NCBI GenBank assembly: GCA_964658305.1
Contig: OZ210885.1
Span: 7,378,001-7,442,000, forward strand
Length of the DNA stretch: 64,000 bases
Reading direction: 5' to 3'
DNA from: Leptogorgia sarmentosa
Taxonomy: Eukaryota
Shown: piece after piece, positions 1-64,000 of the stretch
How the letters are laid out: each line of letters opens with the position of its first letter
How positions within the stretch are numbered: the first letter of the stretch is position 1
Made by a program: the position numbers and the translations under genes
The notes under the pieces: model-generated
What the model was told of the DNA's origin: nothing
Database searches by the model: none
The model's input: the letters and a program-made list of their open reading frames with translations, nothing else

Positions 1-669
1 GGATACTAAACCATGAAATGCAGTCCCCAAAAATTTGGCACCCCCCCAGAAATTTTTGGAATGTGCGCCCCTGCATATATTAGTCTTTCCTATTGAGCAT
101 TTTTCTAAAGAATTTGGCCCAAATTTTCCAAGTATGTTCACTTGTAGAATATTTTAGTATCAATCAGCATGTATTCGATTCTACTGTACTGAAACAATTT
201 GTCAGAGTTGTTCTCAATCTCTGTGAAGTGATAAGTTAATATTTAATAAGCTCCTAAAGTAGAAATAATATTGATCAGGACTAAACAACAATACAATTAA
301 TATTAGTAGTACAGTTAATTATATAATTAATATTACTGTTCAAGTTCAATTTTAAACAATGTCAAATGCTCTGAAAGCGTACTGTAGTTACAGTGTAGTT
401 AGTTCTGTAGTTACAGTAAATGCAGAATTGAACAAATTGTGGCAGACAAGCTTTTTATTTTGAGCTTCATACCAGGTTTGTATTATTTATTATATGGTCT
501 CTTCCATCTATTTTGTTCTTATAGTCAAAATTGCATCTTGGCATAAAGTTTACAGTATATATTGTGTATTCATTATGCATTCATTAACTTTGTTGTTGTT
601 GAAGACTCATATAGTGGAATTTTAATTGAACTAAACAGAATGAAATTTACCTAAATAAATCAACACACT

Positions 670-882
670 TGTTTTGACACTTTGACATTTTTAAGGAACA
701 TTATATAAGTTAATTTACGTATTGTTGTTGTTTGTAAGGAAAAGATCAAGAAACTTCGAAGGACAAAAACCATAAAAAAGCACTATTTTGACAACTTAAT
801 TTATCTATTCGTTTGATATTTGTACAAAATTAAAAAAGCTTAAAACACGTCCGTGTGTCTTTGTTGCGAAGAGTTCACAACA
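670..882 (+). repeat. 5' LTR (213 bp)
   Basis: TGTTTTGACAC...GAGTTCACAACA; near-identical to 6222-6453 except for a ~18-bp deletion near 717. Confidence 0.95.
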
Positions 883-1020
883 GTCAAAATAGTTTGATTT
901 TAGAGCGAAAAAGGAAGTTATTTTGGGCGACATATGCCAGATCAATAATACATTCCAAACACGTTCGAATAGTGACACGCTAAAATACAAAGACATCGAG
1001 GTTAGAAAATCACATCAACG

Positions 1021-4000
1021 ATGGTTAAAATTGAAGAGGCGATACGGAAAAGAAGTGCAGCGAAGAGAAAGTTCGACGACGAAGCAAAAAGTTTCGAAAT
1101 TGTGCTAGAAGCTCGCCCGGAAATATATCGCCTTGAAGAGGCTTTTGTCAAAGTCAAGGGGAAATATATCACGATTAGGGAAGTACATGATGAAATTACC
1201 GAATTAATGGTCGAAGCTGAGATTGAATCAACTAACTTTACCAACCACGATAGTTTTATTACGGAAATCATAGCAAAATATGGTCATTTGCTCGCTAAAT
1301 TAGAGCACTATCGAAAGAAATGTGAAATGGATAAAATATCAATGGAAACACCGACTGAATTGGGAATGAAACCGAAGTCCAATCTGGAGAGAATCAAAGT
1401 ACCACAATTTTCAGGCAACATTAAGAATTATCGAACATGGAAAAGAATATTCGAATCGAAGACACCATGAAAAAAAATGGCCAAGATGAGGGAAGTCAAC
1501 TTGCAAGATTGATCGAAGCGGTCCAACCCCTCCCCCCCCCCCCCCCCCCCTGAGATATGAAGTTGAATGCTTTACTACAACCAAAGCGATCTGGGCATTT
1601 CTCGACAAATCATTTGGAGATGACAAGGAATTAATTAGAATTTTGATGAATGAAATCAAAACAGTGAAACCCTTGAAGGTCAAAGATACAAAGTGGATTT
1701 ATCCTCACAATGGAGGATGTCGGAGCATCTGATGAAGCAAAAAGTAGATATGTGTTTGCAGATATTCTGGCAAAGTTAACAGCAGAAGATCAAAGGGCAT
1801 ATGGACGGAGTATGCTTGATACGAAGAAGGGCGAAAATCTGCAAACCCTGTTGGAATATTTAGAGGAAGAGTCGAAATTAATGGCATGCAGACAACCTCA
1901 ACAACGGTCCCTTAAAGGTAATTTTAACCCCCTTGATATAGACGGTGGCTACAATGATACCCCTGGGTGTGGTCTTGGTTGCTCCCAACTACATGGATTA
2001 GGTTACTGTCCAGCCTTTAAGAAAATGAAAGTGAAAGAAAAATGGGAAGTAGTGATTCAATCGAAAAGATGTAAAAAATGTTTGAAAACTGGACACAGAC
2101 ACCAACAATGTTCACGAAAAGCATGCGATATCAACAGCTGTGGAAAACCGCACCATTACTTATTACATAAAGATTCAAAACAAGAAGACAAAGGTAACCT
2201 GAACCCCGATGGAACACCAGTCAAACCACCCGGATTAGAAACCGTTAGTTCTATTTCAGCCAATAGTGCAGGAATTGCAAATGTAACCAAAGTGCATGGC
2301 GCTAATGGATACGCTATTGAAGGACTTGCAATGGTGGATAGCGGTTCCAATCAGAGTCTGATTCGAAAGGAGTTTGCGGACAAACTCGGTTTGATCGGAA
2401 AACGAAAAAGATGAAGATGTATGTTGCAGGTGGTGGAATAAGGGTTGAAGATTCGGCGGAACTTGATTTAAAGATCTCCCCCTGCTATGATGAGGATATT
2501 GTGTTTGATGTAAAAGCCTATTCCGTGAAGAAACCTTGCCAAGCAGCCAAAACTGTTTCGAAGAAAGCGGTAACCCAGTTTCCACATTTAGTTTGCATCG
2601 TAGAAGAGCTACATTTAAGTGGGGGTCCAGTAGACATTCTATTGGGAACAGATCTACCTGAAGCCCATCGTGACTTTAACGTTCTGACGGGAAATCCTGG
2701 TGAGCCGATTGCGAGGAAGAACATCTTTGGTTGGTCAGTCCTTGGTCATCTTGAAGAGAAAGGTGCCCCTGGAATTTTCGCCCTGGAAAATATAGATGAA
2801 GCAGCAAAAATCCAGGACATTAAGAAATTGGTTTTTCAAGATCAAATCGGAATCAAACCGACTCAATTACTGTACATGTTCTGAGAAGGAAATGCAAGAG
2901 TGCGCATTCATTCGACATGTTCGTGAGTCTACTAAAGTCTTGGACGATGGAAGAATTGAAGTTAAAATGCCGTGGAAACCCGGGCATCCCAATTTACCAA
3001 ACAACTGATCTGTGGCGTTCAAACGAATGGTGTCAAAAGAAAAGCAGCTGGCAAAAAAAGGAAAATTGGAATCATTTAACCAGGAAGTGAAAGCCTTGGT
3101 TGACAGAGAAGTGGTCATCAAGCTGAAACCTGATGAAGTAAACCCGGACGAGCCCGCGTGGTATCTACCGATTGGAGAAGTCGAAAGCCCTGACAAGACT
3201 ACCAAATGCAGATTGGTCTTTGATGCAGCAGCCAAAATGGATGGACTTTCGCTCAATGATGCTCTTGAAAAAGGTCCATGCCTTATGAATTCCCTCTTTG
3301 ATGTGTTGGTTGGTTGGAGACAGAGTGAAACTGCCTTTGCCGGAGACATTTCGAAGATGTTTAATCAGATCGCTGTCCATCCAGACGACCAGAAATACCA
3401 TCGATTCCTATGGAGAGACGGAGAAACTAACAAAGAGCCTGATGTGTATCAGTGGGTACGTCTCAGTTTTGGGGATAAACCTTCTCCAGACCTTGCCATC
3501 AATGCCATTAATCTTCTCGCCGATAGAGCCCAAGTCGAGTTTCCAGAAGCAACAAGGATTCTGAAAGATCATACTTATGTGGACGACATCGCTGGGTCTG
3601 ATGCATCACCGGAGAAAGTTAAAGAAATGACCACTGGTATCGATGCAATTCTGTCTAAAGGAAAGTTTACCATTAAAGCATGGCACAGTAACAGCCCAGA
3701 GATTGATCAAGATCCCAACGAGAATCCAGGGAGTCTATTGGGTCATCAATGGGATAAGAAAGCTGATAGTATTGCTTTAAAGAGAGAGGCAGTGAATGCA
3801 GATCTCAGTTATTGTACGAAACGCTCTTGGTTTGGTATCCCAGCTGTGGGACCCACCAGTACTGATGGCACCAGTTTCAATTCAGTTCAGAATCGATCTC
3901 CAGAGTCTATGGGCGGCTGGCTTCCAGTGGGATGAGTTACTACCACCAGAAGAAAAGTCCAAATGGGTAAAGAATCTCGAGATCATGAACGCTCTTCTAG

Positions 4001-6154
4001 GTACTCATCTGGAAAGGTGCCTAAAGCCAGAAACAGCCGTTGGAAATCCACAATTCCATGGGTTCTCGGATGCGGGAGAATTAGGATATGGCGGCGCTCT
4101 CTTCCTTCGATGGGAACTGGCAAATGGCAAGTTTACCTCCAGATTCGTTGCAGCAAAGGCCTTGGTTGTGCCACTGAAGAAGAAGACAATACCAAGACTA
4201 GAACTGATGGGTTGCTTGGTGCTGAGTAGACTGGCAGCTGAAATCGAACGAGCCTTAAAGATAAATCTGGATGAGACATTCTGGTGTGATTCAACGACAG
4301 CCTTGTCTTGGATAAAGACCTCTGCAACGGAATTTAAACCATTTGTGAGTGTCCGAGTCGCAGAGATACAAGAGAGCCAACCAAATGCTGCTTGGAATTA
4401 TATCACCTCCGAAGCCAACCCAGCAGATGCACTCACTAGAGGGATAACACCTGATGAGCTCCAGTTATGGCACTATGGTCCTCAATTCCTCCAGAAGCCA
4501 GAAAGCGAATGGCCTGACTTCAAACGATCTACTGTCACGTCCTAGTCACATCCCGACCCGGAGAAAAAGAACAAATCAAAAATCAAGATAGATTTACAGC
4601 TTACTCAGAGTAACATTTCAGTAATTGACGCTGGGGGGGGGGGGGGGGGTAAACAACGGACAAGCTGTTGGTAACAATGGGGACACTCAAGAAGTTCTTA
4701 ACAGAATTCTGGCCGGGTCATCGACCTTTCGCAAAGCAAGAAGAGTGACCGCCTTGCTAGTAAGAGCGATTAAGAACATTATCCAGAAGAAAAATATTAG
4801 AGGACCGATCTCTGTTCCTGAACTAAAAGACGCTGAAAAACGACTGATCAAGATGACACAAGCAGGCATGGACGTGACTGGGAAGAGAATGGAAAATCTA
4901 ATCCCATTTGTGGACGAAAATGGAATTTGGAAAGCTAAAGGAAGATTAGAAAAGGCTCGTGACCTACCCCCCGAGAGCTCCGAAACTCAGTCATAATATC
5001 GAATAACCAATCCTTGGTTAAATTGTTGCTACAGCACTACCACCAAAAGTTGGCGCATTGTGGCTACAAACGATTGATGATGGAAATCAGACAGAGGTAT
5101 TGGGTGATTGGCCTAAGAGATGCAGCCAGAAATCATGTCAAAGGTTGCATCCCTTGCAAACGAATGCGAAAAAGAGCATGTGAACAAGGCATGGGACAGC
5201 TACCAAGCTACCGAACACATGTCTATCATCCTGCCTTTGCCAACACAGCGTTAGACCTTTTTGGCCCATTTGAGATCAAAGTTGGAAGGAAAACTATCAA
5301 ACAGGCCTGGTGTTGCATATTCACGTGCATGACAAGTAGAGCAGTCCACCTTGAGCTATGTATGGACAAGTCTACAGATACGTTTTTAATGGCTTTCAGA
5401 AGATTCGTATGTCTAAGAGGACATCCAAAATTAGTTTGGTCCGACTGAGGGACTAATTTCGTTGGTTCTCAACGCTACCTGCAGGAGATGGTGCAGAACT
5501 GGGACATACCAAAGATCCAATCCAACTCTGTAGAGTTTTGCACTTCGTTCGAATGGTGTTGGAATGTACCTAAAGCTAGTCACATGAATGGAGTCCTGGA
5601 ATCCCTGATAAAGTCAGTTCGAAGAGCATTGGAAAGTTCGTGCAAAATGGCAGCCTACACAGAAGAACAATGGAGAACCTTCCTAGCTGAAGTAACGTTC
5701 TTGGTCAACTCCAGCTAGACCTTTGTACCCTGCATCCGACAACATTTGGGAAGACCCTCCGATTACTCCAAATGACCTGATCATGGGACCAAATTTTGGT
5801 GTACCACAACCTGAGGAAGAGGAGATAGTTAACCCGAGAGATCTCAGTAAAAGTGTCCAAAGAAGAGTTTGTGAGTTCTGGAAATGTTGGATGAAATATT
5901 TCGCTCCAAATTTGTTAGTGGGAGCAAAGTGGCACGAGAAGAAAGAGAATGTTGGAGTTGGAGATCTTGTATTAGAAATCGACGGAAAACGCAAGAGGGG
6001 CGAGTGGCAAATAGCTGTGGTAGAACTTCCCGGTGATGAAAATCTTGTTCGTAAAGTAAAGATAAGAACGTCGAAGGGAGTTTACGACAGACCAATAGCA
6101 AAGTTATGCCTAATTGCAACACAACACGAACTCGAACAGAAAGGAACAATGTAA
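1021..6154 (+). pseudogene. BEL/Pao gag-pol polyprotein with multiple frameshifts and stops
   Basis: Gag LERIKVPQFSG; three Cys/His knuckles (CKKCLKTGHRHQQC etc.); protease VDSGS; RT YVDD; RNase H FSDA..PRLEL..WCDS..NPAD; integrase HHCC plus DLFGP/SD*GTNF/LES; C-terminal GDLVL...RP..KL motif; split over about 10 ORFs. Confidence 0.93.
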
Positions 6155-6221
6155 CGGTTAAACAGAAACAGAGACTAAGTATCGTTGCTCAAACGTTGAC
6201 GTTCTCCGCACTGGGGAGGAG

Positions 6222-6453
6222 TGTTTTGACACTTTGACATTTTTAAGGAACATTATATAAGTTAATTTATGCTAATAATTTTTGTCACGTGTTGTTGTTG
6301 TTTGTAAGGAAAAGATCAAGAAACTTCGAAGGACAAAAACCATAAAAAAAACACTATTTTGACAACTTAATTTATCTATTCGTTTGATATTTGTACAAAA
6401 TTAAAAAAGCTTAAAACACGTCCGTGTGTCTTTGTTGCGAAGAGTTCACAACA
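6222..6453 (+). repeat. 3' LTR (232 bp)
   Basis: Direct repeat of 670-882, preceded by the PPT and followed by TSD ACACT. Confidence 0.95.
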
Positions 6454-7073
6454 ACACTTGACTTGATAGAGATTAGCAGACACAAAATCAATACCGTAGA
6501 CTAGTGATAAATTTTGACCACTTGTAAACTTATGCCTTTTAAGGATTGTCATTTTGCTTACATTCTTATATTCACAAGTGGATAAACATTGGACCATTCC
6601 AAAAAAATTCTTTCAGTACAACAGGATTAAACTTTGTTTACAAGCCCATGCCATGGCCATATTATTGTTCATAATTGAAAACAATATTAATATACTGTAC
6701 CGGTAAACTATATCTAGAACAGCACTGCTGCCTACTGTCCAGGAACGAGTCAGAAACACAATATACAGTTGTGCATATATTAATTTATCAAATTTAAAGT
6801 ATAATTTCTCAGTAATTTCAATTCATCATTCGAACCAACGTCACTATAAAATAAAATCTAATTTTCTAAAATTTGATACACACGCGGGTGTCTTAGCACA
6901 CAGCCCACTGCGTTCCTTCTTGAGATGGTAACTTCGAAACAGTAAAAATATAGCATGCTGCTCAAGTTCAGTGACCTGGTCTGGCAGAAACATTATCTGT
7001 ATGTACATTTACTATAACCCTGTGTATAGTAAATCTATGAATCTATAAATCAGACCTTTCGGTGATTTCCACG

Positions 7074-7853
7074 CAAGGGCGTCAATCCGTCCCAAAAAGT
7101 GGGGGGGGGGACCATAAGCGTACGGGCTACATTTTTTCAGGGGGGCAGAGAGATCTTTGCCCGAATTTGAGGGTAGTGAATGTCACGAGGCGCCACCACG
7201 GTTGGCGCCGAGCGAGAAATTTTTGAACTTTTACAACATCTGGATTGCTGGAAACGGCGATTTCAGAGTCCTAACTCCACTTTCTTGGTACGCTCGTTCA
7301 GGTGAACGACTGGAGGATTGTTGACATTATTTGAACTTTTTGGGGGGCAGTTGCCAATATAATTTAGGCAAGAAATTCGGCGGAATTATGGTAAAAATCG
7401 TTCCCAGAACGCTGAAAATGGTATTTGTGCATGTTTCAAATTTCAAAATTTTTCGGGGAAGATTGCCCCCAGACCCTTCTAGAAAGGGGCACGTTTCATT
7501 ACTATTTTACAACAGACAGATTTTTGTCCCCCCCCCATAGGCGTACGAGGCGTGCCCCTTTCGTGCCCCATTGAACGTGTGTACGTGGCTGAGGTCCGTT
7601 TATTGCCTTTCCAATTAGGATTTCATTCGCAGAACTATTCGAAGGCTCCGAATAGTTTTCTTCTGATCTCAGATTGTTGATTGTACTTCACAATTCACGA
7701 TGTATAGCATACAGGCATGGGGTTTTAAGATTACCAAAAAACAATTTTTTTTAAACATGATAAAAAGTGGGGGGGATAATTAGATATTCGTCCCCCCCAC
7801 TTCAAAAAGTGGGGGGGACACGTCCCCCCATCCCCCCAGGATTGACGCCCTTG
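7074..7853. mobile_element. Non-autonomous hAT-type element (780 bp)
   Basis: 15-bp TIR CAAGGGCGTCAATCC/GGATTGACGCCCTTG; 8-bp TSD TTTCCACG (7066-7073, 7854-7861); uninterrupted site seen in the paralogous sequence near 22015-22030. Confidence 0.9.
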
Positions 7854-7877
7854 TTTCCACGAACAAACCCTGGTAGA

Positions 7878-8900
7878 AATCTTAATCAGGATCCTACAGG
7901 ATCCTATAAGATCTTATAGGATCCTGTTTAGGAACAAGATCTTAATTAGGATCCTGTAGGATCTTAATCAGGAAAAAGGATTGGCTTAAGATCTTAGTAT
8001 CAAGTAAGATCTTACTTAGGATCCTAATGTCATAAGATCCTAAGGTCGTAAGATCTTACTTAGAATCCTAAGATCCTGCCTAAAAGCTTAAGAAAAATTT
8101 GAACAGCTCAATAATTTTGTACACAATATTTTGTGTAAATGTATTTATATGGGTTATCTTGGAGCAATCTAAAATACACTTTTATGATTTATATATTTTC
8201 AAAGTATTATTACTAAATCAACAAACAAGTATTTACAATTACGTCAGTAGATGTCCCTGTAAATTTAAATGCAATTGAAACTAGCCCTCAATACATCAAT
8301 TTCAAAAAGTGATCTATATGTTATAATAACTAACAAACAATTATATATTTTCTTGACTGTTTTACTAATTAAATATTAACAATTTCCTTTATGATTTACT
8401 CAAGAATTTATTCAAGATCTTAACAATTTCTTATAAGATTCACTCAAGATCTTAACAATTCCCCATAAGATTTACTCAGGATCCTGACAATTTCCTATAA
8501 GATTCACTTTAGGATCCTAATAATTTCCTGTAAGATTTACTCAAGATCTTAACAATTTCTTATAAGATTTACTCAAGATCTTAACGATTTCTTATAAGAT
8601 TTACTTTAAGATCTTGACAAGTTCTTATATGATTTACTTAAGATCTTAACAATTTCTTATAAGATTTACTCAAGATTATGACAATTTCCCATAAGATTTA
8701 CTCAGGATCTTTACAATTTCCTATAAGATTCACTTTAGGATCCTAACAATTTCCTATAAGATTTACTTTAGGATCCTAACAATTTCCTATAAGATTTACT
8801 CAAGATCTTAACAATTTCTTATTAGATTTACTCAAGATCTCAACAATTTCTTATAACATTTTAGTCAGGATTTTAACAATTTCCTATAAGAATTACTCAA
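7878..8900. repeat. Left subterminal repeat arrays of the CACTA element
   Basis: Dense TAAGATCTT/AGGATCCT motifs at 7878-8080 and ~31-bp tandem units AAGATTTACTCAAGATCTTAACAATTTCTTAT at ~8390-8900. Confidence 0.88.
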
Positions 8901-9010
8901 GATACCAACAGGTACAATTACTACTCTCAGTTGCCGGTGATCCTAAAACGTCTTAACCGCTGCATTTTTTCAGATTTAACATAACATTGAAGTCATAAAA
9001 CTGTATCTAA

Positions 9011-9452
9011 AGGTACGTTTACACCACAGAGGATATATTATACAGAGATATAACTAATGTAAATCAATATGAAAAAACTCGCATTTTCACGTACCCACTT
9101 TTTTTTCAATGCGATCGGCAAAAAATGATCAACTGCGCATGCTTGGCAAGTTTAAATTTAGTCGTCATCCAATCAGATGCACGCATCTAGTAACTTGCCG
9201 AGCATGCGCACAAAAATAGTGGGTACAGCAGTTGGACCTCTGCATGTATATACTCTGTGTTTACACTCTACGATTTGTCGGACACGATTCGCAGTCTGGC
9301 GTATGTAATCGAGTGAACACGCGCGAGAATGTAGCATTTCAAATTACGGTTCAATCATAACGGCACACGGAGTCGAATGATGGCGTCAACACTATTTTCC
9401 ATACGCCAGAATGCGAATCGTGCCCGACAAATCGTAGTGTGTGAACGTAGCT
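9011..9452. mobile_element. PIF/Harbinger-type MITE, interrupted by a second MITE
   Basis: TAA TSD (9008-9010, 9453-9455); imperfect long TIR AGGTACGTTTACAC..CTACGATTTGTCGG..CGATTCGCA..CTGGCGTATG. Confidence 0.8.
9025..9259. mobile_element. MITE with CACAGAG...CTCTGTG ends and 7-bp TSD (P-like)
   Basis: TSD TTTACAC at 9018-9024 and 9260-9266; imperfect TIR. Confidence 0.72.
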
Positions 9453-9465
9453 TAAGACTGGTTTC

Positions 9466-12400
9466 TTAGTCATGTTGATAGCGTTTTAAGACGGAAGACA
9501 CAAATCCGTAACCATTGTTTTCCTTGGATTCGACGAGGACAACCTTGGAAACAATGGAAGAACAGTTGATTAACTTCTGCTGGTTTGTCCGCCTAACCGC
9601 AACAAAATGGCACCCAAGATAGTCAGACGAATGGAACTCTTTCATTACGGGATCGTTTGGTTCTTGCGGCAAATCATTGCATACGTTATGCTGCAAATTA
9701 CGGAAGAGACTGATCACAGCAAAACCAACGTCGCCCTGTTTGACAAAAAATTCCACTTTCCCAAAATACTCCTGTTCATTCTCACGGATCTTTATCAGAA
9801 AACTAACTGATTTCTTTCGGCGAACATAGCTAGTGCTGTGGTAAGTCTGTCCATGTTTGTTCATTCTTTGGGCAACAAGCAAGTTTTCTTCCTGATGGCG
9901 GGGAAAACCTTCGACATTGTCTATTGCGGTTGTTAAAGGCTTCAGAGGCCCAATGAAACTTACACCATTTGCAAGTTCGACCATATCAGGAAGACGGTTG
10001 TACCTCAAAAGTTGTTCAGCAAATTCTTTTGCGTCGTTGTTACCTCTGAGGGCATTAAAAACATGATACTCTGCATGTTGTGCAACTGCCAACTTCTTGC
10101 ATATCTGGTCAGGAATACCACGCGTACCGTGAGACAGCCTCTTCAAATGGGCAAGCATCGATTCAAAAATAAATGCTGAGTGCAGGATCAAAGGACCATG
10201 TTCTCTAACTTGTTCTGCAAGATGGGTTAAGGAATGTGAGTTGAATGTTGCTTCCGAAATATCATATAATTCAGGCAGCAACCTGGTGTAGCTTAGAAGC
10301 ATTGCTTTAGCAATGTCAATTTCTTGATCAGTGATGCTATATTCACACAATAACCGCACACCGGTAACCAAAAGGGAATGGTGATAGAAAATTTCTGACG
10401 GTAGAATATCTTTCAGAACCGGAAGGCTTGCGTGAAGAAAAAAGTTCTGCTTTTCACTCGCTTTCCATCTCTTCAATTCGTTTAGCGATCTAAATTTCCG
10501 CTTGAAATCATGAGGTAACCCAATGCTGTGAAGACGGTCACTCAAACACTGAATATGCGGCTTTAGATTAACACCACTTGGACACGATCCTGACAACCAT
10601 TTTGCCATGCGCCTGGTGAATTCACCTTCGAGAACTTGATGCATGTAATCAAACAACAGCATCTCTGGGATTTGTAAAATTGTATGCACAACTGAAGAAC
10701 CTTTCACACCAAAAACTGTCTCTCCCGTTTCTGCTGCTAACTGAGCATGAGTTAAAGTATCGCGATGATTTCGTTTGGGAAATGCTGTGGGTGTATAAGG
10801 ATAAACACGTTTGTTACCACGACCAGGCATCCTTTGACCTGGATGTAAGCAAGAGCAACAACCAAATCTGCCATTGTGTAGTATAAAATTAACCGATGGG
10901 GCTTTTGCTACCAAATCAGCAACTTGCCCGCTCACCATCAGCTTAAAGTTTTGTTCCATTCGCTCATGAGACAAAGTAAAACCTTTCGTAAGATTTCCGA
11001 CTTCCTCGCAAAATTTTGATTGAAACACTTCCATATTTGGTTTCACTTTTCCGTACCAAATACCAGACAACAGTATGTTCTTGGAAGCTCAACGACAAAA
11101 CTCTGGATAGGCCAAATTGAAATGTTTTTGGACCGAAAAGCAGGTGCTCCATCAAGATGCCAGTAAATTGTGATAGGAAAGAATCCACTTTGGTTTACCT
11201 CGGCAAATAGGTGTTGGTATACTTTTCCATCAATTATATCCGTATAAATACCTGGGGTATGGGTATAGTTTTGGATAAATTTTTTTATGGAGTCCCAATG
11301 CTCTAAAATGATAATATTTTATTATTAATAAACTAATATCATTGTATTGGCGAAGATAATAAGATAAGTATATAGTCTTCACTAACCTGTCAATAACCTC
11401 TTCAACTCAGGTAGAATATCAATTGTGTAAAATACGCTGGAATTTTCACCACTAGCATATCTTTGATGGTAGTTGCATGTCCGATTTTCACACAAAAAGT
11501 CCTTCGTGAGAAGCGTTTGGCAATTCGTGCAGGTGACGTATTTGGTGGATACATACTCCAACTCTCTTTCCGTTTCCTTTTCAAAAATGTAGCTTGATTT
11601 GGGTAGCTTGCTCCCTTTAGGTAAGCACAATTCCAACATCTTTAACATGCTGTCTAGTGCTATATTTGCAATGTTGTGCCTTTGCCTTAATGCCAACAGA
11701 ATAGCATTAAATTCGGAAACAGACAATGAAGAGTCCTGAAACAGTGGTAGACCTTTCCGAAACACGCCCTCCTCATCCGAGATGCTACTTTCATCACTAT
11801 CACTGAGTAAAGATATGTCATCATGTGTATCTGAACATGAGTCGGAAATCTCGTCATCGCTTCGTTGGTAACCCTCAACGGTCTCTGTTTCACTGTTTTC
11901 AAAATCTATAAAATAGAACGTTTGTTTCTCTTTTATCTACTGTACATGCTTACTGCGATGAACTTCCCAAGTTCTATGCCGGATTTAAGATAAAATGAAG
12001 GTAAAATGAAGGCTCGAATCCTTCAGCGTAAATTATACTAGAGTGGCAATTATATAATTCATACCATGAATGGGCGAATGAACAAAGTTGCCAGTTGGCT
12101 GTTCATCAATACCACGACCATGATTAACATCTTCTGTAGCATTTGCATAACTTCCTTCCTCAAAATCAAAATCATGCTCTGCATCCTGATTCATCTCGGG
12201 AAAAGAACGCTCGTTGTTGCAGTTTTTCTTGAGAAATTTATTACATGACACATCTTCATCCGACTGATTAGAACCGTTTGACGTGTTGGAGGAAGAACTA
12301 ATCTCAGTGCTATCGCTATCAGTATCAATATCACTGTTGCTGGTTCTGCTTTGTCTAATAAATGTAGGAGATCCTAAAAAATGGTATTTGGAGTCAGTGA

Positions 12401-13722
12401 ATATTTTATGTTACCAAATAATTCTGGCCATCCTTTTCTGCAAAATTGTGCTTGGAATGGAGTGCATATAACTTGATCATCATGCTTGCATAATAAACTG
12501 ATAGTACCCGCAGAAAAACTTTTATTACCTTCTACAACGAGTATCGAATTAAGTTCGACAACATTAATGGGTATGCCAAACGAATTACATACAATTCATA
12601 TAATTATATAAGGAAAAATTGAAAAAAAATTTCAATGGCATTTCGAAAAATTCGGAAATAATTAAGTTCGAAAAGTATAAATATGCTATTCGTGAAATAA
12701 ATCAATTTCTCGATCTCTTTGAATAAAAAAAAAATCCGCCCATAGTTGACGCCCATCCCACGGAGTAACCTCAACGCAGTTATGACGCCAGCCTCCCTAA
12801 CCATACCACAGGGACTCCAATAATAGTCGATGGACTTTGACTGGGTGCATGGGAGGACGCGCACCAAGACCCAAACTTATCACGTGCGCTAGCACACGTA
12901 TAGATGGCACCTTTATCTTTCCCCAGTCACACTCTTAATGCATATTGTCTCATATTTAAGTAGATCACAACAGTCATCATTAGGGCATGTGGTACATGCT
13001 CAGGTACATGCCATATTACTGCGCATGCTTGGGTATTGAATAATGTTTACATCTTTTGAAAGGTAAAAACCTTTTCTGAGATGATAACCACAAATTAGTA
13101 GGATATCTAATCTGTGCCTGAACAGACCTGAACTCAATGTTATCACTGTTTTGAACGCTGTCGTTGTCCACAAAATTCAAAATATTGAAATTCCGGACGA
13201 CGCGACGACGTTCTCGCCCCCCCACCCCCCCCAGGTTAAAACGTGGTTAAAAGTTTTATAATACCGCTTGCCTGTGACTAACTGGAGAAAATGACACATG
13301 CAGCTTAAGCGCTGTGCAATAGTTTAGGCTAAATGACCGAAAATAAAAGTATTGTTTGGTTCAATTCCTTGTATAATTTGGCTAAAACATAGCGACAAAG
13401 CGAGCGAGATGCTAAACGTAATATTATATATAGCAGGGTTAAAATATTAAAGATCTTTCGCTTGTGCCAAATTATTGTTTGCAAGGAAATTAATGTAACA
13501 CTTACCAACAAAGTGAATTTCCTCTCTTTCTGAGTCATCACTAGAGCTGTCAAAACCTGAAACGAGCTGTTTCAATCGTCTGTCGTTAAAAGTCCTTTTC
13601 CTAGGATTTTTTACCCAGTTTTCAGCTTCAGATGAAGATTCCCCTGAAGTTTGCTCGGACACTGTTTCTTCAGCTGACGGCGAAGAATCAGTATTCGTGT
13701 GTTTTGCTAAGCCAGAACTCAT
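9466..13722 (-). pseudogene. CACTA (TNP2/Transposase_21-like) DDE transposase, multi-exon, with a frameshifting deletion near 11080
   Basis: Probable exons 13722-13506, ~12373-12065, ~11906-11388, 11302-9466; motifs DIIDGKVY, HLDGAP..SIWPI, VADLVAKA, GCCSC, FDYMH, WKASE, HSLTHL, FESML; the frame breaks between ELP and KNILLSGIW. Confidence 0.85.
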
Positions 13723-14058
13723 TTCAATAGAAATCTTGCTACTGATCAGTAGCAAGGTTTCGCAAGTAGCAAAGAGTATAATATAAAGGAAGCAGCTGTG
13801 ACATCGATACTTGAGATTGCTCTCTTGCTGCAGGGCCAAAAAACATTATCAATCACTCAAATATGCCGCCCATTGTAGTTACAACCAATAGGATTCGTGG
13901 TTTCCATGCTGGCGGATACAGCCGGTGGGCAAATTGCATGTGAGTTACCAGCTAGGAATTACTTAGAGTTTTACAGCAGCGCAGAAGCCCTCGTGTCTTA
14001 TTAGTTCGATCTTTGTATTTGGTATTATACTATTTTTTGGTGCACAACACTTTACATA

Positions 14059-17000
14059 ATGGCTGTTAGTGAACGTCTACAGAAAAAATATTTTGCGAAC
14101 AATTACCCAGGTATGTACCCAATTTACGATATCAATTTTTCAGTGATCGTTACGTTATTCCATACACGCATATGTGTCGCGCGCGAAGTGAAAATCTTAA
14201 ATAAATGGCTTGGTTTAAGTAAACGTTGACTAAGACATAAGACAGTTCTGCGCTTCACTGTTTGTGTGTATTTTTGCCGTGTTTGTGTGTACATTTGCAG
14301 GAACGCGCGAAATTGAAGGCCACGGCTCAGATCTGTATTTGATCATGTATATACTACGCCTTCTGCAGTTGACAATTTAAGTCAGTTAGATGTATCTTTC
14401 CCACACATGCAAGACTAGTGCTTATACTATTACCAATGCGTTCATGATTAGTAACTAGTCGGTAAGATAACAAACACGCGCGCACGACACGTCGTCGAAA
14501 TGAAGCGCAAATGTAAATCAAAATTTCTCATTGCTCAGAGACAAGGCACTAGGTTCGGACTAAAAATGTAGTCCGTAGAATGTAGATGAATAAATAGGTA
14601 TACGACTTCGAGGTGCTAATGTCACAGTATAAACTTTTGAAACAGAATCTGTACCAAGTCACACTCATGTCGTCATTTGGTTTCAAGATGAAGACAAATA
14701 TTCACTTACGGATATGAAAAATATAGTGGAAAAGGAGCCGAAAGAAAAATGCATGGTTACCGTCAAGACTGGTAGCGCACGGTATGTTGGTCGCGCAATG
14801 TTCATTGGTGAGTATTTGTGCATGCATGTTTGTCTGTATTTTTATTGTATAAAGGCCCGCGGTTTCCACTCGGGATAATGCATGGCGTCTGACCGGACAG
14901 GAACAAAATTGAACCCACAAATGAGTTTCTGTTATCTGCATCAGTTTGAACCTATGATCCTGCAATGAGTTCAATTTTTTTGTAAGGCGGTGTGGCTAAC
15001 AAATGATGAAAAAGCGTCCGGTCCGATTCGATGCTTGTTTCCTGAGTGGAAATCGACCTTATAATACCAAAATGATCCAATTTGTTACCGTGTACTACGT
15101 TGTTCAGCCCTGTCGCAAATTGTATGGTTACAACTTATTCAGATTTATTGCGATTGTTTGGAAATGGTCTAAATTAGCTGGAATGTACTAGTCATCATGT
15201 CTTGTTTCATTAGTTCTTAAATACACTGTAAATTATATAGCCATGCATTTCTTATTGTTAAGGTACTCATGTCCAGTGTCAAAAAAAACTGAAAAAATAC
15301 GAAGAAATGTTGGATGGTGTAGAGTCAGATGAAGGAGATTGCACGGAAAAGTCGAATGAAAAAAAATCAGGTGAAAACGCAGAACTGACGTCAAAATCAT
15401 TTTATCTTTGTATTATTCCAAATATGCCCAGAATGAGATTAAGTCGCAGTACTTGTTTTATATATAAGGACTACTTGCCCGTCAACTGAAATTCCAAATT
15501 TACGCCATTGCAAACAACCTATAGTACAACAGTTTTTTTTTAATTATATAGTCAGTCGAAAGAGAAAATTAACCGAACTGGAGTCAGATCCAGAAAATAG
15601 CGATGATGAACCGCCTACAATCACATCGCATTTGGGTAACAAATTCTATTCGTATTTCTTTTCGTAAATGTCTTAAAACAAGGATTCTAAAATAAATAAT
15701 GCATAGTGCATTTTGTTACAATCATCCAGCCTTTGGATCAACCTAAAATTATTATTTCAGCTACCTTTTCCCCCAATATTTGTAGCCGAATCGACAACAC
15801 AGCGACGCTGTTATTTTTTTCGATTCTTAATAGAGAAGGATGTTGACACAGAAACGACCCCCGTTAAAAAGTTGTTGGAAAAAAGAAGCGAGGTAAATAA
15901 AACCTGGCCTATAACTCGGCCACCCCAAGCATTTTAAAAGTCGGTGGTGTGTATATAATGTAGTGCAGTTCAAGTCAACCAGATATTTCTGATTATATTA
16001 ATTGTCACGCGGTTTGTATACACATCAGGCAGTATATTTCAAGGTTCCCACCCTAATTCGCCCAAACTTCCAGCTGCGTAAGTCATAACCATAATGTATC
16101 ATAACCATAATGTAACTGTTTAATGTAGATACCACCTGGTAGAACTGAAATGAAAGAACCCGCAAATGAATTATTCACGCAACTGTTTAAAAGGCTGGAC
16201 GGAATTCAGAGAACTTTAGACAAAATTTTGGAGAAAAGTTCGGCGGAATCGTCTCATAGTTACGTCTATTCGACCCCACCGAGCAAAAAAACAAAGAACG
16301 TTGTCGAGGATGTGGTGGTGGACAAAATATCTGGCAAGTCTTCAAGTCCAAAGGTAAAATCACTTAACTGTCAATAAAAAATTGTAATGTCCATTTATGC
16401 TCTGATGAATGTGAGCGCCAGATATCAAATACTCCATCATGTTCTTTTTCACTTGGTGTTTATACTAGGTCCAAGAAGTTGCAATTGACATTGAAGAATA
16501 TGGAAAAGATGAAGAATTTGTAAGATATCATATTTACAGTACAATACTTTAGTTATATACTAATCCTTAGACTTAGTTTAATGTCACAACATTGCGCATT
16601 TATTTTCAAAAGGTTCGCTAACAAACCAATGAAGCTTTTGATCGCTTTAAAATGCCGTATTTTTTCTTTCAGGAGGTGGGAGGAATAAACCTGTTGACAG
16701 ACGTTCCCGCTAAGTCTAAAAAGCCGAATCTCTATGCAACCCAGTTGCTCTCCATCCTATTTAAAGAGGAGGAACTGATAAATGGGTGTGTCGAACCGAG
16801 GGATTCAAAAGGGAAGAAAAAAGTCCTGAGCCAGGAAAAAATAAATTTAATAAAGAGTAAGTTTTTGCAGTTTTGCTTTGGTTTTGCAGTCATTACTTAA
16901 ACAGACATTAACCAAAAAGCAGAGTGTTATACAAAAAGTTAACATCAGCACCTGTGTAACATTTTTGATGTTTTTAAAACGTATTAATCTTTATGAGGTA

Positions 17001-17217
17001 CAAGCCAAACTGCAAAAATAAAAACTGAATTTATTTTTTCATAGAGTGTTTGAGTATTAAATACGGAGACAAAATTCAGAGGAATTGGTCGGAAATACGC
17101 CAGAGCCTCAACCAAAAGTGTTTGGACAAAAAAAAGCAACATTTAAAGAGAAGTCAATGTCAATTAGACTTCAAGAAAAAAGAAGATACGGATGATGGTG
17201 ATGAGAACGATGAGTGA
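14059..17217 (+). CDS. CACTA accessory protein with C-terminal BEN-like domain (multi-exon)
   Basis: Phase-compatible GT-AG exons ~14059-14110, 14646-14807, 15263-15370, 15552-15635, 15834-15893, 16129-16353, 16469-16519, 16673-16856, 17045-17217; C-terminus YATQLLSILFKEEEL...LSQEKINLIK..W.EIRQSLNQKC fits a BEN domain. Confidence 0.72.
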
Positions 17218-17339
17218 GAGTTAAAAACAATATATATAATTATTATTGTACAGTATAACTTGTTAAACAGCCATATATTAATACATTATTCAAATCAACA
17301 TGAAAGCTTGTGTGTTGTGCCATTTTTCTTTCAGATTTT

Positions 17340-17890
17340 TAAGATCTTGCAATCAAAACATTTAAGATTTTATGCAAGATCTAAATACGATCCTTGTTAG
17401 GATCCTTTAAGATTACTATAAGATCTTATTAGGATCTTTCAGGATTATTATAAGATCTTATTAGGATCTTTCAGGATTATTATAAGATCTTATTAGGATC
17501 TTTCAAGATTATTATAAGATCTTATTAAGATCATTTAAGATTACAATAAGATCTTATTAAGACCATTAAGACGTATATAAGATCTTATTAAAAGCCATTG
17601 ATATTTATAAGATCTTATTAAGATCCTTTAAGATTTATCCAAGATCTTATCAGGATCTTTTAAGATCCTAATTATGATCTTATTAAGATCCTATTAAGAT
17701 CTTATTGTAGGATCCTATAAGATCTTGTAAGATCTTGTAAGATCCTACAGGATCTTAAATAAGATCTTACAAGATCTTACAGGATCCTGTAAGATCTTAT
17801 AGGATCCTATATTAAGATCTTAACAGGATCTTACTAAGATCTTACTCAAGATCTTAGTAAGATCTTACTTAAGATCTTAATTAAGATTTC
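17340..17890. repeat. Right subterminal repeat array of the CACTA element
   Basis: Tandem ATAAGATCTTATTAGGATCTTTCAGGATT-like units and TAAGATCTT palindromes. Confidence 0.88.
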
Positions 17891-18388
17891 TACCAGGGCT
17901 GTTTAATGAGAAGGTGAATTTTGATAGACTTCTATCAGCCAACGTAATTGCTGATATTATTTCACTAATATTAAATCATGATTGTAACCTTGTCATATGA
18001 AATGCAGCTATAAATATTTGTAAGCAAATCTTGCTTAGTAAGCCATATTCTCCTCGTGAGCAATTTCTATTAGCATTAGTAATATCAGTATTGAACAATT
18101 CCGTGTTAACAGAGCGAAAACTTTTAGGTTTTGGTGGAGTTTTCAGCAAATAAATTCTGATAGGGATATAAACTCGCTTGAAATGGCAATCAATACAATC
18201 ATGTATGGCAAAATATAAACGTACAGCATGAAGATTTAGCTTCCGGCTTTGGTCTTTTGCAGTTCGTTCATTATTTCGAGCATATTATACCTATTTGTAA
18301 CCTTATTACGGTTGAATATATTTGTTCCGTCATTTGTGTCGTTCATGTCTAACGTATTTTCCTTTCAACGGGTATATTGCTTTCCTAA

Positions 18389-18530
18389 GGCCTGTTTCAG
18401 ACGTCGAACTTTAGTCGCGTCGAATGCAATTAAAACAATAGATAATGAGATAACTTGCCTCATTATCAGCTCATTATCCTTTGTCCAAATTGCATTCGAC
18501 GCGACTAAAGTTCGACGTTTGAAACAGGCG
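18389..18530. mobile_element. Harbinger-type fold-back MITE present only in arm A
   Basis: TIR GGCCTGTTTCAGACGTCGAACTTTAGTCGCGTCGAATGCAATT; flanks TAA/TCA; empty TAA site in arm B near 42892. Confidence 0.85.
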
Positions 18531-19285
18531 TCACACACGGCATCTTCGCAGCTCTGTGACGGGAAATCCTACGGGAATTTCTTTGGTTTACTAGACATTT
18601 AAATCAAACTCACCTCGTTTCTCAGTTATTCCCTGTACCGCTTTCAATTACTCGTCAATGTAGTATGATTGCGATTATATTGACAGAGAACGAAATACAT
18701 GAAACTCACTGCTACAATAAAGCACAGAGTGGCTAAAATATTAAAACTCTGAGTGTAATCAGAACATGGCTTGAGAAAAGGGGAAATCCCTTTCAATTTC
18801 CGGCAGATTAAAATTCAGCCTGCGAGAACTTGAGAATGCCTTGGAAAATAGTTTTAAATTCCTTGAATTTTCCTTTAGTTTCTATCAATATGTCACTTCG
18901 ATTTCTCTATCGTGCTACCATCAGACGTGAAAGTCAAACATATTTTATAACTATATTGTATACAAAGAGAAAATGACGGTAACACATCTATCTAAGGCTT
19001 AAAATGTCGCTAAATCATAAAATGTCCCCAGTGCCAGTGGATCGATTTTCGCCCTACTTGTCCGTCAAATGAAACTCCAAATTTACGCCATTTGAACAAC
19101 CAATTGTACTATATTGTGTTGTCTTTAAGGCAAACACTTCTGTTCCCGAATATAATCTCCTTTGAGTTTCAAAACGAAAGCGGAATTAATCTTTAGGCTA
19201 TGACATGGCAGATTCCTCGCTGTTGACCATGATATCTATTTCTACTACATAAGTATACGCCTCCCATAATTATCAATTGCATTGA

Positions 19286-19486
19286 GGAGAGCACTTAATA
19301 ACATGTCAGGCTACCTTGACGCCCGGGTGTTCCTCGGTAATTATCTTCGGAATAATATTTAATTTGAATATTTTAATACTCAATGCATTAGGTAATGTCG
19401 AGGGTGATCGGGGGACGATCGCCGCACGTTCCGAACAGTTTACGAACCCCGAGGTAGCCTGACCCTATGTTATTAAGTGCTGTCCT
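19286..19486. mobile_element. MITE shared by both arms (other copy ~41680-41884)
   Basis: TIR AGGA(G/C)AGCACTTAATAACAT..GTCAGGCTACC; TSD unclear. Confidence 0.6.
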
Positions 19487-22400
19487 TGCAGTTAAATGGT
19501 TCATTTCAAAACATTTTTGGACATAGCTAATAAAAAATAGGTACACAACGCTACATGTACTGCGCCCAGCTTACTTAGTTATAAAATTATATATGGCAAA
19601 TTGCGCAAATACCGATTCATAAAACTTGAGGTTGTCCTAGTTACAGTTTTTCAGTACATGATATAAGTTTCGTGACTACCTCGCATTCTAGAATTCGCGC
19701 GACCATATCAAATTGCATAAGACTCGAAACATGACGACATATGATAACACATTAATTTTTATGTTATTGCGTCTGTACAATAGCGACAGCGCTTTGCGAT
19801 TGTTTGTGAAAAATGTGGCTTTCCACGGACCTAGTTTACCTTTTGTATGTACTTAAAACCATATTATATACACAATATTCTGTTCATTCACGCAACATTG
19901 GTGTAGAAGACGGTAATATATATGATCCGTATACGCGTAGATACAAAACAGGATACTTTAGACTATATAAGATTTCCTTTGTTTTGTTTCACGCTCATCT
20001 AAATTGCACAAACTCGTTTTATTACAAAATACAAAATACAAGGTATTCTCCTGATTTCCTGGTGTTGAATGTTTCAACAATTCTGTATGACGAGGCGTCA
20101 AAACATTTGCATATATTGCATGATCACTGTGACACTGCCGACAGTCCAAGCATGTACAAATATGTCAATGCCGACACGCTCAAAGTATCGTAGGCATGAG
20201 GTTACACGTTGTGTGAGGATTTTAGTTGCAACTTATATTTATAATATTCAAGACGTATTAGATTTCAATAAATATATGCAATTAGAACGCATCCCTGTCT
20301 TGTCGTGTCCCAGCTATAAAATCATGTAAATGCATAATATCACCTCATTACTACCCTCATTACAATCTCTAAATTTTTATCCTAACTACACCTGTCTACA
20401 GCATACAACTTAAACTTCATCTGATATACCAGAATATGATTTTTAATTTCTGCACATTCACTGCGGATCAGTATAGATAGTATCGTGCAAAATATAACGC
20501 GAAACCTGCTCAGCATAAACAATTTTGTGTGGCATTCTTGATCGGTAATCCCTTCGATTTGTAAGCGTGGATTATACAGTCTTCCTATATTCTTGTTAGC
20601 ATATTATAACCCAGCAAAAAATTGAGGAAGCTACAGCCCACTCTGGGCCATGGGCTCTGCTGCGCTTGTAGAAAATAGTTCCAATTTCTCGAATGATATT
20701 TTTAAAGACTTTGTATTCTAGTACCCTACATTGCAAAGGCATAGGAAAATATCCGCGAGTACACGCAGTCTGCATTCCGCAGTAATCGCATTGGCCGAGT
20801 CAAGCTAGGAAGGTTACATTTCGATCGAAATATTTTTAATACAGCAAATATCGTTTTATGTCATAACGTACAGTCTTTACCGTGTAAAAGTACGAAACAT
20901 AAAAGCGTAAAGATTTTTGTTCCATAACAATGATCTTCTAAGAATTTAATTGAGAAGAAGAACGCGTGGTGAACCCATGAGTAAACACACTGAATTGCAA
21001 TCCATCTTGATAGGTCGTATTAATTATTATTCACATTTTCTGATGCCATACAATTTTATTTGTCAAATGGAAACCACTTTCTTGTTTACTCATCCTAACT
21101 TAATGTGAAACAAATTTCATACGCAGATCTTGATCAACGTATTTTTCAAGTTAAATCCTCACTACAATATCACTTGAGTGGCAAGCTAAAACATTACATC
21201 TGGCAAATATCTGTCTCAACGCGTCTTTGCGCACAATACCTAATCTCAATGGCTTTGAAGGTCAAGTATGCTTGATATTATTGTAGCTACGATCTTTTGA
21301 TCAGTGATGTGAGATAAAGCAAAAGAGAAAAACGATGTATTAAATGTTTTGGTGATTGTAATAAATGTAGTGGTGTCCAAAAGAATGAGGCCGTAGGTGT
21401 TATGGAAAATTCGCATTGGGAACATTTCTTTGAAGCCGCGACACACATGAAATGAAATAATGATATTTGATACGAATTGTGTTTATAATGTGCTAGACTG
21501 ACACAGCGAGCTAGCAACCGAAATGTTTTCAATTGCATGAAGCGCATAAAACGTCTTTAAGGCAACATGAATGCTCACTCCAATAGCTGCATTTAGGGAT
21601 GGAAAATAACCACTCATTCAATGTCGTCTCTATCAATCACGTTATTCATTTATAAGTGGAACTGCTAAATCTTCTAGTCCGACTCATTTCCTAAGCCTAA
21701 CCTCGACCTCCATAAGTCCATAAAGTTCCGCGTTTTTGTATCGCAGCTTTTCCAAGCCTGATTTACGCCTTTTTTGTGGATATTATATTAATTTATAAAA
21801 TTTACTGTCATTTCTCAGTAATTTCTTAGTACACACCCCACTTCGTTAATTCTTGAGATAGTAACTTCGAAGCCAAAAAATATACTAGTGTAGTATGCTA
21901 CTCAAGTTCAGTGACCTGGTCTAGCAGAAACATTATCTGTATGTATATTAACTATAACTCTGTGTATAGTAAATCTCAGTATGAGTCTATAAATCAGGAT
22001 CAAGACCTTTCGGTGATTTCAACGAACAAAGGCAACTGATACTTGTAGGTGAATCAGCAGATATCTCACATCATAACAGTGAGAATATTTCAGCGCATAT
22101 TATGAAATTTCACACTAATAATCAGTCATTATAGCTATAAGTGCATTATATAGGAGCGATATGTAAAAATTATGTTAGGTTAACCTTTTCAGTTTTAAAA
22201 CCTACAATATTTTTGCAAATACTTCCAAATCATTCTGAGTCATGTCTCGTATTGCATATTTCAATAAATATGAGTAGACCTTGTCTGTGCTTTTGCCTTG
22301 TCTTATGGTTATGCAAGCTATAACAATAACATGTGTAGGTATAGCATTATATAACACGCTGAAACGGGAAAATATTCAATTCGAATCCATACATTTATCC

Positions 22401-25400
22401 ATCTTAGAATAATTCACATTTCTCGTATTGTATAGCATATTTTAAGATCATTTTGCACCACATTCCAAAGGCATTTGCGAGTGTACACAGTCTGCATTCC
22501 ACAATAATCGCGTTGGCCAATTGACACTAGAAATATTATGTTTCTTACCTTTAATTATTTGAGTATGTCTATCGCAACATTTTGAATAAATCTTTTCTTG
22601 TGCTATATCGTACGGTCTTTACGTTCAAGTACCAAACATAAAAGTGTAAAGACTTCTGTTCCCATACCAAGACTTCATTTAGTTTCAAAACGAAAGCGGA
22701 AATAAATCATTAGGCCGTATACGAAAAATCTTGCTGACGTGCTCACTCTTGTTGCTGCATTCCCGGAAGTTGGATATCAGTCATTCTTGAGATACGCGTA
22801 AAATATGGAAAAGAACAGCGAGCCATGGGAAAAGAGTTGAAAGAAAAGCCAAGATTGAAGGCATCATACATTAAATGTCTGTAGTCTGTACGGTATTGAA
22901 GTTCAAGATCGCACTGCTCTTTTGAGTCAGGTAATTATAGAACTTATTCAGCTGGGTTTTTTTTATTATAAAGATATGTAATTGGACCTCTACATGGCGT
23001 TTTTGGTGGTTAATCCTGTGGTACTCGCAGGGTCTATAGGGACCGTTCATTGTTGAACTGATAATCAAAGAGTGCTATATTGGACTTTCCTTTGAATGAT
23101 GTTTTAGGTATTTAGATCTGGTTTTATAGGTATGATCATGTATTGTGGGTATTAGGTTTTAGTTCTTTTTTTTATTTAGTCTGTCTAGGTGTTTAAAATG
23201 TCCAGCTAGTCCGTGTTGTAGTGTGTCGCCGTATGTTATAAATGACCAAAACACGATATCCGCGCAGGGCCTATATTATAAGACCGTCCTGCGAGGTGTT
23301 TTTTAGGAAGACACGCATATAACACAGATACACACATATACATATAAGTTTATACATTCCACGTGCACGCAATTAAAAAAGTGAAAAATAAATTCTACAA
23401 TTAATGTAGTGAATTAAAAACTGTAAAAGGTGAGAGAAAGGCATTGTGGATATGGTTGTAGGATGGTATCGTGGTATGGTTGTGGTATTTATTAATACCG
23501 GGGAAAAGATGAAACGAACCTTCTGTTCAGGCAATTCCTGTAGTAGCTACCTTCAGAGGAGTATGGCTGGTGAACAAGACAAGGAGTTACAATTAGTTGT
23601 ATAACCGAACACATTTGTAACAGACCAGGGCACTTAGGGCATTGTGAATATATGTAGCTACGGATCCATTGGGGTGACAAGGATCATATGTGACGATTTC
23701 ATTACTTTAATAAACTGTAACATTTTACATATATCGATGTTAAAATCGGTGAAACAAAAATCTCAGCGACATTGTTCAACTTGTCAACAACACACGAGGC
23801 ATAAAAATAGATACGTCAAAAGTTCGAACTGGAATGCATTACGCAATATCAATTCAATTCATTCGTTGACTGTTGTTGAGATAAATACTATGATGAAACA
23901 AGTTAAAGATGTATCAAATTTTATTAATATCTCCCAGACACGCAATATAGCTTTTGAGGAAAATGTCCGCAACTATTTTCAAAGGGAAAGTCAGAAGAAA
24001 CGGCTCGTAGATGTTTGTCGGACTAGACGGGTGGTCAGGGTGGAGCGTATATTGCTGGTTTGGATACATTTATTGAGCTATTTGTCCGTTATCAATTTAG
24101 CTTTACAACTCAAATTTAACACCGACAGCCTTAAGGGTTGGGTGGACTAAGATGATGACTTTGAGAGAGAAAGGGCTAGACATCCAATAATTGTTTAGTA
24201 CAGCTCGCATATCGTTTTACCGACATCGACATATATAAATTTCAATAAAAGTTAAAATTTATTAAAATTCAATTGAAAATTCAATTCAATAAATGATGGT
24301 TTTGAAAATCTGTATTTCGCGAAAATTAATGCCCTTTTTCCATTTTTGGTCATCGAAGTCGCGAAAATAAACTCTCGCTAAATATGGGTTTGACAAAATC
24401 GCGAAATTAAGTACGCGCGAAATTAAGTACGAATAAGGTAGTTTCTTGATAGCAGTGCATGGTAATGCAAGATTTTAAAGTAATAAATTCCTCTGTACGT
24501 CATGGAATATATGCTCTAAAAATATATTTCTAGGTTTCGCTGAAATATAATCAACCATCTGAAGGGAAACTGATTGAAAATGTCATTTTCATTTTAGTTG
24601 TCTTTCAAGCCAGGAAATGATAACAACAGAAGGAGCAGTTACATACTTCCAAGTGTCAACATATGACTGGTCATTCGATGATGGTCCGTTTGGCGAGATT
24701 GTTGGCATAAGCGATGCAAAGGAATGGGTAAAAAATGCAATGAGATCTTGCACCACATTCGTGAAAAGACCCAGGATGAATCGATTTATCCAAGACACCC
24801 TTGTTGGTTTGCCCAAAACTGACCACTGGCAAGGTTGCCTGAAAAGTAGGGTGGTGTGTTCCAACTATAATAATTGTTAAAGTTTATTTCAAACAAAACC
24901 ATTCTTGGCTTTGTGTTCCAACTTCAAACTATGCCTGGTGACAGCTACCTACAATCTTGCTTGGGGGGGGGGGGTTACATCATTTTTATCCAAGATTGTC
25001 TTAAGACTCAGATTTAATTTCTCTTACCATCAATTCATATAAATCAAATGTACATTATTCTCAAGCACTTAGTAGTGATAATAACACATTATTATTTTAT
25101 ATTATGATTATGTATAACAACATATCATCAATGAATAAGCAAATGCAAATTGTTATCGAAAAAAGGGACAATTAAAGACTGAAGTGAAGTACTGATTTAG
25201 TTGCTATAAATAACTTAAATTGGAAGAATATGTGGTATATTACACTGTAGGTGTATTATCTATGCATCAGTATTCTTACTGTATAAATCAAATTTTTGTC
25301 AACTAAAAAATAGTGTTATGGAGAGTATTGTTTGATATTACTGTAGGGGTTGCTACAACAATTGTAGCATGTTTTAAATATGATAAATATCTACGTCAAA

Positions 25401-26190
25401 AGATTTATTTATCACTGATAAATGTGTTATTATATTGTTAACCTATTGCATAATATATGCATGCAGCTTAAAGACTAATAAAAGTCCAAGAACAAAGAAA
25501 AATTTAATTTCCAGTGTAACTTACATGTTATAATTAAACCAATAACATAAAGCCATGTTACTAGTTTAACTCTTGCATGAAGGTCAATTACCCCAATTCG
25601 TATATTATTTTTGTTTTTCTTCCTTTTTTACATGTTATATTAGAAAATAACCCTAAAAATCATTTCTAATTTTTCATATAATAGCAAGATTATTAGTATT
25701 AAGGTCGTTGTTCATTGTTCAAAACGTTTATCAGTGGAAAAGGCATTACCCTATACTGAGCACATTGGATGGGGCATACTTTAATACAAATTGATATAGA
25801 TGAATGTGTTGTGTGAATTGTCATATTTACGTTAACAAATCTGCGGGGAAATTCAGGAAATAACATTCAGCTTTTTTGTTACTTCCACTGGAAACTGATG
25901 ATGTTGTTTGTAGCGTTAAAATAGTCAAAGGAGGGTTCAATATTGGAGTTTGCTAAGGCGAAAAGTTAATTTCTATTGCTTTGCTCTCAAAAATGTTTAC
26001 TCGGCGACCCACGCCCCTGCCCAAGTAGAGAGTACCTAGTGCACTATCATGTAATAAATAGACGAAGGGGGAATGCCTGCAGGAATCGCTTTCATGTAAT
26101 TTTCTACGCTAGCTCTATTTTCATGTAATACATCACTCTACACCTCCAATAACCAAAGCTTCGATACGTCCCGGTGTATAACCCCTATTA

Positions 26191-26527
26191 TAGTATACAC
26201 CCAACCATCGTCTATTACAAATGCTACATTCTGATTGGCTACTCAGCCGTCGTCTATTCTGTGATAGACCACGGTTCGCGAAAAAGCAAAGGAAAACAAT
26301 ATGGCTACTGCCGAAAACTCGCGTTTTCCTGAGGTTTCTGAAGAATTTTCTTGATACAAATAATTCTGGGTGTATACTAGAAACATGCGAGTTATTATAC
26401 ATTTAGTGTATACTAAAACAATTAGACAACTCGGCCTCGTTGTCTATCAGCGAATAGTCAACTCGGACTTCGTCCTCGTTGACTATTCGCTCATAGACAA
26501 CTTAACCTCGTTGTCTAATTGTTAAAT
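26191..26527. repeat. Hairpin-ended interspersed repeat (inverted copy at 54212-54480)
   Basis: Shared TAGTATACACCCAACCATCGTCTATTACAAATGC...; terminal palindrome AACAATTAGACAAC...GTTGTCTAATTGTT. Confidence 0.8.
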
Positions 26528-26780
26528 AGACAGCTTTAACAAACACAACGCGACTTCAAAGAGGACGTGGAAATGGCGTGAGCACAACCATAAATGGCTG
26601 ATTAGTAAAACTAAATACAACAGTATTAGAAGTTCGCTGATGTTTAGATAAAAAAACGGTAAAAAGTCTAGGTCTAGACGATTTGACGATTCCAGTCAAG
26701 ACGAATTAGTGGGGGAAAAAACCCTTGCTCGAAACGTCGCAGCTGTTCGTTAAATTTAGTTGCTGAGTGTAATGATATAT

Positions 26781-27075
26781 TTAACAATTAGATTACGAGC
26801 TCGAGATTTCTATGAGGTGATAGTTGATGAGGGCGAAGCCCGAATCATCTATCATCTCGTAGAAATCGAGAGCGAGTAATCTAATTGTTTTAGTAGAATC
26901 AGAGATCAAACATGAAAATATTGCAAAAAATAATTTAAAACCGCGTCTCAGAAGACATTTTCTTGAACGAAAATTCACATATTTTGCTACTCGCTATCTA
27001 TCGAGGAATAGATAGCGAGTAGAGTAGCCAATCAAATTGCAGCATTTGCAATAGTATACGAGTATGATTCTACTA
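26781..27075. repeat. Related hairpin-ended repeat
   Basis: AACAATTAGATTAC...GTAATCTAATTGTT palindrome (26783-26890) and a TAGCCAATCA..GCATTTG motif like that in the neighbouring family. Confidence 0.6.
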
Positions 27076-27574
27076 ATATCCATTATAGTTATACAACTAC
27101 ACATGCTATACGAAAAATAAACTTCAGTGGCACTTCGTGCTCGTGTTCCCACTGAATTTCTCGTTTCTCCCAAACTAGCTTCCACGCTGTTTCTATAACT
27201 CTAAGATATATGGAAAAATTGCTTACTATTCCCTTTTTTAAATACACTTTTGAAAATAACAAAAACAGTGTTGCGTTGTAGGGAAGGCATTTATATATTA
27301 ATAGAGCTTTATTAACGACTTTTTAAACCACGATCAAACCACGAATTATATCTACAAGTTTTGCACTTTGGACACATCGACTAAATAGAACATGTACAGC
27401 ATACGTTTCCTTTCATTCGATAAAATTCTTTACAGAAGCTCATATAACTAGTAAAGGATACCCTCATGCACCAAATATTTTTGTCAAGTCTTTTCTTGTA
27501 CTTGTATGCAGCGAAGTCTAAGGTACGTCTATATTGTACGAATGTTCATTATGTGTGATGTACTCAGGTTCAGA

Positions 27575-27690
27575 ATGTTATTGCGATATGTTACCATGAG
27601 TATATATCCACACCGGACAGGCTGAAAAATTGGCCTGGCCTCGGTGGGAATCGAACCCGCGACCTTTGTTTTGCTAGTCCATGCTATATA
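27575..27690 (-). mobile_element. tRNA-derived SINE fragment
   Basis: Minus-strand GGTCGCGGGTTCGATTCCCACCGAGG (Pol III B box at 27647-27657); the A-box half is degraded. Confidence 0.6.
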
Positions 27691-29529
27691 ACGAATGAAT
27701 TCAGCCGCACCGATATAAAGACACATGGAACTTACATTAGCTTTCTTTGTATTCGCATACATAAAATATTTAAATGCGTTAGGTAGTTCAAACTGAAACG
27801 TTTTTACTCTTATTTTTCTCATTTCATGTAAAAAATTGTTTAACAATTAAAAACTTAGAAATTTATCCCACCTCGATGGTTTCGTTAACAAGATTGAGTA
27901 TTCCTCTTTAAAATAAAACCGTACGTGTGTTCCTGCAATATTTTTTCTGTCCGGACTCAACTATTATGAACGCAGATGTATTCTCTGTTTCAATAGGGAG
28001 ATTTATAATCGACAACTTTTGTTATAAATTAAACTACATAACTGTTTTGACATGACAATTAAAGTGTCAAAAACCAAATTTATTAATTCCACACACACAC
28101 ACACATAAGCACGTACGGAATTTTGTTTTGCGAAATTCAAGAAATAGTAGCTAATAGCCTAATATAAAACTGCTAATGAACAGATAGCCTTTTTAAAATG
28201 TTCCCCTTCAAAACCCCGAGTAATTTTAGTAAATTACGAAATAATAAACAATGTTAAAAAATAACACCTACCAATGTTCGATCGTATTGTTCTTTATTTA
28301 TACATGAACAGTCTTTGCATGCTTTTAATCATACATATAATTTCGAATGCCGCGCGCTCCGCTAGTTAGTGTAGAATTAATTTGGTAAAAGATATATAGC
28401 ACGGGCAGAATATAATTTTAAAATTTTAATTAATGCTCAATATTAGTATTAGCAGAAATATGAAATGAAAAACATTTGCCTTGGGGACTGTTTTCATAGT
28501 AAAAAAGCCTGTAATAGTAAAAAAAATGGAAGCGCACAAAAGCAGTTGCGTGCCATTATTGAGGCAAATATTGAATGTGTAAATATAAACAAAGGCAAGT
28601 AATATGCAGAAATTAACATACGCTCACAATATTTCAATAAAGAAACATCTATCTGGTGTAATAATTTTCTTTCCCCGAACATATAGGCAAAATACGTACT
28701 GGGGCCGATGCTGCATATTTTGGCTTCAAATTTCCAGTTGTGAGTATACCCTTCCAGTTTTGTCTCACTTTGGGATCACTTCGCGGCTTGGTTACCAAGC
28801 ACTGATCCAATTCTGACTCTAAACAGAAAATATTGTCTTTTTTTTTTCTTTCTGTTTTTCTAATCCAGGCCCAATCAGTAATTCTGACCCTAACAGCAAA
28901 ATGCTGAGAAAAAAAATCTTGAAAAAAAAACAAACAAAATGAGAAATAAACAAAATGACAAAAAGCCAAAAAGCCAACACGCGATAATCGGACCTCCGTC
29001 GTCCGGGCGTAAGTCAGGGGCGAGGCCGGGTAAACGGCAATTTACTCCCGAGCAAAGGACAAAACAAACTGTGGACAAGAAAGAGGGAACAGAATGATTT
29101 TTCAACGAGCAAATCAATTTTATCAATAATATATCATCATATATTTCTTAAAATACAATTTTTGTTCTTTCAGTTTACAATTTTTCGCAGAGGTTCACAA
29201 CGCCCCGCTGCGAAAGCCGCATTATCCAATCGGATTGCTTCATTTTTACGAATAAAAATGATCATTATCAGACACATCGCAACTTGTTTCAATTTGTTCA
29301 AACTGAACGGTTGTTAATAACGTCCGTAGGGACATGACGTTGATATGATAGTTAAGTTCAGACTGTTATATTAAAGATTCAACTACGATATATTGGAGCA
29401 TTCCATGCAGCTAAAAATTTACTGTATGGAGAGACATACCAAAAATTTGAAAACAAATATATATATATATATATACTCTACTAAGGGCGCTTTCCATTAC
29501 AGTCGCTTTGCCATCTCGTAAAAGTAAGT

Positions 29530-30745
29530 TGTACTACTTCAGAAACTCTCTGCTGTCGGAGCCTCGCCTGCCGTGGTCCAGTGGTTCCGGAGTTACCTAT
29601 CCGATCGGACACAGTTGGTACGCATTGACTCGGTGCTGTCAGATCCATTACCAATCACACACGGAGTCCCACAGGGAGCGATTCTTTCGCCGCTCCTTTT
29701 TTGTATTTACATAAACGACCTACCTGGCGCTCCCCAATTCAGTCAGCTCGAGTCATATGTTGACGACTCCAAAGTTCTACTATCGTTTCCTGTAAATGAC
29801 GTCAATAACGCCAAGACCAAGCTTGAAAAAGATCTACGAAATGTAGCCTTCTGGTGCTGTAAAAACGACTTGTTGATAAACCCCGACAAAACGAAGTTCA
29901 TGCTGATTGGGACCAGGCAAATGATGAGTAAACATTCAGTTGATTTTACTGTTTCTTTCATGGGAAAGTCTCTCACTACTGTCGAATCGGCAAAAGACCC
30001 GGGAGTCTATATTGATGCGCATTTGACTTATGACACCCATATCTCTCATCTGGTCTCCTCCTGTCTGTCAAAACTAGTGCAGATCAATCGTACCAAACAT
30101 AGTTTTGATAGAGAGACCTTACTATTAATTATTACATCTCTGGTATTCAGCAAATTGCTTTATTGTTCAACAGTTTGGGCAAACACATACTAAAAACCTT
30201 CAAAAGCTTCAACTCATCCAAAACTTTGCCTGTAAAATCATCACAGGTGGCCGCAAATATGACCATGTGACGCCCTTACTCAAAGAACTAAACTGGCTCC
30301 CAGTCAGTGAGACACTTAAGTTTAGAGATGCGATTATGGCCTACAAATGTTTTAATAACTTAGCACCTGATTATCTATGCTTTAAGTTAAAAAAAACGAT
30401 CTTGTATTCACAATCGTAAAACTCGCAATAATGATAACTTGCAAATTCCTCTGTTTAAATAAGCAAGTGGCCAGAGAACCTTCTCTTATAGAGCGGTCTC
30501 TCTGTGGAACAGGCTCGATGTAGATTTAAAAAACTCTGCATCCGTGAAAGCTTTTAAAAAGCTTTACTTGCAAAGACTCTTACAAGAATGAATGACTGTA
30601 GTATACTTGCATATGTTTTAGTAAATGGTTTATTGATAGAATTTAGAAACCTTATTTTATTTATATTCATATATTAGTTTGTAATTTTGTAAATAGTTAC
30701 TGAAAAGCCTTTATACGAGTAATTATTAAAGTATTACTTACTTAT
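29530..30745 (+). mobile_element. 5'-truncated CR1/L2-clade LINE (RT C-terminal part plus 3' UTR), decayed
   Basis: WFRSYLSDRTQ, GVPQGAILSPLLF.IYINDLP, YVDD, LLINPDKTK, YCSTVW, HVTPLLKELNWLP; stop at 30191-30193; short (TACT)n tail. Confidence 0.9.
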
Positions 30746-30937
30746 TAATGTTGTACAGCGCGCACGCCAAGAAAGTTGAATAAAGCTCACTACAGCTTGT
30801 AAGCGTGTCCCCGCGGGCAAAATCAGACAAGGAATGCTAATATTCAACACCCTTAACGAAAAGTAAAACATGTTCGCTAAGCTCGCGCGGGCAAAGCGAC
30901 ATGAAGACATGAGACTGACCGGAAAGGTCATAGATTG

Positions 30938-33676
30938 TCAGGGAACTATCACGTATTCAAGTTCTTCACTACTTCCAGTTCCATTGCTAGTCATGTTTGG
31001 CGTAGAATGCTGTTGAAAATCTTTGTCTGGTTGTGCATGATGTTTCTCAACAGTCAAACTTTGATCATTTGCAGCAATAGGAACTCTCTTTGATTTGTCA
31101 GGTTGTGCGTACGGCGATGGTTCTTCGTATCCACTTTGGGAATCTGGTATTTGCAGTAGATCTATACGTGGTGATAAGACGTCGTCATAACCAGTATTTT
31201 CATTATTCTCAATATTTCTCTGGTTTGTTCCGACTGTTTTTCTTTTGAAGAGGATACACACTGTGGAAATAACTACTGCCACTACAACCACAGCCGCGAC
31301 TACGATTCCAATGATGATGCCGATGTTGATCGATGAACTTGGTTTAACTGTATATGAAATATATTGAATTATTCTCTGGATCAAGTAGCTACTCTTGTTT
31401 CTCAGCTAACATCGCTTGATTTTGCATATTATAAAAATAGGGGCCTGTTGAGTGTTTCTGTTGCCGATTTAGAGGAACTTTATTGAAAGTGATGGAACAC
31501 GTGTAACATTCAATTGAAGCGATTAAAATTGGCAATTACAGAAAGAACGGTTAAGCTGCAGCCACTGTTGAATATCGTTAATTGGAATCGATTGTTTTTA
31601 TGATCTGTGAACACTGGAATTGCAATCTAAAACTGTGTTTCGTAACTTGTGTTCTATAACGGCGAAAAGAATGTCAATTGAAAAACAGAACTATAAAGTG
31701 TGTTTTTGTGTATTCCGTAACATGGTATGCATTTCGTGTTAAATGATCCACTTTCCGACATGCGAGATTCTACCTATCATTAGTTCAAGAATTATACAGG
31801 GTGTATGAAAATATCCCCTAAACTAACGAACGCACGAAATTTGTAAAAACGTTCAGGTAACCTTAGCACTCTCTGGTTCATCTATCACTGAGTTATTTGA
31901 AAATCTACCTTTTTTAGAGTAGGAAATTTGATGGTGGAATTGGAAAGCTCTTTAAAAATGACTTGCGCACAAATTACTGAGTATTTCTTAGCAGTGTCGC
32001 ATAATTGGCGTTCTCTGTGGTCGTTGGAGCATTCTGGCCCGGGGACTCTTTCATCATGTCTCTACCATTGTGTGACACCCGTTAAACAAAGACCTCAACA
32101 GGTAGTACCCGATATTTCTCAATTGAGAACATGGGTAATGCCCACGCTGGACTATCGTCTAAGTAGCCTGGCCTGGTAAATTATGAACAGTGATTGCCCG
32201 GGTCTATAATCATATGCATTTAGTCAGGCCAGAGTGGTGAGCAGCGAGCTCGATTTAGCTCAAGTGGTAAAGCACGCGGTGCGTGCGTTGCAGTTCTATA
32301 GTTCAAGCCCCAGTTCGACACATTTTTTCAGCGTTAGTGATGAAAACTTTTTTTTCCTCAATATTTTTCTGACCGTAATGGTCAGAGTTAGGATTCTAGG
32401 GTTTTGGTTTTGGATTAGTATATAGAAAAATGGTTTATATCTAACACTACTATAACTATATCAAGAGTAATACTGAAACGCCGACCAGCAATCTCAGGCG
32501 ATAGTCTAGCGTGGGCATTACCCGTGTTCTCAATTGAGAAATATTGGGTACTACCCGTGAGGTCTTTGTTCAACGGCTGTGTATGACGTCCCCGTATTGA
32601 ATCGTCAAAAACGCTTGGTATCTTCAAGGTTGTATCGACGCATCCGGACATGCAGGAGGCCATCATATTTACATTGGCATCATACTACATGCAATCACAT
32701 TGTATTTCCAGATTTTTTTTAAACAAAACTTACCAACACAGGAGCCTTTACCATCTCCAAATAATCCTGGATTGCACGTGCACGTATATGATCCAATGTT
32801 GTTATCGCAAGTGGCATTCTGGTGACAAATAGATGTATTTTCACATTCGTCGATATCTAAACAAACATCGCTAACGCAATGTTAACGCCAACTAAAATAC
32901 AGTAGTCTGGGATATCGGGCTACAAGGCCATGTTCTGCGAGGTTCTGGACCACAAAGTCAAACTCGTACTGAACTCATGGCAAGAACTTAAAATTTTGCT
33001 ACATACTGCAGCATCAACGAGAGAATTTGAGATTTCAATACGACATCATTCAATGCGACTGTTTGGTTACTTTTAGAAAACGTCTGAGATGCTTGGGACC
33101 CAAAAAGAAAGAGCAATGCTTACAGCGAAGATCACATACGAGCTCTACTGAAGAAATCTAATGTCCAGGACTATCTACCTACAGGGGTATTTGACATGCT
33201 TTGCGTCTACGACATGGAATGCATGTCAGACATCATTGTTTTGTTCAGTTGATCAGTGAAAGTAATTGCGATGGCGTTCAGTTCAGAAAAACTAGACGTC
33301 TGCATAGAAGGCCGTATTGAAGTAAGGGAGCTAATGTGTGCTGGCACTTATATGGTAGGATTATGTTGCTAATTTTCCCGAATAATATAACAATTTGTAG
33401 TTGTACTTAATGTACGTTTCCACTATATTTTAGTCATCACAGAATAGATTATTTACCCAGATCATTAAAGTACTCGGTGATTCCGCCATTGTCTGTATAT
33501 TGCCTTGACATTTACAGCGATTTTTGTGAGCAGTATTTTGAAACAAAACTTACCAACACACGAATCTTTACCATCCCCAGATAAGCCCTGATTGCACGTG
33601 CATGTATATGATCCAAAGTTGTTATCACAAGTGGCATTCTGGTGACAGATAGATGTATTTTGACATTCGTCGATAT
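30938..33676 (-). CDS. 3' part of a single-pass receptor: two EGF-Ca exons plus a TM/cytoplasmic exon
   Basis: Phase 1-1 123-nt exons 33676-33554 and 32856-32734 (DIDEC..TSICHQNATCDNN.GSYTCTCN.G..GDGK..C); terminal exon 31347-30938 with TM IGIIIGIVVAAVVVVAVVISTVCILF-KRK and Tyr motifs. Confidence 0.85.
32073..32585. mobile_element. Inverted-repeat element with an internal tRNA-like sequence
   Basis: ~90-bp inverted repeats (32075-32165 / 32492-32580); internal A box TAGCTCAAGTGGT (32256) and B box GTTCAAGCCC (32301) followed by a T run. Confidence 0.6.
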
Positions 33677-35245
33677 CTAAACAAAGTTTTATAATTTGGA
33701 AATGACAACGCCCACTAAGTATTTGTCCGCATGCTAAATATATACGACTATAGCGTATTTTCTTAAACATACACTTCGACTTTTGGCTTTTCCCGCAAAA
33801 TCCATCACCATATCTCGAAAGTGCATTTTAGAATTAGTAAAAAGTGCATTGTTTCATTGCGAAATGTTGTTAAAATTAATGCGCAAAATATATTGTGCAT
33901 GACAACAGGGGAATTTTTTCCATACATTTCCAATAATATAGGGGGAATTTTTTTACCACCTTTGAGCTGAAAATGGTGCAGATTTCCTCACATAATATCA
34001 TTGTTGTCAATTTCCTGGACGGTGATTGGCTAAAAAGCTTCAACAACTGTGCAAATTAAACTTTAATTTGCACAGTGTGCAAATTAAACTTAATTGCACG
34101 GTTTCGAGCCCGCGATACATTATAAAAACAAATATATAAACGCTTAAATCAACTTAAATCAACGCTTAAAGCTTGCATAACCATAAGACAAGGCAAAAGC
34201 ACAGACAAGGTCTACTCATATTTATTGAAATATGCAATACGAGACATGACTCAGAATGATTTGGAAGTATTTGCAAAAATATTGTAGGTTTTAAAACTGA
34301 AAAGGTTAACCTAACATAATTTTTACATATCGCTCCTATGTAATGCACTGATATAATGACTGATTATTAGTGTGAAATTTCATAATATGCGCTGAAATAT
34401 TCTCACTGTTATGATGTGAGATATCTGCTGATTCACCTACAAGTATCAGTTGCCTTTGTTCGTGTAAATCCGGCACCGCAAGGTCTTGATCCTGATTCAT
34501 AGATTCATAGATTTACTATACAAAGAGTTATAGTAAATGTACATACAGATAATGTTTCTGCCAGACCAGGTCACTGAACTTGAGCAGCATACTATATTTT
34601 TACTATTTCGAAGTTACCATCTCAAGAAGGAACGAAGTGGGCTGTGTGCTAAGACACCCGCGAGAGTATTTAATGTGGAAATTGTAAGTTGGTTCGAATG
34701 ATGAATTGGAATCACTGAGAAATGACTTTAAATTTGATAAATTTATATAATATGCACAACGCAGACGTAAATCAGGGTTTAATCAGCTGCGATACAAAAA
34801 TGCGGAACTTTATGGACTTATGAACCTCGAGGTAGGCTAAGTCGGACTAGAAGATTTAGCAGTTCCACTTATAAATGAATAACGTGATTGATAGAGACGA
34901 CATTGAATGAGTGGTTATTTTCCATCCCTAAGTGCAGCTATTGGAGTGAGCATTCATGTTGCCTTAAAGACGTTTTATGCGCTTCATGCAATGCAAAACA
35001 TTTCGGTTGCTAGTTCGTTGTGTCAGTCTAGCACATTATAAACACAATTCGTATCAAATATCATTATTTCATGTCATATGTGTCGCGGCTTCAAAGAAAT
35101 GTTCCCAATGCGAATGTTCCATAACACCTACGGCCTCATTCTTTTGGACACCACTACATTTATTACAATCACCAAATCATTTATTACATCGTTTTTCTGT
35201 TTTGCTTTATCTCACATCACTGAAAAGATCGTAGCTACAATAATA

Positions 35246-38200
35246 CTAGGTTACCCACAGGGTAGGAAATGCTGCCTTGGCGCAAGCTGTCGTCATCGAA
35301 AGTATTACAACTCAAAAATGATATCAATAAAAACAAATGGAATTATTATGAAAATTTTACAGAATGAGTTAGTTGGTGAAAGTTAAGTGTATATATTTAT
35401 TATTGCAATATTGTAAGATCTAAACGGGAACAGTTGCGATAAAAACCGTATAAATATTACACTGTTCTTGTTTAGGTCTTTTTGCCTAACCGTTTTGTCG
35501 GTCTACTTGTATGAATCGACTTTAATAGGATTGAAATAGCTCTTTATAAACATAAAAATAGGTACACAAAGTGTACATGTATCGGCGCCTATGTAGCTTG
35601 GTTACCAACGGTGATCAAATCTTATTTGTTTTCGGCTTTTCGATGCACGCACCTTATCTGTCCCTAATACGCGATCTTGCATGTATAAAATGGTTTACTG
35701 CTGGCGAATAGCGCAAATACTAATTCCTTTTAAGACGTGAGGTTGTGGTGGTTAAAACGTGAGACGTATTCAATACTTGATATAAGCTTTCATGACTATC
35801 TCGCATTCCGGAATTCGCGCGATCATCTCAAATTGCGAAATTGACGACATGTGATATCGCATTTCATGTTATTGCGTCTATTAAAATAGAGACAGCGCTT
35901 TGCGATAATGCGATTGTTTGTGAAAAATGTGGCTTTCTAAAAACCAAATTATCCTTTTCAAAACCATATAATAATGATATATTTATATACAGTATATTCT
36001 GTCCATTCATGCAGCATTTGCCTAGTCGCTATGCGCGTAGGTTCAGAACAGAATACTTGAAACTATATATGATTTCGTTTGTTTTGTCTCGCGCTTAATA
36101 AACGCACAAACCCGTTTTATTACAAGCTACAGAATTTATTTTCCTGGGATTGAATGCTTCAACCATTCTCTATGACGAAGCGTCAAAATATAGTAGATAT
36201 TCCGTGATCACGATGACACCGCGGGCAGTCCAAACATGCATGTACAGAGTGTCAGTGCCAACACGCTAAAGTATCGTAGGGAAAATATACGCGCAATTGT
36301 GTGTTGTGTCAAGACATAAACCTTTTTCATAACCTTAAATATTCGCTGAGTTCAAGGTAATACAATGCATAATTTGCGCGTCATGATATTTTTGCTTCGA
36401 TGATTTAAATTCCATAGCAAACCTCTTTGATATCTTCAAAAGCAATCAGCAATGCGGTGCCAATGTATAATTTGCGTCATGATTTTTTTGCGTATAAATT
36501 TCCCTAGTAAATAGTGTTGTAAAAACGTAAATGCTTAAAAATTAACACTTGCTGCGGCCATTATATTTTCTTCTTATCTGGTTATTCATGCGAAATAAAA
36601 TTCACGATCAAAGTGATCAAACGCATCACCACTCTTTAGCATTAGACATGTCACATCTTCATTTTGTAATATTTAGCCCGCAAGAACTTGTTTTGCCCTA
36701 GTGTTTTCCAGACACGCACAAACACACACACAACACGATAGCAATAATATCGACGAACTGTCATCGGTAACTTTGTGTTAAAACATGTGATCAGATTGGA
36801 ATGGATTATAAAAAATATCCATGCGGCCGTGCCGGCCATTCGTATACTGTAGTCACTGTACGAAACGGGACTGAAGAATTTACAGTTGAGCGAAGTCCTG
36901 CAAATGCGGGTCGAACACCCTAAATTTACTGGTACCGTCATGCAATGCGCCAATAGAAAATTTTGATTTTGATCCACATGATAAAACTAGGTTACCCACA
37001 GGGTAGGAAATGCTGCCTTAGCGCAAGCTGTAGTCATCGAAAGTATTAGAACTGAAAAATGTTATCAATAAAAACAAATGGAATTATTATGAAAATTTTA
37101 CAGAATGAGTTAGTTGGTGAAAGTTAAGTGTAATGTATATATTTATTATTGCAATATTGTAAGATCTATAACGGGAACAGTTGCGATAAAAACCGTATAT
37201 ACATTACACTGTTCCTGTTTTGGACTTTTTGCCTAACCGTTTTGTCGGCTTACTTGTATGAATCGACTTTAATACGATTGAAGTGATATTAAAATCATCT
37301 CTGACAATAGACAATACGTAAATCTTTTGTAATAGCTCTTTATAAACATAAAAATAGGTACACAAAGTGTACATATATCTGCGCTTACCGGCTTGGTTAC
37401 CAGCGGTGATCAAATCTTATTTATTTTCCGCTTTTCGATACACGCATCAAGACGCTAGGTTGTGCGTGGTTAAAACGTGAGACGTATTCAATACTTCATA
37501 TAAGCTTTCATGACTATCTCGCACATCACAAATTGCGTAAGGAATTGAAACTTGACGACATATTGTGATATCGCATTTCATGTTATTGCGTCTTTAAAAT
37601 AGAGACAACGCTTTGCGATATATAATGTGATTGTTTGTAAAAAATGTGGCTATCTAAAAACCAAATTACCCTTTTCAAAACCATATAATAATGATATATT
37701 TATATACAGTATATTCTGTCCATTCATGTAGCATTTGCCTAGACACTATGCGCGTAGGTTCAAAACAGAATACTTGAAACTATATATGATTTCGCTTGTT
37801 TTGTCTCGCGCAGTCGCGCTTAATAAACGCACAAACCCGTTTTATTACAAGCTACAAAATCTATTTTCCTGGGATTAAATGTTTCAACATTCTCTATGAC
37901 GAAGCGTCAAAAAGTAGATATTCCGTGAGCACGATGACACCGCGGGCAGTCCAGTCAGTGCCGACACGCTAAAGTATCGTAGGGAAAATATACACGCAAT
38001 TGTGTCAAGATATAAACCTCTTTCATAACCTTAAATATTCGCTGTGTTCAACGTAAGACAATGCATAATTTGCGTTATGATATTTTTGCTTCGATGATTT
38101 AAATTCCATAGCAAAAGTGTATTAGCCTTGAGCTTGGTTTTCCTGAAGGGAAACGGATACGAGTAAGTTGAAAAGAAAACTTTTATAATTTTAGCAAAAG

Positions 38201-39595
38201 TGAAAATTACAATTAGCATGAATTTTAAGACAGCTATACTACAGATTGACGATAAGATACGGTTATGCTGTTCTAACTAAAATGTATGCCTCTTCTCATA
38301 TTTTATTTGAACAGTGAGTACTACCAGCTTTCGCCCTTATTTAAATTATGAGATGCAGAATTTCGTCGAATTCTTATTCAATGCTTTCTAATTGAGCGAT
38401 TATTCATATAAAACGAACATCAGCGACACTGATTTGAAAATCCCACGTTACTAGTGTACCGCCTGGTGGAACAATTTTACTGTCCTTCAACATCATAAAA
38501 CAGTACTGATGATTTTTAGCAGCATGCAAATTGCGACTTGTAATGGTAGTGCAAGGCACAAAAATAGAAAATACAAATCATTCAGCATTTGAAGTCCAAG
38601 TACTTTAACAGTAATTTGTAATAAGAGGATTAATTTTTATAATCACCAACGGAATTTTCTGTGGAGATAACAACCAGAAATTAAACACATGCATGACATG
38701 AAATCCATGCTCGACCGAGAAATACAAAATTTCAAACCTGTCCATCGAGAAATACAAATTTCAAACCTGTCCACCGAGAAATACAAATTTAAAACCTGTC
38801 GACCGAGAAATACAAATTTAAAACCTGTCGACTTGTATTTGAAACCTGTCGACCGAGAAATACAAATGTAAAACCTGTCGACTAATCATTAAAGGTCAAC
38901 TGCATGTCGAACGTCGAAGGAAAAGAAATGATAGCGAGACCGCGTTGCACCACGACCGAGAAATACAAAATTTAAAACCTGTCGACCAAGAAATACATAT
39001 TGTTGCTGGGTATTAAATTGTTGCTGGGTATTAAATTGAATTGAAGAGAGTTGTTGCAGGTACCAAAATACAACTTGAGTCGGCAACCGGGGACTGACAA
39101 ATCTCACCTTAGAACTGTTACAAAAATCAACCTAAAAATAAGAAAATAGTTAAATAGAACAGTGGTATGTAAACTGTAATATTGTTAACAGTATTGGTGC
39201 CAGGACCTGTCGACCGAGAAATACAAATTTTAAAACCTGTCGACCGAGAAATACAAATTTGAAACCTGTGGACCGATTCTTCAACTGCATGTCGAACGTC
39301 GACGGAAAAGAAATGATAGCGAGACCGCGTTGCACGAAGGAAAAGAAATCATAGCGAGACCGCGTTGCACCACGGTTAGAATTTACAGTTGGGAAAAGTC
39401 CTGAAAATGCGGGTCGAACACCCTAAATTTACTGGTACCGTCATGCAATGCGCCAATAGAAAATTTTGATTTTGATCCACAAGACAAAATTAGGATCAGC
39501 TGCCTTGCTCGCTCGCTTCAGGCTCGCTCGCTGCGGCAGCAATTAGGATCTGCTGCCTTGCTCGCTCGCTTCAGGCTCGCTCGCTGCGGCAGCAA
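35246..39595 (-). mobile_element. Composite non-autonomous Helitron-type insertion (4.35 kb)
   Basis: Absent from arm A, where the site reads GCTTGA|TATTATT; inserted between A and T without TSD; minus-strand end TACCCTGTGGGTAAC-CTAG; internal tandem units 35246-36986 and 36987-39489 and two 53-bp units. Confidence 0.72.
38712..39275. repeat. ~29-bp minisatellite AAACCTGTCGACCGAGAAATACAAATTT in interrupted arrays
   Basis: About 6 copies at 38712-38882 and further copies near 38955 and 39205-39275. Confidence 0.85.
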
Positions 39596-42119
39596 TCAAG
39601 CATACTTGACCTTCAAAGTCATTGAGATTAGCTATTGCGCGCAAAGACGCGTTGAGACAGATATTTGCCAGATGTAATGTTTTAGCTTGCCACTCAAGTG
39701 ATATGCATGTAGTGAGGATTTAACTTGAAAAATACGTTGATCAAGATCTGCGTATGAAATTTGTTTCACATTAAGTTAGGATGAGTAAACAAGAAAGTGG
39801 TTTCCATTTGACAAATAAAATTGTATGGCATTAGAAAATGTGAATAACTAATTAATACGACCTATCAAGATGGATTGCAATTTAGTGTGTTTACTCATGG
39901 GTTCACCACGCTTTCTTCTTCTCAATTAAATTCATAGAAGATCATTATTATGGAACAAAAATCTTTACGCTTTTATGTTTCGTACTTTTCCACGGTAAAG
40001 ACTGTACGTTATGACACGAAACGATATTTGCTGTATTAAAAATATTTCGATCGAAATGTAACATTCCTAGCTTGACTCGGCCAATGCGATTACTGCGGAA
40101 TGCAGACTGCGTGTACTCGCGGATATTTTCCTATGCCTTTGCAATATAGAGTAGAATACAGACTCTTTAAAAATATCATACGAGAAATTCGAACTATTTT
40201 CTACAAGCGCAGCAGAGCCGATGGCCCAGAGTGGGCTGTAGCTTCCTCAATTTTTTGCTGGGTTATAATATGCTAACAAGAATATAGGAAGACTGTATAA
40301 TCCACGCTTACAAATCGAAGGGATTACCGATCAAGAATGCCACACAAAATTGCTTATGCTGAGCAGGTTTCGCGTTATATTTTGCACGATACTATCTATA
40401 CTGATCCGCAGTGAATGTGCAGAAATTAAAAATCATATTCTGGTATATCAGATGAAGTTTAAGTTGTATGCTGTAGACAGGTGTAGTTAGGATAAAAATT
40501 TAGAGATTGTAATGAGGGTAGTATCGCATAGCTCTTGGCTACCAGACTGTGATTAATCTCCAATTTGATTTTGAACCTCCAAGATTATATTTTAGAGCAG
40601 AGGTCTTAGTGAAATGTGGGCAACTGTGATGTGCTTAGTGAAATAAAGGCAGCAAAAGTCATAACTCTACCTGGATTTCACAAACTCGATTAATGTGGAA
40701 TGCAGACTGTATGTGCTTGCGATTAGTTTTTGAAATATAGTAAAAAACCCTGAAATAAACCTTGGATAAATATGGGAGATTTTCAAATGCAATGTTAAAG
40801 GTGACAGTTTTACGTGATGTTATGCATTTACATGATTTTATAGCTGGGACACGACAAGACAGGGGTGCGTTCTAATTGCATATATTTATTGAAATCTAAT
40901 ACGTCTTGAATATTATAAATATAAGTTGCAACTAAAATCCTCACACAACGTGTAACCTCATGCCTACGATACTTTGAGCATGTCGGCATTGGCATATTTG
41001 TACATGCTTGGACTGTCGGCAGTGTCATAGTGATCACGCAATATATGCAAATGTTTTGACGCCTCGTTATACAGAATTGTTGAAACATTCAACACCAGGA
41101 AATCAGGAGAATACCTTGTATTTTGTATTTTGTAATAAAACCAGTTTGTGCAATTTAGATGAGCGTGAAACAAAACAAAGGAAATCTTATATAGTCTAAA
41201 GTATCCTGTTTTGTATCTACGCGTATACGGATCATATATATTAGCGTCTTCTACGCCAATGTTGCGTGAATGAACAGAATATGGTGTATATAATATGGTT
41301 TTAAGTACATACAAAAGGTAATCTAGGTCCGTGGAAAGCCACATTTTTCACAAACAATCGCAAAGCGCTGTCGCTATTGTACAGACGCAATAACATAAAA
41401 ATTAATGTGTTATCATATGTCGTCATGTTTCGAGTCTTATGCAATTTGATATGGTCGCGCGAATTCTAGAATGCGAGGTAGTCACGAAACTTATATCATG
41501 TACTGAAAAACTGTAACTAGGACAACCTCAAGTTTTATGAATCGGTATTTGCGCAATTTGCCTATTTCATAGCCATTATATAATTTTATAAGTAAGCTGG
41601 GCGCAGTACATGTTGCGTTGTGTACCTATTTTTTATTAGCTATGTCCAAAAATGTTTTGAAATGAACCATTTAATTGCAAGGACAGCACTTAATAACATA
41701 GGGTCAGGCTACCTCGGGGTTCGTAAACTGTTCGGAACGTGCGGCGATCGTCCCCCGATCACCCTCGACATTACCTAATGCATTGAGTATTAAAATATTC
41801 AAATTAAATATTATTCCGAAGATAATTACCGAGGAACACCCGAGCGTCAAAGTAGCCTGACCCTATGTTATTAAGTGCTCTCCTCAATGCAATTGATAAT
41901 TATGGGAGGCGTATACTTGTGTAGTAGAAATAGATATCATGGTCAACAGTGAGGAATCTGCCATGTCATAGCCTAAAGATTAATTTCCGCTTTCGTTTTG
42001 AAACTCAAAGGAGATTATATTCGGGAACAGAAGTGTTTGCCTGCACAATATAATATTAATATAGTACAATTGGTGATTCAAATGGCGTAAATTTGGAGTT
42101 TCATTTGACGGACAAGTAG

Positions 42120-42372
42120 CATAGGCAGCCCAGTGATCTGGGGTTTTATTATGTTAACTAAGGTTGAATAGGGCTATTTCATCATCCTTAGTGGTTTATA
42201 TGCGTGCGCCGACAATACGGTCACTCGCGTATGTAATTAATATTATAACTATTTATTACATACGCGAGTGACCGTATTGTCGGCGCACGCATATAAACAA
42301 CTAAGGATGATGAAATAGCCCTATTCAACCTTAGTTAACATAATAAAACCCCAGATCACTGGGCTGCCTATG
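42120..42372. mobile_element. Near-perfect fold-back MITE with 7-bp TSD (P-like), arm B only
   Basis: CATAGGCAGCCCAGTG...CACTGGGCTGCCTATG; arms ~117 bp; TSD CAAGTAG (42113-42119, 42373-42379); empty site in arm A near 19054. Confidence 0.92.
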
Positions 42373-45134
42373 CAAGTAGGGCGAAAATCGATCCACTGGC
42401 ACTGGGGACATTTTATGATTTAGCGACATTTTAAGCCTTACATAGATGTGTTACCGTCATTTTCTCTTTGTATACAATATGGTTATAAAATATGTTTGAC
42501 TTTCACGTCTGATGGTAGTACGATAGAGAAATCGAAGTGACATATTGATAGAAACTAAAGGAAAATTCAAGGAATTTTAAAACTATTTTCCAAGGCATTC
42601 TCATCGCAGGCTGAATTTTAATCTGCCGGAAATTGAAAGGGATTTCCCCTTTTCTCAAGCCATGTTCTGATTACACTCAGAGTTTTAATATTTTAGCCAG
42701 TCTGTGCTTTATTGTAGCAGTGAGTTTCATGTATTTCGTTCTCTGTCAATATAATCGCAATCATACTACATTGACGAATAATTGAAAGTGGGACAGGGAA
42801 TAACCAAGGAGGTGAGTTTGATTTAAATGTCTAGTAAACCAAAGAAATTCCCGTAGGATTTCCCGTCACAGAGCTGCGAAGATGCCGTGTGTTAGGAAAG
42901 CAATATACCCGTTGAAAGGAAAATACGTTAGACATGAACGACACAAATGACGGAACAAATATATTCAATCGTAATAAGTTTACAAATAGGTATAATTTGC
43001 TCGAAATAATGAACGAACTGCGAAGGACCAAAGCCGGAAGCTAAATCTTCATGCTGTACGTTTATATTTTGCCATACATGATTGTATTGATCGCCATTTC
43101 AAGCGTATTTATATCCCTATCAGAATTTATTTGCTGAAAACTCCACCAAAACCTAAAAGTTTTCGCTCTGTTAACACGGAATTTTTCAATACTGATATTA
43201 CTAATGCTAATAGAAATTCCTCATGACAGGATATGGCTTACTAAGCAAGATTTGCTTACAAATATTTATAGCTGCATTTCATATGACAAGGTTACAATCA
43301 TGATTTAATATTAGTGAAATAATATCAGCAATTACGTTGGCTGATAGAAGTCTATCAAAATTCACCTTCTCATTAAACAGGGTGCTCATAACAATATATA
43401 CTGTACACTTTGGTGAATTCAGTGGCTAATTTTGTCCCCTTCATTAATGATTTTTCCTACAGCTTCTCTAAGGCATTCCAACCCATTCCATACAAATTTC
43501 TTGGCAGTGACTAAGCCAAGCTGTGTTCAGACATACATTAATAAATGATATAGAAACTCTAACCCTATCATCATTGACTTTATACTGTAGTACAGCATGC
43601 ATCAAGTTGTATATTGCATCAGTAGTTTGTGACCTAGCTGGTGATTCCTAGCATGGCACATAAGTCCAGAGCATTCCCTGTTACACAGCGCCTTCACTTG
43701 CTCTAAAAATACCACCAAAACCTCTAGCTTTTGCTCTGCTAACCCACATTCTTTCAGTACAATTATATTATGCTTAATATAAATTTATTAAATAGTGAAG
43801 ACAATTCCAATAAGGGATTGGATTAGATTTGACTACATCATTCTGGATTGAGTCAATTTTGATTTTGATTTCAATCTGGAAGGATTGAATTGCTGATTGA
43901 AAATAATGCATTGAATGTGAAATCCTAATTTTATTGCAGAAAGAATATGACTGGGCCTGAAACTGCAAAACAAATCATGCATGTTTTTTGCCCACATGTT
44001 TTCATTCCTTAAATTCCAGTTTGCATGTACATAAACTGTCAAACTAGACACGAGTTTCTTTCTGCCACTTACTGGAAAAATCCCCCCTGCCTCTCGCACA
44101 TTTTACTTTAATTTTCATTGTTAGATTTGTTAGCTTATGATATAAGTTTTATAAACTGTTTGAATCTATAAAACCTGACTGTCAGGAATTGTAACTGTGA
44201 GATTCCAGACCAGCATTCTGACCGACCGAGGTATAGAAGTCACTTGTTGAGTAATAACTTTAAGTTCATGTAGATTTATCTTGTATTTGTGCAGATGGTT
44301 GGTTGTTATTGCTTAGTTGTTATATAATACTGTCCAAACAAAATCAAACTGCCACAGATACTGCCAAAGAACATTGAGTGTTTTAATTATTTCCCATCCC
44401 TGGGGGGGGGGGAGGGGGAGGGAGAAGAAGGGGAGGGGGCACTGATTTTTTAGTTTGGGTCATGTTACAATAAAGTAGACCACAACATTTTGTTGGTCTA
44501 TGAAACATCAATGAAATTGTTGGTTTCTTGTCAAAATTAACACTGGCTCTGCCCCATTTTCTTATCTCCTTATAGAAATGTGATTGGTTCAGCTGTTGAC
44601 ATCATTGAACAACAATACAGAGTGTGAAAAATTTGATTTTCAACCTGAATAAAAGGCTGCCAAATTAGAACATTTAGTTTCCTGAGATTATAAAATAAAT
44701 TAAGGTAAGTTAATTGTCCAGTAACAAACTTCAGAATGTGGTCAGTATTACCAGCGGATAACAGAATCGACAAGCATGAGGTGCTCCTTGATCGAGAATC
44801 AGTGTTGATAGTTAAGGAAAAGTGCACATATTATTTTCATGAGGGTGAACATATTAACATCTTTGTTGTCAATGGTTTTCCAATATGGTTTTTATTTTAG
44901 TCACCTACATATATAGATTACTTAATGCAATTGTATATAACCCCATGTGTCTCTCATCTCCCACAATATTTCCTGACAAAGGGCCCAGTTGTTCAAAATG
45001 TCAAACCTTATTGTGGCATCATTTAATATGTAGATAGGGGGGGGGGGGGGTTGCTGGTTGTCGATAAGTTATTACATCGCACTCAGACACCCAATTTTAT
45101 GGAATTTGATGACTGTCATAGGTGCTGTATTTCT

Positions 45135-45424
45135 ATTATATTCGGTGCTTTTAACATTATATTCGGTGCTTTTGACATTATATTCGGTGCTTTTAACATT
45201 ATATTCGGTGCTTTTAACATTATATTCGGTGCTTTTAACATTATATTCGGTGCTTTTAACATTATATTCGGTGCTTTTAACATTATATTCGGTGCTTTAT
45301 ACATTATATTCGGTGCTTTATACATTATATTCGGTGCTTTATACATTATATTCGGTGCTTTATACATTATGTTGGGTGCATTCGACATTATATTCGGTGA
45401 TAGTGTCTTTATATTCGGTGCTTT
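45135..45424 (+). repeat. 21-bp tandem repeat in the left TIR (~14 units)
   Basis: ATTATATTCGGTGCTTTTAAC and variants. Confidence 0.93.
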
Positions 45425-45637
45425 CTTCTTCATGTGCAAAAACTTTATCTTCAATTTCCTTATCTTGTACCCAGTCTTTCAATTTTGGCGCGGACAGTAA
45501 AATATGTGTTACTAACATGAAGTAATATGCACAGAAGCAATAGAAAATTGCGGGCATCTATAAACAATAAATGGTGGGAAACTAAAGCATGCTTTATTGC
45601 TTTTATACTTTTATAAATGCAGATTTGGAAAATGCAA

Positions 45638-46987
45638 ATGGAAAACATTTTGGAAAAGCTTAATCTCAGTTGTGTTACTGAAAACTTTTTAAGGGAGAAA
45701 ATCACTCCAGATATAGTTTGCCATCTTTCCTCGTTTGAATTCAATCAGTTGGGGATGAACCACGCCAGCGACGTTATGGCTTTGCGAATTGAGTGCACCA
45801 AATACGGGACTGGGAAGCCAACAAGCAGACGTGATGAATTTGGTAATCTTAGATACGAAATCCCAAAGAGCGTGCTTCAAAGCTATCTTCAAGAAGATTT
45901 TAAAATTTCAGAGATCGCAACAATGTTTTCCGTATCAGAGAGTACAATATATCGTAGAATGAGATCATACGGGCTAAGTAAATTAGAGTTTTCTGATATT
46001 TCTGACGAACAGTTAGACACCCACGTGCGGGGTATTGCAAACGATTTTCCATTTTGTGGGGAGATAATGATTAATCATCTTCTCAAGGGGAAAGGTGTTA
46101 AGGTGCAACGGATGAGATTACGCGATTCTATTCATCGAGTAGACGAATGTGGAGTTACAGAGAGAAAGAAAGGTAGATTGCACCGAAGAGTTTATAACGT
46201 CAAAGGTCCGAACCAACTTTGGCATGTGGATACCAACCATAAATTGGTGCGTTGGAATTTCATCATTGTTGGAGGTATTGATGGATTTAGTCGTCTGCCT
46301 GTCATGTTGCAGTGCACAAATAACAACAAGGCTGATACTCTTCTGTCATGTTTTGTTGAAGCTGTTTCTGGCTATGGTCTACCAAGCAGAGTCAGAACAG
46401 ATAAAGGCCTAGAAAATGTTGCTATAGCAGATTACATGATAGAAAAGAGGGGAAGTAATCGTGGTAGCATAATTACAGGACGTAGCACGCACAACCAACG
46501 AATCGAAAGGCTGTGGCGGGATGTATTCCAAGGCGTATTGAGCTATTATTACCATTTATTCTATTTCCTAGAAGACCAGAATTTTCTTGATCCAATTAAT
46601 ATAAAGCATATTGCTGCATTGCATTATGTATATATGGATGAAATTAATACGAAGCTTAAATTATGGCAAAGAGCATGGAGCAATCACCGTATGCGTTCTG
46701 TAAGGTCCAGTCCACTGAGGTTGTGGATTGCAGGTCAAATCCAAAATCCTGTTGGAGTTCAACTTTCAACGGATGAATTACAGTTTTTTGGAGTAGAAGG
46801 GCTTGAAGACAATGACAGAGAGGAAGATGAATCAGATGACCGACCAATTTTTTCACCACCAATTCTCCAACTCACTGATAACTGCATAGCAGAACTCAAC
46901 TCTATTACAGACAGTCAAAGTGACTACAATGTTGGTAAATACATGGTGGCACTTGAAATAATAGAGCAACATACAACTGGAAATTAA
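45638..46987 (+). CDS. SAM-like + HTH + integrase-core (DD34E) transposase, 449 aa, uninterrupted
   Basis: N-terminus MENILEKLNL..F..EKI...LG; HTH KISEIATMFSVSESTIYRRM; WHVDTNHKL, GIDGFSR, RTDKGLEN, HNQRIERLW. Confidence 0.92.
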   Translation: MENILEKLNLSCVTENFLREKITPDIVCHLSSFEFNQLGMNHASDVMALRIECTKYGTGKPTSRRDEFGNLRYEIPKSVLQSYLQEDFKISEIATMFSVSESTIYRRMRSYGLSKLEFSDISDEQLDTHVRGIANDFPFCGEIMINHLLKGKGVKVQRMRLRDSIHRVDECGVTERKKGRLHRRVYNVKGPNQLWHVDTNHKLVRWNFIIVGGIDGFSRLPVMLQCTNNNKADTLLSCFVEAVSGYGLPSRVRTDKGLENVAIADYMIEKRGSNRGSIITGRSTHNQRIERLWRDVFQGVLSYYYHLFYFLEDQNFLDPINIKHIAALHYVYMDEINTKLKLWQRAWSNHRMRSVRSSPLRLWIAGQIQNPVGVQLSTDELQFFGVEGLEDNDREEDESDDRPIFSPPILQLTDNCIAELNSITDSQSDYNVGKYMVALEIIEQHTTGN

Positions 46988-47318
46988 CTAATTTATGCTA
47001 ATTTGAAAATGGATACAGATAGCATCACTGTGGTTTACCTTAAAACTGGAACATAACTGGAATGCAAAAAATAGTGTGATAATGTTTTAACAAAAATGTG
47101 ACCAAATGTTCTTGAATGTTCTGGAATTTTATCTTTACAGCAGCTTTAATTGCCTAATTAAGGATGACATTAGTAACATAACCCCATTAGTAACATAACG
47201 AATTTGAATTGTGATAGTGAGTTACATTTAAGTGTTTTGATTTGCATTTACAGAATAGTTTTCTCACTTCATTGTTTACAAGAATCTACAATTGCTTTAA
47301 TTAATGAAAAAGAAGAAA

Positions 47319-49952
47319 TCATGGATTTCCAAAATATGCATTTAGGAATGCTTCATCAAACATTTCGAAGAGTTTTTCATCACATGGTAGTGGAATAGTT
47401 ATGGATCCATGAGGCAGGGTCAAGACATTTATGCATGTATTTGCTGTAGGCAGAAATGATTTACTATATTCTTGGAATTGAATCGATGGTGAGATTCCAA
47501 ACCCCAGTAGTGGCTCTTCATCTGTCGACGTTGCAAACTGTAGAATGTGACCTAGTGTCACATCTCCTCGACGTCCACCTAGAATGTACAGTGTAGGTAC
47601 TATATAGTATGTTCAATTATTTGTAATTATTCCTATACATACAGATTCTGTTATTTCTGTACATTTAAATTATACATACCAGCAACGTCTTTAACATATT
47701 TGCAGAATCGAGAATAAACAGCACCCTCAAAACGTCTTCTGTTAGACCCATCTGGACTAAACTGCGGTGCTAACAGGGTATGTAGCTTACGTATTGTTAA
47801 TACGGAAGGTGGAGTGTACTTGAAAACATCTTGCATTGATGGCATCTTTATACAAATCTAAAAGAAAGTTTAGTGGAGAGTTGTTTAGTAAACAGCTGTT
47901 CCACATTAATTAGATGAGTATCTCTTCAATTCCTTAGTAGATCTCAGATTCAGTGGCAAAAAAACAATACTCATTTTTATAAAGGAGTTGTACAGTGAAC
48001 CTGGAATATCCCAACTTTCCTAAGACCTTGTCTTAGATTTTCAATACAAGGTGATACGCTCATATTCGTATCAAAAATTGTAGAAACAACATCAGCTTCA
48101 ATAAACTGTGGAAGCTTTCCATTTTGTAAAATGCTGAGGCCTACAAAAATGAAATCAAAGAATAAAATAATTAAAATTCGAAATTTTGTTATGAAAACAA
48201 TTGCATTTAGTGACTGACACCACGTTCATCAATTTTGATGCATTTTGCTTTGAAGAATAAAATCACATGTGAAAAAACATATTTGTCAAAATTGTTGTAT
48301 ACAAATGTTAAACAGGTTGAATGATACTGAAAGCATACCTAATATAGTTCCAACAATTGTATATTCATCACTTAGAAGCTCCCTGAGACCTCTGTCAAAA
48401 TACTTTTCCTTAATGTCCATTAGAATCAGTCGGAAAAATTCCCTTCTAGGTCCACCATAATCCTCAGCTTGCTATAAATATAAGAATTTTTAACATTAGA
48501 AAATAGAAATTATATATTATAAATGTTAAACTTACTAATCCAAAACGTCACATATTGAATGCTTTAAAAAGACAAAAAATCCTTTTTTAACTACTTTACC
48601 TCTCCATAAAATTGGATTTCTAATGTAAGCAAGGGATTCTCTAATGCTCCAATTTCATCCAATGCAGTTTCTAACAAGTTGTTGCGATCCACATGTATAT
48701 AATTTGTCTCCCCTTGTGGGCACTCATCTTCCCTTTCTATATCCAGCCTTCTCCCTTTCAGTATTTTCGACTGTAATGCACGAAGGATTTCTTTGTTGCT
48801 GTCTATATTGGTATTCTTGCACTGCTCTGAAACGTTTCTAACCATGTTATCAAGTTTATCCATATCCATTGGACCGTGCACGTAATCATCTTCTATTACA
48901 ATAGGGCTGTTGATTACATCATTTATATCAGGATTTTCATCGCTGTCTATTGATTGTTGAACAATGTTGATTGATTGTTGTTCAGCACTACTGGTTTGCT
49001 CAAATATTTCCAATGAAGTAGTGGTTAGGTCACTATCATTGTCAATGTCCACATGACCTGCACTGCTAACAGACTGAATTTGTCTTTGCTGCCTGAAATC
49101 AGATTCATCAGATGAATCTGAAGATAAAATGCCTGCTGTACAGGTGTAGAGATGACTACGCAATTCATTCAAAATAAACTCTTGGTTGCAGCCTTTCTTG
49201 CAGTTCTCTTTGACCTGCACATTGATATCAGGCTTAATTGGAGTAGTTGAAAGATTTTTCTGAATTGGTCTAACATATATTTTACACTGACTGCCAACAG
49301 TTGCTTTGAGGCTACTAACAGACCATGGACAATCAATGATGTGTAACTCTCTGCAGTTAGGCAAGCATCGCAACAACTCAAGCCCACCTGACTGACGAAG
49401 TTGAGGGAAGCCAATTGGTTCGCCGTGATCAGCCTTTTCCTCTGACATAATTCTATTAACAACTTCTTGAGCATTGTCACTCGCATCAAATTTGATTTTT
49501 TTCAATCCCAATCCGGCATTGCACAGTATTTCTTTTTCTATCGAATTTGGAATCTTTGTTTGCAGGCGATCAGCCAAACAAATCATTTGAACGGTCCATG
49601 TTCGCCCGCGACTTACCTTCCTTTTCCGTGAAGTTGCAGACGAATGGCGAGGATTGAAAAGCCTGGACCTCTCTGATGCAATCGAGGATAGGGATGGGCC
49701 AGCAGACGAATTTCCAGACAACTCTGTGTCCTCTGAATTCAAGGTACATTGACCCGCAGTACATTGAGTAGACGCAGAATCAGCAGAAGCCCTACACCTC
49801 TGTCGAAGACGAATGCGATCTCCCATGGTGGATACTCCAAGACGTGTGAGTTCTCCATCAGACATTGCAATGACAATTTCTGGCTCAATACGTTCTTCAG
49901 CAAACCGATGTTTAAGTGTTCCAAGGCCGAGTACTTCCAAAATGTTTTCCAT
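47319..49952 (-). CDS. SAM-like + C2HC zinc finger + HECT E3 ubiquitin ligase (G2E3-like HECT), 5 exons, 687 aa
   Basis: Exons 49952-48600, 48471-48339, 48140-48001, 47857-47680, 47578-47319, all GT-AG, totalling 2064 nt in frame; motifs FYGE-QAEDYGGPRREFF, ILQFAT, LPTANTCINVLTLP (catalytic Cys), terminal YFGNP. Confidence 0.9.
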
Positions 49953-50205
49953 TTATATTACAAGTTACAGCATCAAATAAAATTACGCATAAATCATTCT
50001 GCATTTATAAAAGTATAAAAGCAATAAAGCATGCTTTAGGCCTTTAGTTTCCCGCCATTTATTGTTTATAGATGCCCGCAATTTTCTATTGCTTCTGTGC
50101 ATATTACTTCATGTTAGTAACACATATTGTACTGTCCGCGCCAAAATTGGAAGACTGGGTACAAGATAAGGAAATTGAAGATAAAGTTTTTGCACATGAA
50201 GAAGA

Positions 50206-50410
50206 AAGCACCGAATATAAAGACACTATCAACGAATATAATGCCGAATGCACCCAACATAATGTATAAAGCACCGAATATAATGTCGAATGCACCCAAC
50301 ATAATGTATAAAGCACCGAATATAATGTATAAAGCACCGAATATAATGTTAAAAGCACCGAATATAATGTTAAAAGCACCGAATATAATGTTAAAAGCAC
50401 CGAATATAAT
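50206..50410 (-). repeat. 21-bp tandem repeat in the right TIR (~10 units)
   Basis: Reverse complement of the left-TIR array. Confidence 0.93.
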
Positions 50411-50447
50411 AGAAATACAGCACCTATGACAGTCATGGCATTCCATA

Positions 50448-52309
50448 TTTTTCGCTCTAAAATCAAACTATTTTGACTGTTGTGAACTCTTCGCAACAAA
50501 GACACACGGACGTGTTTTAAGCTTTTGGTATCTGCGAACGCAGATACTATGCTATGATCTTTCAGCTGTTAGCTGTTAGCTGTTAGCTGTTAGCTGTTAG
50601 CTTCTAGCCAATCAGCGACGAGCTTTTGCTTATAATTACGTAATGCAAGATGGCGGCGTTCGAGGAGTGAAGGCGATGTTCGATCGGATTTTTGCGAAAA
50701 TGTGAAGTGCAGTGTTTAAGTACGACGCTTTAAGCAAACAATCTTGACTTTGCAGGTCCCTGTCAATGTGCAGTTGTAATTTAACAAAGGATTTGAAACG
50801 GCAGCGTGCTGTTTTATCGGCCTTTCGATTTGTAAATTGAAAATGCGTACAGAGCACACTGTCCAGATGGCCGACCCATGAACGGTTTTGTCACAGCACG
50901 CTATATAAAAACTGGATACATTCTGTTGAAGTAGCCTGTTCGCAGGTTAAATCTAATCATATTCAAGATGGCGGTCAAAATTGAAATAAGGCCAAAACGA
51001 TATAATTAAATAATTTAATGACATTTACATGTAATATTAGGTAATCCCACGATATTCAGTGTAAAGCCATAGTTTTATACATATTGGAGGCACAAAGAAA
51101 TTTTTTTCCCAAGGAATTTCCTCGTATTTTCCACGAAAGAGTCGAAGGAGGAAGGTGAGAAATGCTGTATATGAGAACAGTCAACACTAACTAAACATCG
51201 CATATTTAATAAGACAGCATGCTGATTTAGGAAATCAGTTTGAGTATAGTTCTAGGTTTTAATGTTTTGTGCGTTGGGCTGTTAGCTTTGGGGTTCGATT
51301 AGTTTCATATTTAGGGTTAGCTTTAGTTTATGTTCATTTATTGCTTGCAAACCAATACTTTAGCGGTAGATTTAAGCGCAACCTGGACTTTTTAGCATGT
51401 CCCATTGCGCTTTCCGACGACTCATCCGTCAGTTCTGCTTCACCATTCGCAGATACATGTGCGCTTTGCGAACCTATTTTTTAATTTTGTACAAATATCA
51501 AACGAATAGATAAATTAAGTTGTCAAAATAGTGCTTTTTTTATGGTTTTTGTCCTTCGAAGTTTCTTGATCTTTTCCTTACAAACAACAACAACACGTAA
51601 ATTAACTTATATAATATTCCTTAAAAATGTCAAAGTGTCAAAACAAGTGTGTTGATTTATTTAGGTAAATTTCATTCTGTTTAGTTCAATTAAAATTCCA
51701 CTATATGAGTCTTCAACAACAACAAAGTTAATGAATGCATAATAAATACACAATATATACTGTAAACTTTATGCCAAGATGCAATTTTGACTATAAGAAC
51801 AAAATAGATGGAAGAGACCATATAATAAATAATACAAACCTGGTATGAAGCACAAATAAAAAGCTTGTCTGCCACAATTTGTTCAATTCTGCATTTACTG
51901 TAACTACAGAACTAACTACACTGTAACTACAGTACACTTTCAGAGCATTTGACATTGTTTAAAATTGAACTTGAACAGTAATATTAATTATATAATTAAC
52001 TGTACTACTAATATTAATTGTATTGTTGTTTAGTCCTGATCAATATTATTTCTACTTTAGGAGCTTATTAAATATTAACTTATCACTTCACAGAGATTGA
52101 GAACAACTCTGACAAATTGTATCAGTACAGTAGAATCAAATACTGATTGATACTAAAATATTCTACAAGTGAACATACTTGGAAAATTTGGGCCAAATTC
52201 TTTAGAAAAATGCTCAATAGGAAAGACTAACATATGCAGGGGAGCACATTCCAAAAATTTCTGGGGGGGTGCCAAGTTTTTGGGGACTGCATTTCATGGT
52301 TTAGTATCC
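50448..52309 (-). repeat. Inverted copy of window 1-912 (flank, BEL 5' LTR and 30 bp of internal sequence)
   Basis: 52309 corresponds to base 1; LTR copy at 50478-51645 is split by an insertion; shares the 5'-LTR-specific deletion. Confidence 0.95.
50527..51476 (+). mobile_element. Helentron-associated non-autonomous element (HINE/DINE-1-like)
   Basis: Inserted in a T run of the LTR; subTIR GTATCTGCGAA (50528-50538) / TTCGCAGATAC (51446-51456); 5' palindrome; (AGCTGTT)n microsatellite; 3' stem-loop at 51459-51473. Confidence 0.82.
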
Positions 52310-54206
52310 TACATGCCCGCTCCATCATATTCTCAAAAAATGCTAGTTTAAAGACTAGAATCTACAAAGGATTAAATGCGATAAACGCATTGGAGCCTTG
52401 ATTGCTCCAATTTGTACATGCAATCAGAAAAAGACACATCAATAAGATTCGGAATATAGACTATTGCAATTTTGTAAGCATTTTTGTATCTGCATATTGC
52501 TATCGCGCTTGTTAAGTTAAGGTTACATCACACCATGGAGCAGTACTTTGAGAAAATTTGCCATTGCACGCTCAGGTTTTGACGAATTTGTCTGAAATTT
52601 TGCACAGATATTGATAAATGTCTCGAGAAACTACAATCGTTACCGCAGATCAGTACGCTTTAACAAAAAGCCGCACTGAGAGTTTTCCTAAATATACACA
52701 CTATTTGCGCCGCGAGAATTAAGTAGCGCCGGTTTTATCCAAAAACCTCGCAAATGCCGTGTTTCTATTCCTAAGTGATGAAAGAAGAAAAATGTGTTCG
52801 CATTTGTTGACAGACATTTTACTTGCTTTGATATAGAACATCAACGTTGATGTAGTGTTTTTGACAATACGAGGTTGAGGAAAATGCCTGTAAATAAGAA
52901 AGTACTTCATTAAATCGAAAACGCGAGCACATTTTTGCTGCACAGATATTGTTTAATGTCCTGTAAAAAATTGGGGAAAATTCGTTCAAACGCTGTCAAC
53001 TTATTTTACTTTTTGTAGAGGAAATTTGCAATATTTTCAATTGCTGTAAAAGACGGATTAATGTTTCGCGGGGTCTTGTCAGCCTCTCCACCCTCTTAAT
53101 TAACACCTCCGGTATGGAACCAATCATAATCGCGCGGTTTGGTATACCTTGTTAAGTTTTGACAAGGTGTTTTGGCATTGAAATTTGGGTAGAATACATG
53201 TAATGCTATACGAGAGACTCGTTTCTACACTTCGCACCCTTTCTTTTAGACATGTCGCTATTCAGCACGCGAATAATGTTTGAGAAATATGCAGTGCTGT
53301 AACTAATATCGTATATTGCCCCAAACTCAGTACCAATTCACACCTTCAAATTATGGATAACACCTTGCGCTATGCCGGAATGACAGTATGTGTCTAAAAC
53401 TTTCGCGCGCAATTTTTTATGTCAGAAAAAAAGCATTTCTCTATATCTCCGTCGCATTTCAATATTTTGCGAAATATGATAGATACTTATGTCTATAATG
53501 TAACTGTGTAAAAACATAAAAAGTCAAAAAATCAACTTTTCATAGTGTGGTGTAACCTTAAGTTTGTTACGTAACGACAAGATGGCGGCCGTGGAGGAGC
53601 GGAGGCGATGTTGCAATGTTTTTGCTAATAAAATGTGAAGTGTAGTGTTGAAATGCGAACGTTGGGGCAAACAATTTTGTCTTTCTAAGTCCTAGTAAAT
53701 ACACAATTGCAATTCTACAAAGTGTTTATAAGGCAGCGTGTTATTTCATCGAAGTAGAAGTTGCGATTCTGTAAACTTGATCTCGTAGTATTGCGGTTGT
53801 ACTGCGCAATATAAATCTCAGCGTGTTATTTCGTCGAATTAGAAGTTGCGATTCTGTAAATTTATTCTCGCAGTATTGCGGTTGCATTGTGCAATATAAA
53901 TCCCAGCAAATATCATATGCAATAACATGCAGTTTGAAAACGGCAGCATGTTATGTTAGAATGTTTGTACCGATAGAATATAAAGTGTAGTCTTCAAATA
54001 CGAAAGTTTAGGCAATCAATTTTCACATACTACATCTCAGTAAGTGCGCAATTGCAATTTAACACGATATAGACAGAATATGTTGTATATAAGTGGTTTT
54101 ATACAAAGGGTAAACTTGGTCACTAGAAAGCCACATATTTCGCAAAGCAATCACAAGAAGCGACAACATAACCCCCCCACACACACACACCTAATGTGCG
54201 CCCCTG
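52237..54206. mobile_element. Non-autonomous hAT-type element carrying nested insertions
   Basis: TIR CAGGGG(A/C)GCACAT / ATGTGCGCCCCTG; 8-bp TSD AA(C/T)ATATG, with the right copy split by the 54212-54480 repeat; the same end appears inverted at 1-73. Confidence 0.75.
52521..53557. mobile_element. Kolobok-type non-autonomous element
   Basis: TTAA TSD; TIR GGTTACATCACACCATG / CATAGTGTGGTGTAACC. Confidence 0.8.
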
Positions 54207-56806
54207 AATATTTAACAATTAGACAACGAGGCAGAGTTGTCTATGAGCGAATAGTCAACGAGGCCGAGTTGTCTAATTGTTTTAGTATACACTCTATGCC
54301 CAGAATTGTTTATATGAAGAAAATTCTTCAGAAACCTCAGCAAAACGCGAGTTTTCTGCAGTAGCCATATTGTTTTCCTTTGCTTTTTCGCGAACCGTGG
54401 TCTATCACAGAATAGACAAACGGCTGAGTAGCCAATCAGAATGTAGCATTTGTAATAGACGATGGTTGGGTGTATACTAAATGTAGATAGAAAATAGCAA
54501 AGAAAGGGGCTTATCAAATACCAGCATTTGCATTTCATTAATATTATGATTCTATTAATTATCAAATATATCATTTTAGATACTGATAAGTATAAATGCC
54601 TATTTCATTATCCCTACTTGACATTGCCAAATTGCACGCGTGTTTGGCGAAATACCGTGAGTGCGAAGCACGAGAACAAGTGTAATTTCCTTTTAATATC
54701 ATTGTAGTCAATTTCAGTGCAATTTCAATATCAAACAAATGAAAATCCATCGTAAAATTATACGAGAAACAAAAATTTTACTGTAGTTTTACTTGTTTTT
54801 AAATTTACCGCTCGCATATCGCGGGCTCGAAGTGTGGTATTTGAAAAATTATTTACACACCTGTGTAATTAATGTTTAATTCTCACAGTTGTTGAAGCTT
54901 TTTTATGTGTATGGCAAACTTACCTATAATCTAAATACCTTTCACTAATCAAATCTCGTACAACTTAATTGCATTGCGAAATTTTGTCGGAAATCGTCCA
55001 GTGTAACACCAGCTTTATCTCGATATCTTCGTAGAAACTTTGCACTATCCTTGGACCCCTTACTTACTGTTTTTAATGCTTCTTTTCCCATGGAAAATTC
55101 CATATTTAGCGTTGATCTCAAAGATGAATCCAGTAAAAGCAGAAGCTAATGTTATAAGGATTTCTCGTCTGTTGGTAGACAAAGGAGGCGAAGCATTAAG
55201 AGCTGCTCTTCATGTTAAACATCCACCTGCAACTTTATCCACCGTATTGAATACAAATAAACCAGCCTTGAAGAAGATAAGATACAGTGTAATTAAAGCC
55301 TCGCAGTGGAACTTACTCTTTCCTGCTTCGGGGACACCAGATTCAAAACATTTTGATGTAACATTATTGACAATTCTTCTACGAAATATTTGTGGATTGC
55401 CTCCACCAGCGACTGGGTGGGATGTTATGCCTCCAACTAGCGATACTTCGATATCCGCGAATATTACGAGAATCAAAATCTTTAGAAACGACGTGTACGG
55501 TCATACAGCAAGTGCTCAGTTAGACGACACTACATTTGAAACATTGTGGCAAGAAATTTCAAATTCTTTGGTGAAGCTAGGAATTCCTCAACAAGACATT
55601 GATGAACTGAAAGAAGCTCCTCTCAGTCCTGAAGAAGAAAGTTATGTTGAAAAATTGAAGGAATGGAAAGAACTGGAGAATGAAATCTTGTCAGAACTGG
55701 ATGATATTGAAAGTGGTGAGAAAAAGCTTCGAAGTGAAATTCCTGCGTTACGAAAAGCCAATCAAATGACGAATTTCTCGCAAATCAACCGACTATCCAA
55801 GTTTAACTTTACTGGAAAGATCAAAGATCTAAGTGGAATGTTTCACGAAGGTACAAGAGTATGGCTTCTTGATGAGATCTCAAGATGGATGGATAAAGAA
55901 TATCCAAAGGTTATGATTGTGACTGCAGGGCCTGGCATTGGGAAAAGTGTTTTGTCAGCAAGGATTTGTGAACTGTACAAAGAACTTGGTCAACTCGCCG
56001 CATGCCATTTCTGCGATTTTAGAAAGTCAGATTTCAGAAATCCTCACATAATTCTACAGTCTCTTGCGAGTCAAATGTGCGAGAATGTTGAAGGATTTCG
56101 TGATAAACTGTCAGAAGTTCTTTGCTTTGACCATTCTCGGGACTTGCAATCAAACGCTTTCCGTGTCCTTTTGAACGAACCACTTTTTAAACTGGACAGA
56201 CACGATAAACCAATGTTGATCGTTGTTGATGCTTTGGACGAGAGCAAGACTGATGACAAAAGTGAGTTTTTAGAGTTGATATCAGAACAGTTTTCGCAAT
56301 TACCAGCATGGATTAAGATATTTATAACCAGTAGACCAGGGTTCAAAGTACGGAAGAAACTTTCACACATGAATCCTTTTGAAATCCTCCCTGATGACAA
56401 ATGGCACAATTTCAAAGTCGTCTTTCCACAAGATATTGATGAATTGAAGAAACATCCTCTCAGCCCAAAAGAAGAAACATTTATTAGAAAGTTAAAAGAA
56501 TGCAAACAAATTGAAGATCTTACCGCAAACGTTGAAGAAACTGACAAATTATTAAGCGACATTGAGCAGTCAAAACTGTCTACAACTGGAGACAAAGGTA
56601 TTTTTTTTTCACGTGTTCGAACTCATTATTTACTGTATCTTTAAATAAATTTAAGGCCAATGTTGGTTGCGCATAATTACATCCAAATGCAGTAAAAGTT
56701 CCGCTCATCACCTAAATGATGTGACGATGAAAAGATTCTTCGCTAGGGATCGGTGTAAGAATCCCAACAAATATGATTATTTTGCAAATAACTGCCTTTT
56801 TTATTA

Positions 56807-56985
56807 GTACAGGTAATAGTATGGTTTCGAGTGCAATTTGGAATTAACATGCACGAGTGAGTTTTCCAAAGACCTCAAAGTAGCACGAGTCCAAAGGACG
56901 AGTGTTATTTGAGGTCTTTGGAAAACTCACGAGTGTATGTTATCCAAATTGCACGAGAAACCATACTTATTACCTGGTAATATTA
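56807..56985. repeat. ~85-bp-arm intronic palindrome (hairpin-ended repeat)
   Basis: CAGGTAATAGTATGGTTTC..GAGTTTTCCAAAGACCTCAAA / TTTGAGGTCTTTGGAAAACTC..GAAACCATACTTATTACCTG. Confidence 0.8.
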
Positions 56986-59900
56986 CCTATTAGCGAAATT
57001 TCAAAGCGAAATTTCACCGCCAGAGTTTTCTTGCTTAGTTTATTTCACATTTTACAGCGTTTACGGTTTTAAAATTCACCCAAACACGTAACTTTTGTTA
57101 GTCTTGTTTGAGATAAAGTTTTTTCCGTCATAAGAAAAAGATAAAAGCTATATTTTCGACCCGCAGACAATTTTTACTTTGTTTAGCGCGGCCGCCATGT
57201 TTGTTTTGTTTTGAAGAAATCTGTAGCTTGAGCTCTAATTTGATTGGTTCAAAGTGGTAACAGAAAGTTGCACTGTGATTTGGGATTAACTGCACTGAAT
57301 CGACCAATCACAGTCGAGTAATACTTTATATGCAAAATATAAAAACGTTCGATACAAAATAAATATAAAACTATGCTATCCAAAATCTCAAAATTATTGT
57401 AATAGACAATAAGCCACAATTAGGCCAAGCGCAGATGGAAAACTTGGAGAAAAATTTACCAGCATCCTTCTCGGAAGGCTGATACTGAGCAAAATTAATT
57501 TTGGAGTATCAGGACTGCGTCGTCATAAAACGTTGCTAAAAAAAATACTCTCGATTCTTCATATAATTCAATTGCTCGACCATACTTGATTTATTGCTCT
57601 GACAACCCAGCGGATTTAGGCACAAAAAATTGGCGACATTGATTCGTAATCGAATACGCAACTGGATCTATTTTTTCTACATAATCGATTTTTAGAAAAA
57701 CCTCTTCGCACGAATTTGAGCTAATTATTCAAGATTAACTATTCTATATTTATATTTTCTAGATTTCCATAATTTAACTTCAGAATTCTCTCTCGTACAT
57801 CCACACAAGAAAATTTGCCTTACAAATGAACCGACAAACCTTGTGCAAATGTTTAAATTCCTTGGCGGTCTTACAAATAAAGTGGTTGAGCATTATTATA
57901 CAAACCACTTAATTTCTTTCAATATCGAATCTCCAAACGTAGCCGAGGAAAAATTCACTAAAGAATTACTAAATTCTATTTTTGACATCAAAGCTGTGTT
58001 CGCACAAACATTACATTCGCTAGATTTATTTCAGAGCTATCTTGAACGTCCAAGCGAGGAAACTGCTGGACCGTTGAAACTGTTACTTGATCGCAGAAAA
58101 TATTCATGTACAAAACTTCTCTCACCAGGCGAAATTGACAGTTTCTTAGAGGCTTCGCGTTCACTTCTAATGACACATTCGCTCAACGGTAAAGAAAATA
58201 AAGAATCTCAGGATTTTGAAAATCAAAACTTGGATCTTGATTTGAATGCGCAACCAAACCGTAATTCTCCTCCTCTATCACCAAATTACAAGAGCAAGAA
58301 GAAAAAGGAAAACAAGAATTGGCGTGGAAACATTGACCACGACGACGTTGCTCAAACTTATGATCACAATCCTGGAAGTACTTTACAGAAACCTGAAGAT
58401 GATTTGGTACAAGGCTCCTTAAAAACAAAGACGAAAACCAAAGTGCAAGATTTTGCATGTTTAGAAGAAGATTCTAATCGTCAACAATGTAAAAAAGGAA
58501 AGAAGCCCGAAAGAAAGATATTCAACGATATCAATGTTCCGCAGATGGGAAAAGAATGTCAGGGAAAATGGATTCCTGGGCATATTGGAGATTCTCGTCC
58601 CGACAAAAAGATGAAGTATGAAAAGATGTCGCAAGAAAACGCGTTGAAAGGAAGGAATTCGCTCTATTTCTCGCAGCCATCAACTCGGATGATTTCCGCA
58701 AGAGTAACAGAACTGGAGGATGAAAACCTGTCTCTTAGAAAGCAACTGGCAGCATTGCAGTCCATAAACAAAGAGATCTTGTCAGAGCTTGGCGAAGTAA
58801 CAGTTGAGAAGACGGCTAAAGAAAACGAAGAAAGAAAATCGGAGCACTTCCGTCACATATTTCAATCTCCCTCACAGGAAGATAAAAGATCGGCCATGCC
58901 CAACTCTCGAAAGCCCAGATCGAATGAGTTGGGCAACAACGGCGATCAAGGATACCTTGTTGCAAATGGTTCGTCAAGACCTCCGATCAGTTGTAATAAG
59001 GAGGCAGTACTAAATTCATCATCTGTCGATGAAGCAGCTTCCTCTCGTGGTCACCTCGTCAATGGAGCCGAGGCCTTGGTGCCAGATAACAACCATGAAC
59101 CAGGCGGGGTAGCGAATGTCCGAAATGACGAAAATGAAAGGACGTTCCAGGCAAGAAATCAGGAAAGCAATACTGTTAACGGCTTCGAGCAAACCGCAAC
59201 GGTCCAAAATACAGCAAGTATCCAATCTACAGAGAACTCCAGTGGCGGAGAGGGAAGTAGTCCATCAGGAAATGTCGAGGGAGCCCGCGATCAGGCGTCC
59301 GCATCCCAGCGTGGTTTGTCATTTTCGGTCCAGCAAGATGATTCTGGAAGAGAGTCCATATCATTGAGGAACATTCCACCCACATCAGTTGCAACAACCT
59401 TGTATAACAATTACAAGCTCCTTTTGCTATCCCTTGCACAAAACCTTCTCTCCTCGGACGTCATGCTATTACAAGACTGGACGGCTCAGAATTTCTCAAT
59501 CAATAACCCACGGAATGCCATGCACTGATATTCTCTTTCAACTTGATGAAAAAGGAGTCATCAACGCTTCAGATTTACATCAACTCTCTGATTTCTTTGA
59601 ATCCATTGTCAGATTTGATCTTGTGCATATTATAGACGCATTTCTCCTTGGTGACTATGATCTACTTCGTCAAAGTCAAGCATCTAAAAAGCACGCTGCA
59701 AATCTGGTACAAAACCATGGACGTAGAGCCATTACGAGGAATCCAGGTTTTCTAAATGCCATGAACAGCGGTCAATTTTCGATGAACACGAGCAGAAATC
59801 TGTCCAGAGCACCTGTAAACAGTGGAGTACATAATTCCCTGCCTTCGACTCAACCGCAATCTTCGAGAAGCTTCTCAGATACATCCAATTCAACACGCAG

Positions 59901-62437
59901 TTCTGTTAGGTCTCTGAGAAACCAATCCTCGGCATCTGAGCAGCAAAACCCCGGTAAACCAGCTGGTGGATTTAATTCAGTTAGAATGGCCGAGGTAACA
60001 GTTAATGCGGATGGTCCAGTTACAAGTAAGTGTACCTGTAGTTTCTCATATTTTGATAGATTTTAAAACTTAGTTTCTCTAAAAACAATTTGATGAGTCT
60101 TGGCGACTTCGAGTTGTAACCAAAATTAACCATATATGCATTATTTTTATTAACCATATATGCATATATGTACTGTTGTTTGTCTTATTAAGTTTTACCC
60201 CGCCTATCGAATCGCGTTGTTCTTTAACTGATAGGTAATCCCTTCCAAAATCGTAACACTTATATACTTGAATTTACCAAACAAATACCTGTCACATTCT
60301 TGTGTTAAAATCCCAACCAAAATCCTCAACCTGATCCCAATCCTGATCCTAATCTCATTCTAAAAATCTAAAAATAATATCAGCCCCTAGGCCCCCTATA
60401 AATCGTGATTCATGTGTACCAAACACTTTGTAAGGTCCACAAGCGTTATTTGATTTCTTTATCTGAATTGCCTTGATTAAACAAAGATATTGCGTGAAAC
60501 AAAAATATTAAATACTATCAAGTTGCTATATTGAAAGGGTATTAGCTACTTTCATTTTCACATGATTAATGACTCGAACTGTGTCGAAAGAAAGTCCACA
60601 ATACTGGAATCTAGCTCTGTCCATTTTGCGTTGTTTTTTAATATTTCCATGAACTGCTACGTTCTGTTTATTGCTTCTCTAACTCCTTCTTTAAAAATAT
60701 AGACGAGAGAAGAACAACGTCTGGAAATGATGGAACAAGGACAACTTTATCATCAGCAAATGGCGTACGTAATACTCGGGCAGTCGGTAACGGTGGTTCA
60801 AAACTTTCCAAGTTCCAACGTCCAGACAATGAACGAAGCAACAGTCCCAACCGGGACCCAGACCGAGACGACAACTGGTTATGCAGTCATTACAAACGAC
60901 ATTGTTATGTCAAATTTGATTGTTGTGACAAGTTTTGGCCTTGTCATCGTTGTCATAACAACCAAAGCACGTGCGGTCGAAAGAAGCTGAAATCACGTGA
61001 CACGAAGATGCTGAAGTGTGTATATTGTAACAAAGTACAACAGGTAACCCACATTTTATGTCGTAGATAAAATTTGTAGGCGACGCCGAACTTGTTCCCA
61101 AAAATGATGATTATTTGTGCTAACTGACAAGGTGTATGAGATTAACAATCGTTTGCGTATTTATTTTCTAAAGTGAAGATTTTGCAATAATCAAATTTAG
61201 TATGATAAATATTATTAATAGAGAATGAAGAAATATCTATGAAATTTTTTTAGTTTGGTGAACATTGCTGCAATTGTGGTGCCAGATTTGCGCAGTATTA
61301 TTGTGGAATGTGTAAACATTTGACTGGCACCGATGATCATCCGTATCATTGTGAAAAGTGCGGAATCTGCAGGTATGTTTTAATTAGCATAATCGACATA
61401 ATTAACACACTCTCTTTAGGTACACCAATTAGTCAATCGACCATAATATACATTATGATATATTCTCGGGCTTCATGACTACCACTGCCTGTATGTTTTA
61501 CGAGAGTCGTAATAGAAAGCAATTACAAATACTCGAAACTTCTATGAGAACTATATAGCTCTGACAAAAATAAGGAATCGGGAATAAAGTGTGAGATATT
61601 AAGTTGTTTCAATCGAAAAATAGATTTCTATCTGACTGCTAGGTCCCACTCAATTGAACCAACTATGAGTTGAATTTCACATATTCTATTCACTTTATGA
61701 ATCAACCTTAGGAGGTAAAACAAGCGTTGAGTGAACAACAGATACAAGTTGGGAAATAATAGGTTTTTGGCGGGAAATTGGTTGGGGAGTTTTTATAGGT
61801 GAAGAAATTAATGCAATGCAACATTTGTTTTATATCAGAATTCACGGAGATCGTTCGTTTCATTGTGATGTCTGTGGAGTTTGTTTGGATGTGCAACTTC
61901 GTGGAAACCACAAGTGTCGTGAAGGCTCCGCGCATGACGAGTGCTGCATTTGCTTAGAGGTACTGTTTCACTTTCAAATATGTTTCACTATGTCACTTTC
62001 ATTTGTTGTATGAAGTTTTGGAAGTAATTAATCTACTATGGAAACGCCCTGTATTACGTTTTACTATATATGACCTTGCAAAACAGTTTAGTTTGAACCC
62101 CCACCCCTACCCGCCACCTACACACGTAAAAATATCACAATTTGTATCGAATCTGTTGTGTTTGCACTGATTATCCCAGTTTGGAGAAAATAGTGTATAA
62201 TTTTGAACAAGCTTGACGGGAATATCTGACATTGTGACTTGAATATCCCACATACACCACACCTGAATCACATGTTGTAGCTTCCGTTTTCGATACAAAA
62301 CCTTTTGTTGCACTTTTTGAAAAGTGGTAACGCTTTTCTGGCAGTAATACAAAAAAGGTACAACATGTGCAAGCTTCAGCTGACCGTACTTTCCACAATT
62401 CACGATATTTCGCAACCAATCTTCGCAAGTATACCAG

Positions 62438-62571
62438 GGACCGGTTGTATAAAACTCTTTACTATCCGTTTCGTAGTTAAATGATAGTTAACATTGAAAT
62501 ACGCGTTTCTGATAGCTCAATTTTCACACTTAACTATGTTAACTTTAACTACGTTTTTATACAAGCGGCCC
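62438..62571. mobile_element. Harbinger-type MITE in an intron
   Basis: CAG TSD; TIR GG(A/G)CCG(G/C)TTGTATAAAA. Confidence 0.7.
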
Positions 62572-64000
62572 CAGGACTCTTTCGTGTTTCAAAATTTTGT
62601 CTTATCGTCCACAACAGAACACGATTGCCTCTCAACTATTGCTAAAACTAACCTACCCCTAAATAGAAAACTAATCCTAATCCCAAAGCTAACCATGACC
62701 CTAAAAACCCCTAAAACCTAACCCTAAATTTCGAAAACCTTGTTTTGGTGGATGTCCGTTTGCGTAATCCCATTCTTGGTCGAGTCTTTAAATATACACA
62801 TGCATGCTCGTATTTTTATTGATCAATAAACTGCTTTTTTGTGCAGGATGCTTTCACTGGATGTCAAATTCTTCCTTGTTCTCATAAAGTGCACAAAGAA
62901 TGTGCGACACAAATGATACGCAGCGGAATGTAAGTGTATCTTCTATTTGAAGATTTAAGTAGAATTTGATCTAGCAGAGGGTAGCCGATAATTCTTCATT
63001 CCGATAACTACCGCGGATGTATCGAAAGAAACCCGAATCGAATTTCAACACGCTATTGCGCACAAATTTAGTCGTGAAGACAGTTTATCTTTTATAAAGG
63101 TGAATGACATACTTTTCAAACAATGAGGGAATGAAACGAAGCAAAAATATACGCGTGCGAAAATTGGACTTGTAAAAAAAACATCTAACTCCAACTCGCC
63201 CTTGTCTTTCCGCACTGTTTGAAAATTGTGTTATAGGAAACTTTAAGCGTAATCGTAACTAAAAGGAAAAGTTGACCACGTTCACAACTTAATTTCTATG
63301 TTGAAATTCAACTCAATTTTTTGGGGATCCGTGGTTGTACGCCATGATTAAAGATCATAGAACCGGTGACCGACTTAATTATTGATTGAGTGATATGTGT
63401 TGATAGCTTTCATAGACACTAACTGCAGTATTTTCTATTTTTCAACAGCACACGCTGTCCAATCTGCCGGGAGAGTTTTGCTCACAAACTTGAGCGGCGA
63501 CCACTGAGTTCACGAAAACGTCCTGGGAAATAACAACGTTTAACAGCCTACAGTGGCCGAGATTTTCATTTCTATGTTTGTTTTGATGTGAATTTCTGAA
63601 GCTCGGTCATGCTGTTCATTCCGGGATTGTAAGTATTTTGTTTCTACTATACTTATATGCAAAGTAAACAAGTGTGGAAAATACACTCTTCACGTTCACT
63701 GTTAGGGCAGCGTCACCGTGTTTTGAGCATTAATTAATTCGTTCTGTCTTAGCTGGACGAACTACGGATTTTCTTGAGCATGCGCATTGCTCCGAGACCT
63801 TGTTCACACAAATTAGTTATGGCCAGTGAACTCAAATAAAACTGGAATGCTAGCTTCAGGTAAACATGCCCATACATGCCTGAAGCCAAGATGGCGGAAA
63901 TTGAAGCCTCTCTTGTAGGTATAAAACACGCGTGTTTTTTGCGTGGGGTAGTCACGAAGGGTGAAAGCATGAAATATATAAGCTATATTTCTAGCTACTT

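Follow-up and report, generated by a model that had tools for sequence, protein, structure and literature searches.

Sequence signature of self-priming in a clade of BEL/Pao retrotransposons, with a putative primer that many families would complete only by splicing

Reverse transcription in the BEL/Pao family is described as starting from a host tRNA, for which the ICTV profile of Belpaoviridae and Semotivirus gives an 18-nt primer binding site (PBS) specific for tRNA-Arg or tRNA-Gly (PMC8742986). How would a BEL/Pao element begin DNA synthesis if the sequence behind its 5′ LTR lacks such a site and matches its own LTR instead? The question is raised by a retrotransposon at the start of a 64,000-nt stretch of the Leptogorgia sarmentosa genome (the window), for which an earlier note had proposed priming by the element's own RNA in the manner of Tf1. 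We find that the sequence signature of self-priming is real and well controlled in the clade to which this element belongs, and that in many of its families the primer appears to be completed only by splicing. We put the probability that this clade starts minus-strand DNA synthesis from RNA derived from its own LTR, and not from a host tRNA, at roughly 60%.

The element spans 670-6453 (~5.8 kb) and is bounded by TG..CA LTRs, a 5′ LTR of 213 bp at 670-882 (+) and a 3′ LTR of 232 bp at 6222-6453 (+). These are flanked by a 5-bp target site duplication, ACACT, visible in the sequence at 665-669 on the left and 6454-6458 on the right, and the 3′ LTR is preceded by a polypurine tract (PPT; 6213-6221, +) with a TCCGCAC motif just before it that is common to the clade. 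The gag-pol region (1006-6154, +) has Pfam matches to RT, Peptidase_A17, an integrase H2C2 domain after the RT, and DUF5641, and the element is therefore BEL/Pao, as the earlier note had recognized. Full-length homologs carry the same pol domains plus DUF1759 (PF03564); among named homologs, those of Paramuricea clavata come closest (75-78% in RT), and other cnidarians and Styela clava have more distant ones. LTR termini, target site duplication, PPT, Pao-type pol, a single gag-pol in PR-RT-RH-IN order and the size of ~5.8 kb all agree with Belpaoviridae/Semotivirus. The 18-nt tRNA-Arg/Gly PBS of the profile is absent, and no TGG follows the LTR, either here, where its lack had been noted before, or in 18 ingroup loci from the best 80 of 133 matching stretches; the 18-nt site and host-tRNA priming belong to the profile, and the clade appears to have neither. 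Judged by sequence, we file the element as BEL/Pao by protein descent, departing from the ICTV profile in its description of priming. No chromodomain was found in the frames scanned with Pfam, and pol is Pao-type, not Ty3/gypsy, which places the element outside the Tf1/sushi chromoviruses.

As read here, the copy is a defective BEL/Pao LTR retrotransposon, with gag-pol in eight frame pieces resulting from stops and frameshifts. Its two LTRs align with only 2 substitutions and 19 gap columns; the 5′ LTR is 19 bp shorter, mainly through one deletion just 3′ of a TATA-like box, and the longer form is present in contigs of three sequencing runs. Movement of a defective copy in trans, or homopolymer errors in the assembly, could explain broken frames despite near-identical LTRs. 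Within gag-pol, long poly-C and poly-G runs are seen at frame breaks (1528-1550 and 4634-4649), though the LTRs are nearly identical.

Directly behind the 5′ LTR, 0 nt from its end, lies a putative PBS of non-tRNA type (883-893, +; GTCAAAATAGT), which is the exact reverse complement of a putative self-primer segment within the LTR (782-792, +; ACTATTTTGAC), contiguous here and intron-split in many relatives. The earlier description of this pair is accurate in its particulars: the match stops at 11 nt on both sides, leaving C781 and T894 as well as A793 and A882 unpaired, an ATTAAA hexamer resembling a poly(A) signal follows at 828-833 (+), and further copies of the motifs stand at 6353-6363, where the 3′ LTR holds its own primer segment, and at 50467-50477 and 51522-51532. 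The 3′ base of 782-792 pairs with PBS position 1, as a minus-strand primer needs, so that extension would copy the LTR-terminal CA. A small U5 hairpin is predicted at 862-882 (+), stacked directly on the primer/PBS helix. In predicted transcripts running from 718, 740 or 782 to 900 or 960, helix probability is 0.98-1.0 for most pairs; it is weaker in longer folds, at 0.01 for 782-1050, 0.47-0.65 for 740- or 718-1050 and 0.3-0.9 from 670. The folding energy of the whole leader is unremarkable (z −0.28 and +0.94). The A-U-run-GA core of this segment and of its counterparts in relatives is reminiscent of an Sm binding site. A comparison of 600-1100 with Rfam, including its ribozymes, found no match, and no tRNA gene was found in the window or in 30 loci. 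An intron in the window's own LTR was considered and rejected, the best GT-AG junction match being 4 nt. In a sister family present in two sequencing runs, 14 letters differ in 773-882, none of the listed ones within 782-792, which is too few to count. None of the matching sequencing runs listed is recorded as RNA; one contig of one study, from a run that may be RNA, spans 670-849, ending 16 nt after ATTAAA, and is not used as evidence.

The copies of the pairing beyond 50 kb had been taken as support for it. They belong to an inverted segmental duplicate of window 1-912, comprising host flank, 5′ LTR and PBS (50448-52309, −; identity 98% and 100% in two parts), and not to a separate insertion; since the duplicate carries host flank too, it gives no independent evidence. 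A 950-bp insert (50527-51476) interrupts its LTR; one end of the insert carries a short palindrome, and a partial match to it (73%) lies at 53567-53751. Elsewhere, the window contains an NLR-like immune gene, recognized by the HEPN_DZIP3 and NACHT/NPHP3_N domains of its ORF (55007-56644, +), and two ORFs in opposite orientations, one with an rva_4 integrase core (45617-46987, +) and one with a weak C2HC zinc finger (48591-49952, −), which possibly form one DNA transposon-like element. Long open frames of 540 and 602 aa at 9466-11088 (−) and 57720-59528 (+) have no Pfam match, and tandem arrays with periods of 21, 29 and 32 nt occupy 8349-8910, 17361-17695, 38711-39276, 45072-45487 and 50152-50424.

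Relatives were retrieved with an alignment of 28 homologs, yielding 80 metagenome loci, the best 80 of 133 matching stretches. The 5′ LTR junction can be read in 24 of these 80, comprising 18 ingroup loci, all of which begin CA/GTCAAAA and then diverge, and six TGG-type loci, which carry a tRNA-type TGG site at most 6 nt from the LTR end. A quick RT/RNase H tree, with SH-aLRT as its only support measure, places the window and the CA/GTCAAAA group in one clade (SH-aLRT 98) with the TGG loci outside; the window's branch is sister to all intron-bearing branches plus L017 and the L013 family. This tree was built without L061, which has too little RT, and without named BEL/Pao reference elements, and the branches neighboring the clade are represented by proteins alone. 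A search of viral contigs found no relatives, and two loci matched in prokaryote genomes, neither with a usable LTR junction. A single PPT-pattern match (L081) was rejected as a relative since it has no BEL coding sequence; L082 is a distant BEL/Pao element on a Poribacteria MAG contig, probably host contamination. In L009 (1683-1909), L013 (7298-7524) and L040 (2535-2963) an LTR sits directly between PPT and PBS, a layout that may reflect tandem elements sharing one LTR, or assembly circles.

The decisive comparison is between each PBS and its own LTR. It comprises 13 LTR/PBS pairs, the window plus 12 loci, which are related and represent about seven branches; L007, L019 and L020 (identical to tested rows), L051 (motif inside pol), and L005, L012 and L016 (contig ending before the primer region) fall outside it, and LTR starts are approximate for L018, L034 and L062. 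Pairing was scored as the bases from PBS position 1 that match the own LTR, and both uninterrupted matches and matches spanning any GT..AG pair 50-300 nt apart were allowed. Twelve of the 13 pairs, the window included, match perfectly over 11-14 nt, where a perfect complement of at least 10 nt between PBS and own 5′ LTR is the mark of Tf1-type elements; in the 13th, L061, seven perfect positions are followed by one G-U and the pairing continues to 13. The match is contiguous in the window (11 nt), L017 (12), L009 (13) and L013 (13), and runs across an intron in L001 (14), L006 and L057 (11), L018, L034 and L040 (12), and L062 and L063 (13), none of these having more than 6 contiguous nt. Five PBS types occur among the 13 pairs, and in a cross matrix the own PBS scores highest for each LTR, with ties only among identical PBS starts and L061 excepted because of its G-U change. 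The GTCAAAA core being invariant, covariation is confined to 4-7 distal PBS positions. Within these, the two sides change together between families, the outcome expected under self-priming in the comparison of post-LTR and intra-LTR 11-mers that had been proposed at the outset.

Controls behave differently. Shuffled sequences reach the observed length in 0-2 of 300 cases for the 12 perfect pairs (31/300 for L061), probes slid 12-210 nt downstream reach 11 nt in 3 of 800, and the six TGG-type BEL loci match their own LTR over at most 5 nt (five of the six with only part of the LTR). These six lie outside the clade. Covariation across families and these negative controls together point to self-priming. 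In 12 of 13 pairs, 88-127 nt separate the 3′ end of the primer from the LTR end, and A[AT]TAAA stands between the two in all eight elements checked. L018 (4903-4915; also L019 and L020) has a second contiguous 13-nt PBS complement, from the second PBS base and just after AATAAA, which is degenerate in L002 and L040 and is possibly an alternative fold.

For 8 of the 13 pairs, from four branches, the LTR contains the complement only in two pieces around a GT-AG intron, so that splicing would build the primer. The best introns for these pairs, picked by an unbiased search of every GT..AG pair, are 76-108 nt long with pyrimidine-rich acceptors, and their donors read GTAAGT in seven of eight and GTAATT in L057. 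The 12 introns read in all have the same length range and 27-35% GC, with GTAAGT donors in 10 and GTTAGT and GTAATT in the others, and YAG acceptors after pyrimidine-rich tracts. Their interiors are 42-61% alike between branches and their ends are kept. The T count after the acceptor tracks the A count in the PBS: L001 reads AGAATT, an 83-nt GT..AG intron and TTTGAC opposite a PBS with five A, and L006 reads AGAATT, a 107-nt intron and TTGAC opposite one with four A. The introns are present in 5′ and 3′ LTRs alike. Because the PBS complement spans the predicted splice junction, the PBS would match a junction possible only in RNA, and it is from these features that we infer splicing. The scarcity of clear branch-point motifs, seen in only 3 of 12 introns and there too close to the acceptor or weak, speaks against the intron model. 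L017 and the L013 family, nested among the four intron-bearing branches, look like cases of intron loss; for the L013 primer, simple and precise intron loss fits as well as a conceivable origin by microhomology with an old acceptor. On balance, it is probable that the host spliceosome assembles the primer from two LTR pieces around the intron, with replication gated by splicing. The intron would then be inherited since the RNA's primer end would not serve as template, and the window's element and two nested families would represent the intron-less state.

Pairing that is kept in relatives with different letters, often only across an intron, makes it likely that the element's own, sometimes spliced, RNA starts copying. 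Pol II would initiate within the LTR, most probably ~30 nt downstream of the TATA-like box; an LTR intron, where present, would be spliced to assemble the primer, a step not needed in the window's element; the LTR-derived RNA segment would fold back onto the PBS; and, as in Tf1, the element's RNase H would cleave behind the final GAC (C792 here) to leave a free 3′-OH. Extension across 793-882 would yield a 90-nt strong-stop DNA, which would jump to the 3′ LTR. Sequence 5′ of the cut would be inherited from the 3′ LTR only, and this would explain intron survival through reverse transcription, if splicing spares the 3′ copy. Start site, splicing and cleavage are the steps that we infer here. Several points weigh against folding in cis: one molecule would need to have its 5′ intron spliced and its 3′ intron retained, the predicted helix weakens when the fold extends to 1050, and copying would be expected to run on from the primer into any long 5′ leader and carry it into the PBS, unless the leader were trimmed, yet the matches end at 11-14 nt.

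How closely such an element would follow Tf1 depends on where its RNA begins. In an exact Tf1 copy, a variant of the self-priming reading, transcription would start at A782 and the primer would be the first 11 nt of the RNA. AC directly precedes the 11-13-nt primer in 11 of 12 LTR rows (the window's 5′ LTR has GC instead), the match usually starts on A with lengths clustering near Tf1's 11, and a short primer would explain its abrupt end. AC and the match stop at 11-14 nt argue for a defined 5′ end there; this could be a second start, or the AC could instead mark a second cut. In 10 of 12 LTRs, however, a TATA-like box stands 60-133 nt upstream of the primer, against a background of 6.5% per 80 nt; none of the 12 has such a box at −38..−20, and the window's box at 702-709 (+) would predict a start ~30 nt downstream, well before 782. 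L017 and L013 have a TCAG initiator-like site, which follows the TATA by 24-30 nt and precedes the primer by 30-39 nt, and a start at the primer would give the intron-bearing relatives a first exon of only 6-8 nt. The box positions favor 30-105 nt of leader ahead of the primer and a first exon of normal size; the proposed start at A782 is probably wrong or incomplete, and an exact Tf1 copy seems doubtful. The primer might also be supplied in trans by a short LTR-only RNA, spliced if an intron is present, ended at the LTR poly(A) signal, cut, and annealed to the PBS of an unspliced full-length RNA. This would account for intron retention without selective splicing, with solo LTRs as a possible source; the poly(A) hexamer follows the primer in 8/8 LTRs, all covariation evidence fits equally, and spliced LTR-contained transcripts are abundant in maize elements, according to the available part of that report (bioRxiv 10.64898/2026.05.08.723830). 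We nevertheless hold supply in trans to be unlikely, given the constrained distance from primer to LTR end, the helix that intron-less families such as the window's are predicted to fold in cis, and the co-packaging of a second RNA that it would require. Taking cis and trans models together, self-encoded priming is likely.

The helix might instead have a regulatory role in the leader (packaging, translation or PBS masking), with a host RNA such as a tRNA fragment or snRNA that matches the GTCAAAA core acting as primer. Such a role would suit the invariance of the 7-nt core in 18/18 ingroup junctions (from the best 80 of 133 stretches) and the U-run of the primer, which we take to resemble an Sm site. 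Half-tRNA priming exists in Copia, as described in the available part of PMC6317226. The distal PBS letters, however, vary by family and follow the own LTR even across the splice junction, the helix begins exactly at PBS position 1, and a 7-bp A/U-rich duplex would be a poor primer; we consider this reading improbable. Chance complementarity in an AT-rich repeat has some surface appeal in the window, where TTTGAC occurs three times in the LTR and overall folding z-scores are near zero. Where the earlier estimate was ~5e-5, LTR base composition gives an expectation of 1.4e-4, and the empirical rate is higher, with 306 of 63,776 11-mers (0.5%) having an exact complement in the preceding 213 nt of this repeat-rich window. 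No dinucleotide shuffle of the window's LTR (0/300) reaches 11 nt, and 12 of 13 pairs show the pairing in one and the same place though their letters differ; it is absent from slid probes and TGG-type elements, and chance is effectively refuted.

Comparison with known systems draws on the available parts of the texts cited. In Tf1 the PBS pairs with the element's own RNA and the primer is freed by RNase H cleavage (PMC7175516), and Tf1/Sushi elements are reported to self-prime, as Tcn1 and Copia TAR are predicted to do (PMC6317226, PMC7175516, PMC5341516). Tf1/Tf2 of Schizosaccharomyces pombe, Tf1/sushi and Tcn1 (Ty3/gypsy) resemble the present clade in having no tRNA PBS and ~11 nt beside the 5′ LTR complementary to their own LTR, as far as these texts describe them. 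The window's clade differs in being BEL/Pao, in a primer that is probably internal to the transcript and not its first 11 nt, and in its frequent intron split; RNase H cleavage is described for Tf1 and postulated here. The element would thus work like Tf1, but it is no member of the Tf1 clade. In the TAR lineage (Houba, Osr-1) of plant Ty1/copia, self-priming was predicted from LTR/PBS complementarity of at least 10 bp, the same kind of evidence, in Copia elements of plants and with no intron mentioned in the available text (PMC6317226). Maize LTR retrotransposons share introns inside LTRs with the relatives described here, but theirs are long and lie in non-coding LTR RNAs of unclear role, with no link to priming in the part available (bioRxiv 10.64898/2026.05.08.723830). 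Fungal GalEa elements with their Conserved Hairpin Site and bivalve TRIMs likewise have no recognizable tRNA PBS (PMC5445492, PMC6934838); unlike here, the hairpin lies wholly downstream of the LTR, and the GalEa authors report no U5 sequence complementary to it, in the text available.

Literature searches found no publication on BEL/Pao self-priming, nor one tying a retrotransposon self-primer to a splice junction; Repbase, GyDB and subscription papers were outside their reach and may mention the missing PBS. In their available parts, PMC6317226, PMC3601003 and PMC5445492 do not attribute self-priming to BEL/Pao, the main text of three BEL/Pao surveys (PMC554778, PMC3118150, PMC6238403) contains neither 'priming' nor 'tRNA', and PMC13524379, PMC6934838, PMC9094657, PMC8220671 and PMC4558846 yield no further case.

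Self-priming has so far been shown or proposed in Ty3/gypsy and Ty1/copia, and the BEL/Pao clade would make a third LTR superfamily; if true, this contradicts the textbook account of tRNA priming in the BEL/Pao family. PBS-based annotation misses such elements. If true, a primer built by splicing would connect RNA processing with reverse transcription in a new way, and it would account for a retroelement keeping an intron through its RNA stage. Self-primed elements would not depend on tRNA supply and would likely escape inhibition by tRNA fragments.

Follow-up and report, generated by a model that had tools for sequence, protein, structure and literature searches.

The question raised by this locus is whether a DNA transposon carries its own ubiquitin ligase gene, and what such a gene would do for the element. 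The window, a 64,000-nucleotide stretch of Leptogorgia sarmentosa contig OZ210885.1, contains a 5,350-bp transposon (45098..50447) bounded by terminal inverted repeats (TIRs) of about 540 bp with the ends TATGG…CCATA. The element has two convergent genes, a transposase and a HECT-type gene (ORF2). The earlier note had placed both genes inside the TIRs and described them as uninterrupted, which agrees with the TIR coordinates and the open frames. The features are as follows.

45098..45655 (right bound approximate), + strand: left TIR with the TATGG end, includes the first transposase codons
45135-45424: 21-bp tandem array of the left TIR, 13.8 copies
45638-46987, + strand: transposase, 449 aa from the ATG of the earlier note, no stop
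47319..47578, - strand: ORF2 exon 5, C-lobe with Cys650 and the -4 Phe684 (Pfam HECT, E 4.8e-08)
47680..47857, - strand: ORF2 exon 4, hinge and start of the C-lobe
48001..48140, - strand: ORF2 exon 3, shortened N-lobe with just 31 residues from the QNG glycine to the GL glycine
48339..48471, - strand: ORF2 exon 2, DYGGPRREFF helix of the HECT N-lobe
48600..49952, - strand: ORF2 exon 1, aa 1-451, with SAM, middle domain, C2HC finger, acidic linker and start of HECT
49935..50447 (left bound approximate), - strand: right TIR with the CCATA end, includes the first ORF2 codons
50233-50410: 21-bp tandem array of the right TIR, 8.5 copies

The TIRs have a core of 369 nt in which the arms are 97% complementary, and they extend into the first six codons of transposase and ORF2 alike. 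The right end is supported by contigs from other runs, which depart from the window sequence exactly at 50447. The element is flanked by CAATTT and TTTTTC, with no target-site duplication (TSD) of 4-8 bp beside it. The lack of a TSD in the window copy may reflect an adjacent deletion or recombination. Of the three complete relatives, L038 shows a 5-bp TSD; no TSD is present at the ends identified for L025 and L045. The description of the transposon as intact therefore holds for its reading frames, but not for the TSD, which is missing, or for the zinc finger, which has a one-residue insertion.

The transposase has the catalytic triad D198/D255/E290, with 34 residues between the second D and the E, and its core matches Pfam rva_4 (E 1.9e-75). 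These results bear out the claim of a 449-aa DD34E transposase; an alternative in-frame ATG seven codons upstream would give 456 aa. The core is preceded by an N-terminal SAM domain (~1-57) and an HTH (~85-118). An HHCC zinc-binding domain before the core was not detected, as Pfam gives HTH-type and integrase-core families only. In two displayed alignment blocks, counted by eye, 54 of 76 residues are identical to IS3EU-1_SK. The assignment to IS3EU rests on the Pfam match, the triad, these alignment blocks and the termini, and it is supported as IS3EU-like, since the 6-bp TSD expected of the group is missing from the window copy. In the available text on IS3EU/GingerRoot DNA transposons (Kojima & Bao 2023, PMC10045372; Cerbin et al. 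2019, PMC6839031), the elements likewise have an IS3/IS481-like DDE core, no HHCC domain detected and a second gene opposite the transposase, and their TSD is usually 6 bp. The ends also agree with TAYGG..CCRTA, given for fungal IS3EU in the accessible part of PMC12730594. Unlike these elements, the window element has ~540-bp TIRs that reach the start codons, a SAM domain on both proteins and a short HECT as the partner.

ORF2 is predicted to have five exons encoding 687 aa, with GT-AG introns throughout and a single terminal stop, as had been claimed. The intron positions (profile positions 406, 450, 498 and 556) are common to its relatives, and two relatives are intronless. The domains of exon 1 are a SAM (1-57), a conserved middle domain (~112-235) and a C2HC finger (251-271). 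The earlier note did not list the SAM on both ORFs or the middle domain, which is tentatively ubiquitin-like based on the model of a relative. The finger was recognized correctly by its CKKGC at 251; however, its CxxxC spacing differs by one inserted residue from the CxxC of 33/33 aligned relatives. It matches zf_C2HC_14 with an E of 6e-4, short of the curated cut-off, and is putatively ubiquitin-binding. The note had also suggested that many G2E3-like genes may be cargo of this kind; among the homolog names listed, which are truncated, none is G2E3-like. ORF2 and G2E3 have a C-terminal HECT in common. G2E3 has PHD/RING domains according to the table in PMC6457168, whereas Pfam finds no such family in ORF2 exon 1 or among the families listed for 49 relatives. 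The N-terminal arrangement of SAM, ubiquitin-like domain and C2HC finger is missing from the human HECT domains in that table.

The HECT domain retains the motifs reported for it, namely DYGGPRREFF at 455, PTANTC with Cys650 and the -4 Phe at 684. Profile searches agree for both proteins of the element, and all 49 full-length relatives match Pfam HECT. Models of two relatives (P0090 and P0078) resemble solved HECTs. The relatives' models align with HUWE1 over 272 residues (Z 21.6, rmsd 3.3) and with UBR5 at Z 21.1, where the C-lobe is aligned whole (96/97 UBR5 residues, rmsd 2.4). The catalytic Cys is conserved in 118/120 homologs and the GGPR.E motif in 118-119/120. A phenylalanine at -4 is the rule in HECT ligases, and this position is aromatic in the homologs (88 Phe and 26 Tyr of 120). 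ORF2 therefore shares with the canonical HECTs (E6AP, NEDD4/Rsp5, HUWE1, UBR5 and AREL1) the bilobed fold, as seen in the relatives' models, a complete C-lobe, the catalytic Cys, the GG.R.EFF helix and the -4 aromatic.

The N-lobe of ORF2 differs from that of the canonical HECTs in length. The distance from GG to Cys is 193 residues in the window ORF2 and 196 at the median, and it is at least 250 in none of the 119 measurable homologs; counted from alignments to solved structures, it is 275-286 in E6AP, Rsp5 and AREL1. About 80-90 N-lobe residues are thus missing in 119/119 measurable sequences. The shortening lies between the GG helix and the LQF motif of the C-lobe, which are 81-92 residues closer than in these three proteins. 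Residues 343-527 of the model cover E6AP 462-761, and no strand of at least three residues was found in model residues 420-600. The E2-binding small subdomain was taken as α6-α8 and β5-β6; its strands β5-β6 are described in the available text of PMC3077247. The missing segment is most likely this subdomain, lost family-wide, although the alignments give ranges only. The claim of a HECT ligase is therefore upheld for the catalytic Cys, the -4 aromatic and the fold, but a canonical ligase is not established. Since the E2-docking part appears to be missing, ORF2 would need an unusual way of working, and ligase activity may be absent altogether.

Transposase and ORF2 each start with a SAM domain; the two domains are homologous but diverged long ago, and the TIRs include the first codons of both. 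An HMM of the ORF2 SAM matches 100 of 102 long transposases, and among 70 long HECT homologs the SAM was found in just 24. The SAMs of ORF2 fall into one group and those of the transposase into another, with support of 100/100, in 200/200 bootstrap trees built from 80 of the 162 SAMs and 56 columns, with the bootstrap not fully settled. This shows that the two domains diverged once, long ago, and were then both retained. A shared SAM arising as a by-product of repeated gene conversion between the TIRs was rejected, as the two groups stay apart in all trees; homogenisation between the two gene starts is limited to the first six codons. A prediction of the complex between transposase 1-190 and ORF2 1-275, run without supplied alignments or folded controls, scored 0.15 (mark, 0.34) and bears on binding in neither direction.

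We favor, with a probability of roughly 45% for the mechanism as a whole, an IS3EU-like transposon with two genes in which the shortened HECT would be a non-canonical ubiquitin ligase whose substrate is the transposase complex of the same element. The mirrored TIR ends would supply the same promoter to both genes, and therefore the transposase and ORF2 would be co-expressed. A contact between the two SAM domains may dock ORF2 onto the transposase. Cys650 would then receive ubiquitin without the usual E2-binding subdomain, with the E2~ubiquitin conjugate probably held by the C2HC finger or the ubiquitin-like middle domain. The proteins that ORF2 tags with ubiquitin may be the transposase or those present at the insertion site; such tagging could remove the strand-transfer complex so that repair can proceed, or could limit the amount of transposase. 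A more specific version is possible but doubtful, namely that this is the minimal HECT of an ancient animal transposon lineage, a SAM-docked thioester E3 of a new mechanistic class, which lacks the canonical E2-binding subdomain and completes or tunes transposition by ubiquitylating the transpososome.

It could be argued that ORF2 does nothing for the element and is Pack-type cargo, a host gene captured passively. Near-identical ORF2 copies are almost neutral (dN/dS 0.28-1.02, 8 pairs), 12 of 17 classified ORF2 changes within the species are non-synonymous, and dead copies exist, such as run X6 contigs in which ORF2 has a stop and frameshifts. However, drift among terminal copies is expected of any transposon gene, and the transposase changes are also non-synonymous in 5/5. 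Between lineages, the gene does not evolve neutrally, as the earlier note had allowed it might: dN/dS is 0.06-0.34 in 12 of 19 non-independent pairs (69-92% identity), 0.48-0.58 in 3 and has saturated dS in 4, which points to purifying selection. Nor does the gene occur in this copy only. A convergent transposase is present at 4 of the 5 ORF2-homolog loci whose sequence continues for 1.5 kb or more past the last HECT exon, and the fifth is the twin of a paired locus and ends where the transposase begins. In L025, L038 and L045, the TIRs enclose both genes. The contigs of 5 of 49 ORF2 homologs are exactly as long as that of a transposase homolog, suggesting the same contig but not adjacency. 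The convergent placement persists between elements just ~38-45% identical in exon 1, which, like the shared SAM and the start codons embedded in the TIRs, argues against capture. The HECT gene was found at only one of six distant transposase loci with long flanks, and its absence from the other five would fit capture. In rust-fungal IS3EU, an alpha-kinase occupies the second-gene position (available text of PMC12730594); therefore, transposition in the superfamily as a whole does not depend on the HECT gene. Passive capture is largely refuted and very improbable. The convergent pairs, shared introns and conserved Cys agree with the earlier view that the HECT gene belongs to the element, is conserved and is not a one-off capture. 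ORF2 is very likely a functional gene of the transposon lineage.

The target and the activity of ORF2 allow two other explanations. ORF2 may be an active ligase against host silencing, chromatin or DNA-repair factors, with the SAM or ubiquitin-like domain selecting the target and the transposase SAM serving only for self-oligomerisation. Conservation of the catalytic Cys fits this equally well, the middle domain and HECT persist in homologs where a SAM was not detected, and transposon-borne TET/JBP genes have been proposed to counter silencing (PMC12730594, in the text available). It is nevertheless unlikely, since the SAM is on both genes in the window element and L025 and on neither in L038 and L045, two SAM lineages have been retained in parallel, and no domain that binds a host target was recognized. 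The other explanation is that the short HECT is not self-sufficient as a ligase and serves as a decoy or scaffold that reacts with ubiquitin or binds it, either taking ubiquitin from a host E3 or protecting the transposase against ligases of the host. The family-wide loss from the N-lobe is in its favor, as is the change of His at Cys-2 to Asn in 94/120 homologs. However, UBR5 is an active ligase and also has Asn at Cys-2, and the near-invariant Cys, GGPR.E and -4 aromatic suit thioester chemistry better; a decoy or scaffold is therefore rather improbable.

Accessory proteins of DNA transposons have been described by Kapitonov (meeting report, PMC3520738). In that report and in the available text of PMC12730594, which covers fungal IS3EU elements bearing alpha-kinase and TET/JBP genes, the gene opposite the transposase likewise encodes an enzyme derived from a host, and the fungal enzymes are proposed to regulate transposition or counter silencing. 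The window element differs in that the enzyme has a HECT-type ubiquitin-transfer domain and the hosts are animals. No published report of an IS3EU and HECT pairing was found; Repbase Reports and Kojima's 2019 review, which may annotate ORF2, were outside the search, and 'HECT' does not occur in the three main IS3EU/GingerRoot texts.

If the short HECT is active, it would break the rule that E2 docks on the small subdomain of the HECT N-lobe. It would be a natural minimal enzyme for studying E2-to-E3 transfer. It would also represent self-encoded ubiquitin control of a cut-and-paste transposon, in a compact 5.3-kb two-gene system for studying how eukaryotic transpososomes are cleared or limited.

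The ORF2 family comprises 233 clusters at 50% identity with E ≤ 1e-30. Matches in the ESM Atlas are HECT or unnamed clusters only, and no relatives of transposase or ORF2 were found in viral contigs. The named ORF2 homologs are from cnidarians, molluscs and hemichordates, and if the minimal SAM-docked E3 suggested above is real, many 'HECT domain-containing' genes in the annotations of these groups would be transposon genes. Molluscan and cnidarian members of the family carry annotations as host 'HECT-type E3' genes, and E3 counts would be inflated if most of the family is transposon-borne.

The element is bounded by terminal inverted repeats (TIRs) and carries a transposase gene on the plus strand and a convergent gene, ORF2, on the minus strand.

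45098-50447, the element, from the start to the end of its inverted repeats, with termini TATGG…CCATA

The earlier note described a TIR-bounded element with a 449-aa DD34E transposase and a five-exon, 687-aa gene, and this element is real. The TIR core has 369 nt at 97% complementarity. The arms are about 540 bp deep, take in codons 1-6 of each gene, and hold a 21-bp tandem array with 13.8 copies in one arm and 8.5 in the other. The transposase ORF has D198, D255 and E290. ORF2 is predicted to splice at GT-AG sites and contains no internal stops. Contigs from other sequencing runs part from the window sequence exactly at 50447 (five in X4, three in X6 and one of 1.2 kb in X1); therefore, the right terminus is fixed and the same end is present at other sites. 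A very high-copy repeat (50478-51000) begins some 30 nt beyond the right end of the element; its summed contig depth far exceeds that within the element in each of the four runs, and it includes a 7-bp AGCTGTT array at 50564-50602. Repetitive sequence also occupies the left flank (44600-45027). A short match to the same transposase profile (positions 155-202) at 33207-33350 probably marks the remains of a related element.

The transposase core is identical to IS3EU-1_SK at 54 of 76 residues, counted by eye in the displayed blocks of the PMC10045372 supplement. The termini fit the TAYGG..CCRTA described for fungal IS3EU in the available part of PMC12730594. IS3EU target-site duplications (TSDs) are usually 6 bp according to the accessible text of PMC10045372, whereas no TSD of 4-8 bp was found around the window copy. 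Among related loci on other contigs, L038 has a 5-bp TSD and the detected ends of L025 and L045 have none. The element is therefore termed an IS3EU-like transposon, as judged from its sequence.

The census of convergent transposase and HECT pairs proposed in the earlier note indicates that the pairing holds within this lineage. An exon-1 profile search gave 43 metagenome loci. Eight extend to the last HECT exon, three of them ending within 221 nt; the remaining 35 stop or are interrupted before it and are uninformative on pairing. A convergent transposase is present in four of the five loci with at least 1.5 kb past the last HECT exon (L003, L008, L025 and L038), and TIRs enclose both genes in L025 and L038. 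L037, the fifth locus and a twin of L038, ends at the point where the transposase begins. Beyond a partial or whole exon 1, L035 has 4.7 kb and L027 1.9 kb of sequence that lacks both later exons and a transposase. On contigs of at least 5 kb, 5 of 49 ORF2 exon-1 homologs lie on contigs exactly equal in length to that of one of 50 transposase homologs, which suggests the same contig, though not adjacency. Introns break at ORF2's profile positions in L001, L003, L008, L011, L028 and L032, as far as the contigs reach; L022 and L030 read through without introns and are either cDNA or intronless copies. The nearest named homolog is from Paramuricea clavata (64% identity across 77% of exon 1), from which a cnidarian host is probable. 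A P. clavata exon-1 homolog, P0007, carries the NCBI name 'Arylsulfatase B' and is apparently misannotated. L003 has a 329-bp MITE-like insertion (3328-3656) with perfect 32-bp inverted ends between its two genes.

The reverse census gave 13 transposase loci in contigs of prokaryotic metagenome-assembled genomes (MAGs), six with long flanks. Only L045 has a convergent gene with the middle domain and HECT, inside TIRs. In the other five, neither the profiles nor a Pfam scan of 94 downstream ORFs gave a HECT partner; their transposases are only remotely related (41-59% in the best segment) and lack a SAM match. The HECT partner is therefore fixed in this lineage but not in every IS3EU-like element. 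The transposases of these MAG loci (L044-L056) are of eukaryotic type, one is paired with a multi-exon HECT gene, and the neighbouring genes include hAT and Mutator transposases, so host contamination of the MAGs is likely. The rust-fungal IS3EU differs in having an alpha-kinase gene opposite the transposase, where the window element has a HECT-type gene (PMC12730594, available part).

HMM searches confirmed both domains named in the earlier note, with a strong Pfam rva_4 match for the transposase and Pfam HECT in 49 of 49 full-length ORF2 relatives. Structure models of relatives (P0090, pLDDT 84; P0078, pLDDT 81) resemble experimentally solved HECT domains, with Z scores reaching 21.6. The catalytic Cys (Cys650 in the window) is conserved in 118 of 120 homologs, and an aromatic residue, Phe or Tyr, occupies position -4 in 114. 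An ordinary HECT ligase is so far not supported, and the domain is non-canonical. The spacing from the GG motif (DYGGPRREFF) to the Cys is 193 residues in the window protein (median 196, below 250 in 119 of 119 with the window protein counted), in contrast to 275, 280 and 286 in E6AP, Rsp5 and AREL1, counted from alignments. The homologs were fetched with a short-HECT query and show a coherent short family, which says nothing on the absence of long forms. The modeled C-lobe aligns whole (96/97 UBR5 and 106/115 HUWE1 residues) and residues 343-527 of a relative cover E6AP 462-761 with 177 aligned; therefore, the models place the shortfall in the N-lobe. In the model, the GG helix and the C-lobe are separated by helices only. 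The gap very probably falls at the E2-binding small subdomain as placed in NEDD4. In the available text of PMC3077247 this subdomain comprises helices α6-α8 and strands β5-β6; elsewhere the same text assigns E2 binding to the large subdomain.

Residues 1-53 of the transposase and ORF2 align with a score of 99, and with the six residues encoded by the TIRs excluded they still score 72, a value that none of 2000 shuffles attained. The N-terminus of a relative's model resembles tankyrase and other SAMs (Z 8.7). Among long proteins, 100 of 102 transposases match the ORF2-SAM HMM, compared with only 24 of 70 HECT homologs. The ORF2 and transposase SAMs separate with 100/100 support in a tree built from 80 of the 162 sequences, so they diverged in one split and have since been kept in parallel. 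L025 has a SAM on both genes, and its TIRs again extend to the start regions; none was detected on either gene of L038 and L045. Residues 117-242 of a relative's model have a middling resemblance to ubiquitin-like domains (TBK1 and Ufm1, Z 6.9-7.2), tentatively suggesting a ubiquitin-like middle domain. The C2HC finger has CxxxC in the window copy versus CxxC in 33 of 33 relatives, and X4 carries a 3-nt-shorter form; therefore, the window copy's finger may be impaired. Its form is also found in X1 and X8.

Selection among copies, a further check proposed earlier, was estimated as dN/dS on conserved parts of exon 1 for 36 non-independent pairs above 60% identity. Nine are almost identical, and eight at 97-99% identity give 0.28-1.02. 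Of 19 at 69-92%, 12 give 0.06-0.34, three give 0.48-0.58, and four have saturated dS with pN of 0.13-0.16. For the last exon, which bears the Cys, 27 of 28 pairs have a lower pN than pS, although pS is close to saturation, and all eight sequences retain the Cys. Among the 22 within-species coding substitutions listed and classified (two indel-tied ones left out), the non-synonymous share is 5/5 in the transposase and 12/17 in ORF2. Run X6 contigs have ORF2 with a stop and frameshifts. Selection is purifying between lineages while terminal copies drift, which is the pattern usually seen for a transposon's own gene. It is very improbable that ORF2 is passive cargo.

The preferred reading, at a probability of roughly 0.45, is that both genes would be co-expressed from mirrored TIR promoters and ORF2 would dock on the transposase by SAM-SAM contact. 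ORF2 would then capture E2, act as a non-canonical thioester ligase, and tag the transposase complex, which would be cleared or limited. A ligase directed at host silencing factors is unlikely, and a ubiquitin-reactive decoy unable to act alone slightly more so. The apparently missing subdomain and the twin SAMs are what make the element worth experiment. The concept of transposon-carried host-derived regulators is already known, since a 2012 talk described DNA transposons that carry conserved proteins of host origin with a presumed role in regulating transposition (PMC3520738, available portion). No link between IS3EU and HECT is made in the accessible parts of PMC10045372 (with supplement hits), PMC12730594 (with one supplement row), PMC6839031, PMC11934779, PMC13015453, PMC6457168, PMC3077247, PMC3520738 or bioRxiv 2021.09.26.461848; Repbase entries may name ORF2.

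The window also has other features, the first three classified by sequence impression.

1677-4545 (+), broken BEL/Pao-like retrotransposon frames
9466-11088 (-), open 540-aa frame resembling a CACTA/EnSpm-type transposase
29528-30193 (+), non-LTR reverse-transcriptase fragment
55007-56644 (+), 545-aa frame with a P-loop, presumably resembling coral HEPN/DZIP3-NACHT immune genes
57720-60066 (+), frames that may include a death-effector domain
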